Shown here: piece by piece, positions 1 through 64,000 of the stretch | Numbering within the stretch: the stretch's first letter is position 1 | Layout: the number at the start of each line of letters is the position of its first letter | Assembly: GCA_046563655.1 (NCBI GenBank) | Contig: CM102289.1 | Coordinates: forward strand, 9,548,001 to 9,612,000 | Length of the DNA stretch: 64,000 nucleotides | Source: Yuukianura sp. NJ FZ-2021 | Taxonomy: Eukaryota | Direction of reading: 5' to 3' | Made by a program: the position numbers and the translations under genes | The notes under the pieces: model-generated | The model's input: the letters and a program-made list of their open reading frames with translations, nothing else | Databases searched by the model: none | What the model was told of the DNA's origin: nothing

Positions 1-2086
1 AAAAATTTCCTAAACTACTAAACTTTCAATTTTTTTTTTAAATTATTGAGGCAAAGTAACACTTTCAGCATCAAGTACCAATTGGATTTTTCTTGGCTTT
101 GTGCAATTTTGAAATTATTTTCTGTCAGGGTGTACAAAATTTTACCAAAAATTTGACAAATTGTTCTAAAAATTGAGTTTTTTTGAAGTTTAAAAATTGG
201 AAAAAAATTAGAAACAAGATCAGGTTCAGATTCTCGTTGGTCATTTTTAAAAACTTTCCAAAAAAAAATAAGACTTTTACCGTAATTACTAAATTTGCAA
301 GCCAAAAAACTTAAGCCGATTTTCCACGTGTGCTTTCTAATCAATCAGTTTGAGGAAGTAATTATATGAAGTTTAGGGAATTTTGAAAAGGCAGGTTAAC
401 AGACCAGTATGAGTACAGACAATGTTCGAGAAAGTTAAAAACAACAACAACAGGAATTTACCAACAACAACAACTCCTGTTGTGAAACTTTAAAAAAGAA
501 TTCGCACAAGTCCTTTTTAAAGGATCCATTCAATGCACAATTTATAGGCTTTAAGAGAAAGTGAAAAAGAGTTTGTCCTTGATTAGGGTTTTACCAATGT
601 CGTCCTTATAACTTTAACTTTAATTAGCCATTAAGTATCAATTGTCTTCGAAATTTTAGAATTCGGTTATTCACGAAAACTAAATTTCAAAATTTGGAAT
701 TGGCAAAGCCCTCTATAAATTTAGTGATAGTCTAAATCGTTAAGTGTTGTCCTAAAATGTCAAAACAATAACCACCCAGAACAGTTAAAATTTCAACTTT
801 AGTTTTAAGTTTTCACTTAGATGTTAAAATGCAAAACAGGGAAATATGAAATGGGTTAAAACGTCTTGAGTTTCGGTTGAAAGTATTAATTTTTTTTAAA
901 TGAGTTTTTTGTACTATTGGCAACTTTTTTTTAAAGAACTTTTTGTTCACACGGTACAAAACTGTGACATTACAATTGCCATTTTAAAGACTGAAAAACT
1001 CTACTGGAAATACAAAGTTTTTTGGGATTTTGTACAACTTTTGTATAAATCTAGTCTTAGAACTTGTATTGAAGGGAGGGTTATCCTAAAATGGCAATTT
1101 TCAAAAAAATTGAAAAATTTTAAGTTTTAAAAGCAACTTTCTCAGACGGTGAGTACAAAAATTGATTATCTCCCTGTTAACTTGCAACTACTTTGGGTTA
1201 ATTAGTTAAGTCAATTAAAAGTTAAGTGAGAAGTGGCGCTGTGAAGCTAGACACAAAGGAATACCTCCTAAGGTCTAAAGTTAACTAAAATTTAACTTTA
1301 ATTTAACTTTAATTTTCTCTTAATTTATAAGTTTTATTGTCTTTCACAACGAGGTTGAAGGGTGCATCTTTTTTCTTTTTCATAGAAAATCTAACGTTAT
1401 AGTGAGAATATTTTTTGAAAGTCGTTGCATTTTGGTGGTGACAGAGGCTGTGTGGGCAGGATCTCTAGTGTTTTAATTTTAATATATTTAAATATAATAT
1501 TTAAATATTAATTATAATTATTGTTGACCGCCTTGCAATAATTCCTGGGTCAACAATGCAGACTGACTGGACCTAATCACACACGTTCTCTGTCATCGTC
1601 ACAAATATTCTCCTTATAAATTAGCATACATACTAAAAATATCCACAAAAATATTCAACCAATCAGAAAACTCCGTTTTAGCCCTAAACCAATCGGAATC
1701 TCCTTTTTAAGTTTAAACTTTTAACCCTGTTAACTAACTATTAATTGTGATTTTAATAAGGTTATAATTAACTAAACTAAACCAAAAACACAATTGAGCA
1801 AAGGTCCACTGACTAAAGAGTTCTGATTGGTCAAAAAGTTTAAAGCTGGTTTCCTATTGGTTCACTGGATTGGCTAAATTTTATGAAAAACGAATTGTTA
1901 TGTAAATTAGGATTCTAAATATTCGGCAAACGTTTAGTGTTTAAAAAAATACGTTCTCAACATCCAACGAAAAAAAAAATATACAAAAAAAATTAATTGG
2001 CAGTTACCTAGGCTTAAAATTAGGCTTAATTTTGGCGGAATTGTACGAAAAGTTATTTGACATATCAGTGAGGAGAGTAGTAACTG

Positions 2087-2804
2087 CAGGCATCCGGAAT
2101 CAGCTACCGACAATAGGATTTCGGCAGCACTTTAAAAATTGTCGGTTTGTCAGCTACCGAAATCGGTAGCTGGAAAATTAGAAAATTGAGTCTTTTTTAA
2201 CTCCAAAGACGAAAAATTTCGCGCGCCTTCGGCGCGGGTGATTCTACAACTCTTAAACCAGATTTTCATTCACGCCTACGGCCCGAAACATCTAAAAAGC
2301 TGCATTCCCAGGCCTCGCGACTACATACATCGATTTTTTTCAGAGTAAATCGTCCCCAGAAATCGATTTTCTCAGTGTTTTCTCAGTCCAGAGAACCATT
2401 TCTATGACGAGTTCGACTTCCGTAACCGATTTTTCTAATGTTCTTTGAATCTGGATAAAGATTTTTCGTAAAAGTCGTTCTCAGAGTCTCACGACTCCAG
2501 AAGACTAGTTTTTTCGGGTTTTTTGAAGCGGAAACTGATTTTTCTTCGCGCCTACGGCGCGGAGGAAAACTTCAAGTTACATTTTGAGAGCTTTTCCAAC
2601 CAAAAACGACGGTTATCCTGCAGTTTACATCGCATCACCTTCGAATACGGTCATGTAATCTCGTTTAAAAAAATGATTTTTGTATATAATGCGTTAAAAT
2701 TCACGTTTTTTTTTCGGCTCCGCCATTTTTAGTCAGTTACCGAAATCGGTGGCTGAAATTTTCGAAAAATTCGTAGCTGATTCCGGGTTCATTCCGGATG
2801 TCTG
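2087..2804. mobile_element. Non-autonomous DNA transposon (hAT-like), 718 bp
   Basis: Termini CAGGCATCCGGAAT / ATTCCGGATGTCTG are an imperfect TIR; 8-bp direct repeat AGTAACTG at 2079-2086 and 2805-2812; subterminal palindromes CAGCTACCGAAATCGGTAGCTG; no transposase ORF. Confidence 0.8.
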
Positions 2805-4058
2805 AGTAACTGTGCACTATTTAGTGTTTGTTTTTAAAGTGTTAAATTGTGAATTCGGTTTAATTGACAGTAACTTAACGAATTTAAAGTTTAAGTCCAA
2901 AAGTTCTGTGATTTGGTTTAAATTCCATCTTAACCTGCATTGAATTCGGCTCCAAAGCCCGGACTACAGATTATACTCTATTGAAATTTTTTGATTTTCT
3001 AAATTTTTCGTCAAGTTTTATGTTTTAAAAAAACCGGTTAAAGTGAGTCTGAAAGTCATTTAGTGGTGCAATAGCGTCTTAATAAGAACAAAGATCATGG
3101 TAACCCCTTGGTTAGAATTTCGAAATTCGGCCTACTCCGATTTTAAACCAGATTAAGTTTGGGTTAGTAATTTAATTGTTGTAGTTGATTAACACACAAA
3201 GTAAAAACTAGGCAGGGGGACCAACGACAATATAAAGTCAGCTTCCAAGAAACTTTGTGTCCTCGGTGTTATTAAGTTTACTTGGAAAATGCTAAAAACG
3301 GAAAGCGCAACAAAAGAAACGCAACAAAATAGTAAGGTCACCATCTTTGAATGAAACGCAACAATTTAGACAGAGGGAATTTTCAAAAAGTTTTTAGAAA
3401 ATTGTCCAAAATGTCATCTTTGGACTTTTTTCTAAAAACGTTGGACGGTATGTCTGAAAAATCTGAAAATTATGCATTTTAAAACGCGTTTAGAAAAACA
3501 GACGACCGTTGGAAATACTGCGCTTGCACAACACGAAAGTACCAACCACTTTATTTTTTTTTTGTCATTTTACTCAAAAGTACACAATATCATATTCGTT
3601 TCGCGTTTTTAGTTAAGTTACTTTCAAAATTTTATTTTCACAAGACAAAAATTTACAGATTTTTTGAATTCTTGTTTGATCATATTTAAGACCGTTTAGT
3701 GTTAGATTCTAATTGGATTACAGTTTTATGTTAAAGTTAAGATTTTATTTCATAATCTGGATTATTAATTGGATCAATTGGCGTAAACTGAAAAATAAAA
3801 CTTTATTTCCGAATTCGGCCCCAAAAAAAAGTTTCGTCTGTCGTGTTTTTATTGACTAGGGTTATAGTAATTAACTAAGCTTCGGCATTTTAGTTAAATT
3901 TTTTTTATTAGCAGTTCTTTCGAAGATTTCTCTACAAAAATAGTAGTTTTTCTAGGATTCAACCAAGTTTCGTCAACGTTTTCTAGACCTTGTACTGGAC
4001 AAGTTCTCCAGTCGTTGAAGTGGGACCTTCAAGGGCCCTCCAACTAAACTGCTTGAGA

Positions 4059-5972
4059 TTATTTGTATTCGGCATTCAAGGACCGACCAATGACTAGTCT
4101 TCGCACTTCCGAAGTTCCTGCTCCGATTTCATACAGTTTGGCATCACGTAAGAATCTTCCAGTTGGATAATCGTTAATATACCCGTTTCCACCTATTGTT
4201 AAAAAAACAGGTATTATTTGCTTGTAAAAGTTACATTTTTGCTTTAGCAATTTAGTTAAATTGGGAGATTTGATTACCTAAACATTGAATAGCCTGAAGA
4301 GCGATTTGTGTTGCATTCTCTGCTGTGTACAGGATTACACCAGCACAATCCTTGAGCAGAAGATTCGATTACGATTAGAAATACAAAATTTTGAATACAA
4401 ATACAAAATTGAAACGTTGCAGAAACGAACCTTTCGATTGTAGTGTTTTCGATCGCAAGCACGAGCGACATTGTAGAGGTAACTCCTGCTGGCACTCAGG
4501 ATGCAGTACATGTCCGCAATTTTTCCCTGCAAACAGACGTTTTTGAAACGTCGGCTTTAAAAACTGCATAAAATCCGGAAAAAACTTCAACATACCTGCA
4601 TCAATTGGAATTCTCCAATTTTAGTATTGAATTGTTTCCTTGTGTGGACATAGTCAAACGCCACATCGATACAAGCTTGCATTATACTGTAAACACAAAT
4701 TCGGTTGAAGTAAGGCAGACATAAAAAGGTGGATAGAAAATGTAAAAATAACACTTACCCGACTGGTCCTGCTGCTAATACTAATCGTTCCAAGTCCAGT
4801 CCACTGAACAGAACATACACTCCTTTGTTCAACTCACCGAGGATGTTCGACGCTGGAAAACACATCAAATTCATTACAACTTCTAAAATTAGCGGAGTAA
4901 TCGATTAACTGATTGTTGGAACCTGGTATTCGGCAGTCTTCAAAAATAAGTTCAGAGGTATTTGATCCTCGCATTCCCACTTTGTCCAGTTTCCTTCCTA
5001 CGGAGAATCCGGGCGTGGAAGTTTCTACAATGAAGGCAGTGACACCATGGGCTGCTTTGGATGTCGATGGATCCGTTTTGGCATAAACCTGTCGGTTAAC
5101 ACAAACAACGTCAGATTGCTTCGGTTCATGATGACTCTGTTTAAAAGTTTGCTTACCACAATGACATCAGCGTCCGGTCCATTCGTGATCCAGAACTTAC
5201 TTCCATTTAGAATAAAATGGTCACCATCTTTAATTGCCTTGGTTTTCATGCTCACAACGTCACTTCCAGACCCCGCCTCGGACATGGCCAGTCCACCCAT
5301 ATGCTCTCCTGAACAAAGCTGTCAAAAAGTAAGTTTCGTAATTAGTTGATTTATAATGTAGAGAGACGCTGATATATGATGTTGCCAAATACTAAGCTTT
5401 ACCTTTGGTAAGTACTTTTTCTTTTGTTCTTCGGTTCCATTTCGGTGGATCTGGTTGACACAGAGGTTAGAATGGGCTCCATAAGATAAAGCAATTCCAG
5501 CAGAGGCCCTTGACAACTCCTCCAGGATGAGGATCTGCTCCAAGTACCCGGATTCTGTTCCACCGTAGTCCCCTTTGACCGTGATCCCCAAGAACCCCAT
5601 GTCACCCATCTTCTTCCAAAAGTTTCTCAGGTCCTTGAATTGGTTTTCCTTGTCAATTTGATCCGCAAATGGAGCCAGTTCCTTCTGAGCAAAGTTGAAA
5701 ACAGTTTCCCTCAACTGAAACACAAAAAATCAATTGTTCATTACTGCAGAAGTAATTTCTTGTGGTAAATCATGAACTAAGCTATGTCATATGTGTATTG
5801 CCTGGATTTGCTCTTCTGTCAATCCAAAAATGATGTCATCCACGGGATAAGTACTGGCATGTCGGCAAGAGAGTCCTAAGGTCAATCTCCCTGTGGGCTG
5901 GAACATTTTGCGACTGCCCCATTTGGAGTAGTTGAGTAACCGGGTCACTTGTCGAGCTATTGACGATGTCAT
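4059..5972 (-). CDS. IVD: Isovaleryl-CoA dehydrogenase, multi-exon, with mitochondrial-type presequence
   Basis: Spliced peptides [106 protein letters not shown]. Confidence 0.96.
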
Positions 5973-6802
5973 CTTGACCTACACACAAAAACAACGCATA
6001 AGAATATGGAATCTTATGGAGTGGCGAATCGAACAATACGAAAAAAAAGGAACCTTATAAGCAGATGCTGCTTGATCTTGTCACGCAGAGGGCCAATTCC
6101 AAAAGAACTTGAGATCGTCAATTAAAGTGGTGTGGTGATCCGCCGTGCTGGTGTGTGATAAGAACTTCCTTGGGAATCAGATGGGTGTCCATTTGAAGAT
6201 AACTATAGCTTTCTCCTAATTTGCATAGTCAAAAAAGTTTAATTTACCAGAGGCGCCGTACCAGCAGCGGGGAACTGACGCAAATGCAGAAATGGGCAAA
6301 TAAAATTAATTAAATTAAACAAAACTGAGTTTCAATTAATTTAGCAAATGAAATTAATTAAAATGAAATAAAATTGATTAAAATAAAATAAAATTGAATT
6401 ATCTGAATAAAATTGAATAAAGTAAAAGAAAATTGAATTATTTGAATGAAATTGAATGTGCTTAATTTTAGTAAGAACAGATTTAATCGGATTAAACTAA
6501 ATCAAAGTGAAATATGAATTTGGAATTACGTTGACTTTCGAGTAAAATTAAATAAAGACTATAACTCAAATTAAGAACTATTGAGATTTGAATTGTATTA
6601 AAATAAGAAACTCCAGAAAACCATATGTGACTAGATTTGTATAGGATGATAAAATTAATAAATTGTATATTAGTATAATTCAAGTTGTTATGAGTGAATG
6701 AAGTTGGTGTTATTTAATTTTAATAAAAGTGGCATTAACTCAGACATGAATAATATAAACTAAAGGAAATAAATTCTTATGAATAATTCATAAGAATTTA
6801 TT

Positions 6803-9800
6803 CCCAAAGGGGTACCTTGTCGTGGGTACCCATTCCGCGGTAGCTTTAAGCGGTTAGCACTGTCTCCGCGGTTCTAAACTAAAAAAAACGAGTTTTTTTT
6901 TAGAAAAACCCAATGATGGCCACGCCCTTCAAAATAAAATTTTTTAATTTTTACACAAGGTACCCCAAAGGGGTACCTTGTCGTGGGTACCCATTCCGCG
7001 GTAGCTTTAAGCGGTTAGCACTGTCTCCGCGGTTCTAAACTCAAAAAAAAACAAGTTTTTTTTTGAGAAAAACCCAATGGTGGCCACGCACTTCAAAACA
7101 AAATTTTCTAATTTTTAAGAAAGGTACCCCAATGGGGTACCTTGACGTGGGTACCCATTCCGCGGTAGGTTTAAGCGGTTAGCACTGTCTCCGCGGTTGT
7201 AAACTCCAAAAAATAAAGTAATTTTTTGAGAAAAACCCAATGGTGGCCACGCCCTTCTAAAAAAAATTTTCAAATTTTTAACAAAGGTACCCCAATGGGG
7301 TACCTTGACGTGGGTACCCATTCCGCGGTAGGTTTAAGCGGTTAGCACTGTCTCCGCGGTTTTAAACTCAAAAAAAAAAACAAGTTTTTTTTTGAGAAAA
7401 ACCCAATGGTGGCCACGCACTTCAAAACAAAATTTTCTAATTTTTAAGAAAGGTACCCCAAAGGGGTACCTTGTCGTGGGTACCCATTCCGCGGTAGGTT
7501 TAAACGGGTGACAATTTCTCCGCGGTTATAAACTCCAAAAAAACATGATGTTTTTTGAGAAAAACCCAATGGTGGCCACGCCCTTCTAAAAAAAATTTTC
7601 AAATTTTTAACAAAGGTACCCCAATGGGGTACCTTGACGTGGGTACCCATTCCGCAGTAGGTTTAAGCGGTTAGCACTGTCTCCGCGGTTGTAAACTCCA
7701 AAAAAACAAGTAATTTTTTTAGGAAAACCCAATGGTGGCCACGCCCTTCAAAATAAAATTTTTTAATTTTTACACAAGGTACCCCAAAGGGGTACCTTGT
7801 CGTGGGTACCCATTCCGCGGTAGGTTTAAGCGGTTAACAATTTCTCCGCGGTTATAAACTCCAAAAAAACATGATGGTTTTTGAGAAAAACCAAGAACTG
7901 GCCACGCCCTTCAAAACAAAATTTTCAAATTTTTACACAAGGTACCCCAAAGGGGTACCTTGTCGTGGGTACCAATTCCGCGGTAGCTTTAAGCGGTTAG
8001 CACTGTCTCCGCGGTTCTAAACTAAAAAAAAACAAGTTTTTTTTTGAGAAAAACCCAATGATGGCCACGCCCTTCAAAATAAAATTTTTTAATTTTTACA
8101 CAAGGTACCCCAAAGGGGTACCTTGTCGTGGGTACCCATTCCGCGGTAGGTTTAAGCGGTTAACAATTTCTCCGCGGTTATAAACTCCAAAAAAACATGA
8201 TGGTTTTTGAGAAAAACCCAATGGTGGCCACGCCCTTCTAGACAAAATTTTCAAATTTTTAACAAAGGTACCCCAAAGGGGTACCTTGTCGTGGGTACCC
8301 ATTCCGCGGTAGCTTTAAGCGGTTAGCACTGTCTCCGCGGTTTTAAACTCAAAAAAAAAACAAGTTTTTTTTTGAGAAAAACCCAATGGTGGCCACGCAC
8401 TTCAAAACAAAATTTTCTAATTTTTAAGAAAGGTACCCCAAAGGGGTACCTTGTCGTGGGTACCCATTCCGCGGTAGGTTTAAACGGGTGACAATTTCTC
8501 CGCGGTTATAAACTCCAAAAAAACATGATGTTTTTTGAGAAAAACCCAATGGTGGCCACGCCCTTCTTGACAAAATTTTCAAATTTTTAACAAAGGTACC
8601 CCAATGGGGTACCTTGACGTGGGTACCCATTCCGCGGTAGGTTTAAGCGGTTAGCACTGTCTCCGCGGTTCTAAACTCAAAAAAAAACATGATGGTTTTT
8701 GAGAAAAACCAAGAACTGGCCACGCCCTTCAAAACAAAATTTTCAAATTTTTACACAAGGTACCCCAAAGGGGTACCTTGTCGTGGGTACCCATTCCGCG
8801 GTAGGTTTAAGCGGTTAACAATTTCTCCGCGGTTATAAACTCCAAAAAAACATGATGGTTTTTGAGAAAAACCAAGAACTGGCCACGCCCTTCAAAACAA
8901 AATTTTCAAATTTTTACACAAGGTACCCCAAAGGGGTACCTTGTCGTGGGTACCCATTCCGCGGTAGCTTTAAGCGGTTAGCACTGTCTCCGCGGTTCTA
9001 AACTAAAAAAAAACAAGTTTTTTTTTGAGAAAAACCCAATGATGGCCACGCCCTTCAAAATAAAATTTTTTAATTTTTACACAAGGTACCCCAAAGGGGT
9101 ACCTTGTCGTGGGTACCCATTCCGCGGTAGGTTTAAGCGGTTAACAATTTCTCCGCGGTTATAAACTCCAAAAAAACATGATGGTTTTTGAGAAAAACCC
9201 AATGGTGGCCACGCCCTTCTAGACAAAATTTTCAAATTTTTACACAAGGTACCCCAAAGGGGTACCTTGTCGTGGGTACCCATTCCGCGGTAGGTTTAAG
9301 CGGTTAACAATTTCTCCGCGGTTATAAACTCCAAAAAAACATGATGGTTTTTGAGAAAAACCCAATGGTGGCCACGCCCTTCTAGACAAAATTTTCAAAT
9401 TTTTAACAAAGGTACCCCAATGGGGTACCTTGACGTGGGTACCCATTCCGCGGTAGGTTTAAGCGGTTAGCACTGTCTCCGCGGTTCTAAACTCAAAAAA
9501 AAACAAGTTTTTTTTTGAGAAAAACCCAATGATGGCCACGCACTTCAAAACAAAATTTTCAAATTTTTACACAAGGTACCCCTTTGGGGTACCTTGTGTA
9601 AAAATTTGAAAATTTTGTTTTGAAGGGCGTGGCCAGTTCTTGGTTTTTCTCAAAAACCATCATGTTTTTTTTTGAGTTTAGAACCGCGGAGACAGTGCTA
9701 ACCGCTTAAACCTACCGCGGAATGGGTACCCACGTCAAGGTACCCCATTGGGGTACCTTTGTTAAAAATTTGAAAATTTTTTTTAGAAGGGCGTGGCCAC

Positions 9801-11773
9801 CATTGGGTTTTTCTCAAAAAACATCATGTTTTTTTGGAGTTTATAACCGCGGAGAAATTGTCACCCGTTTAAACCTACCGCGGAATGGGTACCCACGACA
9901 AGGTACCCCTTTGGGGTACCTTTCTTAAAAATTAGAAAATTTTGTTTTGAAGTGCGTGGCCACCATTGGGTTTTTCTCAAAAAATTACTTTATTTTTTGG
10001 AGTTTACAACCGCGGAGACAGTGCTAACCGCTTAAACCTACCGCGGAATGGGTACCCACGTCAAGGTACCCCATTGGGGTACCTTTGTTAAAAATTTGAA
10101 AATTTTGTCAAGAAGGGCGTGGCCACCATTGGGTTTTTCTCAAAAACATGTTTTTTTGGAGTTTACAACCGCGGATAAATTGTTAACCGCTTAAACCTAC
10201 CGCGGAATGGGTACCCACGTCAAGGTACCCCATTGGGGTACCTTTGTTAAAAATTTGAAAATTTTGTTTTGAAGTGCGTGGCCACCATTGGGTTTTTCTA
10301 AAAAAATTACTTGTTTTTTTGGAGTTTACAACCGCGGAGACAGTGCTAACCGCTTAAACCTACCGCGGAATGGGTACCCACGTCAAGGTACCCCATTGGG
10401 GTACCTTTGTTAAAAATTTGAAAATTTTGTCAAGAAGGGCGTGGCCACCATTGGGTTTTTCTCAAAAAATGTTTTTTTGGAGTTTACAACCGCGGAGAAA
10501 TTGTTAACCGCTTAAACCTACAGCGGAATGGGTACCACGACAAGGTACCCCTTTGGGGTACCTTGTGTAAAAATTAAAAAATTTTATTTTGAAGGGCGTG
10601 GCCAAGGTTTCTATAGCAACGAAATGCTTTAAGAGGTTTGGCAATAAGTCCTGTTTACAAAAAAATTCGCTCCAAACAATTTTTTACTCTGATTTTCCTC
10701 CAATCCCATTTGATTGCATATAAATCATTACCATAGGAAAGCTCGGTGAGCCAAGTTTTGCTAATTTTTAAACAAAATTTAAAACGCTTGAGTTATTGCC
10801 TAACCTATTGAAGAAAAAACTATTTTCTTGTTTACAAACCTTGGGCGTGGCCATCATTGGGTTTTTCTCAAAAAAAAACTTGTTTTCTTTGAGTTTAGAA
10901 CCGCGGAGACAGTGCTAACCGCTTAAAACTACCGCGGAATGGGTACCCACGACAAGGTACCCCTTTGGGGTACCTTGTGTAAAAATTTGAAAATTTTGTT
11001 TTGAAGGGCGTGGCCAGTTCTTGGTTTTTCTCAAAAACCATCATGTTTTTTTGGAGTTTATAACCGCGGAGAAAATGTTAACCGCTTAAACCTACCGCGG
11101 AATGGGTACCCACGACAAGGTACCCCTTTGGGGTACCTTGTGTAAAAATTGGAAAATTTTGTCTAGAAGGGCGTGGCCACCATTGGGTTTTTCTCAAAAA
11201 AAAACTTGTTTTTTTTTAGTTTAGAACCGCGGAGACAGTGCTAACCGCTTAAAGCTACCGCGGAATGGCTACCCACGACAAGGTACCCCTTTGGGGTACC
11301 TTTGTTAAAAATTTGAAAATTTTGTCTAGAAGGGCGTGGCCACCATTGGGTTTTTCTCAAAAACCATCATGTTTTTTTGGAGTTTATAACCGCGGAGAAA
11401 TTGTTAACCGCTTAAACTTACCGCGGAATGGGTACCCACGACAAGGTACCCCTTTGGGGTACCTTGTGTAAAAATTAAAAAATTTTATTTTGAAGGGCGT
11501 GGCCATCATTGTTTTTCTCAAAAAAAAACTTGTTTTTTTTTGAGTTTAGAACCGCGGAGACAGTGCTAACCGCTTAAACCTACCGCGGAATGGATACCCA
11601 CGACAAGGTACCCCTTTGGGGTACCTTTCTTAAAAATTAGAAAATTTTGTTTTGAAGTGCGTGGCCACCATTGGGTTTTTCTCAAAAAAAAACTTGTTTT
11701 TTTTTGAGTTTAGAACCGCGCAGACAGTGCTAACCGCTTAAAGCTACCGCGGAATGGGTACCCACGACAAGGT
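6803..11773. repeat. Satellite array, ~161-166 bp monomer; orientation inverts at ~9584
   Basis: About 29 tandem monomers, each with AAGGTACCCCaaaGGGGTACCTT, GGGTACCC and two CCGCGG; forward 6803-9582, reverse-complement 9586-11773. Confidence 0.97.
10603..10843. mobile_element. 241-bp MITE inserted in a satellite monomer
   Basis: TIR CAAGGTTT...AAACCTTG; 8-bp TSD GGCGTGGC at 10595-10602 and 10844-10851; removing it restores the monomer sequence gaagggcgtggccatcattgg. Confidence 0.85.
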
Positions 11774-11807
11774 AAGATAAGCGATAAACTATGGCACTAA
11801 ATTCCAG

Positions 11808-12239
11808 GTTGTGGAGAGAAGCAAAACGTTCCGAGCGGGGAGCCGGGACAGTCGAATCCGAACTTATTTTTATGGACGGATCGGTGGGCAAGTTCTGCAT
11901 CCACATTCGTTCCAAGTGAAACTTTCCGAAGTAATCTACAAAATCGGAAGTCCAGCTGTTCCATCATCTTGTCTCCCACTGGGCATGAAAGTGGACGAAT
12001 CCCGAACAAAGTTAGTCCCAGTAACACCGACGACTCAGCAGTTGCTGCATAAACTGCTCGCAATAAGTTTCGCTTCTGCTGCTGACGAAGACGTAATCCG
12101 GAAGAATGTTGCTGGTTACGTCTGTGTGACGGACATTGACGTGGAAAAGGGACGCATGACTGTTCTATCGCCGTCACCCGGACCACTCCCCAAGTTACTT
12201 CTTCTCCTTTCGGACATTCAGTTTATGGATTCCCAATAA
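11808..12239 (+). pseudogene. CLP1: Orphan 3' exon of CLP1 (polyribonucleotide 5'-OH kinase); no 5' exons in window
   Basis: ttccag|VVERSKTFRAGSRDSRIRTYFYG...IYKIGSPAVPSSCLPLGM...NVAGYVCVTDIDVEKGRMTVLSPSPGPLPK...DIQFMDSQ*; directly preceded by the satellite array. Confidence 0.8.
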
Positions 12240-12905
12240 CTATTTCTGTTTTTACATTAAGAATCAGAATAAGAATTTCGTCAACGTTGTCATTTTAGAC
12301 TGTCCAAGTGACAACACGCTGATCACTAATTAATTAACTTAAATTAAATTTAATAATCATTCACCTTAAGTAATTTAAAAAATACTTTCGATGCCCATAT
12401 GCGATTTTGCATTGCTTCGGCTGTATGGTATCACGTAAACTGAAAACAGGGTGAAAGTCCATAGTTAACTATGGGAGAAAGCTATAGATATCTCCAAGTT
12501 ATTATGGGTGGGAATCAGCTGCTTCTTATCTTGGACGCATTGGATTGGCTTAGGCTTTAGGTTGTAAGTGCACACTTAAGCATTAGCGAATCAGTCAAAA
12601 CTCAAAAGTACTTAAAACGGGAGATGAATAGGAAGACAGAATTAGAAACCATTGCTTAGCTAAAGAACTGTTCTGACCAACCATACACACATTAAGGTTG
12701 GGCTGATTTTAATCTTAATTTCTTCACTGCGAATCACATTACGTTATTGTAGCTTTGGAGTTTTGAAAAGAAGGCGAGGCCGACACTGATAACCTCCGCA
12801 GTGGAATTGAATCTTTTAATTTACTGTGTGTTTTTTAATCTCAAGGTTCATTTGGACGCAGGACAATCGTCAAGTTATACAAATTATCCGTGACTACACG
12901 ATTAT

Positions 12906-14164
12906 ATGCTTGGTGTTGGCGGATTCCTTTTGAAACGGTGTACCGGTGTGGAAGCATTTTCCTTCCTGCAAAGTCAACGTAAGTAATTGGCGTCAATTTC
13001 ATACTTTAGTAGATTGCTTAAGCATTTAAACGTTTTTCTTGTGCCATTCCAGGGAACCTGACGTTACTCGGGAGGAGTGGAAGAGGAATTTCAGCAGCAA
13101 CCGTCTCTTTATTCAGTACCGGAGGAATCACAGGTCAAATGAATTTGGAATCAGCAAAGAAATTAGCAGCATTCCGCGCTGTTGATGACCATATCCTTGT
13201 TAGTTTCTAGAAAACAATGCTATTAATTAGTAACTGTCATCTTTTAGTTTTGCTATTTTCATTTCAGAACAACCAGGTCGTGGGAATCGGAAGCGGAAGT
13301 ACCGTCGTGTATGCTGTGGAGAGAATAGGTAAGCTATTTAGCTTTTAACTTGAACTGATTTAGTATGCAAGGTCATAATTTTTCTGATCTTCTTTCTTAG
13401 CTCAGCGCGTGAAGGCTGAAGGTTTGAAGTTGATTTGCATTCCGACATCGTTTCAAGCCAAAAATCTAATCATTGACAATGGACTAGTCTACTCTGATCT
13501 GGATGTTCACCCGCAGGTTCTTGTTACCTAATTTTTAAGATTTAAGTTTCAACCTTCGTTTCTAACACTGAAGAATTGAGTAAGAATTTTTAAACCAGAT
13601 CGACGTGACAATTGATGGGTGTGACGAGTGTGATGAGAAATTGAACCTGATTAAAGGCGGAGGTGGATGTCAACTTCAGGAGAAAATTGTAGCCTCTGCT
13701 TCCAAGAAGCTGATCATCATCGCTGATCACACGTAATGATTGCGATTAAAGCAAGTTGAGAGAAAATGTGACCACTTCTTGCACTGTTTTGATTTTGCAG
13801 AAAGAAATCTACTTACCTTGGGCAGACTTGGACAAAAGGCGTACCACTGGAAGTATCAATGATTGGATGGAAGGTTGTTCTTAAAAAGCTGGAAGAGCTT
13901 GGAAAAGAACTAAACGTCCGCACGGAACCGCAGATCCGCCATGCAGCTAAGAAAATGGGACCAGTGGTTACTGATGGCGGGAACTTCATCGTGGATTTCC
14001 ATATTGGAAATGTCTTTGAGTCACAAAATGTACATTCACCCAAATCCCTTGACGCAGCACTCCGAGACATCCCGGGGATACTTGAGACTGGACTGTTCAT
14101 TGGAATGGCGGAACAGGTTTACTTTGGACATGACGACGGAACAGTCTCCACTAGACTTAAGTAA
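12906..14164 (+). CDS. RPIA: Ribose-5-phosphate isomerase A, multi-exon; in-frame upstream ATG 12906, core ATG 13139
   Basis: Motifs [72 protein letters not shown]. Confidence 0.95.
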
Positions 14165-14341
14165 AGGCTGGGCTTACAGAGCATGACTTAGTAGCACTTA
14201 GGACAGTAATGATGTTTATCTGATGTTAAAGCATTTTATACAGCTTTTAGTTAAATATGACATTGACATTGACATTACCGTATTTACAGAATTTAGCAAC
14301 TATGTTAGCACGAGAAATTTAGTCGGACGGTATTGACTGCT

Positions 14342-14806
14342 TTAAGATTCAGGATTTTGGATAACAATCATGGCGTAGTCCTTGTCTGCAAGCAAAAAAA
14401 TACTTAAAACTTGTTCCTACTTTTCAGTAATCGTTTCTGTGAGTGCTAAATTGTACCTGGAGCTACCAATACTTCGTGTTTCTTTGTTCTGAGCCGAATA
14501 AATGAGAGATCATTGGTGTTGTCCATCTCCTTGATCATAGCACGAGCCTTTTCAATGATCAACTGCATCTCACAGGCATACTGAATGCTGACATTGTTCT
14601 CAATGGTGGACTTGATTGGAATACCATCTGAGTTGATAATTACTACACCAACTACGCCCTTATGATTTGATAGCCGTTTGATATACTCGTCAATTTCGTT
14701 TGCCTAAATCAAAATAGGTAGATAGAACAAGAAATTTCAGAATTCATTTCAAAATTTTGGTTCTGGTAATTTTTTCACATTGATTTTAGATTCTATGACT
14801 CACCAT
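14342..14806 (-). CDS. DYNLRB: Dynein light chain roadblock-type, 3 exons
   Basis: ATG|gtgag; ANEIDEYIKRLSNHKGVVGVVIINSDGIPIKSTIE...DNTNDLSFIRLRTKKHEVLVAP|DKDYAMIVIQNPES*; absent from the ORF track. Confidence 0.92.
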
Positions 14807-15222
14807 GACCTCTGACCTTCGTTACGACACAGATATGACCAAACAATGACAAGTGGTAGTTGGATTCTTGACAGCAAAATGTACCTGTCACGATCAGCGA
14901 CGCTGAATCAGCGATGACCAATACCAATCAATTGATTTATTGACAAAACACAAAAAGAAAAATGAAAAAAGTTTTTCAAAGCTGTCAAAATTTACTTTTG
15001 ACTTTCGCGGGTGAGAATCTCATTGTGCCCCAAAAAAGTTTCCTCCGAGAAAAAGCGCGATTTTTAAAATGGCATTGTCTTTCTTATGGTTATGAATTTT
15101 TTCAAATTAGAAATTGACTAATCCTACGAATTTCGTAAAATTACTCAACATTTACCGGATTTCTTTATTTAAAAACGTTTTTCGTTTACCAATTTCGGAA
15201 ATCGTAGGATAATTAGAAGTTT

Positions 15223-18200
15223 TTACTTTTGTAATTTATCCCCTTCTTTAGCAATTTTGATTTCATGATGAACAGAATCCTTAGTAGATGCTGCAGTACG
15301 TTCTGAAAACGTTTCAGAATTGCCAAAGTGAAAAATGTCAGCAGATTGTGTACCGTCTGGTCGACCTTGTTCAACAGTTTTGTAAAATTCAGTTGACTTT
15401 GGCCTATCTACTCCAGATTCTGCTGTGGTTGACTCCAAATGTTTCGAGTAGTGACCGAATTCAAATGCCTCTGATTTTTCCCGGTCATAACTTTTCCAAG
15501 ACCGTTCTTCACGAAAAGTCTCTTTGTTATAAAATTTTCCAACCTGAGGTGAATCGGTACGAGCGCGAATGAATTGAATCGGCGTGGTGGTGACAGAAAC
15601 GTATTTGGTAGGTGATACGGATCGTCGTACTTGCAGTTCTTCGTCATGCTCAACTGGACTTTCTATTGGACGAAGATAGAACTTGCATTCTTCCGTTTTA
15701 GTCATAGTTGTCGTCAGTTGTTTGTGTTTTTGAAGTGTATCGGATATCGGTTCGGCCACTTTGAAATTCATTTGGTCTGTCGTGATTTTTTCAGGTTCGG
15801 CCGTCTTCCGAATCGGTTTTGGAGGCGGAACCGGTTTCTGGGCAATCGGTTTTGCAATTGGTTTAGGTGGTGGCACGGGTTTCTGAAAACGGAAATTCAA
15901 AATTTCATAAAATTTCAAAATCGCTTTTTAAATTTCAAAATACTGAACCTCTAAGTTTGTCGACTTTGGTCGTGGTTCGTCCCAAGTTTTGGCGGTAAAA
16001 GTGGTCGGGCGGAATTCATACGCCGACATTGGACGGTTTTGTCTCGAACTTGGTGGAATCCAAATCGGTTCGATTTTGAACGACTCATAATCTGATTCAT
16101 AGTCGGATTCAGTAAATTTGGCGGGAACAAATTTCGTTGGACGCCGGATTCCCGCTGCATTGTTTGAATTTGAAGCAGCACTTTCTGGACGTGAATCTAA
16201 AAATGCTGGGCATACTGGAGATATTACTGGAGAGTCCACGCCATGACAGGAAACATGCTCAGAGTAGTTCGTCTGGAAATTTCTACTGACTGAATCGTAT
16301 TTTGAAGTTTCACGAACCGAACTGATTCGATACGCCGGTCCGGCTGGAGAAACCGGAGTGTCGTCAGGGTTACCTTCAAAAAGTTGACGAAAATGACCAA
16401 CCTTCCCTCTGGCGGGAAATTCCACTTGGATTGGCACAGTTCTTGGTGAGTGCGGCTGAATTTGAGTTTCCCGCTCTTCTTTTGTCTCAGTTTCAAACAT
16501 TTTCCGGTAGTCCTTGACTTTTTTCCGGGGAAATGTTTCATAACTTCGGTTTTTGGCACTAATTTCATTTGTTTCCTCGGGAAAATCAACTCTAGTTGTC
16601 ACTGTTTCTTCGAAGTTGTCAAAAAATCGTTTCGTTGTGGTCACAACGGATTTCGGACTTTTGAGTTCGGCCGGAATTCGGTTTGAACTGTCTTCAGTTG
16701 GTTTGACCTTGACTTCTCTCCATTCATTGGATAAACGGCGTCGAGGAGGAGGAGCTTGTTTTTGATTGGTCGGAGTAGCACTCTCTATGTTGATTTGACT
16801 GTTTAACGCGTTCACCAACTCCAATACAGATGGACGTCTGTCTTCAGATACTTTATCCTGAAAAAAAATTGTAAATTTTTAGAAATTTTTGAAAAGTAAT
16901 AAATTTTTAGAAGTTTTTGAAATTCTAAAGTTAGTTTAAATTGGACCAACATTCTGAAATTTGTTGTCTGGTTCTTGCACATTCGACTGAGTCGAAAAGT
17001 TGCGTAGAAGTTGCGGTGATGCTTCGTGCGTTTGCGTGATGCTGTCAAATTGCAATTTCGGTTCCTGGTTCGTTCCTGTCGTTTCGTAAGTCGTTTCAGA
17101 CTCTTTGCAAGTTAAAATTCGTTTTTTGGAAATGAGTTCCGGTGATTCAGATTTAACAGAAGTTTGAGTTTCAGAAGTCAAAAGTAATTTCGCAGGGCTT
17201 TCTGGTCTCAAGTTTCCAAGGTCACCGGCAGCATTGACCTCCGAAGTTTTGGGCATGTCACTTTGAACAGATTTCTCCGAAACTTCAACTTCATGTTCAG
17301 GAAGTGTTGGCGTCTGCGTTTGAATTGTGGAGAGTAGTTTTGCAGGTTGTTGCATCACTAGAACAATTGGTTCTGGAGATTTTTCAGTCAGCGTCTGTGT
17401 TTCAGAGTTGGCAATGATCTTGGCATCTCTCTCGGACGTTTGTGTTTGCATTGTGGACTGCTCAAAGATTGTTTGCACTTCGTGGTCTGAAACGGCCGAA
17501 AAATAATCAGCGATTGGTTCAGCGAAAGCGAAATTATTCGGGTTTTGAGAAACAGAATGTTCACGTCGCTGATTTTCTTGAGTCGGCGCATTGCCGTTGG
17601 GCGGCAAAAGTACTTCTTGCCTAATTACTTCTGTAATTGTTGTTGATTCTATCAAAAAAAAATCACAAATTATTGAATTACAAATTACATAATTGCAATA
17701 TGAATTACATACGAATTGTTTATACTATGATATGTTATATTATTAGTATATTATATATTATATTTTAATATTTATATATTTATATAGCAATATTACGGAA
17801 AATGTTGCGTTCCAACTCCATAATTTCGCGAATGTACAGAATCCGATCCGGTTTTTGAATTAATTCATAAAATTGGAGGCATTGCAGAATTTTGTTTTTC
17901 TTTTCGTACATTTTCTCGATGAGTTCCAGCGGCGGATTATCCATTTCCTGTAATAAGTAAAAAAAAATTTTTTTTTTGAATTTCAAAAATTTTTTGATTT
18001 TTTAGCTTTTTTCATATTCATACTTCTACTATTGCTTCAAATTTTTGAAAATCCCGCAAATCACTTCGAGCGGTATCCAGGTTTTCCGGAAGCGGGAAAT
18101 CCAAAGTTTTGAATAAATGTTCCAAATGCTCCTCTCTCAATTTTTGAGCTTCCAGTGCTTCCCTTTCCGCTGCTTTTCGTTTTTCTTCAGCGTCAAATCG

Positions 18201-21200
18201 CTGTTGAGCTTCAAGGTCAAGTTGGATTTGAATTTCACGGTGACGCTGCAGTTCCAGCGCCTGCCTTCGCTGTTCTTCCAGCGCTTGTTGCTTTTGCTCT
18301 TCTGTTTTTCGCTGATTTTCTAACTCAGTTTGACGTTGCTTTTCAACTTCAATCTTTTGACGTTCAAAATCAAGTGCTTTTTGACGTTCAAAATCAAGTT
18401 GTTCCAGCTCATGTCGCTTCTGCTCCAGCTCCAGCTCCAATTGCTGTTCAAGCACTTTGTTTTGACGTTCACGATCTAAGTTAGCTTGACGAAGTTGACG
18501 TAGACGTTCGTTCTCTACGTCAATTTCAAGTTGACGCAAAAGCTCAGCCTCACGAAGACGTTGACGTTCGAGGTCTTCCAATTGCCGTTTTTGCTCAGCT
18601 TCGGCCCTTTGACGCTCCAATTCTTCCAATTGACGTTGCCGTTCATCGTTGATTCGTCGCTGATTCTCTTCAAGTTGACGCATGCGCTCTTCTTCTGCGG
18701 CTTTTTGCCTTGCTACTTCTTCCAATTGACGTAGCCGCTCCTGTTCAACTTTTTGACGTTCTAGTTCAAGTTCATGACGTATTCGCTCCGCTTCGGCTTT
18801 TTGTTTCTGCAGGGCGTCAAGTTGACGTTGACGGTCGGCCTCTAATTGCCGCTCGTGCGTTTCCAGTTGACGTTGTCGCTCGTCATCTTCTTTTTGTCGC
18901 TGAAGTTCTAGGAGTTTGCGCTGTTGCGTCAATTCTTGCTTTTGACGTTGAAGTTCCTCTTGGATAAGTTGACGTTGTGCTTCTTCCAGTACAAGTTGTT
19001 GCTGAAGTTGCTGCTCGAGCTGCTGTTGGTGAAATTCGGCTTCGGCTCGTCGCTGCTCAAGTTCCATTTCGGCTTGACGTCGTTTTTCCTCTATTTCGGA
19101 TTGTTGACGTCTTAGTTCCTCTTCGGCTTGTTGACGGTTTTGCTCAATTTCGGCCTGTTGACGCCTCAACTGGTCTTCAGCTTGTTGAAGTATCAGCTGA
19201 GCTTGGGCTTGTTGACGCATCAATTCTGCTTCGGCTTGTTGACGTATTCGTTCTGCTTCGGCTTGTTGACGTTCAAGATCAGCTTGTTGACGTCTAAGTT
19301 CAGCCTCTTGACGTAAACGATCTGCTTCAGCTTCTTGACGTAAACGTTCTGCTTCATCTTGTTGACGTTTAACTTCTGCTTCAGTTTGGAGACGTAACTG
19401 TTCAGCTTCAGCTTGTTGACGTCTCACTTCTGCCTCAACTTGTTGACGTATTTGTTCTGCTTCAGCTTGTTGACGTCTAAATTCCTCTTCACTCCGCAAT
19501 TCTTCCAGCTTTTCCTGTTTTTCGTTTTCCGCGTTGATTTGTTCTTCCAAACGAGTTTGAGGAGGGCCGCTGTGCAATCCATACGATTCTTCAACCAGAA
19601 TTTGTTCCTCAAGTTCATTCAAATTTTCAGTTTCCCGCTCTTGTAATTGAACTTCCAATTTGGCAGGTTCATTGCCCTCGTTCAGGTCACTGTCTCTTGC
19701 TGTTTGACGCAAACGAAGCAACTTGTTGTGAGCTTCTCTCGTGTCCAATGTAGGGTCCTACAAAATCAAAACATAAATATAAGTCTGGTATTACTTAATA
19801 AAAAGTAATAAAAATGACCGATAATTATTAGATGCTAATTAATGGGTTACTTTTAAGATTTAAAAAAAGCACGATTTTGGTCTGAAACCCTCTAAAATGT
19901 TGTTAATTCTTCATTTATAAAAAATTTTGTTTTTGTCCAACACCACCAAACCTTCCAATTTTCTACAGAAGGACTTTTGGAAAAAGTCAGGATTAGGCTA
20001 ACAAATTCACTACAGTGCATTTTCCTTTTTTATGGAAATTTAAAAAATTCCAAAATATTGTTTTTCTGAAACACCATCACACCTTCTAACTTTCTACAGA
20101 AGGACTTTTGGATAAAGTCAGGATTAGGCTAACAAATTCACTACAGTGCATTTTCCTTTTTTATGGAAATTTAAAAAATTCCAAAATATTGTTTTTCTGA
20201 AACACCATCACACCTTCTAACTTTCTACAGAAGGACTTTTGGAAAAAGTCAGGATTAGGCTAACAAATTCACTAAAGTGTATTTTCCTTTTATATGAAAA
20301 TTTAAAAAATTCCAAGATATTGTTTTTCTGAAACACCATCACACCTTCTAACCTTCTACAGGAGGACTTTTAGAAAAAGTCAGCATGTCGAAAAAAATTG
20401 CTAAAGAAAACTTGTGAAGGATGGAGGGGCCAGAGCGAAGGCCCAATACGGACGCTTAGTATGCTGTTAATTCCAACAAAGTAAACATCAAGAACAAAAA
20501 TGTGAGTACCCAATTGCAGATAGTTTCGATGTGGCCCTCACTGAACGCAGTTGGATTTTCCACCATGGCGTCAAATTTCTTTTGAATTTCGTATCTCGTT
20601 GCGACAGTTTCCCTTAAAGGATTCGGAACTTCAGCACGGCAGCAAAGATCTGAAGAAAGCACAGCAGCATAGGAATTTTCAAATCCAGGAGCATCCAGGA
20701 CGTTGTTGGCGCTCAAAAATTTTGCAACGGCTTCAGCTCGATTCAAAAGTTCACTAAAATGTTGACATTTTGCACTCAGAGTGGCTCTTTTTGGAAGTTC
20801 TTCATCTTTGTCAAAGTTTTGCAAAACGTCTTCAATGTTCTTAATCTTTTCTTTCAGAATCTACCCAAAAAACGAAAATTAGAAAAACGCTTTTGTTTCC
20901 AAATTTTGTATTTCACTAACCAAAATTTCTGATTCTTTTGCTGCAGACGATCCCAGACTCGTGTATCGGACTTCCACATCTTTCATTTCATCCTCAAAAT
21001 ACTCAAACAGCGATTTCAGTGAACCGGTTTTTGCAGCGCGAATTTGAGCTAGCGCTGAAGCAATGTCCAGACCAGGATCCTGTGTACAAAAAGCAGAAAT
21101 TTTTGAAAAAAATTACTGGAAATGTTGAACTGAGTTCAAAGTTTTTGTTTTCTTGCCAAATTGAGTAATTTTTCAATGGCTTCGTCTTCATAATCGAACG

Positions 21201-22797
21201 GATTTTCCAAAATGGTTTCAAAATTATTTCGAGCCTCTAGTCTTTTTTCGAGGCGTGATTTAAGTTCATCTGCGTTGTTCAATCCAAAAGTATCCATCAA
21301 TTTGAGTTTTTCTTCATAAACATGTTTGAAGTTGGGTTGTGCCAAAATTGTGGTGGTTTGAAGAAAATGTTTAATTTCTTGTTCCAGTTCCATGACTATG
21401 GTCACTCTCTCAACCAAATTGAAAATTAGTCGCTGGAGATGCAATTTGTGGGATTCTGTGGTCTCGGATTTGTCTACACGCGAAGACAAATGGAGAAGAG
21501 AGTTACGAATCTCCTAAAAATTACAAAAATTACAGAAACCTCAAAATTAAAATCAATTGATAACTCGAAAAACCCATTTTCAGCTAAATTCTGCAAACAT
21601 TTTGCAATTTTTCAACCTTCCTAAACATCAACTTTTGCAATAATTGTAGAATTGTTCCCTTAGAAACTCAGAATTTTTAGAATTTGTGTAAAAAATTTTT
21701 TCAAAATTTTAACAGGATTGTGCTTACTTGAGGATCATGTCCAGCTTGAAATTTGGCTTCAATTTCCTGGATGATCCGTTCGTATTCCTTGGCATTCAAA
21801 TTTTGACGGTCTTTGCTTGCAATTAATTTCACTCCTTTCGTCCATTCTTGTCGAGCTGCTTGAAGTTCATCCAACCAAATGTATACAAGTCCAATTGCTA
21901 AAAAATGAAAATTGAAAAGTCAAAAACTGAAATTTGAGTTTCAAAATTTTGAAGTTACAGTAAGAAGCTTCGTCAGGTTCATCCTTGACAACATGTTTCA
22001 ATTTGTCAATTAGTCTTCTGCCGTCTTCAACTGCGTATCGGTAGGTCACTAAAACAATCTTCTTGTCTTGATTTAGTTGAGTGAAATAGTCAATACAGTT
22101 TGACCGATTCCTGAAAACAAAATTTTATGGACAAAAGTTTGCAAAAAAAAAAGTTTGAAAATTCATTTACGTATGAAATTCGAAAGCCTTTTTCAAAATT
22201 TGTCTCCTTAAATCCAAAGTTGCGTTGACATCTTTCCAGGCAATTCCAAGAGACGCTGCCATTGCTTTATAAACTTGCGGATTTTTGGTTGGACCAACCT
22301 TGTCTGCTTGCAAAAGCATTTCTTCTACTGGGGTCTGTTTTCCCTGAAAAAATAAAAACGAAAATTTGGAAACACTTTTTCGAAAATTGAAAATTTTTTA
22401 GTCTGTTACTTTCAATTTCTCCATAACTTGTTCATGTTGTTTCAGCATTTCCTCAGAATCAGAAGTATTTCTTGCTATACTGCCCAGTTTTGGCGCCATT
22501 TCCAAAATTCTTAAGTTTATAAAATGTCCACTCTAACAAAAACCAAAAACAATAAAATAGACAAATGTTAGTTAACTTTTAATTAAGTTTTCCAATTGCA
22601 AAATTTTCTAAAATTTTGAATTTGAAATTTCTAAATTTTTGGTTTTTGTTTACTTGAAGTACGGCTATGACCGCCCGTGTTTTTCCTGATTCGATTGCAA
22701 TTGTTGAAATGGTGGTCGTTTCCGGGTAACAATTAAGTGCAGGCTCTGCATTTCCCTCCATGTTGCCCAATCTCAAAATCGTCTCAGCCGTGGCCAT
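15223..22797 (-). CDS. Zormin/CCDC141-like protein: spectrin-like N-terminus, E/Q/R-rich helical segment, ESDYESD motif; multi-exon
   Basis: Spliced N-terminus TTTISTIAIESGKTRAVIAVLQ|SGHFINLRILEMAPKL...EMLKQHEQVMEKLK|...VYKAMAASLGIAWKDVNATLDLRRQIL resembles the CCDC141/Zormin N-terminus; C-terminal RPTKFVPAKFTESDYESDYESFKIEPIWIP resembles a Zormin motif (from recall). Internal exon borders approximate. Confidence 0.7.
19935..20385. repeat. Intronic tandem repeat, 131-bp period, ~3.5 copies
   Basis: CTACAGAAGGACTTTTGG at 19963, 20094 and 20225, variant at 20356. Confidence 0.92.
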
Positions 22798-24250
22798 TAC
22801 AACTATCACAGAAGCCTAAAACTTTTCAAAACAACTTTTCAAAATTTGGAATGAAGTGCAAAACTGTGCACTTACGACCTACATTTTTCAGTTTCTATTA
22901 GTAGTGATGTTCTAATGGGAAAATAGAAAGCGTCATCACTTTACACAATTTGGAAAAAGACCTCAAGATTCCTTTCGTTAAAAATACAAAACCGTAGGCG
23001 GTCCGAGACACAGCGACGCTCAACTCAAACTGAAACTAAAATTCTTGGAATTTGGTTTACTTTTTCTCAACGCTTAAAGCGTCTTTTAGCATTACCAGAC
23101 TGGTAATGGTGCTAACACAATTGGAAAAGACTAAAAATCGACTAAAAGATCATCTCCCATCGGTATATTGGTGTGAACCAGATGTGCAATTTCGAGGTTG
23201 TCTAAAAATAGTACTTTTTTTTTTTAAAAAAATAGTCTACTTTTCAGAATCTTGAAGGTAACAAAAGTACTATAAGCCAAACACTTTCAAGGATTGACTG
23301 GACCAGAGATGCTGGGCGGTCGTCTACTTTAAAAAAAATGAAATTTTGAAAAAAAAAGTGTTTAGTAAACATTGTCCCTGTGTAACATTAGCTAGTTTTA
23401 AAAGTGAAAAATTTGGAAAGTGGAAATGAGGCAAGACGCGTGGTTGCAGGATGAAGCAATTTAAAAAAAAAGTTTTATTTTTTTTAAAAAAAGTGTTTAT
23501 GTTTAGAACAAGGTTTGAAATGAACGACTGAGGGTTTCTATTCATAACAAACACGTAAATCACTGCTACTGTTTGCATTTGGAAAAGTAATTGATTGGCG
23601 GTAAAATGGAACAACCAGCAAACTATCGACGGATGAACGCTTCCTTCTGGACTGGAGCCAAATTTCAAAATTTAAAACCAGAAAAATCTATCATCTTTAA
23701 CCCAAATAGCACACAACAATTTTTACTTTTGTTTTTTTTCCAAAGGACGCTGCGTCGATGTTTTGTTTCTTCGTGTACGAAAGAAACTGTTTATTGAAAA
23801 CCCGTAAAAAATTCATATTTACAGTAACGTTTTACGGATTTTTACAATAAAGGCGGCGATTTTAAAACTGATGCAAAGTATGCAAATCTTTGAGTAATCT
23901 GTGTGTTTTTTTTTTGCATTTGTCGTCATTTTTATAGATGTGTTTACTTAACCAACTTTTGAGCATAAAGTGCGTTCCAGTGAAGAAGTAATTAGTTTTT
24001 GCATAAGTTTTGCAAAAACCAGGTTGTAGACAACAACCTATACTATCCTTACAATTTGTAGTATAGTTAGGTTTGTAGAAGTTTTTTTTTTCGCTAGTTC
24101 TGTCGTCAGTTCACCTTGGAAGGTGACACAGAACTGTTACTGAAACAAAAACTGCTGTTTGGCGTTATCGTTTTAGTTGAGCTGACACAATTTCGCAATG
24201 TCAGAGGTCGTTGACCTTGAAAAATTACTTTAACCGTATGGGTGCCACTG

Positions 24251-24510
24251 GTGTCACAATTTGTGACACACGTCGGAGTAGTGCCAAATTTTTGAAAGAA
24301 ATTGTGACGTAGAAGGTGGGGGATTTTATATGTCACGGGAAATATTTTTGGCTGCACAAACGGACCCCAAACAACACCCTACACGCCTCCATATGCAGAG
24401 GCGGATTTTTTAAAATAAAAGCGTCAAAATTTTGCCATACATTCCCCTGTGTCACAATTTGTGACACCCAGGGTCAACACGCGTTGTCAGCTGTGTCACA
24501 ATTTGTGACA
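24251..24510. promoter_or_regulatory. Three copies of the palindrome GTGTCACAATTTGTGACAC upstream of the H3-like gene
   Basis: Copies at 24251-24269, 24449-24467 and 24493-24510; regulatory role is inferred only. Confidence 0.5.
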
Positions 24511-24740
24511 ACTTTTTTTATGAAGACTAGCCTATGGTACTTTTTGTGCCTCGACTAGTAGCACCGACCGTGACAAAACCGATGGTAGCCGTACGGTTAA
24601 AAGGTAACGCAATAAAATAATATAGCTAACTTATTCATAATTATTGAGTTGTGCTCAATGGAGTTATGCATAAGGTACAGAAAGTTCTGGTGATGCGAAC
24701 CATTTTTTTTTGTTCTTTTTATTTACAGTAAACTGTAGAA

Positions 24741-26259
24741 ATGAAACGACGCTCGCGCAGAACTTCCACAACTGCCTGGACCATTGTCACTGAAAATCCT
24801 CGCAAGCGACAACGCAAAGATGACAACGAGCAGCATAGGGCCAATAAGAGGCGTCGCAAATGCCTGGAGTGCGTTTGCAACTCACGTCGAGGTCAGATCT
24901 TGACCACGTCCACTCCAACACCAGCACATCTAGACGGAAACTCATCAGTAGTTCGTGACTCGTCACCTCATGTCAACATGTCAGTGTCACGCATTGCACC
25001 GTCCGGAGATGAAGGTGGACACCTTCACTTGACACCTCCAACCACCGACTCATCCCAGGAAATAGTAGTTCCGCCAACACCGTCCTTTGAGAAGAAACGG
25101 ATTGTCTACGTAAGGTACACGTAAACTCAAAACTAAAATTACACAAGTTACATAACTTACATAAACTCTTGGATTTTTCATGTCAGGAGAGTCGAGACTA
25201 AGAAGAGGGGAAATGCTAAAGTCAAAACTTCGTCAAAGGGGAACCCGGACAATCCAGACGCTGGAACGCGCAGGACTGACACTCCCATTCCAAGTCCTGG
25301 CATGCATGACTCCGATACTCCTACTCATGACCCCGACATTCCTAACACTGATACTCCTATTCCTGCACCGGACATTCCTAACACTGATGATACTCCTATT
25401 CCTGCATCGGACATTCCTATCACTGATGCGCCTATGCCTGACCGGGTCACTGTTGCCGATGACACTCCAATTCCTGACCCAAACACTGTTGCCACTGTCA
25501 CTTCAATCACTGACCCGAACACTGTAGCCATTGTTACTCCAATTACTGACCCGAACACTGTTGCCGCCCCAATTCCTGACTCAAACACTTTTGCCGCTCC
25601 AATTCCTGACCCAAACACTGTTGCCGCTAACACTCTACTTCTTGATCCGAACACTGTTGCCACTGTCACTCCGATTCCTAACCCTGACACTGTTGCCGTT
25701 CACACTCCAATTCCTGATCCGAACACTGTTGCCACTCCAATTCCTGACCCAAACACTGTTGCCACTCCGATTCCAAACCCTAACACTGTTGCCATTCAAA
25801 CTCCAATTCCTGATGCAAACACTCTTGTGTCTGCTGCAACGTCAACTTCCAAAAAACGTTCCCGGATATTCTCTTCTATCACTCTAACGCCGACCTTAGA
25901 AATTCCGGTGATGGAAGTGAAGCGATTGGTAATGGAGGTGCTGGCTCAAGTCAATCCGCAGCTTAGAATTCAGTTTGGAGCTATTATGGCACTACATGTA
26001 AGTTAATTGTAAACCATCTCACTGTAAAAACCAAAAAAAAACATTTCCAAATTTTTTTCAAAATTTTCAGGAACTTTGTGAGGAGCACATCACTTTGTGG
26101 TTTTCGGACCTTAACCTTTGCTCACAACATGCTGACCGCTCCACTGTCACGGAGACTGACGTTCTTTTGCGGAAAAATTTAATCCAAGGCGGTAAAAACC
26201 CGTACGCCACTCGTCGCAGTGACCCTGACGACACCGAAAATGACGACTACTACTACTAG
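24741..26259 (+). CDS. Divergent histone H3-fold protein with very long N-terminal tail (~457 aa; exons 24741-25114, 25187-25997, 26071-26259)
   Basis: GT-AG introns with matching phases give one open frame ending LEIPVMEVKRLVMEVLAQVNPQLRIQFGAIMALH|ELCEEHITLWFSDLNLCSQHADRSTVTETDVLLRKNLIQG, which aligns without gaps to H3 [73 protein letters not shown]. Confidence 0.85.
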
Positions 26260-26849
26260 GTCACTACATGCTAACGCTAACTCTTGTGTAAAGTAGATCA
26301 TGCTGTCATCCTGTTAAAAAAACGACGAATTTCGCATGAATGCTACAAAAAATTAGATTTTTCTTTTTTAAGTTTTGTCAACCTTCCGTACTAGAAGTTA
26401 GAACTTTGTTAAATCAAGAGACATGAATTAAAAAGTAGTTTTTGTAAAATATGCTTGTTTTGAAGTCCCTGTAAACTACTGATTTTATTGGTAAATTTTA
26501 TACTCCAGATTACATTTAAAGCAAAAATTGAAATTACCGGTAGATGACAACTTAGTAATTTCAAATTCAGTTTTTTAGTTTAGAGCAATGATAGTTAGGC
26601 AAACACCGATTTGTGATGATGATGTAAATTACAACTGTGAAGACATTTTACAAATTTTGGAAATAGCAGCACACACTTTTGGTAGCATTTTGCTATAATT
26701 ACCTCTCACACTTTCAAGTTTTAAATTATAATGATCCCAGTATAATTTTATAATTTTTTTTTATAATATCAGCCAAACTAAAATTTAACAATGAGCAAAT
26801 GCACCAAACCACGTCGGCCTTTTGGAGTCAAAGGGCGTGTACTATTAAT

Positions 26850-27037
26850 TCCCAGCAAAAATTTGCAGTTTCCAGCAAAAACATCAAGTTTCCAGCAAAA
26901 ACTTCAGGGTTCCAGCAAAATATTGGAAGCCAATTGCGATTGTCAAAGCTTAGCCGAGCAATATTTTAGCTTTCAATACTGCGACAGTATGTGCTGAAAC
27001 AGTACATGCTGCCGCAGTATATACTGCAACAGTACAC
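26850..27037. repeat. Two short minisatellites (~20-bp TTCCAGCAAAA unit x4; ~16-bp CTGNNNCAGTA unit x4)
   Basis: Visible at 26850-26925 and 26975-27037. Confidence 0.7.
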
Positions 27038-27263
27038 GTCCTTTGAACCTCCACCAGCACAAAAAAAGAGAAAAGGAACCGAGGAATGTCATAATACCAA
27101 AGAAACTTAGTATAATAGGGACCAAATTATTTCTTAAACATGGTAAACTGGAAACAAAATTTAAATTGTCCAGATGAGAAACTGTTTACCTCTCTTGTAT
27201 TGGAATCAGAATCAGCACAGTCCAGCATTCATACCACACCGTGGAATAATTAACTCTTGTTCA

Positions 27264-29077
27264 TTACTGATCCTCATCGCCTAGGTTGTGCTTTACTTTA
27301 GAAAAATCAAACTCCTCTCCAGTCCCGCGCTTGAAAATGTCCAGTACATCCAAACAGGTTGTTTCAAAGTGAGTGGTTGCATCATAAGATTCAGAAATGA
27401 ATATTTGAGAGTCAATTCCAGAATCCATGGGTTCATAGTAGTCAGACACACTGATAAACCTGTACAAATTAACATAAATCATTACATTAATTATCAATTT
27501 AAGTAAAGGTGTTTCAGTTGTTAATTACTTTTGCTTGATTGGACCAAGAAGGGCTAAGCCTGGCTGAATTTCTTGCTCGGGGTTGGCCGTTTCCACAGTC
27601 GTAGAGACCATACCGACAAACCACCCTTTCGCAGCGACTTGATGAGTGTTGCTCACCATTGACACATAGATATCTAAAAAATAAGAAATGTTGAAATACT
27701 TGCGAAATACTTGTCCAGCACATGCTGATTCAGGATATCATACCTGATTTGCGATTAACTTGCTTTTGAGGAATAATGATCTGAGTGGAAAGTGCATCCT
27801 TGGTGTTTGGAATAGGATGATCCAAGAGACAAATACAACGGACGACTTGTCCAACCTTCTTCACACGGTTAGGAAGGTAAGATGGATCGCAGTACACCTA
27901 AGTAATTATACATTTTCATTACAAAAACGTCAACAACAAAATTGCCCACAACAAAAATGTCAACAGAAAGTGAATGTTGGTGAAACCCAGACTAGCTTAG
28001 CAGTTTTGGACTGTGACTGTACCTGTTTGCATTTTGCAACTTCATCGCCAGATTTCACTCCAACTACTTTGCCATTGTCGTCCAACACGATTTCATCAAC
28101 TTGTTTGTCCAGCATGTACGTCCCGCCATAAATTGCGCTCAATCTGAATTCAAATAATTGCAATTTACTTTAAAAAAAAGTGACAAAAATGACAAAATTA
28201 CTGCAAAAGTGACGTTTGGATACTTACCTTGCAAATCCTTGAGGAAGTTCTCCCAATCCGTACATTGGATACAAGTAAGGACTCTTTCCATATCGAGCCA
28301 GTGAGTCCGAGTAGAGTCGAATTCTTCTGATTGTCTCCAGTGCTGGTTTCCGAATGTAGTCATCGTCTCGCATCAACGCCAGAGCATGCCCAGTGAAATC
28401 TTGAGTGTTGGCATCCAATCCAAACTTCTCATAAAGTTGCAACACAGTTTGGGTCCTGGGATCAAAATCCTTCCATGTCTTCGGATCGTCTTCCTTGAAC
28501 TCAGCGACGTAGCTCAAAAAGTTCTTGAACCGACGTTTCTCGAAAAGTCCCATCAATTCTAATTAAAAAAAAACAGCCATTAACGTAACCATAGTGCCAA
28601 GTATAACCACCAACGTCATTTGTACTCACCAGAGGTAAGTGCCTCTCGCTCATCAGCTGGAACTTTAGCGATTTTCCCTCCCTTGTAGACATAACTGCCC
28701 TCGACGGACTTGAATTCCAAGTAGCGCGTAACTCCAGTGTGAATGAGCAATTTGACAAGCTGCCCATTAGCCATTAGAAACTTCGGAATCAGATCCACGT
28801 TCCAGTCTCTTCCACGGCCATACATTTGCTCATCGGGCTTCGGGTAATCGAATTTACTAAAAAGATCTTCCAGTGGAGTCATGGATGCAGTTTCTCCGCC
28901 GTAGTACTTGTTTCGATCAATATGCAGAACCTTCTTTCCAGAAACAGACAGCATACCGCTCAGGATACATTCCTAAAGTAACATATTACAACAGTTTAGT
29001 AATTGAATACATTTGACTATGTTCATGAATACCTTCAGTCCAGTTCCAAGAACAATTGCGTCGTATGATTCATCCAT
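27264..29077 (-). CDS. GDI: Rab GDP dissociation inhibitor, multi-exon
   Basis: [103 protein letters not shown]. Confidence 0.97.
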
Positions 29078-31106
29078 CCTGCTCTAAATGCTTGCTTCTA
29101 ACTCAATTACTGTAAAGAAAAAAAACAACGTTCGTATATCGCTTATTCCAGAATACTTAAAACTCCGAACTAAACTTTTAAATTAGAGGATGAACCGGAT
29201 TAACACCGGTAATGGTGGGCGTTAACATTTGGATTAACCCTTAACCGTAACGTAACCCCGAAAATTAATAAGTTAGTGTAACAGTTCAGCACCTTCAAAG
29301 TGACAGGTATGCAACACAAATATGTCGCCAAATTGAACCTGGCAACCAACTGATGATTTATCATCAGACTTTACTTTTACCAACACCGAATGACGGTTAG
29401 CTTTTGAAGTCGCGATAGGATATGACCAGCCTCTGGGTGGAAATTCGGTGATTACAGTTTTATCTCCGCTCGTTAACGGGTCTAGTAACCTTAATTCCAA
29501 ATGATAAGATACCCAAAACAATTAATCACACTTACCTTTAATAACAGCTCTCTCCAAGGAACTAACACAGAAATTGATCTCTTTCTGCCACTTATTAATC
29601 CGTTTCGGCCAACCACCAACCACAGAAGAAGGTTCAACTTGACTTGTCCGTCCGTCCCACCGTTCAGTCAGTCACCTCCGTCTTGTCTTCGTCAAGTGCA
29701 AAGCAAAGCCAAGCAGCTGTCAAAGTCAGTCCTTTTCTTTCACTACTCTTCGCAAAAGATGGCGCCACGACCCTCCCGGCCAAAATCCAACTAGCCGCCG
29801 TTAAATTTTTTACGACTGTGCCGGGTTAACGCCAGTCATCGATTAAAAACGGCTAAACGCAACAGGTTCTAAGGTTTTAGCACATTTTTTTTGGCGCATT
29901 TTGAGCGCAATGCTACCATCATCGTCATCCACACTTCAACGATAGAACAAGTTGTCCATTTGCCCTTTTGGACATAACCTCCAGTGACCTTCTCCATCTT
30001 CTCTCCATGCAATTCTACATTCAATACTCCACAAAAAGCTTCTCAACACTCCCAGTTAATAGAATTAGTCATAGGGCTTTCCAGTGACCGGAAAAGATCA
30101 AGTTTTAAACAATTAGTAATTAAATTATGTTTAGGTTTTAAGGCCGGCAGTAAAGGAAAGGCGTCAAGGCATACCGCGCCGTTATAGTTCTAAACTCTCA
30201 AGATCAATTAAGAGTGCAATGACCTCCAATTGAATGGAAAAGTACTGTGAGGTAGAAGTAGGAAAAGACGAAATTTTGGAACGGGATTTCAGTAACACAC
30301 GAACATTCAATTTTTCATTAGTATAAAAGAGGAAATTTCCAGAGAAGAGGAAACTAGCGATTTGGAAATCGTTGTTTAGGCTGTACCAAAATGACTAACA
30401 ATAGATACGTGTTGAACTTATGACAAACGTTATTTCATCAAGTTTTTTACTCAATCCTGTGCTCTTTTTGAAAAAAAAAAGCCATACATTTCACCAACTC
30501 ATGTCATCATGTGAATGACTCACTCAACACTCCTCAAATGGTAACAGGAACATTTCGTTACAAAGTCGTCTTGTCGGATGTAACTCGACTCTTGTAAAAA
30601 TACTTTCCTCGGAATGCTGGATGCTGCTGAAACACAAGCAATCACTAACAAGATATCAAATGACTTTAACCGTGAAACCAAACGTCACAGAAGTATCCAT
30701 TTTCGTATTACCGTATTTACAAGTAAAATTATTCATACATTTGAACCGTTTGAATTAACCCGATAAACAATTCTCTTGAATTGAATGAATGATGTCAAAT
30801 CGCTTCAATTTTTCTTTCTTGTTCCCTCTGAATACAAGTCAAAACGAACTCCCGGGTTTCTTTTAGAAACCATTTTACTGCGATGAATAAACCAATCTTC
30901 AGTTTCGTTAGTCCGAGAAAAAAGAGAGGTCCTGCCAGAAGGAAAAGCAATAAAAGTGCCAGACAGACATAATCACATAAACCGTTGTTGTCTGGGTCTC
31001 CGTCCCCATTCCAACTCCAATTCAAAAAAAAAACCGCCGCCCTTCTTCTTTTTTCTTCTGCTTTTGAGCAGTACAATGTCAAACCGGATATAAAATGGCG
31101 ATGACT

Positions 31107-31197
31107 TCGTGTTCCACATGGTTTGCACTACAACAGGTGCCGGGAATTTCAAAAATCACCAGAGCACCTGATGAAGTACAATTGACAATGGACACGG
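31107..31197 (-). ncRNA. mir-305: pre-miR-305
   Basis: Minus strand 31182-31160 reads AUUGUACUUCAUCAGGUGCUCUG (mature miR-305-5p); pairing arm CGGCACCUGUUGUAGUGCAAAC at ~31142-31121. Confidence 0.95.
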
Positions 31198-31334
31198 GCA
31201 GTATTCCAGCATCAGCATCATCAGTATCAGCTTCATCAGCACCAGTATCCGCTTCGTCATCAGCAATCAGCTTCAACTCTCGCTAAAACTCACTCGCACC
31301 GCTACAAATATCCGATGAATCAGACGAAAGTGAC

Positions 31335-31410
31335 ATCCACTCCGCGCGCTACTTCAGGTACCTGACTGCTCAAATAGTTCAGCCGAACTACCTGCGTAGT
31401 GCGCAGAGGA
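31335..31410 (-). ncRNA. mir-275: pre-miR-275
   Basis: Minus strand 31365-31343 reads UCAGGUACCUGAAGUAGCGCGCG (mature miR-275-3p); 5p arm CGCACUACGCAGGUAGUUCGGCU at 31403-31381; lies just upstream of miR-305, as in the known cluster. Confidence 0.95.
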
Positions 31411-33584
31411 ATATCAGCAGTATCCGGCGGAATATCAGCAGTATTCGGAGGGTTATCAGCAGTATTACTGGAAAGTCACTGGAGGAAACCGATATTGTGC
31501 AACCTCGGTCACTGGCAGTCCTTTGTGTCAAAGTCGATGAACTTTGGATGTTGGCAAGGTGCCGACGTTGGTTCTGGTACGGTGCTCGTTCCTTTCATTA
31601 CTGTCTACTGTTGTCAAGGAGCAGAGTTGTCTGGTTGGCCATTCTCTCGTCCTCCACGAGTCTCCTGAATGATTATGAATGAACCACCACCTACTAACGA
31701 GCTTTCAGCCTTCTTCCCTGCACAGCTCAGCCTCTGCCCCAAATTCCTCCCTTCATTCAATTCCAAATGGAGAACATCAAGGTGTTGCGGCGACAGCAGC
31801 CACTAACGGTCGTCAACCTAATCAAATTCATCAACAAACAAAAGTTTAATACAAAATTGCTCCAGTTTTTAGCACTCACCCCCCATAGCTCCAAAAAAGA
31901 AGAGCTTCCATTCCAAAATACGTATGAATGACCCCCATAAAATCAGTCCATTCAACTTGTTTTTCCCAGTAAATGTCCATATCTTACCTTTCATTCATTC
32001 TACTATTATCTGCAGAGTTAAATCAATATTTAGGAATCAAATCTACAATTATCACTTTTGAATTGAATTGATGACTGTACTCTTGGAATGACTTTAGAGA
32101 GCAGAGTGAGTGCACCGTTCGACTACAAGTCAGTGACTAGACTTACCAAGTGAGACACAAAGATGATACTGCGCTTAGAACTCCTTCATTTGGATCCCTT
32201 CACACAAAGTGTAGTCTTTGAGCAGCAGTTTAGTCTAGACTCCACTCCTCCACTTCTCAAAACACAACCCACACCAACAACTGCACACTGCACACTGCAA
32301 AATTATGCCTCTACCAGGAGGAGTTGAGTTAGTGCCCAGACGAGACTCCCTTCTAATGCACTCACTCAACGTCGTCGTCTCCTCTCCTCATCCTCCACTT
32401 ACATTTTAAGACTCACATGATGACACCAGCCAAGAATCCAACTCACAAAAAATTATCCTTAACATTCGGAGCCTGAGCTGCATAATAATCACAAGTCACA
32501 ATGAACTGATCACCCTGCAAAAGACAAAAAATAGACAGTTGATCCTTCAAACCAACCAAACCATCCTCATCTCCCACTTCCCAGACAACACTCTGCACTT
32601 TCGCCAAATTCCTCTCCCTCTTACCAGACTCCTCAAAAAGAGCGGAAAAAAATCAACTTAGATTCCTCAAAAAGAGGGGGAACATCCACTCTTTACAGAT
32701 TCTTTCAAAAAAAGAGAGAAAAAAATTAAAGTGTAATTTATAAGCAGGGATGTCAAAAATATTTAGTCTGCATGCCCCTGATTTTAATAAAAAATATTTA
32801 AGGGTTTTTCGTTACTAAATAAATATTTGTGCAATTTTTGAAAAAAAAAAAACATTTTTCATCAATATTTCGGGAGTTTGTGAGTACATATTTTCGACAA
32901 CACTGTTTATAAAAGTGACTCTAATTCAAAAACGTTTAAAAATCGTTACGTTCAACCCGGATTCCCACCTCCATTTCTGAAATCGTCACCTGGAAACGTC
33001 CTGATGACGACATTCACAGAAATGGACACTATGAGTAAGAGGCATCTCCATAAATCACGCCAACTTACTTGAGTCAAACAGTTTCACGCGAACCCAAGAA
33101 ACACGGAAACATTTATGAAGGCACCAGTTCGAATCACGAGATCCGATTTACAGATTGTGAGTTAAATTATGTAAACCAGGAGGAGTGAATTTACGTTGAA
33201 ATTGTTATAAAAAAAATCAAACCGGACTTCTTTTTATCCACGCCAATTATTGGGAAAAAAATGGCACTCACAATTTGATTCTCTGAAATTACCACAAGAC
33301 CACACATCGGAATGACCGAATGAGCCAGAAATAAAATCCGTTGAGGCACTAAAGAAACAAATGCTACTTTTTAGTCACTCTGAGCATTGAATGATTCGTC
33401 TAACGTCCCAACCAACATAACTTCTTGGCCGTTGTGCTACAACATGGAAACCCACAAATCACCGACTTTATCACACCATAGTCATATTTGTATAACTCTC
33501 CTTAATCACTTCTTTGTCTCCTTCCTTTCATTTTCTTATCTCTTGCATTTTTGCACAAAAAAAACCACATTACATTCGTTTAGG

Positions 33585-33650
33585 ATAAGTGCAGCAGGGA
33601 TCGAACCCCAGCCGACTTTTTAGTCAGGCGGTACCTAACACCACCAACCC
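33585..33650 (-). mobile_element. Possible tRNA-derived SINE head or tRNA remnant
   Basis: Minus strand has B-box GGTTCGATCCC and a degenerate A-box; no full cloverleaf. Confidence 0.3.
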
Positions 33651-35199
33651 CCTCCTGGTTTCAAATATTTATTAGCACAAATTCATGCAACAACGGACGA
33701 CAATGATCTAATACTCCATCCCCTCCCCTACCAAGACGAATGCACTTAAAACACTGTAGCCAGTCGGTAGTGAGGTACTTAGTACAAAGGCAAAAGTGTT
33801 ATGCAGTACTTAAAAGGAATGCAGACGGGATGAAACATTTCAACGGATGCAATTCTTAGAAAAGCAGGAGGATCTTCCCCTCGAGATGCTAATTTCAAAG
33901 TCAATTCAGCCCAGAATTTTTTTTTGACTAAATTCGTCATCATCTCCACATTACAAAGTTTTGCTCATAATTTCCAGCTGGTGCATCAGTCTATTCTACC
34001 TACAAACAACTACTGAAGCAACCAACGAACAATATTGCAAATCCTTTGTCTTTTTTGCTGCCCCCAAAGAAACACCTTGTTTCCGTTAAAATTTTCCAAA
34101 AACAATTTTGGTACTACTTGAAATAATTTGGAAAAACGAAACTTTTGAAATTGGGGTAGACAGCCACAGCAGGCATCAATTTAGCACAACCCAATAATCC
34201 TTGTCCCTACTTTGTACTTTTTTACTAAAAAGTGATCCGGATCCTGGAACTCAGCATGACGTCAAACTGACGAACAGAACGCCTGATGACAATGGGGATT
34301 GCATGGAGCGATAGTTCCACCACTTTAATTCGTCATGGCACTGAACTTTTAGGAAGTTGATTCAATCAGACGTCAGCGGGGATAATGAACTACATAACAT
34401 AACCCTAATCTCTAAATCAGCAGTATAATTCTGCCAAGGAGGATAGCATTTCAAATGTTCAGCTCCCTCAAATTAATTTTTACGATGTTTTGCAACGAAT
34501 ATTCTCGAAGCTCTAAATTACTTTCCTCCTAAGAATCTGATTGACGCGCCATTTTATGAAAACCCTATGCACTAAATAGCCTGGAAAGTCCTATGAGACA
34601 GCTCGCTCCAGAATAAATCCATTCTCAAATACTTGTAACAGAAACCTCCGTCACTGTCTGAGAGACGTTGAAGTCAAAGTGTATCCGTTTCTACCCGGGT
34701 AGCATTCTAAACAAAAACTACAACGTAGGGAGGACAAAGTGTAACAGAATGTGAAAGTATTACTTGGCTTCGCTCATAGAATCGTTGCCAGCCTCGAGTG
34801 TTGAAAGTAGGAGCAAAAAATGAACGAAATTCCCCGAAACGGGAGTTCGTTGTCGTCGGGACTTACCAGTCAGTGAACCGGAGCTACACTAGGAGAGTAG
34901 GCTGAGAAAAAAGAAGTTGGTTGTGCAGGTCATGCACACCAGAGCTCCGTCTCTCTTTCTTTCACTTTGTCGCCTTCTTCGTCTCGCCTACTCAATTTCC
35001 CCTCGTCCTAATCCTCCGTCCTTAATCGTTTCTCCTACGTTTTGACCAGTTTTCTGGATTTTTCGTAGATCAGTCGTTCTAACCTTGTAAACTTCTTGAT
35101 TCTTGATCTCCAATCAAATCCTGAACCTTGAAATACACAAAACGAGACATCGTAAAAAAAAGATAGCACGGCGTTAAGTCAGTTAAATATTTCCAGTTA

Positions 35200-36426
35200 C
35201 CGTATTTTCCCTAATAGTACACCCGGTGTACTAATTTTGTTTTCGACTTCTGGGGGTGGTGTATTATTAGGGACCTGGTGTATTATTAGAGACGGTGTAC
35301 TAATTCTTTTTTTAAGAATGAGGATTTTATTCTTAACTTAAAACGTTTAGGAATCAGGAGAAAATAATTTCTAAATTACTAAAAACTACTCCACTTCGTT
35401 TTCGGAAGCTTTCAGAGTTTTTGATTAGTTCAGTTGACAATGAATCCCAGGCAATCTTCACCCATTTAGTCATCAATTTCTTGGATGGAGCCTTAAAAAT
35501 TAAGAATTTATATATATTTATATTTAAAAGAAACCTACGACCGTACAAATTATTAGTTATGAAATACTTTAAAATTCCCTCCTCCTTTTGTATACTCCTT
35601 GTCGGAATCTCCTGCTAGCCAAGAATCGTAAAGTTCGGTAATACGAGCCTTGAAGGGTTTATTCCAGCACAAATCTGGAGCTTGAATATACTTTGTACAT
35701 CCCCCGGGAATGTCCAATTGAGTGCGCCAATGAGTTCATTTTTAGTAGATTTACCGATGTGACATTTGTAAGAATCCCAAGCTAACAAACGATATTTGAA
35801 GGAAAATCGTGTGAACATAGAACCAGTCACAGGTCAGATCATCGTTCATCCAACCATTTGAACTGCTACGAATTACGATCCCAGTTTCCGCCGATCAACC
35901 TTTTGTGTTTGACCTTGGATGATTTCACGTTTGACACTATAAACAAAATACCGTTTCAGTACGAATGTAATTATGAGGAAAAATTATTTTATTCACAATA
36001 ATTAATTACTCACCTAAAGCATTTTCCTTTCTAATCCATGTCCGAATACTCTGTCGATCAATGTTGTATTCTTTAGCAGCTGCAGAAACTGATTTATCTT
36101 TGGCCAATTTCAACACTTTCAATTTGCACTCCAGGTCAAATGATCTTTTTTGTTGGGAGACAGTTTATACGAATTTTAAGTAAAACAATTTGGAGAGAAG
36201 TAACGTGGAGATAAACGCAACAAATGAAGAGCTATAATATTAGCTCAACTAACTTCTCCGGGTGTTATACTCCTAATGCTACATTACCAAAGACCCGGTG
36301 TACTATTAGAGACCTGGTGTACTATTTGGGACGGTGTACTAATTAATTTTTCGACTTCTGGGGGTGGTGTACTATTAGGGACCTGGTGTACTATTTAGGT
36401 ATGGTGTACTATTAGGGAAAATACGG
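35200..36426 (-). mobile_element. Defective pogo-like (Tc1/mariner superfamily) transposon
   Basis: 24-bp TIR CCGTATTTTCCCTAATAGTACACC; TA at 35198-99 and 36427-28; disrupted transposase remnants KRSFDLECKLKVLKLAK (HTH), SSNGWMNDD, LLAWDSYKCH, PGGCTKYIQAPDLCWNKPFKA, WVKIAWDSLS. Confidence 0.92.
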
Positions 36427-37159
36427 TACTCAATTCCTGTGAGGTCTATCTACATATGTTATCCCCTCCTTCCTCAATATGTCAATTCCATTCAAAAGAT
36501 ACGAAATACGAACGTTATTAAAATACAAAGAAACGTTTCTTACCCAAATTCCTAACGAAAGGTGACCGTGACGTCCTAAAGATCTGAATTGTGGCGAGAT
36601 GAAGGGGCAGGAGATTCCCAGTTTTTGAGTTTGTGGAGCGTTGATTCGTAGTGATCTGTGGATGAAGATGAGGGTTGAACGTTGAAGAGAGTGGAGAAGT
36701 GGCAGAGTCTCGAAATAATTTGAGAATGAGGGAGATGTCTGAGAGAGTCGTTGTGTGGAGGATCCTGTGTTGAGAATCCAGACGAGGGCAGTGTTGCCAT
36801 TCCTCCGTCTGTCTCAACCCCTCTCCCCTCCATCCCTGCCGTCTCCCTCCAACCTTCCTCCCCTCAACACACTCAATATCCCAAAAGAGGACATTCACAT
36901 TCCTACCACAACACGCAGGGCCGTATCGAAACCAAAGACTAAGACACGTGGGCCTCTTCAAATATTCTATTAAGTTTATTACAATTAAATTTACTTTAAT
37001 TTTTATTAAATTTATTTTTTTTATGAACTATATATTATTTAAATTTATTGCACGTTGGAGATTAAATAATTATACTCTACGGTTCAATAATTATATCATA
37101 CTCTAAATTTCATATTGGCAAATGGATATGTTTATCTTCGTTTTTTCCAAAAATACTAT

Positions 37160-37388
37160 TAAATTTCTACCTTTTTAAAATTTGGAATTTTCCTTATATT
37201 ATACTCTAAATTTCATACTAAATTTCTAGCTTTTTGAAATTTGGAATTGTCTTTATACTATACTCTAAATTTTATATTAAATTTCTAGCTTTTTGGAATT
37301 TGGAATTTTCCTTATATTATACTCTAAATTTCAAATTAAATTTCTAGCTTTTTGAAATTTGGAATTTTCCTTATATTATACTCTAAAT
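37160..37388. repeat. AT-rich tandem repeat, ~59-bp period, ~4 copies
   Basis: Unit ATACTCTAAATTTCATATTAAATTTCTAGCTTTTTGAAATTTGGAATTTTCCTTATATT recurs. Confidence 0.85.
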
Positions 37389-38109
37389 GGAGTTTTAATC
37401 CTGTCTTTTACTTTTTTTAATTTGATTCTTTTTTTTTATTTAACAGTACCCCCTGCAGGCCTTTAGCCCATGGAGAGGGAGCTCGAGTAGTTGCCTGTCT
37501 CTCACTTCACGTCGCACAAAGGAAAACCGAAGAATAATTAATTTTCAAATTTTTGTATAAACTAATCCTGCATAACTTTGTTTGCGGCCGGCCCTGACCA
37601 AGTGCGAACAAACTGTATTTCACTCAAGGGACGTTAAATTTTTTGTATAAAAAAAAGAACAGTCGGACGCCACCGCCTCTTTCCGTTTTCCCAAATAAAT
37701 GGTGTCCGTCTCTTCAATCACAAATTCACATCTGCCGTGAATTTCAATTGTTTTCTCATGGTTGTTTCATTCATGCCGGTCACTAAATAATCATCTTCAT
37801 AATAACCTTTACGTAAAGTACTAAACTTTTTGAACAATTTGAACTTTTCATAATAACTTTCGAAAATTAAAAATTCCGGTTAGCTTCTGCATAAGCTATA
37901 TCATAGTAAAAACCAAACCAACGACCTACACATGAATCATGTCCGGTTGCAAAAATAATTCGGCTAAAACTTTACACTAACCACCACCCAAACCCTACTT
38001 TGAGGAGTCGAACTCATAACTTGCACTGCAAAACTATGTAGCAGCAATGTTACAAGTTCAATCAACTTGGTCCAAATGAAGGTCACTTTCCCTCCCACCC
38101 TTAACCATA

Positions 38110-38843
38110 TCGTCTGTTCCAAAATTAACTACGACGCTTCTTTCATTTCGTGTGGATAAGAGTGGAGACGCTTCGGATGGAATTTGAGCGGGAGAGGAAG
38201 TCATGGAGGGAAAATTCTGGCGGTCGGTTGAACTTGACAAGTCATTCATTCTTGTTACTTGGATTTCAGTTTTAATTGGGATTAGTTTTGATTGTTTTAA
38301 AGTTAATTACTGTTAATTATAGTTAGACTTAATACTGAAGAAAGAGTATTTGTGGTTGAATCGTTCATTGAGTATCGTGCTAAGGTGAAAACCAAAAATG
38401 AGGCTCCAGGATAGTGGAGGCAGCTTTTTCTAATTGGTTAGTTAGTTAGTTTAATTCAAAAGTTTAAGGTCACCGGGTCAGTTCATGATAAGCCAAGAAG
38501 TGGCAGACGTGTCACCGCTACCTCTCCCCAGAACGCTGAAGCATTGAAGAAGTCATGCGAAAATAATCCATTGCTAAGCGTAAGGAAATTGTGTGCAATG
38601 CACAACATGTCAATTGGATCGGTTTCAAGAATTTTTAAACGGGAAAAAATCATGAGAAAGAAATAATCGTTAACCTATTTCCAAAAAACAAAAACATCAA
38701 TGGAAACGATTATTTGGGATTGCTTTACCACAATGTGATTTACCACGAATTTCCCTCCATGGTGTACCTCTCGTCCTCTTCGCCCCGCCTACTTTACTTT
38801 CACCTTTCACTTGAAGCGTCGTAGTTAATTTTGGAACACTCGA
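38110..38843 (+). mobile_element. Non-autonomous Tc1/mariner element keeping only the HTH region
   Basis: Perfect 26-bp IR TGTTCCAAAATTAACTACGACGCTTC (38115-38140 / 38813-38838); flanking TA; internal LIQKFKVTGSVHDKPRSGRRVTATSPQN...NPLLSVRKLCAMHNMSIGSVSRIFK*; no DDE domain. Confidence 0.85.
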
Positions 38844-40300
38844 TACAAAAGTTATACGAAAACTCTAAACTTGTACCAAAAGATAACTCAAAATCTCAAA
38901 GTTATAGCAAAACCTAAGCCGGAGGGAAATTCTCACGAGGCTTTGCCATTTCTGTGTTCCTGGGAACCTATACCAACCAGTAGACAATTTATCGCAGTTG
39001 CAGAGGTTAACTTCTACCTAACCTAACCAGTTCCCTAAATTGAAGTAAAGATTGAAGTTAGGACTGAAATCAATGAATGAGTACACCATCTCCTCAAGGA
39101 ATGAATGAGTTCTCATTTTCTAATGAGGTTGTTGTACAAGATTCCTCTTCTGGAACGAATAAGCTCATTTTTACCTTCATAACCAAGTATTTAAGAACAC
39201 AAGTCTCAAACGGAAGTGACATAAAAAGTCTTATTAAAAACTTATTAAGCCAACTCACATGATACCTACATGATATTCACTCATTCCTTACTTTTTCAGA
39301 CACTAAAATTTCAAGTTCAGTCCGTTTCTACGCAAGTCCAAGATACAAAAAGTTACCAAAACGTTCATTATTTCAATGGGACGATGAATGAAACAGTTGT
39401 CGGCAATTAAATTAAAACTCATTAAACGCAACTTACCTTGGTAGTAAACTTACACTGTGGAGTAACTTTTAGTACCTGGTAGCGTAACACTGCGTTCCAC
39501 TTAATAGCGACACTTCACAAAAAAAAAAGATTAAGCGATAGGAAGTTTTAACAGGAGAAAGTCAATCTACTCTTTTTTTCGTTCAAAAAACGTAAAATTT
39601 TGGAAATTGGTGGGGAACTGACATTCGAGCAAACGTTTTGGATGGATGCTGTTCAAGGAGTGACGAGTTCAAGGGAAGGGAAGCCCTGAATTTATAGACG
39701 CAGGGATCTACGCGGGGTATTTCCGTGGATAAGGACGTTGGCTTAGCGATGCTCACCTCTGCACTTCCATGACTCCTGGCTAAATAGTCCTTGTGTGAGC
39801 GCTGAAGTGGCTGAAAGATGAGTAAAAGTATGGGGAAAGTACGCTTCCTCACTCTAACTTTCTATTCTGAATTCTGGGAATCCAGATTACATTCTTTGTC
39901 ATGCCATCATAAGTATGACTCATATTCACCCGGGTATTTCAGATTCTCCCGCCTCCATAATAATCCGAATTCCGGTGTTACGGTGTGATTCTTGTTTTTC
40001 CAGTTCCAGTACTTTATTTGTACTTTTATGGGAAACTTAAAATAGTAAACGATTTTATAACGTTTTTGGAACCGATGTCAGCACGCTTCAGAGAGCGTTT
40101 TATGAAATTAATCAGACTTGGAATGCACTAAAAAGTTAAAAGTAAACACAGTAAACATTTTATATCTAAAAATGCCGGCATTCGGTTCAGTAATCTCCAA
40201 CTACTTAAGTTTATTGAAATATTACGTAACTTACCGGAGTAAATGACAAGGGCCCACCATTTCATCGACGGGACGGCAACACAGGAACAAGACTTTAGTT

Positions 40301-42192
40301 TTAGTTGGTACAGGACACATAGACGAAACTTGTGGAATGTGTGAACTTGAATGATGGTGACTTGTCGGAAAGTACTTGAGGTGGATCAGGTTGACCTTGA
40401 ATATACGGATGAAAGTATTCTCCACCAGTAAATCCTCCGATTAACGGCACAGTAGGATACTCTGAACGAAACAGGGAGGATTCCACATGTTCAGCACGGT
40501 GCATCCGACTGCCCCTCATTGTACAAGAAAACATGAATGCGAAATCAGCACTTCCAGTAAGACCAAACTCCTTGAACTGAAAAAAAAATCAGAAAAATTC
40601 AAAAAATTGTAGTAATTTTCTTTAGAGTGTTGTGCCGGTAAAGTTGGAATTAGTAGCAGTATAATTAATATTAACTAGCATTAAAATTTACTTTATTTCT
40701 ATTTAGTTTGAATTATTGGTACCTTTCGGAGCTGGAGCAGGTTCGCTTCTGACATCCCTCGTTCCAAGAACGCTGCTGACCCCACTCGAACGTTTTCGTC
40801 ACCGCTGATCACTAGGCCACATCCTAGAGCTGGCTGATTTGTGCAAACTTCAACGAAGTCTCCTCCTCCAAAGGCGACATTAGGATGTTTCCTAGCAACA
40901 CAAGTGACATAAGCGACTTTTCAATACGCAACGACATTTTGCCTGTAAATGCTTGACCTTGGACTTAATTGAGTATTTACTTTAGATATTCATGGATTGC
41001 GCGTAAAATAAACGTCCCCTTCCTCTGTTTCTGAAGACTCTGGAACAGGACGATGCCTTTCACATTGTCTTCTGGTGAAATGTTCAAGACTTGCTCACAG
41101 TTTTCCGCCGTTACCTAAACATATTACATACATTCAAGATTTTAGACGCCATTTGCTTATGATTGCTAATTAGATGGCGGCTAATTAGTTTATGATTATG
41201 ATTGCTGTGATAAGTTTAAAACAGTTAGTACCTTTGGTCCAACAGTGTCCATACCATATGAGAACATTGAAATCTTGAGACCGTTGACTCTTGGTATTGC
41301 CAATCCACACATCGTCGGAAAGAATGGATGTTCAAGAAATCTGGATTCGTCTTCTAAGCATGTGAGGGCACTATCGGGCAACGTTAAAATCACTCCATAC
41401 CCCAAGGCAGCTAGACAAGGACTCACCTTCCCCATTCTTCGAAACAAACCATCCACATAGGGATAATCAGAGGATGACCTCTCATCTACAAACCAAATCA
41501 CATGACATTCCACTTGTACAACTTAATAACTTGCACAAAAGACAGACAGACAAGGTATTAGTACCTTTCGGTACTTACGGGATTTTTGTACTTACGCTTA
41601 GTTTTCCAGACATAGTCGGAAAGATTATGTGATCCAATGCAAATGATTTGACATGGTTCCGAAAATTGGTTGTCAATGGCCTTCCATAGCCCTGCTTCCA
41701 AGTCCTTATGCAGAATTTTCTCCTTAACTACTGGTATTTCCAAGCTGGACTGCCTGGGAGTTGTCATTGGGTCTTGGATCCATGTACGAGTCGCTTCGGG
41801 AACATCGAAGGAATTGGAAAGTTGAACGACTTCTCGTGTTCGTTCCATTGGATACATGTGGTAGAGCATAGTAGTGGGCTTGTTTATTCGTTGCTTCCTA
41901 ACAATTTGACTCACTTCATGCCACAATTTACAGACTCTGCAAAGTATAAAAACAATTGACGCTGTCATGAGGCTCCAGTACAATGTTGAAAAAGTATTCA
42001 AAACTGGCAATACCTGGCGCTGCTGAAGAGGTCACGTATGTTGAGATTCTCGAAGATGACTTTCAAAATACCATAGTCCAGGATCCAATTGGTCTCGCAG
42101 ACTTGTTCTTCGTCAGTGGTAGGCCGTGTCACCGGGCACATTTCATCTTCCTTCACCGACATTCTCCACGAACGGTACAAAAGCGGACACAT
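40301..42192 (-). CDS. FBXO22: F-box only protein 22-like (F-box + FIST-C), multi-exon
   Basis: ILKVIFENLNIRDLFSSAR|VCKLWHEV F-box; C-terminal FAFMFSCTMRG...VESSLFRSEYPTVPLIGGFTGGEY; start codon uncertain. Confidence 0.75.
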
Positions 42193-43172
42193 TGAATTTA
42201 GTATACCAACGTTAGTAACTATATCATGTAGCCAGACACCTTACCTGCTATGACAAGGGAATCGCTTGAAGCGATTAATAATCGATTATATGAAATCCAA
42301 AGACGATTAATAGCGAATTTAACCACAAAATTGGCAAAAAAAAGTAAACAAACAAAAAACAAGCACAAAAAGTATTTAGAAAAAAGTTTCCCGCTCTGTT
42401 TTGTCTCATGCTTGAACCCGAGATGAGATAGGGGTGACTATAATCCTCGGAATCCGTTTGAAAATGTTCAGATGCTAGAAATACGCTTACGCGTTACGAA
42501 AATTATTAAAATTAATCAGCAGCGACCGCTTTCAAACCAGCTAAATTCAGAATTCAATCGTTTTCCAATTAAATTAACTTCAATTTATTGAGTTTTAAAT
42601 AATTCACGAAAATTCTCAGATTTGAAATATTATTATTCCTTTGTGAGTTAAGTAGGCATTTTGAGACCGACAAGATTGAGTACAGGAGTTAATTAAAACA
42701 GTAATAATTAATCTGATTAACATAACATTAACACAACGTTCTGATAACTGATCTCATTGCTTAAGAAAACCTTAAAATGTCACACGGGATCAGAAAAATA
42801 ACGTTTTACCAACCTTATAGCATGTAAACGTTGTACTTAGAATTCAATGAGGTGAAATTCTTAAAATATGGGTTTAGTTTAGTGACGATTAATCACGTGG
42901 GAGTTATGTGCTTGGAAAGGCAAAATTTTTGATTCCTACCTTAGCTAACTGGTATAATTATTTAACAAGTATTGTCTAAAAAGTGTTGACGATGATGTTA
43001 CGAGTATACGAGTACAATCTCCAGTGTTGCATTGTTAAAGTTAGATTTGTTGGCTGGACGAAGGACGACTTATTGAATACAAATGTTAGGTTAGGCTAAC
43101 TTTAACCGGAATACAAATGAGGTCACATAACCTAACCAGGAAGGATTGTAGAAGGTGTGGAATATGTCAATG

Positions 43173-44442
43173 TCAATTTTCTTGTTTGTCTTCACTTTGT
43201 GATTTGCTTGACAGAGGGAGGAAGAGCAGTGGAATCATTCCCAGAAGGCAGCCAATTGTCACTCCGATTGCTCGGCCTAAGTTAATTGACCACCGAATTT
43301 GCCTACTGTTTGCTTGGAACTCCGTTAGCTTCGGTGTGTACAGTCCGAACTTCTCTGCATAATGTTCTATGTACCACGCAGACCCGATTCCAGCTACATC
43401 AGAAATGGTGTTTCCTAAAAGTAAAATTATACATAATTGAAAGCATTTAGGTCATCAATAAGGCGTGGCTTAGTTCTCAGTGACAATTTGCCACTCATGA
43501 GTGACATGAATGTCATTATGTCATGCCAAAAACTGTTTTATTTCCACAAAAAGACAAACCTAATGCTGCTGCTGCCATTGTGGAAATCCCGAGGAGAGAA
43601 GCAAAAGTAACATCGATATAATCTCCCTACAAGTAATAAAAAGTCAGAACTTTTTCCCAAAAATTTTCAACTTTGCAACAATTTGCCAACTTACGGCTAC
43701 AATCATGATAAAGTTATCCAAAAATCCGAAACCAACAAACGGCAGTGCATTGTTCAGTCCAACTGCAAAGAAATTTTAAGCCTCCTAATATTTTAAGTCG
43801 ATTTTTAAACAAATTGGGTGACTTTTTCGGAAACTAAGAAAAATTATGCAAAAAAAAAGTCGAACATACCAGCGTATACATCACGTCGAGATGCTGGAAG
43901 TTTTTGAATTTCCTCCGCTGCAAAGCAAACCCTTAAATTAAGTAACTGCCCAATACTAGCTTGTCCCTATCAGTATTTTTGTTACCGTTTGATGTGGTGC
44001 TTTTATCAGTAGATGCAGTATCTGTACAATTGTCACTAAATCCAGACTGGATGTTTTCAGCACCATCAGTATAAGTAGTTGGTCGTCCATATTTAGAAAG
44101 GTAGCGATGAATCTCATAGTCCAGCTCTCCATGTTTCCGCTTGTGAGCTAAGATACTAAGATTTAGTTGGCTGAACAGCAGTGTCTTTTGGTGTATCGAC
44201 AAATGGCCAAGGAAGTTGTCCACTTCCTCTTTAGTTTTAAAGCTGTGCTCGTCTATCTTAATTGTTCCAGCACCGGTTAATTGCCTAGAGCCAACCGAAA
44301 TAGTTCTCCTGGAGAGGAAGGAGCTACCGGAACTCAGCTGTTGTACAGTTTTTGCTGCTATGTCTCGATAAAAACGATCTGATAACGATCTTTGCCAAGG
44401 AAATCCAGCAATGGTAGAAAATGAACCGATTTTCCCGATCAT
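43173..44442 (-). CDS. TMEM65: Transmembrane protein 65, multi-exon
   Basis: NALPFVGFGFLDNFIMIVA|GDYIDVTF...ISTMAAAALG|NTISDVAGIG...GRAIGVTIGCLLGMIPLLFL. Confidence 0.92.
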
Positions 44443-46197
44443 TTCTGTAGTAATCAGATGAAATGGAGCTGACGAAGATTATCACAGTAGAGCAACTGTA
44501 CTAAAATCACAAAAATAACAAAACAAAGATGTAAAATCTACCAACCACCGTCTAAACTTGAACTGCAAAAAGTTGTTAAGAAAGTTCTTACCAACAGCAC
44601 TGTATGTGAATCTGCTGTCCGAATTGTGCCACCGCAAAGTAATTAAATTAATTAGTACTGCCTAAATTTTTGGTTCTTCACTGTAAGTGCTGAGCTGCCG
44701 GTTCATTTACATAAGATTCAGAACGTTTCATCAACGTCGACGTCCCCACGTCCAGCATCCAGGTTCCAGCAAAGTTAAATTGAATACTGTTTAAAGATCC
44801 AGCAGCATCCAGCACCCAGGAACTCCAAAGTGGCAATGACTGTCTAAATGAATGACGAAAACAATTACGCAAGTCTAATTATCGCCTCAGCTCTTAAATT
44901 GGTATGCTGATGGTTTCTAATTAGCATAAAACTAAAACTTACCACCAATAAATGTTTATGGCTCCTTTCACTACCCTATCATCACCGCCCAATATTTTAG
45001 ATCCTCCTCGTCCTTGTTAATCGATTGTCGATTACATTCTTGTACTTAATTACAACAAAACTAATTAAGAATCAAACCAAAACAAACAAAATTAATTTTT
45101 ATAACCAAAAAATATTCAAAAATAAAAATAAACTTTTGATTACCGCCAAAACGTTAACCTTTTTTTTGAAATAAGGGAAACGTGAGACAAAAATATTAAA
45201 ATTTTGCTATTGTTTCAACATTTTGTTGCGGTAAAATCAAAAAGAAAGTTAAATTGCTATTGTTTTAAAAATCTCCTTTCACTTTTGACTTCCACAAGCT
45301 CAAAAGTGAAAGTTAGGCATTCCACAAACACGAAAAGGAAAGTAAAAGTTTAGAGCAGGAAACAGGAGTGAGCCTAATTACTAATTGATATAACTTCCGG
45401 TTGAGAAGGTCTCAAGGGACTCCTTGCACAGTTTTAGCTTCTTTGAACTGTCAGCAAAAAGGAAAGTAAAAGAAGAAAGTAAGGCGAATCGATAGAATAA
45501 GGTCGTGGGTGGTTGGCATACTTTAGGTTTAGGTTTTGGTGGTAAGTTTGAATTTGCCAGGCGCGGGAAGTAAGCTGTTTGTCTTATTTTAGAATTTTTA
45601 GAATAACAAATGGGATCAAACAAGGATAGACAACACAAAGATAGACAGCTAAGCTTCAGTGTTCTAAAAAATCCAAATTTCCTTCCTGTGTTTGTTCCGA
45701 GACGATGAAAAAAGTATGAAAGTCTGATGGAATTTTAGGTTATGTGTTATGGAAACTGATCTTTTCCTGCCTCCTCCGCCGAGAGATCGCTAAACTTTCA
45801 CTTTACTTTCACTTTCTGCGGCATTACTTTCACTTTCGATCACCAAACTGTCTACTTCCACAAAAAGTATCTTCACAACACGTACACACGTACACGTATT
45901 ACACGTTCACGTTCACGTGTTGTATGGGAATGTGAACATTCGGTTTTCTAAAACGAGACAGAAGTGACGCACATGTCTACAAAAAGTTTCAAAAAAAGTC
46001 TAGCACAGAAAAAAAAGTTGGAAAAAAGTACAAAAAAAAGTTTAGAAAAAAATTTTTTTTTGAAAGAAAACAGACTCCGTGTCTGCAAATGTCTCAAGTT
46101 TTCTGAAAGATGATACGATGATACATTATTTTTATTTTCAAAGAACTTTCAAAAAACGTACTTTTTACATTTTACAATTTTTTTGAAGTTTTTTTTT

Positions 46198-47927
46198 TTA
46201 ATTAGAAAGCGTGTCAATTTGGTATGCAGAGAGCGGAGAAGTCGGGACGTGGAAAACTTCGTGAAAATTTGAGTAGTCAATGACCCTTTCACCATTTTTG
46301 TTTTTCTTGGAGGCTATGCTCTTGAATCGATAGCCTAAACATAATTAAATTTTTCACTTCATGTAATTTTGATGTAATTTGATGTAATTTTCATGTAATT
46401 TGATGTGCTTACCCCAGAGTATTTCTGATGGCATGTATGAGCTTCTGGCTTGCGTTGTAAGGCCAGTCGCTTCTACAATTCCTTCCAGAACTACGATGAT
46501 TTCAAATTTCGTATTTTCGGGACCGAGATCTGCTGCACCCAGACGGTACAGTGGAGATGATCTGTTGATTCTGATTTTCAAAAAAAAATTTTTTTTTGAA
46601 AACAAAATTTTGAAAATTTTTCATTAAAAAAAAGTCGGTTGTACCTATGAATCACAATGGTTGGCCAAAACAGCGACAATCTGTTGTCTTTTTCACCCTC
46701 GCCGCTTACCTAAAATTGTAAGTTGAAACAAAAAAAAGTTAAAAACAAAGTTTTGAAAACAGTTGAAAGACCAAAGTTCTGATTTAAAAAAATTCTGTTT
46801 GAAGTTCATACAATGAGCTCCTCCTGACTGATGGTAACTTCTTCACCGGCGTCTAAAGATCGCTTGATGAGGTGTGCGCGGACACTGGCATCCAGAAGAT
46901 GTGATTTGCGCATGTCAGCCACTCTGAACATAAAACAAAGTTCTCCTTCCCTTGTACTCACAATTGCATTGCGACTAAACATTAACGTCGCACTTCGACT
47001 TTTAGCACGCGCCATTTTCACAAAAACGAGGCCAACTAACACTCCCTCCATCATCACACCAAATATAGACTGAACACAGAGAGTCAAAACGGCCAGTGGA
47101 CACTCTTCAGTGATGTGATAGTATCCGTAACCTAGCAACCATAAAAATTTTCAAAAACTGAAATTTTGAAAAAAAAATTATCAAAATTTTACCTGTAGTG
47201 TGTTGAGTTTCAAGGCTAAATAGAAACGTTGAGGTAAAATCTTTCATGCCAGTGATGCACGGAGTCCATGAACCATTTCCTTGGTTCATATCATGCAAGT
47301 CTCCGTGAAAGTATACAATCAAGTACCAGATTCCCGCGAAAACTGACAAAATAGTACATAAACATAAATACATATTACATAACTTACATTACATGGCATA
47401 ACACAGTATTTACATAAAATTTACATAACTTACATAACCAAGAACCGAAGTATGACAAAGCAAAAACGGAAAGAGTCAATGTCCAGGAAACTTCGAGAAG
47501 TGTTGTAAATGTATCCGCCAGAAACGGAAATCCCTCAACTTTGATATTCGTTGGCGTCACGTTAGAATTTCCAGCTTTTGACATGGCTCGACTGATTCTG
47601 AAAAAAAGAGTCCGGAAGTTTCAAAATTTTGGGGAAAAAAACTTTTTTTTTTTTGTTATTTATGACTTTGACATTTAAAAAAAACACTTGCTTTCTTTGT
47701 GGTTTCGTTCCAGAGTGTCCATTGTGTTGAAATGAATGTGTCGGAACAACTAGCGATCCGTATGTTTTGGAAACGTGAGTTTTAAATTGATTATGCGCGT
47801 GTGCTGCACCAATGGCTTCCTTTCTTCTCAATTTTTTAGAACTTAGTTCCGGACTGTTGGAAAAGTACAGCCTTGAACCAGTTCCATGTCCAGAGTCACT
47901 GCTTCCGACAGGGAACTCGTCGCCCAT
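46198..47927 (-). CDS. Inward-rectifier potassium channel (Kir/Irk family), multi-exon
   Basis: [23 protein letters not shown]...[69 protein letters not shown]. Confidence 0.93.
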
Positions 47928-48444
47928 TTCTAAAAATTTTGAATTTGGAAAACTTTTTTTCAGGTTTTCTTTTGAAAATTTGACAAAAATTTTTGAATTT
48001 GTACTTGTGATTTGAATTTTAGTCAAGCTGAGTCTGAGTATGTTTTGGTTTTGATTTTTGCAAAATTTCTGAACTCGTCTGCGGCTGTACTAAGTGACAA
48101 AGATTCTGGTTGAATTTCTAAACATACATGTGTGTTTTTTTTTTCAAAACACGCGCAATTAGTTTAAGCTCTTTCGTATGTTTGTTCAACTTGCAGATTT
48201 TAGCAGATTTGAAAATTTTTAATCGCTACCAACTGTGAACGAAAGATTAAGAGATGTTACAAGTTAATCCGATTTTGAAAAAAAAAAGTCTAAGGATTTG
48301 TTAATCCTTAGCACGAGACGATTGAAGATCAGGATAACATGTATTGTTCACCAAAAATTATAAAAACTAAGCTTTTCTGGCATTCTTTAATTTTGTGGAT
48401 GAGAGTTGAGTTTTAGTAAAAATTTAGAAAAAAAAATTGATTGG

Positions 48445-49276
48445 TTAGTCGAAATTTTCATCTTGGAGTTTTGGATTTTGAATTTGCGCGGCGGATCCAG
48501 ACATGGAGCATTTGGAATTTTGTTGTTTGCAAAATTTTGAGTGGAGCAGATGAACTTTGGACGGTTGTTTGAGTACCGTGGAACTGCGAAATGGACCAAG
48601 ACGGACTTTGACCTTTGACTTGACCTTGGTCACAGTTGACGATGGAACTTTTGGACAGACGTAGTTCGTGCAATGTGGAATGTGTCTAGCAGCCACGTTC
48701 GGATCAAAACGTCGTCCACAGATTGGACACTGGACATATTTGGACAGGTTGAGCAGTTGATGACCTCTGACATCCGTCTTCTCAGATTCAGCTTTGGCCA
48801 ACTTTGCATCAGCTCTAATCGAGGCGATCCTCCCCACGTACAGCAATCTGTTTTCCCGCCAATCTGGATTCAGAGGGCGCTGGAAAATTCAAAAAATTGC
48901 CCCATTTTTACAGGATTTACACAAAATTTATAACGTTTTAACCCACATTTGTAACGTTTTAGCGACGTTTTAACGTTTTTGTAACGTTTACCTTCCGTTC
49001 TTCTTCGGTAATTGGAAGTTGGAAGAATTCAGCGACGGTGCCTTTGAGCCGAGACTTGACGGAGTCGAAAACTGGTCGTTTCGGCTGGAGCCGTTTGGTG
49101 CGACACATTTCTTGGTGGTAGTCGATTCGATTGGCAAAAAAAGTTCTGTTGCAATACTTGCAAGGAACGAGTTTAAAACCAAGGTGTCTCGGAAGTTCCC
49201 GCTCCGGATCCCAAATTGGCACTCTCACCGCTTGAGATGACTGGGAGCTCTTTGCAGACTTACAAACTTTGGCCAT
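48445..49276 (-). CDS. C2HC zinc-finger protein (ZC2HC1-like), 2 exons
   Basis: LVPCKYCNRTFFANRIDYHQEMC...KRPVFDSVKSRLKGT and YVQCPICGRRFDPNVAARHIPHC. Confidence 0.8.
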
Positions 49277-49874
49277 TTTTCAGTAATTTAGAACTTTACC
49301 CGCCGCGGGCTTTTTTTTTTAGCCAATCCCTGCCGTGCTAGCTAGTCTCGTAAAGAACAATCCAGAATTTAGCAAATTGTATACAAAGATACAAAGTTTA
49401 CGTTTTTAGTTGATTGTTTATCATAAAGTAGAGAATTTTAGTGCGGTTGTCAAGGGATACAGACGCTGAATTTGAATTTGGCGCTAAATGGTGCCCACCA
49501 GCCCACGTGACAACGTGTGTCACACTTCATACTTGAGAAGGTAAAGGCGGGAAGGCTAAAGATTTGAATTTTTGACATTTGAATTTGTCATTTGTTTTCT
49601 TTTTTGTGTTTGTGTGAGGAGGAAAACAACAACAAAATCCGCTGTTTGCTGTGTTTCTACTTTAATTAAGGTCTTGATTAATTTAATTACCGATTATTTT
49701 TAAGTTGTTAGCTTTCTAGGAGTACGTGGTAATCAAGATTATCGTTTATCGGAGGACGAGAATCGTTGGATCTAAGGTAATTAAAAGTTAAACATGAAGT
49801 CACATTAATCATGCGGTGAAATCTCTGACTGGAGTGACAACTCACTAATTCTTGTTTTAATTATAGGAACGACA

Positions 49875-50719
49875 ATGTCAATATTTAGTTTCTACATTGT
49901 GTCCAAGTCTGGAGGAATGATTTTTAATTACGACCATAACTATCCCAAAGTGGAGACGGAGAAAACGTTTACGTTTCCTTTGGAACTAAAACTGGAAGTT
50001 CGGAACAAGAAGCTGGTCGTCGTCTTCGGTGGAGGCCGGGAGTCCATACCTGGTAAAAACTTGATGATTGACCAAATTGAAAAAAAAACGATTTGAATAC
50101 GTGTTACCTTTGACTTTATAGCCGGACATACATTGTTAGGAGTAAATGGGCGGCCAGTTCTAGAAGGACCACAATTTGAAGATGGCTCAGCAGTGGTCGA
50201 ATATCTCGCTAACGACAAAAATTATCCAATCAGGTAGTTAACCAACAGTTCTTAAAAGTTAACCATCAACTACAATCTTCTTGTTTGTTTTTAGTCTCCG
50301 ATTTGGCCGAACAAGGATGTCAACCAATGAAAAGATGTTTCTGGGGTCAATGTTTTATCCGCTGTATGCAATTGCCAGTCAGATCAGTCCAGAACCACAT
50401 TCCTCAGGGATTCAAATGCTGGAGGCTGAGAGCTTCAAGTTACATTGCATGCAAACTTTAACTGGTGAGTTTAGGATTGTAAATGGCCTGATTGATTTAG
50501 AATTATCGCGTGCTTTTTGTGGTGCTAGGAATCAAGTTCATACTGATCGCAGATCCGAAATTACTGGGCATCGATTCCATTTTACGCCGAGTGTACGAAC
50601 TCTATTCAGATTTTGTGTTGAAAAATCCGTTCTATGCTTTGGAGATGCCCATTAGATGTGACTTGTTCTTGGATAATCTAAAACTTTTATTTGAAGGAGT
50701 AGAGAGACTTGGAATATAA
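49875..50719 (+). CDS. TRAPPC4: Trafficking protein particle complex subunit 4, multi-exon
   Basis: [81 protein letters not shown]. Confidence 0.95.
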
Positions 50720-50897
50720 TTTAATTAACGCCGTAAGAGCTCCATAAATCATTCTTTTTTCAGAAATCATTCTCTTTCAGTTGAATTTCTATGCAGTTAT
50801 TGCAAAATCGTTTGGAAAAATAGAGAGACGATCGTTTCTACGGAGAGACAGAGGAATTACTATAAAGAAAATATTTGCCTCTCAGTTTTACATATAA

Positions 50898-50970
50898 GGC
50901 CCTGTGGCGCAATGGATAACGCGTCTGACTACGAATCAGGAAATTGCAGGTTCGAGTCCTGCCAGGGTCG
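50898..50970 (+). tRNA. tRNA-Arg (ACG)
   Basis: 73-nt cloverleaf: acceptor GGCCCTG/CAGGGTC, anticodon arm TCTGA-CT-ACG-AA-TCAGG, T-arm GCAGG-TTCGAGT-CCTGC; T-run terminator at ~50980. Confidence 0.95.
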
Positions 50971-51128
50971 TTGCCTAAGTTTTTTTTTCTCTCAAAATCT
51001 AGTGTTTTGTCAAACTACTGCCTGACTTGCTGAGTTTTCAAATTTTTATGATTTACGAAATTTAAAGCAGTCAAAAGGTCAATCAGTTCGTGTAAACCTC
51101 TAAAAGTGTCTTCGTGGCTCCAGTGGAA

Positions 51129-52463
51129 ATGAAAATTCCAAAGGTCAACTGAAATTTTAAACTGTTTTACTGTCTGTGCTAAACTTGTCATTGGAAACTA
51201 AACGTTAACTAGTCACATCTTATTTCAATTTCAGGAAGTAATTGAGTTTCTTGGAAGGGAAAACATTAAAATTCGAGATCTTGCAGCAGTTCAGCAGAAA
51301 ATTACGACGTTGATTGCCGGCGGAGCAGAATTGTTGCAGGTAGGTCAAAAAATGAATTGAAATACTTGTGATTTTTATTAGCTTTGTGTCCTCATTTTTG
51401 GTATATTTTGAAGGTGATTACAGATTTTGACCAAACAATTACGAAATTTCATCATAATGGAGAATTATGCGATTCCACGTACAGTGAGTCACCTTTATCT
51501 GTCCCATGACCTTTCAAGCTCAAATTGGTCATCCCATCCGACAAGATGATGAAATGATGTGTTTCTTTTGCTAATTTTTAGGTGTACTGACGAATAGTTC
51601 CATATTTTCGGATGACTTCAAGTCAGAATGTACCCTGAGTTGTAACAAGTATGGACCAATTGAAATCAATCATGGAATGACCATTGAGGAGAGGATTCCG
51701 TATATGCTCCAATGGCAAGAAGAGTTCCTCCAGTCTCTCATCAAGTCGAACGTCAACCAATCGTTAATCAAAAAGGCAACTAACGAATCCAAATCATACT
51801 TAAGGTAAGTTGGGCAAGACCTACTAAAAAAAGTATCGAAATAATTTTTGTGTTGCTTTTTAGAGACAATGCAAAGACCGTTCTTGCTAAACTGGACGAA
51901 GCCAGCGTTCCTGTTTTAGTTTTCTCAGCTGGAATTGAAGACATCATTCTTGGGATTCTGGAGAAACACGATGTCCAGATCTCATCAAATGTTAAAATAG
52001 TTTCCAACAAAATGGAATTCGATCAAGATGAGTTTCTAGTTTCATTTCGCCAACCGACGATTCACAGCTTCAACAAACGAAAAAGCTTCTTAGCGGAAAA
52101 AACAGACGATCACTTTTCAGAAGTGGGACATCGGACTAACGTTGTGCTCCTCGGTGACAACATTGGTGACATCCACATGTCAGATGGAATGAACCCTCAT
52201 GAAACTACAATCCTCCGAATCGGATTTCTGGAAAATAATGTAAGTAATTTCTTAACCTGTCCAATTCCCAACTAAACATTCATTAATCAGCAACCCAATT
52301 AATTTCAGGTTAACTAACTTAATTTTAATTTTGAACTCTACAGGGCAGAAGTCACCGTGAGTCGTTTCTGGAGGGTTACGACATTGTAATAGAAGATGAC
52401 CAGTCATGGAATTTGTTTCACGTGCTACTTCAACACATTTTGCAAGAAAAGTGTATATCATAA
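51129..52463 (+). CDS. NT5C3: Cytosolic 5'-nucleotidase III family (HAD), multi-exon
   Basis: LQ|VITDFDQTITKF, KYGPIEI...EERIPYMLQW, VLVFSAGIEDII, IVSNKMEFD, RTNVVLLGDNIGDIHMSDG, ILRIGFL, YDIVIEDDQS. Confidence 0.9.
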
Positions 52464-52857
52464 ACCGGATATCCGCTTTTTTGACATTTCGTCCAGTGTA
52501 TAATATATTTCACCCAGTTTTATCCGGAAGAAATGAGTGGATCAAATGGAAACAGTTTTGCTGGATATCCACTTTTTTGACGTTTTGTCCGGTGGATAAT
52601 TTTCATCCGGACGGAATGGCTGGATAAAAGGGATAGGAATGCATACTTCCCTCTAATTTGATGTTTGTAGAAGAAAAAATTTATCCATCTGACAACATTA
52701 TGCTCATAAATATAATTGTATTAAGTTTATTTCATTTTATATTATATTTTATATGTAATAATTTAATATATTTGCTCCAGTTTGTTAACATTTTAGTAGA
52801 TTTAGATTTAGTTTTTATATGTGTAGACTACGTTGATGGTGGTTACAACAGTTGAAG

Positions 52858-53269
52858 TTAGTAGCTACTGCAACCATCGTTGGTTTGTGTGTAGGTGTTA
52901 GTGCAAGTACAATCAGTTGTCCATGGATAGCTCAAGCAAGGACCGGGAACTCCACCTTCACCTATTCGACAGGGTTGGCAAATGTAGCCACAGTTGCCCC
53001 AGCAGTGACATCGTTCCTTCGGCAAGTTAATGAATCCAATGCAATCTGGAAAAGGGATCCCTGAAAAACAATGCATTAACAATTTCAAAAAAATTCAGTT
53101 TTAAAAAACAGAAATGTTGTTAAAATTCAAAAAACTTACATCGCCCGTTTGCTGCTGCAGCAATTGCCATTGGCCTCGCTTGTTCCGCAGTCGTACAAGT
53201 TTTGCCAGCAACCATTGGAGAGTTGTAGGCTACAAGAACGATGCATAAAACGAACCGTGTAAAAAGCAT
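52858..53269 (-). CDS. Small secreted cysteine-rich protein, 110 aa (exons 53269-53140, 53060-52858)
   Basis: Phase-consistent GT-AG intron; signal-like MLFTRFVLCIVLVAYNSPMVAG followed by a mature part with 11 Cys. Confidence 0.65.
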
Positions 53270-54143
53270 TGCGTTAATCGATTAATCTAAGACAGGAATT
53301 TAGTCAACTGAAAAGTAGACGTTTTTGAGACAACAAAATTACTTTCAAATTGTTTATAAAGACTGTGGGTTTGGACTGAAACCACCGTGGATTGGCACAT
53401 CCTTGTAAAAAGATGTGCTGCTTAGAATTAATTTGGCTTATCAAACCGTTCCTCCTGGACGGAAGCATTTTGCAATTTCCGAGTTGAAATGTTAAAGTTT
53501 TAGCATGTCAGTGCATTTCTATGCTGCAATTAACCTCGACACAAAAATGCAAACATGACTGGATTCAACTGCTCAGCGTTCAGGATTCGCCTTGGGGTAA
53601 CCTCCACAAAACCTTGAAATTTTCCAGAAAAAAGTGACTTTTTACTAAAAACTGTCAAGGATTTTGAGTTAGTTCAGGAACAAAACTAACAACTTCTATA
53701 ATTGAGCCACAGAATCCAACTTACGACCTGCCTAGCTTTATTTCCACTTAACTTTAAGCATTTAGTCCACCCTCTTTTAAATAAGTTCTAGTTTTACACA
53801 ATTTCGTCATAATAATAATAATAATAATAAATGTAAATGTAAATAATAAATTTAACTCAAGCCAAAAACCTAGCATATATGTAAACCCTGATTGAACTTA
53901 CGAACTTTTAACTTAAAAAATCCTACATTACACTCTGTCGATCTGTCAATTTTTTGAATGGCTCTGTGTGATGAACCGATATTTGTAAAATTATCAAAAA
54001 CGAAAAAAAAAACGAAACTATATGTAACTATTCCTTGCATCAAATCTCAAAACTAATGAAATCCTGTGAGTCCGACTCACATCTACAGCCTGATTCTGAT
54101 CCTGAATTCTGATTGGCTAGTCCTGATCCTGAATCGTGATTGG

Positions 54144-57100
54144 CTAGTTTTGGATTTGGGAATTTCCGGGCATTTCTGGATTATCTTTAGGTGAATCTTG
54201 TGGTGAACCGTCGTTTTCGATACCTTTGTCAGAAAGTTCGTTCAGCACTTGCATAGCTGCCTATAAAACAAAAGAAAACAAAGTTTTAAAAAATGCTGGC
54301 AGTAGTACTTAAAACAGCATCCAAAAACTGTAAAATGAACCAGTCCTTACATTATTTCTGGCGTCTTCCAACGTTGGCCCAGTTCCATGTGAAACATGCG
54401 GTGGTGACGTTCCAAGGCTGACGACGCACAAGTACTCATTTTTCTTAAATCAAACACAAAAGTGTACATTATTTAGTATCATCTCAGTAATTATTACTGA
54501 GTCAATTTAATTATTAAATTGACTAACAAAGTTTACTAATTAATTGATGATCAATTAATGATTAACGATTACTTACCTTTGGGAAGTCCGAATAGGAAAC
54601 TTGGACTCCAAGCAACTGTGCCAAGTATGACAACTTGCTAACAGCTTCTTGAACTGTCGGTAACGATGAACCTGCTGCACAAAAACTTCCAGTACTAGTA
54701 CTGTCCTCCATTTTTGGTGCAACCGGAAGTTCTTTCGGGAGTTCCGACTTGATATCGCTTAAATCCTGATTTTTAATAACAAGTATCCCTGGCACACTCG
54801 TGCGACAACTTGAAACTGCTTTGTGAGCATGAGGAACAGACTTGCTACTGGATGACTGGGATTCAGAGGGAGTAACTACTGCGTTGCCATGGTTACAGTT
54901 CGGTTGCTTAGATTCCTTAGGTTCAGATGGTGGATAGCCGAGGAGTGCCAGAGCATTGTCTGCTGCAGCCTTCTTGGCTGCCTTCTTATTCGGACCTTCG
55001 CCTGTTGCTATAAATGGGCCGACTTTTACCTAATTAAAAGTCAAAAGTCAATATGTATTGAGTATAAGTTATCGATATGTCCAAGGTCATGTCAATTAAT
55101 TGAAACTAATTGATTGATCTACAATCTACACAGTCGATTACCTCGATAACAAAATGTGGCTTGTTGAGCCTAGGATTTCGCCTGTTCTGTCGTAATTGAA
55201 CTTTGGCTTGACCTTGACTTTCGGCTTGACCTTGACCTTCATCTGTTGCAGTTGACGATGTCATGACTGAGAATTCGGGTTCTTTATACTTCCGTAAATG
55301 GGCGATCTGAATGAGACGTGAAATGGGAGACACTGATGCTTTTTCCATATCCTTAAAATTTAAAATCCTTGCATTTCTTTAAAAAAATCTCAACAATTTT
55401 TGTAAATGTTGTAATTTGTACCTTTACCACTGGAGCTACTGCCTTTCGTTTGATAGTTTTGTGGATGAGTAAATTACGTTGCAACATTTTCAGAGAAGAA
55501 TCCCCTGGAACAGGAACTTCCTTCAGTTTTGTAATCATCGCCTCACTCGCAAGTTTTTTAGCTTGCTATAACACAAAACCAACATCATCAATCATCCTGC
55601 GTCAATTTACATTAAAGTAATTAGTTAATCGATTAATCTACAAGTGCTAACCTGCTTAGTAAATCCATCACTTTCTGTCGTCAAGTCCTCTCCCACTTTA
55701 CATTGAACCGTGAAAACTTTCATGTGGGCTGGCCCAACTTCCTTGATCGTTTCATAGCCAATGGGCATGTTCCGTTTTAAAGCCATTTCGTAAACAACTG
55801 AAATGGGACTCTTGTTTTCATCGTCTTCTTCCGTTTCATTGTAAACGGGGACTCCATTTTGAACTTTTTCTTTCTTCATGACCTTAGTAAGTGCCTTGAG
55901 AGCAATCATACACCCCAAGTTCTTGGCAGCATTAAAAGTGTTCCCTTCGCCAGAAAAAATTCTGTCTCCAATGTGCACTGCTACGCGAGTGACTGGAGTG
56001 ACTTTGCGGAATGGATTGATTGTTGTCACGGGATGGTTGACAAAGTGAAGCGGTTGGTTCATCTCTTCAGCCAGAGCTGAAAGTTGTAGTATGGGCCAGT
56101 TTGGACTCTTTCCTTGTCCTAAACAAAGATTTAACACAAATAAACGTTAGATGGACGTCTTACAGGTCACAACTAATTGATTTCATACCGTGCCAGGATT
56201 GAACGTTACGTCTCGGCTGATTGCTCCTTTGCGGTGGTCTGGTTAACGTTGACTTTTCTAGTGCGACGGTAGCAGCTGCTATCTGCGCTTTCTGTACAAT
56301 AATTAACATCAATTTATGACGATATTCCCAATTTGCAGTTTTGTGTTAATTACTTAACTAATTAATTAGCCGTACCTTGATACTGGAGCCAACACCTTCA
56401 TGGTCCTCCCCTCCCAGATGAAGAAGGACAGTAAAAGTGGGGCAGTGCGGCGGTCCTGTTTCGTTGATCAATCGATATACTGGATTGAGTCCATGAAATC
56501 TTGCAATCTCTGAGACAAGGCTAACAGGAGTCTTTGAATTCTGATTGCCCAAAGTTCGGCTGTGACTCGCATGATTATGCGTTTTAACTTCCGATGGAGT
56601 AGTTGTAGCTGAAGTGACGACAGTACCTTCTGTACCACCTAAAAAACAAAGCCAACGTTAATTAAATGATCAATTGATGATTAATTTAAGTACTAACCTG
56701 AAGATAAGTTCTCTTGTTCCAGTTCAAAGTGTGTTATAGATTGTTCGATGGCAGAGTTGGTTGCTTCACCACTGGATCCAGTATTGTTGTCATCTGTTCC
56801 TAGTCCAGACCCGGATTGCGGAGGAAAAGAATCACCGCGTTTGAATATTCGATATTGTGGGTGCGGTTCTGGAGAAGAATCACAATCACTAGCATGATCA
56901 GTGATTAAAGAACTTTTTTCCAGCGATGTAGCAAGAGAACTGATTTCTCCTCGATTACTCTGCTGGGCCTTCCGTCCTTTCGAATTAGACTTAGACCCAA
57001 ACCCACCTCCAGAACTAATGTATGGGTGTGTGAATGCCTGAGTACTAGTTGACGATGACGGTTTAGAGTAGACTCCGTAACTGTGATTATGGTTGAACCC

Positions 57101-57388
57101 ACCACCACTCCGATTTCGACTGGGAGATAGCAGAGCACTTGGTCCGGAACTGCCTGGATTCCTATTAGATCTCAAGGGAAAGTTGAATTGGTTTCCGGAA
57201 GAACTGAAGATCGGTGGAACATTGGGGCTGAATGCTGAATTGAGATTCGTGCTGTTCCCGAACAATGAAGGGCCATTAGTCAGCTGACCATTTGGAGTAT
57301 ACCGGAATCCTCCTACCGATGAAGTAGTATGACGCTGCTGGTTGTACAGACGACTGCCTCCGCTGCCAGCTGATTGGTACATGTCCAT
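54144..57388 (-). CDS. stau: Staufen dsRNA-binding protein, multi-exon
   Basis: dsRBDs KTPVSLVSEIARF...GPPHCPTFTV, KSPISVVYEMALKR...GPAHMKVF, SPISRLIQIAHLRKYKEPEF...GEGPNKKAAKKAAA; dsRBD5 KLSYLAQLLGVQVSYSDFPK...HVSHGTGPT. Confidence 0.92.
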
Positions 57389-57463
57389 AGTTCAACGTTT
57401 TCGTCCCAGGTCACTGATCAAGGTCAGCCAACCGATAATCCAGTAATCGCTTGATCGCTTCAC

Positions 57464-57630
57464 GGTTGGAGAGTGGATCCGCAGTCTGTTTTTCTTTTAG
57501 AGCGAGTTAGGTTATCAAAACAAGACACAGTGCACGGTGTTGAAGGTGAGTGTCCCGTGCACTGTGTCCTGATTTGATAACCTAACTTAAGAACTAAAAG
57601 AAAAACAGACTGCGGATCTACTCTCCAACC
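57464..57630. mobile_element. 167-bp hairpin MITE (GG...CC termini, 8-bp TSD)
   Basis: ~73-bp near-perfect inverted arms around a short loop; TSD CGCTTCAC at 57456-57463 and 57631-57638. Confidence 0.9.
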
Positions 57631-58118
57631 CGCTTCACGCCTGAAACACATAGATCACGTTAATAATACCATAACTTTAACTGAACACAACAATATTAAT
57701 ACTACTGCGGAACTGCTGTAAATAAACCGTAATCAACTGTACATCAATGTACGTAAACCTTACACAAACCGTACATAAACTGTATACACATACTTCTCAT
57801 TGCTAAACGTAAAGGTCACAGGTCGGCTGGTGACACTTACCAAGTGGAGAGGTGGATGAACGTTTCGTCAATGCTTATCTTGCCGGGTTGTCATAAACAA
57901 CTTAGCTTTTGCTATAAATCTGTCACCCGAATTCCTTAACCTAAAGTAAATCGAAAAGTTATGTTAACAAATCTCCATTTTTGTGTTATTTTGTTTACAA
58001 ATATCCTCTTTTACCTTCTCTTCGTATGCGGAGATGCGAATGTGAATGTACGGAAGCGTAAAAGGGCCAACTCGCTTCCCGATTACCTCCTCCATAAGCA
58101 ATACATTGGAGTTGAACT

Positions 58119-58500
58119 GCGCGGTTCCCAGTACTCGGTTCCCGGTTCCCAGTACTCGGTGCGCGGTTCCCAGTACCCGGTGCGCGGTTCCCAGTACTCG
58201 ATTCCCAGTTCCCAGTACTCGATTCCCGGTTCCCAGTACCCGGTGCGCGGTTCCCAGTACTCGATTCCCGGTTCCCAGTACCCGGTGCGCAGTTCCCAGT
58301 ACCCGGTGCGCGGTTCCCAGTACTCGATTCCCAGTTCCCAGTACTCGATTCCCGGTTCCCAGTACTCACTGCGCGGTTCCCAGTACCCGGTGCGCGGTTC
58401 CCAGTACTCGGTACCCGCTTCCCAGTACTCAGTGCGCGGTTCCCAGTTGTCGCTGCGCGGTTCCCAGTTGTGCTGCGCGGTTCCCAGTTCTCGCTTCCCA
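58119..58500 (+). repeat. 21-bp minisatellite (GCGCGGTTCCCAGTACTCGGT-type), left arm
   Basis: About 18 tandem units visible. Confidence 0.95.
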
Positions 58501-58904
58501 GTTGATCAGCTGATTTTGAAATTTTAAGATCAATTATTTACCAAATCAATAAACATACAGCAAATTTGAGAATAACAGTTATACATATATTTAATACGGA
58601 AGTTTCGGTATCATCGACTAATCGTCGACTAATAGTGCAACCAAGAAATAACCCCATGTCTCTCCTGCTATTTCTTTTCAATCTATCATTTTGTTTTCCG
58701 TAGTCTAGTATTTTTGTATACCTTTTATTTTTAAATCCCACCATTTGTATTTCAGGTTAGGACATTTTTGTATTTAGTTTAATTCTTTGATAACACTTTA
58801 GATTTTCACTAGCTGAATATAACTACCACCCTAGACATAATTTACTTTTCTTTAGTTAAAAGACTCCATGTTTACTTTCAACGCTTAATTGCGCGGCCTA
58901 TACA

Positions 58905-59632
58905 ATGCGGGTAGTTGCCCTAATTAGTGGAGGGAAAGACAGCTGCTTTAATATGATGCAGTGTGTCGCAGCGGGACATGAAATTGTCGCTTTGGCCAAT
59001 CTACAACCCCGGGACAAGGGTAACAAAGCATATTAATATTTAAAATACTTCAATTACAACGAGTATCTAATTTTGGTTCTCCGATTGATTTGTAGATGAA
59101 CTTGACAGCTACCTACTACTTGGTATCAGACAGTGGGACACGATGGCATTTCACTTTATGCGGAAGCGATGGGTTTACCACTATTTCGAAGATACATCGA
59201 AGGGAATGCGCTAATTCAACAGAAGCAATACTCCCCAGTCGACGGAGACGAAGTCGAGGATCTGTATCTGCTTCTCCAGGAAGTCAAGGTAAGTTCTCAC
59301 AAAAATCTTTTTTCATTGACTTCATCTGGCATTCAATCTTTTGTTTTACCATTGATTAGGATTCCATTGACTTCGATGGCGTATCGGTTGGTGCTATTTT
59401 ATCCGATTACCAGAGAATCCGCGTCGAAAATGTGTAAGTAAAGCCAAGCTAAAGCGTTGTATTTGTTTAATCGATGATAAATGCAGCTGTATCAAACTAA
59501 TGCTCGAAAAATCAAATCTGTTTTTTTCATTTTAGTTGTTCCAGACTTGGTTGCGTGAGTTTGGCCTATCTTTGGAGAAGGAATCAAACGGAACTACTCC
59601 AGGAAATGATTGATTGTGACATACAACTCTAG
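58905..59632 (+). pseudogene. DPH6: Diphthine-ammonia ligase 5' fragment, frameshifted and truncated
   Basis: MRVVALISGGKDSCFNMMQCVAAGHEIVALANL, DELDSY[11 nt at 59113-23]YQTVGH, GDEVEDLY, GAILSDYQRIRVENV|CSRLG...YLWRRNQTELLQEMIDCDI; ends at a MITE. Confidence 0.9.
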
Positions 59633-60048
59633 GATTTATTCTGCTGGAGTCTTTAGGATGTTATTTTTTGAAAAAGTGCAAAATAAATAACCAATCTCCC
59701 TTGGTTTCCAAAATTTAAAAAAACGTTGAAATGACACTGGAATTGCGCACATGTATCCATCTCCGCCGTAACTCTTAAGTTTAATTATCTAAAGAAAAAA
59801 TTATAACTGTGAAAATTCTGAATTTGTAAACGTGATGTTTAACGGAAAGCTAAACGTTGAACTTGGTTCTTGGAACGACCAATAATTAAGGGCTCAATAA
59901 GTCTGGCGGAGGTGGTTACACATGCGCAATTCCAGTGTCATTTCAACGTTTTTTTAAATTTTGGAAACCAAGGGAGATTGGTTATTTATTTTGCACTTTT
60001 TCAAAAAATAACATCCTAAAGACTCCAGCAGAATAAATCCTAGAGTAG
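59624..60048. mobile_element. 425-bp MITE with ~140-bp near-perfect TIRs
   Basis: 59626-59767 is the near-exact reverse complement of 59905-60046; TA on both flanks. Confidence 0.88.
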
Positions 60049-60062
60049 TAAGCGCAACGTAT

Positions 60063-60411
60063 ATCCTTCTGGAACGTATATCCAGTACGATGCCAAGGCA
60101 ATTGGCTCTGGAAGTGAGGGAGCTCAACAGACTATAGTTGACATGTATAACAAGGTACGACACTTTAAATCCACACAAATTTCTATTAGATACTGACAAG
60201 ACCTTAAATGGCTCAACTTTATTCCATCTTTTAGTCGATGACTCTAAAGGAGGCTATCAAGATAGCTCTAACAATTTTGAAGCAAGTGATGGAGGAGAAA
60301 CTGAATTCGACCAACGTAGAAGTTGCCTGTGTCACACCTACAACTGACTTTCACTTGTTTACGAAAGCAGAAGTGGAGGCAGCCATTCTGGAAGGAGATT
60401 TATCTGGTTAA
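60063..60411 (+). pseudogene. PSMA5: Proteasome subunit alpha-5 3' fragment, one intron retained
   Basis: [61 protein letters not shown]...[13 protein letters not shown]; 5' part absent. Confidence 0.9.
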
Positions 60412-60743
60412 GGGCATTGTGGCTAGCACTTTACTTACTATTTCCACTATTCAATTCAATTAATTTACGAAGTTTCCATCCAAGTACATACACCACATTA
60501 TTCTTTCTTCTCAAAATATTGGCAAAACATCAGGGAAAAACCTATTGTCTTTGTACAATGGGAGGCGGAAGGTGAGAAAATAAACTCTTCTTATAATTAA
60601 CCAAACTAAACTAATTAATTATTACTTTATGATTAATCATTCTGATCCACTGATATCGTAATCATCCATTATTCAAGTTTTGGATAAAAAGATGTTCTAC
60701 GAGCAGCATTAGTGAATACTTTTGTCTTGTTACTTTTGTCATA

Positions 60744-60992
60744 ATGAATTTGGGTAAAACAGTGTCTCTGGTGAGTAGAACGTTACCTTTAATTTTGATT
60801 AAGTTTGATAACATTTCTAATTAATTTCATATTAAATCTTTGCAGTTTATGCTGCTGCTGTTCAGCATCACGCTGTTGTCAATCAGTTTCGAAACTGGGG
60901 AAGCCTTTGGAAAAAAATTCAAGCACAAAATTATGAAGAAACTACTGAAAAAGAAGGGCTTCGGGTCAGCATCGCTTGGGCTTAAAGGCTAA
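60744..60992 (+). CDS. 57-aa secreted cationic peptide precursor, antimicrobial-peptide-like (exons 60744-60770, 60846-60992)
   Basis: MNLGKTVSL|FMLLLFSITLLSISFETGEA-FGKKFKHKIMKKLLKKKGFGSASLGLKG*; canonical gtgagt...tgcag intron. Confidence 0.75.
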
Positions 60993-61226
60993 CTCAGGAA
61001 AAAGTTTTTGGAGCAGAATTAGTAGTTTCATTTTACTTCATATTTTTAGCATTTGAAATTTTAAGGTAACTTTGATTCTACAAACTAAAAAATTAGAAGA
61101 AAAAGTTTAGTTTTTGTATAATTTAATACCCTAAGGCAACTTATATTCTGAACCTCTATTGGTAGTTTATAGAAATAGTGAGGTAGTGATCTTGTGACCA
61201 TCGCAAGGTCAAAGGTCAATGATTTT

Positions 61227-61534
61227 TTACCAAACGGTACATCGTTTTTCTGGTCCTGGATTCATGACAGTACCAACGGCACAGTTCCTTTTTTTTTTGG
61301 TCAATCCCTGTGTCGTGATTTTTTCACACCACATCTAAAACGAAACAAGAACAAATCAGCGTTCAGCGTTTGAGTATGTGCTGGATTTTATTTTAAATTG
61401 TTAAACTTACATTTGCGTAACCAATGAAGAAGAGTTGTTCTGGCGAATACTGTGCCAGTCCGGGAAGGCGTTTCTCTGGACCATTGTTGTTTACGTAGCG
61501 ACGGTAAGCCAGAAGTGACTCTCTGATTGAGGCT
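61227..61534 (-). pseudogene. Neprilysin (M13 peptidase) C-terminal fragment with internal deletion
   Basis: AYRRYV...EKRLPGLAQYSPEQLFFIGYAN|MWCEK then, across an A-run and frame change, NCAVGTVMNPGPEKRCTVW*. Confidence 0.8.
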
Positions 61535-61775
61535 CTAGTAGAAAAAACAGACATGAGGGCAATCATTTCGTACTTAGTGTGACCTTGACCTTACCACTCC
61601 AAGATGACCTTCGAGGTCACCGTAACTATCAGTGGTCGGCGCAGGTCGGCAATGGTCGATCTAACAATTATCATTTCGCTAATTCAATAAAAATTTAAAT
61701 AAATTCAATAAAATGGCTTCCTAAATAAATATCTAACTGTTGTTTTCAAATTTGTTGTATGTTTATTGATTTGGT

Positions 61776-62032
61776 GGAACTCCTTCGGGAAACTCGCGAA
61801 GTTCGTTTAATTGAGATAAAAATCTCAATTAACTCAGTTTTTTACGCTGATTACGAATCTGTAATTAGTTTTGGCCGCTCACTACCCTAACTTAACCTAA
61901 CCTAACTTTAACTAAAATGTGCCCCCATGTATGAGATAGGGAGAAGTGTGATGCCCAGAGCTGTTGCTCTGAGTGAAGGTGCAATTCCCTATCTCTCCCA
62001 TAGAACCTTCGCGAGTTTGCCGAAGATAAGCC
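61776..62032. mobile_element. 257-bp MITE nested in the right arm
   Basis: TSD GATTTGGT at 61768-75 and 62033-40; imperfect TIR GGAACTCCTTCGGGAAACTCGCGAAG / CTTCGCGAGTTTGCCGAAGATAAGCC; the left arm shows the empty site (single ACCAAATC). Confidence 0.9.
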
Positions 62033-62075
62033 GATTTGGTAATGTGATTTTAAAATTTCAAAATCAGCTGATCAA

Positions 62076-62460
62076 CTGGGAAGCGAGAACTGGGAACCGC
62101 GCACTGAGTACTGGGAACTGGGAACCGCGCACTGAGAACTGGGAACCGCGCAGCGAGAACTGGGAACCGCGCAGCACAACTGGGAACCGCGCAGCGACAA
62201 CTGGGAACCGCGCACTGAGTACTGGGAAGCGGGTACCGAGTACTGGGAACCGCGCAACGAGAACTGGGAACTGGGAACCGAGTACTGGGAACCGCGCACT
62301 GAGTACTGAGAAGCGGGAAGCGAGTACTGGAAAACGCGCACCGAGTACTGGGAACCGGGAATCGAGTACTGGGAACCGCGCACCGAGTACTGGGAACCGC
62401 GCACCGGGTACTGGGAACCGCGCACCGAGTACTGGGAACCGCGCACTGGGCATCGAGTAC
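62076..62460 (-). repeat. 21-bp minisatellite, right arm (inverted counterpart of 58119-58500)
   Basis: Tandem ACTGGGAACCGCGCACCGAGT-type units. Confidence 0.95.
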
Positions 62461-63023
62461 CGAGCAGTGGTAAGTGATTTGGCCCTTTTACGCTTCCGTA
62501 TGAATGTGATGCACCCAAAATCTTTGCACTTGTTTCTGGCTCAACTCGAGTCCGGCTCGTTCACACCGTAGTCATTCGCTAATTCAGAAATTCAGGCTAC
62601 GACTATAGCAGACAATACACCGATACGAAACAATAAAAACTTCACATAAAAATCAGACATGCGATGCGAAAGTTAGTCTTGGAAATGGGCAAATGGAAAC
62701 AACACTTTTGATCGGTTGCATTTACATTTTTAATGCATTTATAACTTTGTTTCATAAACAGTAAAACAAAAAGTAAAAATTAGTTACATTGCTTTCAATT
62801 AACTACGTTTAAGTCTCACCTAACACTAATTCCCTACTAAGTAGAAAACAAATCGTTTTGACGTAATACAGTAAAAGTAGCCTCTGACGGACGGACAAAC
62901 AGAAAACATCCACGATGTAATTACCTGTATGCAGGGTATCAGTGGCAAATAAACATAAACATAAACATAGTTAAATTCATAAAGTAGGTTTCTGTTACTA
63001 AAAAAAGTTAGGAAACACTCAAG

Positions 63024-64000
63024 TTAAAGTTTGAGTCTGCAGTTTTCATGAAGTAGAGGAATAATGAACAGTTTTGTTGACCACTTGGTCCCGATGCTGC
63101 CGACTACGATTTCAGCGTCGTTTACATCGAACACAAAGTCTGCCAGATCTTCCTGCGGAATCTTAATCCTCGGAAACCCTTGAGGCACAATTTCCAGTAT
63201 CTTTGTCCACGTCTGACTGTCAAAGAAGTGAAACGTAAAGTTTGGTGGGTCGGATCTCACTTCCATAATGACAAGGGCGTCCACTTGACCTCCGGAACCA
63301 GTAACAATCCGAACATCATCTTCATCCAGTAAATATTCTGTATATTTGATTCGGTTGCGTTCACGAGCTGACCTCCTTATGGCTGTCTCTGATTTGGGAC
63401 AAACCGAAAGATTCTCTCCATACTTCATGTAAAATTCTTGGACCAACTCAGGTACAGGTTCAGTTGGCGCGTCAGAGTGAAGGCCGTTTTTGATCCGTCG
63501 AACCCTGGCGACACTATTACCAGTAAAGTTCAACAGTTAAAGATAAGTAAAAGTTTGAAAGTTTTTATGCATTGAGCGGAGAGATTGATTGCTCGAGTGA
63601 CTTACCAGACTTCATTTTTGGAGCAAAATATAACTCGACTGGGAGCAGCATTCATGAAAGCAACATTGCCACCAGTCTCCTCAGTCAAAACCGCTGTATC
63701 CTGTAGATACTTTAGTATATCCGGTTGATCTTCCCCCACTGCTATGCGTTTATTCAGGTTGTATAGGTCAAAAACCTGCAGAATTTCAGTGTTTAGAGTT
63801 GAGCAATTTGGATTTCATGAAAAAGTCATTTGTCAAGAGCAGCTTACTGATCCTTGTGCGATGAAGTACGGAAGTGGAGGATACAAGGACACTCCCAGCA
63901 CGAGATCAGATCCAGTTCCAGTGTTTTTAACTGGAATTCCTCCTTCTAGAGAATGAACAATGTGAGATACAGCTACTCCTTCAGTGCCATGGCCATTTTG
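63024..64000 (-). CDS. 3' exons of a gene running off the window; possibly DCAF17-like
   Basis: Spliced frame ...FIAQGS|VFDLYNL...NVAFMNAAPSRVIFCSKNEVW|...RRSARERNRIKY...FHFFDSQTWTKILEI; resemblance to the DCAF17 C-terminus is weak and from recall. Confidence 0.5.

Follow-up and report, generated by a model that had tools for sequence, protein, structure and literature searches.

Three open reading frames, read from stop to stop at 24732-25124, 25137-26006 and 26002-26259, occupy three different plus-strand frames in the 64,000-nucleotide stretch of DNA analyzed here (the window). The locus raises the question of whether these frames belong to a single gene for a variant of histone H3 and, if so, whether the product is a centromeric histone (CenH3), another kind of H3 variant or a kinetochore protein of a different histone-fold family.

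Gene model and splice junctions

Joining three exons from these frames through two GT..AG introns gave a coding sequence of 1374 nt, or 457 codons (Table 1). This result agreed with the initial annotation, which had proposed that the gene was divided among several open reading frames and that splicing would restore a product of 457 amino acids. The splice between exons 2 and 3 was independently supported, since the alignment with H3 crosses this junction without a gap and the alignment score approximately doubles when the two parts are joined. The intron at this junction (ALH/EL, equivalent to H3 Q93/E94) matches what we take to be an intron position of H3.3 genes.

Table 1. Features of the H3-variant gene and of its surroundings in the window
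Feature	Coordinates	Strand	Details
MITE-like element	24229-24601		140 bp upstream of the start codon of the H3-variant gene
Exon 1	24741..25114	+	Start codon; codons 1-124 and two bases of codon 125; three NLS-like basic clusters, C-x2-C-x-C, S/T/P-rich stretch
Intron 1	25115..25186	+	72 nt; AAG/GTACAC ... TGTCAG/G
Exon 2	25187..25997	+	Residues 125-395, with a basic stretch, the P/T/D repeat array, a short linker of basic character and the first fold half
Tandem repeat array in exon 2	25314..25827	+	Periods of 30-39 nt; encodes ~15 P/T/D-rich units
Histone fold, first half	25896..25997	+	Residues 362-395 = H3 60-93 (alpha-1, loop 1, start of alpha-2)
Intron 2	25998..26070	+	73 nt, phase 0; CAT/GTAAGT ... 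TTTTCAG/G
Exon 3	26071..26259	+	Second fold half, C-terminal extension and stop
Histone fold, second half	26071..26187	+	Residues 396-434 = H3 94-132 (rest of alpha-2, loop 2, alpha-3)
C-terminal extension and stop codon	26188..26259	+	23 acidic/aromatic residues
Rab GDP dissociation inhibitor (GDI) gene	27267-29077	-	7 exons; tail to tail with the H3-variant gene
mir-305 precursor	31115-31190	-	Rfam score, 71 bits (gathering score, 66)
tRNA-Arg (ACG)	50898-50970	+	

The predicted junction that links exon 1 to the remainder is the least secure element of the gene model. A competing donor, GTAAGG, is found at 25110, 5 nt before the GTACAC donor at 25115 that keeps the frame; use of this competing site would shift the frame and lead to a stop after five codons. 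These observations would fit a mis-joined model in which the 25110 donor is the one used, exon 1 is out of frame and the product begins elsewhere, for example at M164, giving a protein of ~294 aa. Against this possibility, a donor similar to the weak-looking one of intron 1 is used nearby: one intron of the neighboring Rab GDI gene, whose introns are ~57-122 nt long, has the donor CAG/GTACAG. A possible 5'-UTR intron (24675-24728; AAG/GTACAG ... TTTACAG/T), read by eye, lies directly before the start codon.

Histone fold and tail of the predicted protein

The spliced protein was compared with canonical H3, with a copy taken from a fused gene model (P0006) serving as the reference. Residues 362 to 432 aligned with H3 60 to 130 without a gap, with 27 of 71 residues identical (38%) and 38 positives; the identities were spread over both halves of the fold, with 13 of 34 in the part encoded by exon 2 and 14 of 37 in the part encoded by exon 3. 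The Smith-Waterman score was 126, against a mean of 25.8 (standard deviation, 4.5; maximum, 55) for 2000 shuffles, for a z-score of 22. In phmmer, the spliced protein scored 38.8 bits against H3 (E 6e-9 at Z=177,635, a PDB-sized search space) and 1.0 bit against H4. The gap-free H3 fold that had been claimed for this locus was therefore recovered as a 71-residue ungapped alignment spanning the exon 2/3 junction.

Searches were also made with single exons. Exon 3 alone matched 157 distinct PDB sequences at an E value of ≤10, the best match (E 0.0022, 21.4 bits) placing query residues 1-36 on residues 95-130 of H3.1. The name histone H3 was carried by 59 of the best 60 of these 157 matches, the exception being 7xcr_E ("Histone domain-containing protein"). 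As a half-domain query, exon 3 alone scored 18.2 bits against the Pfam Histone family (PF00125), for which the cut-off is 26.4, and the 54-residue end of exon 2 alone matched no PDB sequence and no Pfam family.

Several residues characteristic of the H3 fold were kept in the alignment, namely, R69, R83, C110, H113, R116, T118, D123 and L126, as the initial annotation had stated for all of these other than T118. We take C110, H113, D123 and L126 to be positions that build the H3-H3' four-helix bundle in nucleosome structures. The losses that had been reported were likewise present, with R63 replaced by P, K64 by V and R72 by M, as were the substitutions of Q68 by K, F84 by I and T107 by L. Loop 1 had the same length as in H3, with no gap through alpha-1, loop 1 and alpha-2, and so was not lengthened, as previously claimed. 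Conservation differed between classes of residue: hydrophobic positions were kept at 21 of 27 sites and basic positions at 4 of 12 (H3 60-133; Fisher p 0.012). The basic positions lost were R63, K64, R72, K79, K122, R129 and R131, together with K115, which was replaced by D. The fold had a net charge of -4, compared to +3 for H3 60-133, and a pI of 5.2. Overall, two features by which histone H3 family membership may be judged were found, namely, significant H3-specific fold similarity and a conserved fold core with the R116/T118/D123 set. By these sequence comparisons, the predicted protein is a genuine, very divergent and fast-evolving H3-family variant behind a tail of ~360 residues. The part of the initial interpretation that described a divergent H3 fold with a giant tail thus stood, and the two identities that it had offered, a CenH3 or a new lineage-specific variant, were both left in play.

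The initial annotation had also drawn a parallel with CENP-T on the basis of the long-tailed architecture. The parallel held for the architecture, as both proteins have a disordered, TP-rich N-terminal region and a C-terminal histone fold, the candidate having 16 TP dipeptides in its tail. It failed for the fold, which is H3-type by sequence. In Pfam searches, exon 3 scored 23.4 bits against CENP-S (cut-off, 28) and 16.3 bits against CENP-T_C (cut-off, 28.1). The CENP-S score was higher than the Histone score of the same exon, which would favor a kinetochore histone-fold protein of the CENP-T or CENP-S family over an H3, but all three scores were below their cut-offs. A control with the same half of canonical H3 gave 66 bits for Histone, 17 bits for CENP-S and 12.7 bits for CENP-T_C; since canonical H3 yields similarly weak scores, the CENP-S and CENP-T_C matches were taken to be generic histone-fold cross-hits. 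Furthermore, no CENP-S or CENP-T name occurred among the best 60 of the 157 PDB matches, and the H3 score doubled to its full value when both fold halves were joined. Membership of the candidate in either family would accordingly be very improbable and, as judged from sequence, is close to refuted.

The region upstream of the fold was unrelated to the H3 tail. No similarity to H3 was detected upstream of residue 362 by alignment or phmmer, alpha-N was not recognizable, and exons 1 and 2, queried singly, had no match in Pfam. The canonical H3 tail is lost, in line with the earlier claim. Basic clusters were located at residues 2-7, 21-26 and 36-40 and were followed by C-x2-C-x-C at 41-46, so that the basic clusters and cysteine motif previously described all fell within the first 46 residues. 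The Pro/Thr/Asp repeat region that had been noted was resolved into 11 tandem units of 10-12 residues (DPNTVA..TPIP), preceded by ~4 related units, with a higher-order unit of 168 nt in 2.3 copies. At the other end of the protein, the acidic tail that had been described corresponded to the 23 acidic/aromatic residues that follow alpha-3.

Several frames are open across the repeat DNA, so that openness on its own is weak evidence of coding, a point which favors the mis-joined or decaying models. Variation among the 11 tandem units was, in contrast, biased by codon position in the frame of the model (13/3/16; chi-square p 0.013, with units that are not independent), and single-step codon differences among the repeat units comprised 52 synonymous and 46 nonsynonymous changes. 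Together with the in-frame exon indels described below, this bias and these counts indicated that the repeat is translated in the frame of the model.

Variation, relatives and host lineage

Variation was read from the contigs of four DNA runs belonging to two studies, and a 3001-base stretch was compared. Among the differences listed, at least 20 were coding substitutions, with 8 synonymous and 12 nonsynonymous changes (pN/pS 0.50, one-sided p 0.10); this stretch held 82 more differences, and likewise 22 further indels, besides those listed. The contigs of run X1 explained nearly all of its differences, and this run had at least 4 synonymous and at least 9 nonsynonymous changes, for a pN/pS of 0.76. 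In or beside the fold, the differences listed consisted of four replacements, I356T, Q379E, D408E and T424S, all conservative, and no synonymous change, while Y455 and Y456 differed in all four runs. Exon 1 had two synonymous changes and one V-to-I replacement among the variants listed. The exon indels among those listed (21 nt and 1+2 nt) were in frame and inside the repeat array; length changes of +2, -1 and -4 nt were found in intron 2 and of -1 and -2 nt in the flanks.

These results indicated that short-term variation is indistinguishable from neutral, a pattern compatible with rapid change, which may be adaptive, as well as with relaxed constraint. The latter would be expected if the gene were a relaxed, decaying duplicate, and the pN/pS values of 0.50 to 0.76 among the differences listed, which do not differ from 1, are consistent with such decay, as is the loss of half the basic residues that face DNA. 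However, the 457-codon frame is intact and the core is conserved in a fold that has diverged from H3 by 62%, which implies long-term selection. The codon-position bias of the repeat, the in-frame exon indels and the mild changes listed for exon 1 also argue against a decaying or mis-joined gene. Overall, a model that is partly wrong or a gene that is losing function was considered improbable.

Searches for relatives were performed with separate parts of the protein. A word-indexed protein search with the half of the fold encoded by exon 2 returned three candidates, none at an E value of ≤10. No ortholog was found in an exhaustive phmmer search of exon 3 against 1.84 billion protein representatives, a search that would miss relatives scoring below ~33 bits on 62 residues. 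Six matches at an E value of ≤0.001 were examined and rejected as orthologs: P0001 and P0002 are repeat proteins by sequence, P0003 (3829 aa, with five short matched stretches) looks like a repeat protein, and P0004 to P0006 are fused gene models with several copies of canonical H3. A metagenome scan with exon 3 gave no match, and a locus obtained in the scan with the exon 2 tail (L001) was discarded as a chance match lying off the frame of a bacterial-looking contig. The clusters that exon 3 retrieved in the ESM Atlas were all of a generic histone-fold type and fell below 0.9; they serve only as leads. No second H3-like gene was found within the window.

The host lineage was examined by means of the Rab GDI gene, whose nearest database protein was 91% identical. 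A tree of 42 rows was built with 41 database proteins chosen from 120 matches listed; 34 of these 41 carried organism names, and the other 7 were top matches without a name. The window sequence fell in a clade of 10 rows with 100/100 support that contained all three springtails and unnamed sequences, and the 31 named insects and single unnamed sequence that made up the remaining 32 rows stood apart from this clade; crustaceans were not in the set. The host is thus probably a non-insect hexapod, a springtail. The window also contains a precursor of mir-305, an arthropod family; no mir-275 partner was detected in the window at the Rfam gathering threshold. In the literature searched, no paper on a springtail centromere histone was found by title, and the names Collembola and springtail were absent from a 2026 centromere atlas preprint.

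Other features of the window were recorded as side observations. The MITE-like element has 24-nt imperfect terminal inverted repeats that end in TTAA-like words, and it contains a 15-nt near-palindrome in three copies (6 strand matches against 0.01 expected). Its depth in the DNA contigs was several-fold above that of its flanks. In runs X2 and X4, part of the contigs skip the element, which is thus an insertion polymorphism. Two inverted 21-nt minisatellite arrays (58118-58493 and 62084-62446; 18 and 17 copies, respectively), located ~3.6 kb apart, are both open in all six frames. On the minus strand, a 579-codon open frame (18018-19757) is Q/E/R-rich with coiled-coil-like low complexity, and further large exons lie near it at 15223-17724.

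Centromeric histone or another H3 variant

High divergence, a long tail and fast evolution in an H3 variant are the known habit of CenH3. To our knowledge, almost every animal H3 variant on record that combines strong divergence with a long tail is a CenH3 or a paralog of CenH3, and we know of no described CenH3 with a tail as long as the ~360 residues seen here. Since divergent long-tailed variants in animals are essentially all of this type, CenH3 was ranked above a non-centromeric variant. The leading interpretation is that the gene encodes the CenH3, or a CenH3-type paralog, of the springtail lineage, an assignment made tentatively and with a little less than even confidence.

Extracts of PMC7052976, PMC7598501 and PMC4359364 give in silico rules by which a CenH3 is recognized, namely, an insertion in loop 1, divergence of the tail, divergence of the fold and an alpha-1 helix that lacks its glutamine. 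Three of these four features were found in the candidate, which has a tail unrelated to that of H3, no glutamine at the alpha-1 position and a divergent fold; the fourth was absent, with no residue inserted in loop 1. Tribolium cCENH3, as described in an extract of PMC7598501, has neither F nor T at the equivalents of F84 and T107, and its fold is 51% identical to that of H3, compared to 38% for the candidate. Both of these positions are also replaced in the candidate. The two replacements, I and L, are presumably not the residues usual in CenH3. As in Drosophila Cid and Tribolium cCENH3, an H3-derived fold is located at the C terminus behind an unrelated, long and fast-changing N-terminal tail, and amino acid changes occur between strains. 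These between-strain changes would also fit CenH3, the differences listed in or beside the fold being replacements of a conservative type.

Flies and mosquitoes have CenH3 paralogs with distinct tails according to an extract of PMC7306699, in which both Cid paralogs of Anopheles gambiae are single-exon genes; the candidate, in contrast, has two introns. Other properties count against CenH3. The length of loop 1 is as in H3, and hence the most used criterion fails. The net charge of the fold is negative and basic positions are lost, at 8 of 12 sites, alpha-N is not recognizable, and the 23-residue C-terminal extension is atypical of H3-family proteins. The failure to find orthologs among 1.84 billion protein representatives also weighs against this assignment, as does the short-term variation, which among the differences listed is indistinguishable from neutral. 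Relative to canonical H3 and H3.3, the candidate is alike in being gap-free over H3 60-130 with the kept residues listed above but differs in lacking the canonical tail and alpha-N, in its identity of 27/71 and in the reversed charge of its fold.

The absence of a loop 1 insertion would also suit an H3 variant that is lineage-specific and non-centromeric, such as one of germline- or domain-specific chromatin, whose origin may lie in an H3.3- or a CenH3-type gene. Its H3 fold may enter or mimic nucleosomes, with the long tail as an effector platform. According to an extract of PMC7052976, the non-centromeric H3V of trypanosomatids is recognized by a divergent tail together with the absence of both the alpha-1 glutamine and a loop 1 insertion, and the profile of the candidate exactly matches this rule as opposed to that for cenH3. 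As the H3V rule is the same profile without the insertion, the in silico rules do not decide between CenH3 and another variant. The acidic fold, the C-terminal extension and the lack of an ortholog among 1.84e9 representatives also point to a non-centromeric protein. However, H3V is a kinetoplastid protein from another eukaryotic supergroup, the likeness is confined to the in silico pattern, and neither homology nor orthology is claimed. Furthermore, the positions for self-association are kept as in nucleosomal H3, and the precedent known among animals is essentially one of CenH3s. This alternative was considered doubtful, although it merits more weight than a mis-joined or decaying gene.

A more far-reaching proposal, and one that we regard as rather unlikely, is that the protein is not centromeric and represents a new lineage-specific class of H3 fold. 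Such a protein would have kept the H3 core and self-association and would have given up much of the DNA-wrapping surface, as its acidic fold and its lack of alpha-N and of a loop 1 insertion would suggest. With the same low likelihood, its TP-rich repeat tail and acidic/aromatic C-terminal tail would form a CENP-T-like recruiting platform, and the protein would be an H3-derived adaptor that assumes a share of kinetochore or other chromatin scaffolding in springtails.

For the CenH3 interpretation, the following mechanism is proposed. The protein would pair with H4 and, as the kept positions suggest, would self-associate like H3. It would take the place of H3 in a small fraction of nucleosome-like particles, in which wrapping of DNA may be looser or altered through the loss of basic fold positions and of alpha-N. 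The disordered 360-residue tail and the acidic/aromatic extension would provide a docking surface for partner proteins. The protein is unusual in detail and yet is probably not a new kind of protein.

The literature searched contained no description of a centromeric histone from a non-insect hexapod. If the candidate is a springtail CenH3, then a loop 1 insertion would not be a dependable criterion in arthropods, and the protein would be an extreme case of tandem-repeat expansion of the tail. If it is not a CenH3, it would provide a rare case of an animal H3 variant that is both deeply diverged and non-centromeric. In both cases, the gene offers a concrete target for antibodies or tagging with which to map centromeres in a lineage at the base of the story of CenH3 loss in insects.

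Follow-up and report, generated by a model that had tools for sequence, protein, structure and literature searches.

A real-looking, highly derived histone H3-family variant gene of plausible centromeric function in Yuukianura

No histones change faster than the centromeric H3 variants, and in known animal genomes a strongly diverged H3 fold joined to a long, unique tail usually belongs to a CenH3. The variant H3.3 differs very little from canonical H3 and has the same ARTKQTARKS tail. Two studies, in their available text, recognize a CenH3 in silico by its divergent tail, its longer loop 1, and its lack of Q69, F85, and T108 in Met-inclusive numbering (PMC4359364, PMC7598501). The third of these positions is printed as 118 in the available part of PMC4359364 and as T108 in that of PMC7598501. 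The CenH3 of Tribolium (cCENH3), as given in the accessible sections of the latter study, is 51% identical to H3 and is encoded by an intronless 378-bp gene that yields a protein of about 125 aa (PMC7598501). Insects have repeatedly lost and repeatedly duplicated CenH3, according to extracts of several sources, PMC4359364 among them. Extracts of the literature also place Drosophila Cid1 between cbc and bbc, and the mosquito Cid genes at other locations than Drosophila Cid1.

A further point of comparison is CENP-T, a kinetochore protein with a histone fold. In insects (Lepidoptera) and chicken, it is described in the available text of 10.1101/836262 as running from a positively charged N-terminus through a proline patch to the fold and then a 2-helix extension. 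No CenH3 study for this hexapod lineage was among the literature matches listed, which is a weak indication.

The gene described here lies in a window of 64,000 nucleotides, the whole stretch of Yuukianura DNA that was analyzed. Judged from its sequence, it is an intact, intron-bearing, variant-type gene, descended from histone H3 but now far removed from it. Set beside Tribolium cCENH3, its product is only 36% identical to H3, is 457 aa long, and is encoded with two introns. Set beside H3.3, it is likewise an intron-bearing member of the H3 family, but the fold is identical at 25/69 positions and the tail is unrelated. H3.3 itself was considered as an identity and rejected, since the near-identity to canonical H3 fails. 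A CenH3-like ORF on a giant-virus-binned contig (L005) similarly joins a diverged H3 fold to an unrelated N-terminal tail. Aligned together with the protein of the window, that ORF carries one additional residue in loop 1, as is classic for a CenH3. It has A/W/A at positions 68/84/107, keeps the αN helix, and is otherwise close to H3, whereas the protein of the window is far more diverged and has no insertion.

Gene model and gene type

The gene is split over three exons on the + strand, as the earlier note had proposed, and the exons join in frame to give 1374 nt, or 457 aa plus a stop. The start codon at 24741 is the earliest ATG 3' of an in-frame TAA at 24729. The features of the locus are as follows.

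24741-25114, + strand: exon 1, residues 1-124 plus 2 bases of codon 125, within an ORF that runs stop to stop from 24732 to 25124
25115-25186, + strand: intron 1, 72 nt, GT..AG, AAG/GTACAC...TGTCAG/G, with the weak donor GTACAC
25187-25997, + strand: exon 2, residues 125-395, with a Ser/Pro/Lys linker, acidic Pro/Thr/Asp repeats, SKKRSR, and the first part of the fold
25314-25827, + strand: tandem repeats, found by TRF as two arrays, 25314-25445 and 25448-25827
25899-25997, + strand: first half of the fold, residues 363-395, with α1, loop 1, and the start of α2, equal to H3 61-93
25998-26070, + strand: intron 2, 73 nt, phase 0, CAT/GTAAGT...TTTTCAG/G, between the equivalents of H3 Q93 and E94
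26071-26259, + strand: exon 3, with the second part of the fold, the acidic tail, and the TAG stop
26071-26184, + strand: second half of the fold, residues 396-433, with the remainder of α2, loop 2, and α3, keeping NLC..HA.R.T....D..L
26185-26259, + strand: C-terminal tail, residues 434-457, QGGKNPYATRRSDPDDTENDDYYY, acidic and ending in Tyr, pI 4.2, then TAG

The sites of intron 2 are textbook, with a GTAAGT donor and a TTTTCAG acceptor, and the exon 2/3 splice is supported because the pieces on either side match halves of an H3 profile that meet at the intron. The 5' portion of the three-exon model is less certain. A competing donor, GTAAGG at 25110, lies 5 bases upstream of the exon 1 donor and looks stronger; its use would shift the frame and bring a stop 4 codons into exon 2. 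Given the weak donor and this out-of-frame rival, the joint between exons 1 and 2 is placed by frame logic only. The introns of 72 and 73 nt are normal locally, because an isovaleryl-CoA dehydrogenase gene elsewhere in the window has introns of about 58-84 nt, with GTAAAG, GTAAGC, GTATGT, GTTCGT, and others as donors.

The locus could instead hold a non-functional or unexpressed H3-type duplicate, possibly of H3.3 given the intron position discussed below, which is drifting yet unbroken, or the 5' end of the model could be wrong. We regard this as unlikely. The frame of exon 1, open for 130 codons and ending on a phase-compatible GT, speaks against it, as do the 457 codons open over three exons, with the right phases and introns of local size. 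It would fit with the extreme divergence (25/69), with the weak exon 1 donor and its out-of-frame competitor, with a foldback repeat 140 bp upstream of the ATG, and with the failure to find a homologue in the collections searched.

The type of gene can be read from its introns and its 3' flank. The histone 3' stem-loop (RF00032) has no match in the window at the gathering score, and a search of the 1.1 kb that follow the stop (26200-27300) finds none at E<=10 either. Two introns and the lack of this stem-loop mark the locus as a variant-type H3 gene. A replication-dependent canonical histone gene was also considered, and is ruled out by the same two features. Intron 2 interrupts the reading frame at ALH/EL, equivalent to the ALQ/EA position that we take to carry an intron in H3.3 genes; a literature search found no statement of H3.3 intron positions. 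The Q/E position is also used in an unrelated H3 gene, L014 (...ALQ/GT...CAG/EAA), which is the sole other case seen.

No other histone gene was found in the window: none of 272 ORFs (>=60 aa, outside the locus, with 12 locus-overlapping ORFs excluded) matches a histone family at E<=0.001. Its large minus-strand neighbor (15226-19757) has no Pfam match, even with the limit relaxed to E<=1, and the locus lies between its upstream neighbors and a GDI gene. Positions 31115-31190 hold a mir-305 gene. Among the matches to the exons of the isovaleryl-CoA dehydrogenase gene, a JGI protein has 80.7% identity, that of Folsomia candida 78.0%, and those of insects about 71-74%. The host, as read from these genes, is an arthropod, probably a hexapod and perhaps springtail-like.

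Descent and divergence of the fold

For comparison with histone H3, a reference was drawn from 23 H3-signature loci of a viral-contig collection, 16 of whose full-length H3 ORFs were used. With phmmer, residues 363/364-431 of the spliced protein align gap-free to H3 62/63-130 (Met counted) of these ORFs at 26-37 bits. A profile of the 16 ORFs scores the spliced protein at 37.2 bits (E 1.5e-13, Z=1), compared with a best score of 4.7 bits among 1000 shuffles of residues 340-457, 849 of which scored at all. Each half of the fold is also recognized by itself. For the exon 2 piece, the alignment covers profile positions 61-94 and runs to the last residue of the piece (13.0 bits, E 4.5e-6, Z=1), and exon 3 aligns to positions 98-130 at 14.3 bits (E 1.8e-6). 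The similarity is collinear through α1, L1, α2, L2, and α3, and includes the H3-specific motifs NLC..HA.R.T and RLV.E.

A PDB search with exon 3 gave the same family. Exon 3 has 157 matches in the PDB at E<=10, and the best 60 of the 157 are all H3 chains (E 0.002-0.036); the exon 2 fold piece alone has no PDB match at E<=10 and no Pfam match. Histone H4 scores 0.8 bits, and in the fused mispredictions P0004 and P0006, which hold H2A and H4 segments too, only the H3 parts match. The gap-free H3 fold claimed by the earlier note is borne out by phmmer and the profile. That note had also named a grouping with a non-H3 histone-fold family as one result that would overturn its reading, and the profile, the PDB matches, and the low H4 score all speak for H3. 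By these sequence comparisons, the fold derives from histone H3 and from no other histone-fold family.

An identity as a CENP-T- or CENP-S-like kinetochore protein, whose histone fold is not related to H3, is very improbable. It draws on the CENP-T-like architecture described below, on Pfam, where exon 3 alone scores 23.4 bits with CENP-S (PF15630; E 8.2e-5), 18.2 with Histone (PF00125), and 16.3 with CENP-T_C, in that order, and on the protein atlas, where exon 3 has generic histone-fold neighbors only (best 0.87, with a CENP-T/TAF cluster at 0.86). All three Pfam scores, however, fall under their cut-offs, which are 28 bits (the gathering score of PF15630), 26.4 bits, and 28.1 bits, respectively, and the alignment of the complete fold to H3 has no gap, scores 37 bits, and shows H3-specific motifs.

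Within the H3 family, the fold has moved far. It is identical to an animal H3.1 (from P0005) at 25/69 positions (36%) over positions 63-131. Residues kept are R69, L70, V71, E73, L82, R83, Q85, A88, M90-L92, E94, C96, and E97 in the first stretch, and F104, D106, N108-C110, H113, A114, R116, T118, D123, and L126 in the second. The alignment to H3.1 agrees with the earlier account in retaining R69, R83, C110, H113, R116, D123, and L126. Changes in the fold include R63P, K64V, Q68K, R72M, F84I, T107L, K115D, and K122T. The losses of R63, K64, and R72 and the substitutions of Q68, F84, and T107 had likewise been called from the sequence, together with the absence of the ARTKQTARKS tail and a loop 1 of ordinary length, and each is seen in the alignments; loop 1 is gap-free in the phmmer, profile, and multi-H3 alignments alike. 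N-terminal of H3 residue ~60, no similarity was found to the 16 H3 ORFs or to H3.1, and the canonical tail and αN helix have no alignable counterpart.

What is kept and what is changed differ in kind. Most buried hydrophobic positions of the H3 fold are kept and surface residues are changed. Among those kept are C110, H113, D123, and L126, which we take to be residues of the H3:H3' four-helix bundle, and the persistence of the core and bundle residues while the surface changed argues against a drifting duplicate. R63, K64, R72, K115, and K122, basic residues that presumably contact DNA in H3, are all five replaced. The fold (residues 363-433) is acidic, with 6 K+R against 10 D+E and a pI of 5.2; the pI of the whole protein is 5.8.

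The fold would still pair with H4 by the histone handshake and could form an H3-type tetramer. Structure prediction with H4 had been proposed as a check in the earlier note. A three-chain model of the exon 2 piece, the exon 3 piece, and H4 20-102 (from P0005) scored 0.41, 0.41, and 0.42, compared with 0.03 for the best of 3 controls; the runs share at least 92% of contacts, and the partner pLDDT is at least 65. The model thereby passes a mark that is reached by 51/78 solved complexes and 2/108 mismatched pairs. With a score of 0.60 or below, only 5/78 solved complexes reach the mark, and every mismatch that passes (4 of 180) lies in this range. The H3-H4 pair has solved structures that the predictor may have memorized, which could account for the pass, and a three-chain job is unlike the calibration. 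The prediction lends weak support to H4 pairing.

The long tail and its likeness to CENP-T

The 362 residues N-terminal of the fold differ in composition along their length. Residues 1-56 (24741-24908) form a basic head of pI 11.7, which contains KRRSRR, RKRQRK, and KRRRK followed by CLECVC. Residues 57-150 are rich in Ser, Pro, and Val. Residues 151-340 are acidic (pI 4.1), with 22% Pro, 18% Thr, and 13% Asp, and hold a decapeptide resembling TPIPDPNTVA, which occurs ~16 times as counted by eye. At the DNA level, the TRF arrays have periods of 30-39 nt and a higher-order unit of 168 nt. A short basic stretch, SKKRSR, lies immediately N-terminal to the fold. After the fold, there are 24 acidic residues of pI 4.2 that end in YYY. 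The basic clusters, the Pro/Thr/Asp repeat region, and the acidic C-terminus ending in DPDDTENDDYYY that had been noticed earlier are all present in the translated 457-aa protein.

The ten core repeat units have a pN/pS of 0.39, from pairs that are non-independent. This value is a weak sign of coding constraint, and it counts against a drifting duplicate.

The tail is probably unfolded over most of its length. Neither exon 1 nor exon 2 matches a Pfam family at E<=10. In an AlphaFold2 model of exon 2 alone from a single sequence, residues 1-237 of the exon have a pLDDT below 50 and no secondary structure, and helices appear at exon residues 241-255 and 257-269, equal to protein residues 366-380 and 382-394. 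The single-exon models are poor, with a mean pLDDT of 45.4 for exon 2 and 48.5 for the other. The region N-terminal of the fold may serve as a mostly unfolded platform, with a head that is nuclear-localisation-like and ~16 Thr-Pro-rich acidic decapeptides as possible docking sites or targets of proline-directed phosphorylation.

This architecture is where the resemblance to CENP-T, which the earlier note had remarked on, is found. An Arg-rich head, a Pro-rich middle, and a C-terminal fold recall the CENP-T of insects and chicken, and the charged N-terminus and Pro-rich stretch are common to both. The likeness ends there. The 2-helix extension that defines the family is absent: the 24 residues after α3 look non-helical and leave no space for it, and the fold is H3-like.

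The combination of an H3 fold with a CENP-T-like layout allows a more speculative reading, which we consider distinctly unlikely. An H3 gene may have been rebuilt so that an acidic fold grips H4 or itself and wraps no DNA, while the tail provides a CENP-T-like platform. The product would be a centromere or kinetochore adaptor of a basal hexapod lineage, or else the only CenH3 of that lineage, in extremely derived form. If true, such a rebuilt gene would be an H3 descendant that converges on the design of CENP-T.

Possible roles and their significance

The sequence can be held against the in-silico description of a CenH3. A divergent N-terminal tail is joined to an H3-like fold, and the residues Q69, F85, and T108 (Met-inclusive) are absent, with K, I, and L in their places; T118 is kept. 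Loop 1 is not longer, as the alignment runs gap-free through it, and for that reason the protein is not assigned to the CenH3 family. In its favor, the protein is like CenH3, CENP-A, and Cid in its C-terminal H3-type fold, its long unalignable N-terminal tail, the loss of Q68, F84, and T107, and its variant-type gene. It is unlike them in an unlengthened loop 1, in having no recognisable αN, and in a fold that is acidic instead of basic. The earlier note had left the choice between an unusual CenH3 and a new H3 variant. An H3-derived variant with no detectable relatives in the collections searched is what was found; the CenH3 half of that proposal is not established, given the unlengthened loop 1.

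The likeliest role, which we put forward tentatively, is that of a centromere-type H3 variant, CenH3- or Cid-like; the gene would then be either the CenH3 of this species or a paralogue of specialised function. It is preferred because, where a strongly diverged H3 fold carries a long tail of its own, the gene is usually a CenH3. The neighborhood gives a weak hint of synteny in the same direction. A Clp1 exon lies 12.5 kb upstream of the H3 variant gene, with several genes between, and cbc of the cbc-Cid1-bbc arrangement is, we assume, the Clp1 orthologue. None of the 272 ORFs of the window outside the locus belongs to a bbc-like family. The Clp1 exon itself scores 142.9 bits to the human protein and 87.6 bits to that of C. 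elegans. A nematode host, which the TTTTCAG acceptors had suggested, was rejected on these scores, the dehydrogenase identities, and the mir-305 gene.

A lineage-specific H3-derived protein that is non-centromeric is possible, though doubtful. It might be a chromatin variant of the germline or sperm, or it might have given up wrapping DNA and serve outside nucleosomes as an H4-binding or histone-fold adaptor. The acidic fold and the five basic residues lost at what we assume to be DNA-contact positions would suit such a protein, as would the joint absence of the αN helix and of a loop 1 insertion. Relatives are also missing from the collections searched, as would be the case for an orphan that is young or evolves fast. 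In animals, proteins that join a strongly diverged H3 fold to a long unique tail are nevertheless usually CenH3s, and the losses of Q68, F84, and T107 fit CenH3 as well, although they could arise by chance at 36% identity. Nothing in the locus points positively to a germline role.

The searches for relatives covered several collections. Exon 2 (148-473 aa) has no relative at E<=0.01 among 7151 candidates in an index of 5.8 billion proteins. An exhaustive search of 1.84 billion representatives with exon 3 returned 6 proteins at E<=0.001. No orthologue is found among the 5 of these that were inspected, which are two repeat proteins and three fused multi-copy H3 mispredictions; the sixth is P0003 (3829 aa, 5 stretches). 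A 62-residue query needs about 41 bits in this exhaustive search, and fast-evolving orthologues may escape it. At longer lengths and E<=10, none of 11 candidates for exon 3 is related, and its pattern matches in metagenome contigs (368) and viral contigs (30) include no relatives. A new lineage-specific H3 variant, as judged from the sequence, fits with this lack of detected relatives.

Taken at its most probable, the locus holds what looks like a real gene for a highly derived variant of the H3 family, with a predicted and plausible centromeric function. If it is unexpressed, it would be merely a drifting duplicate. If it is a CenH3, its 362-residue repeat tail, acidic fold, and lack of both a loop 1 insertion and an αN helix would stretch the in-silico definition of CenH3. 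Otherwise, it would represent a new class of H3-derived protein.

Sequence elements upstream of the H3 variant

Two features lie immediately upstream of the H3 variant, whose start codon is at window position 24741.

24229-24601, foldback (inverted-repeat) element, 140 bp before the ATG
24716-24728, pyrimidine run with a terminal CAG, 12 bases before the ATG

The foldback element has arms of 43 nt and 24 nt and contains three exact copies of a 17-bp palindrome, TGTCACAATTTGTGACA, at 24252, 24450, and 24494. Within the 64-kb window the palindrome has no other occurrence, and three matches to it were reached in none of 100 shuffles. The element could be a MITE-like insertion or, alternatively, a cluster of binding sites. 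The pyrimidine run and its CAG look like a 3′ splice site, which raises the possibility, from sequence, that the H3 variant gene may carry a 5′-UTR intron. The foldback element would then possibly reside inside this putative intron.

H3-type genes from a viral-contig collection

L005 and L014 belong to a set of 23 loci with an H3 signature, drawn from this collection for reference.

L005, 925-1575, minus strand, CenH3-like ORF on a contig binned as giant virus
L014, ~1359-1445, H3 gene containing a short, GC-rich intron

The CenH3-like ORF has an unrelated N-terminal tail, a loop 1 longer by one residue, and A, W, and A at H3 positions 68, 84, and 107, respectively. Its contig may be viral or a eukaryotic contaminant. 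The L014 intron falls exactly between Q93 and E94, a position identical to that of intron 2 of the window gene.

Genes and repeats surrounding the locus

Further features of the window, in order, are as follows.

6803-10604, 163-bp tandem satellite (~3.8 kb) separating the isovaleryl-CoA dehydrogenase gene from the Clp1 gene
11781-12239, plus strand, Clp1 gene
13793-14161, plus strand, ribose-5-phosphate isomerase gene
14449-14703, minus strand, roadblock/LC7 (robl-like) gene
15226-19757, minus strand, four consecutive long open frames (234, 316, 262, and 579 aa)
27267-28972, minus strand, Rab GDI gene
31115-31190, minus strand, mir-305 microRNA precursor
57940-58537 and 61912-62571, two stretches in which multiple frames, on both strands, are open

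The satellite comprises 17.1 copies followed by 6.4 further copies from ~9572, with 88% matches in both blocks, and the second block looks to be in reverse orientation to the first. The many ORFs of 60-72 aa in this interval are due to the satellite. The multi-frame stretches at the far end of the window, where all Pfam matches (LbR_Ice_bind, Zn_ribbon_NOB1) are sub-threshold and zero-stretch, are probably low-complexity repeats.

The four minus-strand frames matched nothing in Pfam at a threshold as loose as E ≤ 1. Together they probably constitute a single large orphan gene, located after the robl-like gene and before the H3 variant. The mir-305 precursor scores 71 bits, above the gathering score of 66, and its distribution makes it a useful arthropod marker. 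Clp1, ribose-5-phosphate isomerase, and roadblock/LC7 upstream of the H3 variant, and Rab GDI downstream in tail-to-tail arrangement, are ordinary housekeeping genes; the H3 variant locus is gene-dense euchromatin.

Follow-up and report, generated by a model that had tools for sequence, protein, structure and literature searches.

We analyzed a single stretch of genomic DNA of 64 kb (the window), and all coordinates given here are positions in that window, read on its forward strand. Three open reading frame pieces on the forward strand (24732-25124, 25137-26006, and 26002-26259) can be joined into one frame through two GT-AG introns, which yields a predicted spliced coding sequence of 1374 nt in three exons, encoding 457 amino acids, for a gene that is unannotated. 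The first-pass annotation had proposed that the open reading frame track splits such a gene and that splicing restores a protein of this length; its coordinates proved exact and the three pieces join, the splicing itself being predicted. The reading frame starts with the ATG at 24741-24743 and ends with the TAG at 26257-26259, and this ATG is the earliest possible start because an in-frame TAA lies upstream of it at 24729-24731. The features of the gene are as follows.

24604-24728, forward strand: possible intron in the 5' untranslated region (donor AAAAG/GTAACG near 24603/24604, acceptor ttatttacag/ at 24728)
24741-25114, forward strand: exon 1, residues 1 to 124 and two bases of codon 125; basic N terminus with three Lys/Arg clusters and CLECVC
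25115-25186, forward strand: predicted intron 1, 72 nt, GT...AG
25187-25997, forward strand: exon 2, remaining tail, tandem repeats, and first half of the histone fold (α1, loop 1, and the start of α2)
25314-25827, forward strand: coding minisatellite found by TRF, periods of 30 to 39 bp, about 11 units of 10 to 12 amino acids, TPIPDPNTVA-like and rich in Thr-Pro
25896-25997, forward strand: N-terminal half of the histone fold, aligning to H3 residues 60 to 93 (tblastn HSP)
25998-26070, forward strand: predicted intron 2, 73 nt, GTAAGT...ttttcag, phase 0
26071-26259, forward strand: exon 3, rest of the fold, acidic C-tail, and stop codon
26071-26181, forward strand: C-terminal half of the histone fold (rest of α2, loop 2, and α3), aligning to H3 residues 94 to 130
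26182-26259, forward strand: acidic C-tail and TAG, 25 residues ending in DDYYY, extending about 21 residues past the end of H3

Gene model

The two predicted introns differ in how firmly they can be placed. Intron 2 has consensus ends (CAT/GTAAGT ... ttttcag/GAA) and is positioned exactly between the codons aligned to Q93 and E94 of H3. The first tblastn HSP stops precisely at the end of exon 2, at H3 Q93, and thus intron 2 is read as a phase 0 intron between these two codons. H3.3 genes may have an intron at the same place, Q93/E94, as the first-pass annotation had proposed (ALH/EL here, ALQ/EA in H3.3); a literature search for the H3.3 intron position found nothing. The assignment of intron 1 is less certain than that of intron 2, since it depends on use of the second of two neighboring candidate donors. 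The donor that keeps the frame is AAG/GTACAC at 25114/25115, and the rival, TAC/GTAAGG at 25109/25110, lies 5 nt upstream, looks at least equal by eye, and would produce a frameshift that leads to a stop. A further intron upstream of the ATG is possible, as read from its donor and its polypyrimidine-cag acceptor. A potential donor GT inside exon 3, at 26192-26193, was rejected because all four DNA runs described below have G at position 26193.

According to the open reading frame list, approximately 260 non-repeat codons are open in just one frame, while all frames are open across the repeat array. The latter would suit a mis-modeled gene, in which an H3-derived fragment happens to lie next to low-complexity sequence that is open, whereas the former speaks against it, as do the GT-AG ends of both introns. 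When the window was scanned with Rfam at gathering thresholds, two matches (mir-305 and a tRNA) and no histone 3' stem-loop were obtained.

Histone fold

The spliced fold aligned without gaps to residues 60 to 130 of canonical H3, with 27 of 71 residues identical (approximately 38%) and a score of 55.5 bits, and the alignment spans the junction between exons 2 and 3. The reference H3 was cut from a fused canonical H3 in the protein library (P0008), and its residues are numbered without the initial Met. When H3 was compared with the 64-kb window by tblastn, it matched in two collinear pieces (25896-25997 and 26065-26181; E value of 2.7e-7), a similarity beyond what chance would give, and no other H3-like sequence was detected in the window. 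H4 matched the fold solely in the generic L2-α3 motif, at 21.6 bits. The identical residues include R69, R83, C110, H113, R116, T118, D123, and L126, of which C110, H113, D123, and L126 belong to the H3:H3' four-helix bundle and R116 and T118 to L2. Three basic residues of H3 are lost (R63 to P, K64 to V, and R72 to M), and the alignment reads Q68 as K, F84 as I, and T107 as L. Loop 1 shows no gap relative to H3 and hence no lengthening. The αN helix is not recognizable, the alignment to H3 beginning at L60, and H3 residues 1 to 59 match nothing at this gene at an E value of ≤10 (tblastn over the 64-kb window); elsewhere in the window, the only matches of these residues were weak ones to a repeat array, unrelated to the gene, near 62300. 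The features of the fold that had been described in the first-pass annotation (a gap-free H3 fold, R69, R83, C110, H113, R116, D123, and L126 kept, R63, K64, R72, and the ARTKQTARKS tail lost, Q68, F84, and T107 substituted, and loop 1 not lengthened) were each recovered in the alignment.

The composition of the fold departs from that of H3. Seven of the 11 basic H3 positions in this region are lost (R63, K64, R72, K79, K115, K122, and R129), and the 71 residues contain 6 Lys plus Arg versus 10 Asp plus Glu, compared with 11 versus 8 in H3. An acidic fold with these losses seems odd for a histone that wraps DNA, and like the unrecognizable αN helix, it speaks against a nucleosomal role, although the H3:H3' bundle residues are intact.

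Searches with the individual exons gave a more mixed picture. Exon 3 matched 157 PDB sequences at an E value of ≤10, and the best 60 of these 157 were all H3 chains (top E value of 0.0022); the exon 2 half of the fold, searched alone against the PDB, matched nothing. Against Pfam, the unspliced exon 3 half scored 18.2 bits with Histone (PF00125; cutoff of 26.4), and the exon 2 half gave no score with this family. The top Pfam score on exon 3 was with CENP-S (PF15630; 23.4 bits versus a cutoff of 28, E value of 8.2e-5, residues 2 to 33 of the exon), and CENP-T_C (PF15511) gave 16.3 bits versus a cutoff of 28.1 (E value of 0.01, 24 residues). These two scores would favor a histone-fold kinetochore protein outside the H3 family; however, both are under their cutoffs and cover 24 to 32 residues of the generic L2-α3 motif, which matches H4 too, whereas the whole 71-residue fold aligns to H3, including the H3-specific C110, H113, D123, and L126. 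Because the H3 alignment is gap free over 71 residues across an exon junction, the fold is, as judged by alignment, a divergent member of the H3 family and not of CENP-T or CENP-S.

Among 1.84 billion representative proteins, exon 3 had six matches: two unrelated repeat proteins (P0003 and P0004), one protein of 3829 amino acids (P0005), and three fused canonical H3 proteins (P0006 to P0008). The protein atlas returned only leads, with scores of <0.9, and all of them were histone-fold clusters. No orthologue of the gene was recognized in the protein searches with exons 1, 2, and 3, and this result carries less weight because the searched libraries apparently lack the proteome of a close relative.

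The first-pass annotation had suggested a structure prediction with H4. A three-chain prediction, in which the fold was entered as its two halves together with H4, scored 0.43 versus 0.15 for the best control, a mark that 51 of 78 solved complexes attained, as did 2 of 108 mismatched pairs, in a range (passes of ≤0.60) where passes are more often wrong than right. Contact agreement among the runs was at least 82%, and the partner pLDDT was at least 60, with a value of 61 for every run. Since H3 and H4 are a textbook pair, the pass may owe something to solved structures that the predictor already knew. The prediction lends weak support to a fold that may pair with H4.

N-terminal tail, repeats, and C terminus

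Approximately 360 residues precede the aligned fold. The first 60 are strongly basic (pI of 11.7) and contain KRRSRR at residue 2, RKRQRK at residue 21, and KRRRK at residue 36, followed by CLECVC at residue 41. Residues 151 to 345 are acidic and consist chiefly of Pro, Thr, Asp, Ile, and Ala, and Thr-Pro occurs 16 times in the full-length protein. At the other end, the last 25 residues are acidic (pI of 4.2), the final 12 (residues 446 to 457) being DPDDTENDDYYY. The basic clusters, including the KRRRK-CxxCxC element, and the acidic tail that the first-pass annotation had listed were all located in the spliced protein, and its Pro/Thr/Asp repeat region turned out to be a genuine tandem array of about 11 units (25314-25827). 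No Pfam family was detected in the exon 1 or exon 2 tail. The exon 1 protein had no homologue at an E value of ≤10 when 467 candidates among longer proteins were considered, and the exon 2 protein had none at an E value of ≤0.01 among 7151 candidates. Together with the H3 alignment and the residue check, the 457-residue model bears out the description of a giant-tailed, divergent H3 variant.

Variation among DNA contigs

We compared the window over 24600-26400 (1.8 kb) with DNA contigs from two organisms (four runs), in which no joined exons were seen. The locus is very polymorphic, with at least 65 base differences over 1.8 kb. The counts by region use the 40 listed differences of these at least 65; 34 of the 40 are in the coding sequence, where 12 are synonymous and 22 nonsynonymous. 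For the listed differences, the regions compare as follows.

Exon 1: synonymous to nonsynonymous 6:5, pN/pS 0.28, P value for synonymous excess 0.035
Tail and repeats: 4:11, pN/pS 0.98, P value 0.586
Fold and C-tail: 2:6, pN/pS 0.88, P value 0.574
Whole coding sequence: 12:22, pN/pS 0.62, P value 0.123

From the synonymous excess in exon 1, the N terminus looks constrained, while purifying selection is not clear from these counts for the fold and C-tail or for the coding sequence as a whole. Three of the 12 listed indels are inside the coding sequence, all in one contig (a 21-bp deletion in the repeat array plus changes of 1 and 2 bp), and their total of 24 nt leaves the reading frame intact. 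Outside the coding sequence, intron 2 and the flanks carry the remaining nine, some of which have lengths not divisible by three; those in intron 2 are +2, -1, -4, and -3. Since the indels in the coding sequence keep the frame and the others do not, the frame appears to be maintained among haplotypes and organisms. The changes Y455D and Y456N occur in all four runs. Exon 3 has six positions at which the base of the window is found in none of the four runs, and thus the haplotype of the window is not represented in them. A maintained frame, a constrained N terminus, and a fast-changing fold are as compatible with rapid evolution of a CenH3 as with a relaxation of constraint.

Nature of the H3 variant

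These observations are best explained by a histone H3 variant gene that contains introns, is replication independent, and belongs to an arthropod, probably a springtail; our verdict is that the gene, with its predicted splicing, is real and unusual. A replication-dependent histone gene does not fit, as there are two predicted introns and no 3' stem-loop, and neither does canonical H3 or H3.3, as the conserved tail (ARTKQTARKS...) and αN are missing. The gene is similar to H3.3 replacement genes in containing introns and in its replication-independent type, but it differs from H3.3 in the lack of the canonical tail and αN and in a fold identity of only 38%.

Within this class, a centromeric-type H3 (CenH3, Cid-like), either the only one of the lineage or a paralogue, is the most likely reading and has in our estimate a probability of about one-half. 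Drinnenberg et al. (2014) listed as marks of CenH3 a longer loop 1, a divergent tail, the absence of Gln, Phe, and Thr at three positions, and phylogenetic grouping. The N-terminal tail here is divergent, and K, I, and L occupy the positions aligned to Q68, F84, and T107; that paper numbers the three positions 69, 85, and 118, and if its "118" is literally T118, that residue is kept here. Loop 1, in contrast, is not longer. This departure weighs less because the CenH3 of Dictyostelium is a proven centromeric histone despite a short loop 1, and its authors stated that a loop 1 extension is not obligatory (PMC2995078).

The Dictyostelium protein (H3v1) has 619 amino acids and a C-terminal H3-like domain (PMC2995078). 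It resembles the product of the gene studied here in combining a giant unique N-terminal domain, a C-terminal H3 domain, and an unextended loop 1, so a precedent exists for a CenH3 that has both a long tail and a short loop 1. The two tails are unrelated in sequence, the likeness being one of description and not of sequence comparison, and since Dictyostelium is an amoebozoan, any likeness would be convergent. Members of the CenH3/CENP-A family such as Drosophila Cid, the mosquito Cid paralogues, and C. elegans HCP-3 likewise have a C-terminal H3 fold behind an unrelated, fast-evolving N-terminal tail, likewise have Q68, F84, and T107 replaced, and likewise are encoded by orphan genes without a histone stem-loop. 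In contrast to them, the protein predicted here has a loop 1 that is not longer, a net acidic fold, and a 25-residue acidic C-tail. A review-style account gives CenH3 in general a fold approximately 50% identical to H3 and tails of 20 to 200 residues, compared with approximately 38% and approximately 360 residues before the fold in our case. Drosophila Cid is a single-exon gene, whereas two introns are predicted here. We thus file the gene among the divergent CenH3-type H3 variants, in which it is unusual for its repeat tail, its loop 1 without extension, its acidic fold, and its acidic C-tail.

The first-pass annotation had offered two possibilities, an unusual CenH3 or a new lineage-specific H3 variant. 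These remain the right pair, with the tail and the Gln/Phe/Thr positions as predicted for CenH3 and the loop 1 extension not found, and the evidence fits either. The second member of the pair, a lineage-specific noncentromeric variant, for example one restricted to the germ line or to a stage, with the true CenH3 elsewhere in the genome, we regard as rather unlikely. Such a protein would use its H3 fold to enter or cap chromatin, its long repeat tail serving another purpose. The unextended loop 1, the acidic fold without 7 of the 11 basic H3 positions, the high polymorphism of the locus, and the fast change of the fold would all agree with this possibility, and so would the 25-residue acidic C-tail, which contrasts with the short C terminus of canonical H3. 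To our knowledge, animal H3-family proteins wholly without the canonical tail are nearly always CenH3, which argues against a noncentromeric role, as do the replacements of Q68, F84, and T107. CenH3 paralogues and their turnover, described as common in Drosophila and mosquitoes, also speak for this possibility, but a short loop 1 is tolerated by a proven CenH3 (PMC2995078).

A decaying, nonfunctional, or mis-modeled gene appears improbable. The lack of any annotation or recognized orthologue, the pN/pS values close to 1 (0.98 for the tail repeats and 0.88 for the fold), the repeats open in all frames, the stronger-looking intron 1 donor that breaks the frame, and the satellites and C-terminal-only Clp1 fragment in the neighborhood (see below) would agree with it. 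Against it stand the non-repeat codons open in one frame alone, the consensus ends of intron 2, the H3 alignment that runs gap free across the second junction, the frame-keeping indels of the coding sequence compared with those of the intron and flanks, the synonymous excess in exon 1, and the presence of the structurally critical H3 residues.

CENP-T is regulated through Thr-Pro sites. A CENP-T-like or CENP-S-like protein whose long tail connects DNA with the outer kinetochore would share the long disordered tail, the C-terminal fold, and the 16 Thr-Pro sites, but it is hardly credible given a fold that aligns in full to H3 and PDB matches of which the best 60 of 157 are all H3. The likeness to CENP-T raised in the first-pass annotation holds for the architecture, a long proline-rich tail with Thr-Pro followed by a C-terminal histone fold, and fails for the fold itself, which is H3-like, stays below the CENP-T_C cutoff, and has no identified two-helix extension.

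For the centromeric-type H3, we infer that the gene would be spliced and expressed and that its product would pair with H4, be incorporated into chromatin, and function at the centromere. The basic N terminus with its three Lys/Arg clusters would carry the protein into the nucleus, where the C-terminal H3 fold would pair with H4. The retained bundle residues C110, H113, D123, and L126 could then join a second copy to give a variant (H3-like/H4)2 core, with the tail of approximately 360 residues, including its roughly 11 Thr-Pro-rich repeats, and the acidic C-tail projecting from the particle as docking surfaces. As a long shot, a springtail centromeric H3 of this kind might have taken on a CENP-T-like job through its tail, the Thr-Pro repeats forming a multivalent, phosphorylation-controlled dock for the outer kinetochore and the de-basified fold with the acidic C-tail giving a loose particle. 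The repeat array would then be an expandable part, and the particle perhaps would be noncanonical. If the host is a globular springtail, the variant could also mark chromosomes for programmed elimination, which a review describes for this group.

No description of a springtail centromeric histone was found in the literature searches made; among the papers listed, a single review mentioned Collembola, and Collembola and springtail terms had 0 occurrences in the insect CenH3 survey and in a 2026 centromere atlas preprint. CenH3 is reported to have been lost several times among insects. Springtails sit just outside the insects, and a CenH3 candidate from this group with a very long repeat tail, an unextended loop 1, and a de-basified fold would shed light on the state ancestral to hexapods and on how much drift of the CenH3 fold remains workable. 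If the gene is not centromeric, it would be a rare animal H3 variant without the canonical tail.

Neighborhood of the gene

The following features were recorded around the H3-like gene.

24253-24267, 24451-24465, and 24495-24509, no strand assigned: three copies of the 15-bp near-palindrome GTCACAATTTGTGAC, 232 to 488 bp upstream of the ATG
11781-12239, forward strand: Clp1 C-terminal exon (Pfam Clp1, E value of 6.9e-35), comprising only the C-terminal 145 residues

The near-palindrome occurs at three sites (six strand matches) with ≤2 mismatches, compared with 0.28 expected, and none of 100 shuffles reached six; outside 24253-24509 it was not detected in the rest of the 64-kb window. Its copies are possibly promoter or transcription factor sites or the remnant of a mobile element.

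A 163-bp satellite of approximately 29 copies forms three blocks, at 6803-9597, 9572-10604, and 10843-11774, the second of them inverted relative to the others, and it stops 7 bp short of the Clp1-like open reading frame. The N-terminal ~290 residues of Clp1, taken from two full-length homologues, had no match in the window, and the piece may be a truncated copy or a gene interrupted by the satellite. Among 554 candidates, 83 proteins matched the Clp1 exon at an E value of ≤1e-10; the best named match was from the springtail Allacma fusca (68% identity), and the best overall was an unnamed protein (72%). In a tree of 30 of the 83 matches (the named proteins plus the top unnamed ones) and the window, the window grouped with Allacma and four unnamed proteins with support of 100/99, on a long branch. 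As judged from this one gene fragment, the host is thus probably a springtail. The gene cbc of Drosophila, "crowded by cid," encodes the CFII partner of PCF11, and a Clp1 piece 12.5 kb upstream of the H3-like gene recalls the synteny at Drosophila cid. We dropped this synteny as evidence because Clp1 is represented by a C-terminal piece only, which abuts a satellite, two genes intervene, and the contexts of the mosquito Cid genes, as far as they are described, differ.

A ribose-5-phosphate isomerase gene was found at 13793-14164. Between it and the H3-like gene is a large gene on the reverse strand (15223-21513) with a 579-residue exon containing Gln/Glu/Arg-rich, coiled-coil-like repeats, in which no Pfam family was detected. 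Downstream, the arthropod microRNA pair mir-275/mir-305 lies on the reverse strand at 31115-31418, its members approximately 140 nt apart; in the Rfam search, mir-305 (31115-31190) scored 71 bits and mir-275 (31331-31418) scored 52.2 bits, slightly below the cutoff of 56 (E value of 6.7e-9). The pair is approximately 2.1 kb from Rab GDI exons at 28224-28972 on the reverse strand. Finally, two arrays of a 21-bp repeat (58118-58493, 18 copies, and 62084-62446, 17 copies) lie in opposite orientation approximately 3.6 kb apart and flank a segment that bears open reading frames, possibly as the two termini of a foldback-type element.

Follow-up and report, generated by a model that had tools for sequence, protein, structure and literature searches.

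A polymorphic, probably Pack-type TIR element with pieces of host genes upstream of staufen in a probable springtail genome

When long inverted repeats enclose pieces of unrelated host genes, did the whole arrive in a single transposition event, or were its parts brought together on the spot? The question is raised by positions 58049-62500 of the 64,000-nt stretch of DNA analyzed here (hereafter, the window), which lie upstream of staufen, ~660 bp from its putative start codon, in the genome of what is probably a springtail. We find that these positions form a single unit of 4,452 bp. With a probability of about 0.78, it is one non-autonomous class II cut-and-paste element of the Pack type, with foldback-like long terminal inverted repeats (TIRs), and came to this site already loaded. 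A preliminary description had proposed a DNA-level gene-capturing foldback-type element, and the empty allele, the arms, and the retained introns support this proposal.

The element is bounded by perfect 22-nt inverted repeats of the form 5'-TA...TA-3' (TACGG... at one end and ...CCGTA at the other). In the 64-kb window this terminus has exactly two sites, 58049-58070 on the plus strand and 62479-62500 on the minus strand, with 0 mismatches each, and 0 are expected by chance (100 shuffles). The termini are abutted on their outer side by the two copies of the target-site duplication, TGAATG, both read directly, at 58043-58048 on the left and at 62501-62506 on the right. Since the copies share a seventh letter, T, the duplication is of 6 or 7 bp: TGAATGT, the 7 letters at the empty-allele joint from 58042 to 62501, fits either flank, and the 7-bp reading makes the termini unequal by one base.

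Each arm is ~550 bp long. The left one (58049-58603, plus strand) consists of the terminus, a 21-nt minisatellite (18.0 copies at 58118-58493, with 85% matches), and an inner, low-copy part (58494-58603) that ends with the homology between the arms, at ~58603. The right one (61712-62500, minus strand) is split by a nested MITE into 61712-61775 and 62033-62500, and holds its own 21-nt array (62084-62446, 17.0 copies, 81% matches). All 26 window matches to the 21-nt unit, at up to 3 mismatches, fall in the two arms. The arms are ~85% identical over the arrays, agree at 29 of 32 positions at the outer ends and at 48 of 54 at the inner ends, and differ mostly within the slippage-prone arrays. Even with up to 3 mismatches, the window has no more than two sites for the terminus, one at each outer end, so the inner arm ends lack an inverted terminus. 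The inverted ~550-bp arms with 21-bp minisatellites noticed in the preliminary description are borne out by the arm alignment and the repeat arrays, and the 6-bp direct repeat that was said to bound their homology lies directly outside the perfect termini.

We compared the window with public contigs from four runs, three of sample S1 (X1-X3) and one from an independent study (X4). Such contigs drop rare variants, and their summed depth is not a copy number. In 2 of the 4 runs, X1 and X3, both of sample S1, contigs run from 58042 straight into 62501 and keep one TGAATG(T). They skip 4,458 letters, i.e., the 4,452 of the element plus 6, with 7 letters common at the joint. The depth of this empty allele is 155.6 in X1, where the short side counts 82 letters, and 76.1 in X3. 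Record 7 of X1 is unbroken across the joint, its letters 1-82 being the left flank and its letters 83-483 corresponding to 62501-62903. Between the empty and the filled allele, the flanks diverge by ~1% or less (1 of 403 letters in X1 record 7, 4 of 403 in record 1). Haplotype diversity in S1 is high, up to ~7% in X2 record 13. The filled right junction is found in X2 record 12, which covers 62441-62757 with 0 differences; none of the listed contigs crosses the whole element. The insertion is polymorphic: other sequenced chromosomes do not have it, the empty allele being known from one sample. An empty allele with a single TGAATG was the very check suggested beforehand, and it removes the earlier caveat that the arms could be two independent inverted copies, as does the lack of a terminus at the inner arm ends.

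The arms belong to a much deeper class of sequence than their surroundings: in X1, the summed contig depth of the arm bins is 4,510-14,416 (4,510-8,553 in those covering 58006-58507) versus 154-186 in the flanks, i.e., 24-93 times more, which is a ratio of depths and not of copies. Loose ends at 62428 in X1 and X4 join the outer 73 nt of the arm to different, mutually similar sequence. No other full copy of the element was seen in the public contigs, and the depth of the interior is close to that of single-copy DNA, which suggests that the loaded element is probably single-copy.

The interior (58604-61711) is 3,108 bp long, of which a nested MITE takes up 425 bp. It starts with a short stretch (58604-58630) between the end of the arm alignment, near 58603, and the start of the homology with the contigs of a DPH6 parent (X1 record 4 aligns only from 58631). 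Then, on the plus strand (58631-59623), comes the 5' portion of a captured diphthamide-synthase (DPH6-type) gene: ~270 bp of DNA upstream of the start codon, which is at 58905, and four exons separated by three GT..AG introns, the fourth exon being cut. Three exons match the Pfam profile Diphthami_syn_2 (positions 1-37, 83-106, and 99-133 of 219). In this piece and in the two other gene pieces described below, Pfam was run on single exons, where each match alone is below the curated cut-off and the profile positions are in the correct order; each intron inspected has GT at, or at most 2 bases from, the given donor coordinate and AG at the end. An 8-bp insertion near 59112-59122 causes a frameshift. 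It is missing in all of the X1-X3 depth, and in X4 a depth of 3.4 out of 10.8 lacks it and 7.4 has the form of the window.

The DPH6-type piece has a separate locus. Contigs match the window from 58631 or 58787 to 59623 and then diverge, departing from it at both ends; the match ends at 59623 in X2 record 10 (38,431 nt) and in the shorter X3 record 18 and X4 record 26. The frameshifting 8 bp of the window are absent from these parent-type contigs. Over 837 letters, X2 record 10 differs from the window by 31 other letters and 19 gap letters; for X1 the figures are 4 other letters in 404 (record 4) and 1 in 277, with 8 gap letters (record 5). In X1 record 4 a further 60 letters, beyond the start of the alignment at 58631, are unmatched. 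The public contigs thus contain a parent with at least 90% identity elsewhere, the level used to recognize parents of Pack-TIRs.

The second block of cargo begins with the 3' end of a captured proteasome alpha-5 gene, in which the final two exons, the intron between them, and the stop codon are present (60065-60411, plus strand; Pfam Proteasome profile 123-153 and 157-188 of 189). Protein homology begins at PSGT, at ~60065; the two exons together correspond to residues 159-239 of a 243-aa alpha-5, and the last one to residues 188-238 of the 241 of human alpha-5. The contigs contain a second copy of this block that is 5-11% diverged (27-41 other letters and 13-18 gap letters in ~530), and over 60481-60770 the two versions are found together in X4, with 3 other letters in 290 for record 28, and 41 other plus 18 gap letters in 526 for record 27. 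Next comes an orphan two-exon ORF of 57 aa (60744-60992, plus strand), open, with a GT..AG intron and a hydrophobic N-terminus followed by a Lys-rich tail, for which a search detected no homologue. On the minus strand, translation and Pfam (Peptidase_M13 profile, 114-149 of 205) identify the 3' part of an M13 (neprilysin-type) peptidase gene (61227-61530), which retains two exons with the intron between them and the stop codon. Presuming the C-terminal motif that we expect in such peptidases, the central portion of its C-terminal region is missing. The proteasome, ORF, and peptidase pieces may come from one contiguous source segment instead of separate captures. Between the peptidase piece and the right arm, the stretch at 61531-61711 has no match elsewhere in the window and no Pfam match.

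No transposase domain was found by Pfam in nine interior stretches, which gave host-gene families or nothing, and 25 further interior ORFs matched no family; the window ORFs scanned contain no integrase-related DDE transposase domain. The cargo is therefore much as first described from the letters. Intron-bearing pieces of DPH6, PSMA5, and neprilysin genes are recovered by Pfam with their GT..AG introns, and the reported lack of a transposase agrees with the scans of the interior ORFs. What had been called an intact peptide gene survives as an open 57-aa ORF with no detectable homologue. As for the intact parents that were to be sought, there are DPH6-type contigs and, for the proteasome block, the second, 5-11% diverged copy.

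Of the two MITEs initially placed in the cargo, one is indeed there and the other lies within the right arm. The former (59624-60048) has 146-nt inverted arms, 97% complementary, with TA at 59622-59623 and 60049-60050, and its bin depth of 1,783 in X1 indicates that it is repeated. It sits exactly on the DPH6/proteasome junction, a position that could point to the MITE, rather than the outer element, as the driver of the join. A junction filler follows (60051-60064), the 3' part of which is within an 11-nt direct repeat (at 60056 and 60073); it looks like a templated insertion at the alpha-5 junction. The MITE of the right arm (61776-62032, 257 bp) has an 8-bp duplication, GATTTGGT, and in X3 and X4 a MITE-free joint from 61767 to 62033 skips 265 letters, with 8 in common.

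Could the cargo have been assembled at the site itself? A cargo-less foldback element would then have inserted upstream of staufen, and later breaks would have been repaired with DPH6 and alpha-5/peptidase DNA that never moved afterwards. We regard such gap filling as unlikely, even if it is the usual origin of single-copy animal Pack-TIRs, mostly without transposition, in the account of Tan et al. (2021, PMC8277862), and even if the loaded element seems single-copy by depth and has filler with a templated repeat at one junction. S1 also has the filled right junction (X2 record 12), but the S1 contigs compared have no window-type cargo: they show only other versions of the DPH6 and alpha-5 regions, with, for example, all of the depth at 58750, 58892, 60375, and 60378 on the other letter. 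In S1, the occupied allele may thus have an interior unlike that of the window, or no interior at all, and this would favor capture in place. However, the 58 kb on the left side of the element contain no parent, whereas gap filling is strongly biased toward sources at less than 15 kb (PMC8277862), and a cargo-less allele was not directly seen in the contigs. The alpha-5 block is also 5-11% diverged from its other copy versus ~1% or less for the flanks, which suggests a cargo older than the insertion, although this argument is weakened by the haplotype diversity of S1 (~7%).

The two remaining alternatives are far less probable. That two independent solo elements came to lie, inverted, around a resident, decayed duplicate of host genes would be in line with the differences between the arms, but these are concentrated in arrays prone to slippage, and the same 6-bp repeat is present at both outer ends. 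A composite of two complete solo elements is contradicted by the empty allele, from which the arms are absent along with the interior and in which one TGAATG is left, and by arms that are not each bounded by their own pair of inverted termini; we hold this history very improbable. An assembly artefact that fused repeats with unrelated gene pieces into a chimera is the least credible of all. Inverted repeats and MITEs are indeed difficult to assemble, and no listed contig spans the whole stretch, but the duplication and the empty site agree to the base, X2 has the junction of the right arm with its flank without differences, and X4, from an independent study, shows the 8-bp insertion specific to the window (in 7.4 of a depth of 10.8) as well as a contig of the window type that covers 60481-60770.

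If a single loaded element was inserted, as we favor, a transposase encoded elsewhere would recognize the 22-nt TA...TA termini and probably also the ~18 subterminal 21-nt repeats. The TGAATG duplication and the precise empty allele show that the target was cut with a 6-nt stagger and received the whole 4,452-bp unit. The introns point to an interior made of host DNA that was copied as DNA from two or more loci, presumably that of the DPH6-type 5' piece and that of a block made of the alpha-5 3' end, the small ORF, and the tail-to-tail 3' end of the M13 peptidase gene. The 11-nt templated repeat filler at the alpha-5 junction and the breakpoints inside exons argue for cargo most likely gained through double-strand-break repair with template switching, probably before the loaded element reached its present site. 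The two MITEs would have inserted after the cargo, which seems to be decaying, given the frameshift in the DPH6 piece and the internal loss in the peptidase piece.

How does the element compare with known systems? Plant Pack-MULEs also carry gene fragments captured at the DNA level, often chimeric, between TIRs. They differ in host kingdom and in the duplication, which is of 6 (or 7) bp here; MULE duplications are typically of 9-10 bp. Several of the features of Pack-TIRs given by Tan et al. (PMC8277862) are found here: two inverted TIRs of one element with the termini outward, an interior whose 3,108 bp are within 100-5,000 bp, and introns kept. To set Pack-TIRs apart from segmental duplications, that paper also asks for a parent locus without flanking TEs within 100 bp. 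In the part of that survey on insects, there are none in reference genomes, and the only case is Ssk-FB4, in populations of Drosophila melanogaster. Like our element, Ssk-FB4 is a non-autonomous TIR element with an intron-bearing interior of host DNA and repeat-built foldback-type arms (~700 bp versus ~550 bp here), shows presence/absence polymorphism in populations, and has de novo filler at a breakpoint (PMC8277862). In contrast, the duplication of FB4 (foldback, MULE-like) is of 9-10 bp, and its cargo is one nearly complete gene (PMC8277862), whereas ours is a mosaic in which two or more loci are represented by truncated pieces; a single copy of the loaded element has been seen so far here. 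Galileo, of the P superfamily in Drosophila, shares long TIRs whose internal tandem repeats, proposed as secondary transposase-binding sites, vary in number from one arm to the other, and abundant two-TIR non-autonomous copies (PMC3573991). However, its duplications are of 7 bp, which here requires unequal termini, its transposase is of the THAP type, and host gene capture is not reported in the sections of that paper that describe it (PMC3573991).

The TA..TA ends and the 6-bp duplication make IS3EU/GingerRoot the best lead for the superfamily, as judged from sequence features. In IS3EU families the termini are invariably TA..TA, and the duplications are usually of 6 bp (Kojima 2023, PMC10045372). 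GingerRoot has the same ends and duplications of 6 bp, or 7 bp in 5 of 77 elements, as our element has 6 bp, possibly 7 (Cerbin et al. 2019, PMC6839031). Intron-bearing gene fragments are found in 22 of these 77, several of them with fragments from two genes, and the transposase is lost, which is also the situation here (PMC6839031). Yet the TIRs of GingerRoot measure 100-150 bp versus ~550-bp minisatellite arms here, minisatellites are not mentioned where that paper describes its elements, and its gene capture is described in clubmoss, versus a probable springtail in our case (PMC6839031). A bolder reading would see here the first animal Pack element of IS3EU/GingerRoot, in a springtail family that is currently active, whose foldback-like minisatellite arms promote repeated repair-templated capture and so produce multi-gene mosaics; the copy would also have duplicated a lineage-specific gene for a secreted cationic peptide, still functional, beside the staufen promoter. 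We consider this combination speculative and improbable.

Elements of this kind are already known, and the present one adds a young animal case of a gene-capturing transposon. The mechanism by which DNA transposons acquire host genes is still debated, and young, polymorphic, chimeric examples in animals are few. This element unites a precise empty site, parent copies that are ~90-99% identical, breakpoints inside exons, a junction with templated filler, and a MITE exactly at a join. Given the whole genome, it could thus help to tell cargo captured before transposition from cargo captured in situ, and could show if foldback-like arms or IS3EU-type chemistry favor capture. The insertion, 660 bp upstream of staufen, also amounts to a natural case of presence/absence variation.

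The element at 58049-62500 of the window is real: a well-delimited, polymorphic transposon of 4,452 bp that carries gene pieces. Its 22-nt terminus has two exact occurrences in the 64 kb, inverted and with 0 mismatches (58049-58070 and 62479-62500), where none are expected by chance. The termini read TA...TA, and TGAATG stands immediately outside each of them. From the terminus inward, the arm homology extends over ~555 bp on the left, ending at ~58603, and over ~532 bp on the right (62500-62033 and 61775-61712), where the arm is split by a MITE of 257 bp with an 8-bp duplication (GATTTGGT). Each arm contains a 21-nt minisatellite (18.0 and 17.0 copies) in which two unit types alternate irregularly, and all 26 matches to the unit in the window lie inside the arms. 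The terminus search of the 64-kb window found none at the inner arm ends. The candidate inner terminus TACGGAAG at 58596 was rejected, as only 8 letters match and these lie partly inside the arm homology.

We aligned public contigs to 56500-64000, using four of the five runs that cover part of 57400-63100; no RNA run was listed for this stretch. Runs X1, X2 and X3 come from one sample (S1) of "organism A", and X4 from a different study, of "organism B". Contigs of X1 and X3 join 58042 to 62501, skipping 4,458 letters that correspond to the 4,452-bp element and one TGAATG. Seven letters fit either side of this joint, and its depth is 155.6 in X1 (82 letters on the short side) and 76.1 in X3 (54 letters on the short side). 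One X1 contig of 895 nt (record 7) is unbroken across the joint, with its letters 83-483 placed on 62501-62903 with 1 other letter. A 31-mer assembler is unable to jump a 7-nt overlap, so there must be reads from a chromosome without the element. X2 and X4 have no such joint among those listed. For the occupied form, the right junction is seen independently in X2, where record 12 continues from the arm into the flank (62441-62757) with 0 differences. Given the precise empty site, the element is a single insertion unit that is polymorphic. The preliminary description had reported inverted arms of ~550 bp with 21-bp minisatellites up to TGAATG, which we recover with the lengths given here, and had suggested looking for an empty allele with a single TGAATG, which is what the X1 and X3 contigs contain. 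Its caveat that the arms might be two independent inverted copies is removed by the empty site and by inner ends that carry no terminus.

The summed contig depth of the outer-arm bins in X1 is 4,510-14,416, against 154-186 in the flanks, which we take as evidence for a multi-copy family, with summed depth providing no copy number and hence no count. The MITE nested in the right arm reaches 14,662 in the same run, and the bin at 58508-58758, comprising inner arm and filler, only 165. At 62428 there are loose ends in X1 and X4, where the outer 73 nt of the arm run on into different sequence, and the sequence joined there is similar in both organisms. The terminus (as a 19-nt core) and the array (as a 33-nt stretch) were also sought as exact matches in metagenomes, with 0 loci each; the collection is mostly microbial, and these zeros carry little weight.

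The window is gene-dense animal DNA, with Pfam exons for acyl-CoA dehydrogenase, Clp1, ribose-5-phosphate isomerase, GDI, an inward-rectifier channel, sybindin, and UMPH-1. The closest named protein to the Clp1 exon is from the springtail Allacma fusca (68%), and environmental sequences reach 70-72%, which makes the host a hexapod and probably a springtail, with no annotated species close to it. The element sits between the 5' region of staufen (~54.5-57.4 kb, minus strand, Pfam) and the 3' end of a gene of at least three exons at 63027-64000, also on the minus strand, whose part at 63027-63536 has no Pfam family and no usable Atlas match. An Rfam scan of 57000-64000 returned zero matches at the gathering threshold. 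Between the large element and the putative staufen start codon there is a short palindromic MITE-like element (57500-57620); its bin (57504-57754) has a summed contig depth of 7,111 in X1, ~40x the ~170-190 of the flanks. Public contigs have several length variants at 57588-57591, and 57465-57670 is skipped in one contig. The right flank shows length polymorphism around a short ACATAA-type repeat (62866-62974), where 63-105 letters are skipped in 4/4 runs, in one case by the empty-site contig. Elsewhere in the window, the minus strand at 15226-19757 has four long open frames (234, 316, 262, and 579 aa), none with a Pfam family. The 579-aa frame is extremely Glu/Gln/Arg-rich, repetitive, and coiled-coil-like, and at 18-20 kb the AT skew takes strongly negative values.

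The interior contains pieces of three genes, all of which keep GT..AG introns of ~60-100 bp and were therefore copied as DNA. The DPH6-type diphthamide-synthase piece (58631-59623, plus strand) comprises four exons preceded by ~270 bp of upstream sequence, matching the Pfam profile Diphthami_syn_2 at 1-37, 83-106, and 99-133 of 219. The frame of its exon 2 is broken by 8 extra letters near 59112-59122, considering the residues that we take other DPH6 proteins to have there. In its intron 1 (59035-59061), seven closely spaced differences split the X1 depth between a window-type form (~125) and another form (107.8). A MITE flanked by TA follows (59624-60048, 146-nt arms, 97% complementary), and then the last two exons of proteasome alpha-5 (60065-60411, plus strand). 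These align to a 243-aa alpha-5 over residues 159-239, at 80% and 90%, and the piece aligns to human alpha-5 (241 residues) over residues 188-238, with the best database proteins at 88-90%. The M13 peptidase piece (61227-61530, minus strand) has two 3' exons covering 114-149 of the 205 positions of the Pfam profile, and the stretch separating the last two conserved blocks is absent, as judged by a motif that is presumably conserved. A possible inverted repeat around this piece was dropped, as it has only short pairs with 71-92% complementarity. Pfam revealed no transposase domain: nine interior stretches gave only host families or nothing, and 25 further interior ORFs gave no family. Pfam and the introns agree with the preliminary description of intron-containing pieces of DPH6, PSMA5, and neprilysin without a transposase. 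What it called an intact peptide gene is a 57-aa ORF that stays open over two exons (60744-60992, plus strand), begins with hydrophobic residues, and ends in a Lys-rich tail. Since it has no homologue in a word-indexed search, nor in a HMMER search of 1.84 billion representatives (0 hits), we do not call it a gene.

Contigs matching the DPH6 piece depart from the window sequence at both ends of the match. Record 4 of X1 aligns to 58631-59034 with 60 further letters that do not fit, and record 10 of X2 (38,431 nt) aligns to 58787-59623, with 31 other and 19 gap letters, and then continues for ~37.6 kb; the match likewise ends at 59623 in X3 record 18 and X4 record 26. The 8 extra letters are missing from all depth in X1-X3 and from 3.4 of 10.8 in X4, so the form of the window is present in X4. 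These contigs and the depth lacking the 8 letters show that an intact-frame DPH6 locus exists elsewhere. Given the split depth in intron 1, one haplotype of the S1 parent locus would be nearly the same as the captured copy, in which case the DPH6 capture may be very recent. Contigs over the alpha-5 block (60222-60792) have 26-41 other and 13-18 gap letters (records 6, 11, 19, and 27), X4 record 28 is window-type (3 other letters in 290), and 61043-61288 has another version that is ~9% different (records 20 and 29). As the diverged contigs of the alpha-5 block extend into exon 1 of the 57-aa ORF, we infer that alpha-5, this ORF, and the peptidase would derive from one contiguous source segment. 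The 38-kb DPH6 contig has no long piece on the alpha-5 block among the 31 of 1,841 pieces listed, so the DPH6 and alpha-5 sources are probably more than 37 kb apart; pieces of ~520 nt from other contigs do cover the block. In the remaining 58 kb of the window there is no sequence similar to the interior.

The DPH6 homology stops at the TA flanking the MITE (59623), and the alpha-5 homology begins ~15 nt past the other TA. The 3' part of the filler between MITE and alpha-5 lies within an exact 11-nt direct repeat (60056 and 60073), which we read, from what is generally known of such repair, as the probable mark of templated insertion during end joining or template switching. The position of the MITE at this join is possibly explained by breaks at MITE ends repaired with ectopic DNA, by recombination of two MITE copies deleting the intervening DNA, or by coincidence.

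The analysis thus shows a TIR element whose target duplication is 6 bp (possibly 7 bp), which is missing as one unit from other chromosomes and carries host-derived intron-bearing cargo without a transposase domain. A transposase acting in trans would bind the termini, and perhaps also the 21-nt repeats, host DNA would be captured through break repair, and the element would have reached the site upstream of staufen already loaded. We favour this loaded arrival over capture in situ, where the cargo would have been acquired at the present site and not by transposition, because the alpha-5 block differs by 5-11% from its other copy, whereas the flanks of occupied and empty alleles differ by ~1% or less, and because there is no parent nearby on the left. 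The high haplotype diversity of S1, up to ~7% in X2 record 13, weakens the age argument. Capture in situ seems unlikely to us, but three points speak for it and against loaded arrival. The loaded element looks single-copy, and Tan et al. (PMC8277862) found that most Pack-TIRs present once in an animal genome come about independently of transposition. Capture in situ would also fit with S1 having the occupied right junction but no window-type cargo among its aligned contigs, those listed over the cargo being non-window versions only. Contigs drop rare variants, and the loaded element may therefore still be present in S1.

By the definition of Tan et al. (PMC8277862), the element is a Pack-TIR: it has a TIR pair, an interior of suitable size, retained introns, and a parental copy with at least 90% identity. 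The definition further calls for a parent locus with TE-free flanks. It resembles Drosophila Ssk-FB4, as described there, in its repeat-built arms, captured gene, and polymorphism, but does not share its 9-10-bp duplication. The arm structure is like that of Galileo, whose 7-bp duplication (PMC3573991) fits the element only with unequal termini. The best lead for the superfamily is IS3EU/GingerRoot, because the signature stated in PMC10045372 combines TA..TA termini with a 6-bp duplication; assignment would need the defining transposase. GingerRoot elements frequently hold gene fragments with introns, taken from one gene or from two (PMC6839031). A general literature search covering Pack-TIRs, foldback elements, and 6-bp duplications met no springtail report of such elements. 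The kind of element is already known, and this copy is a further member.
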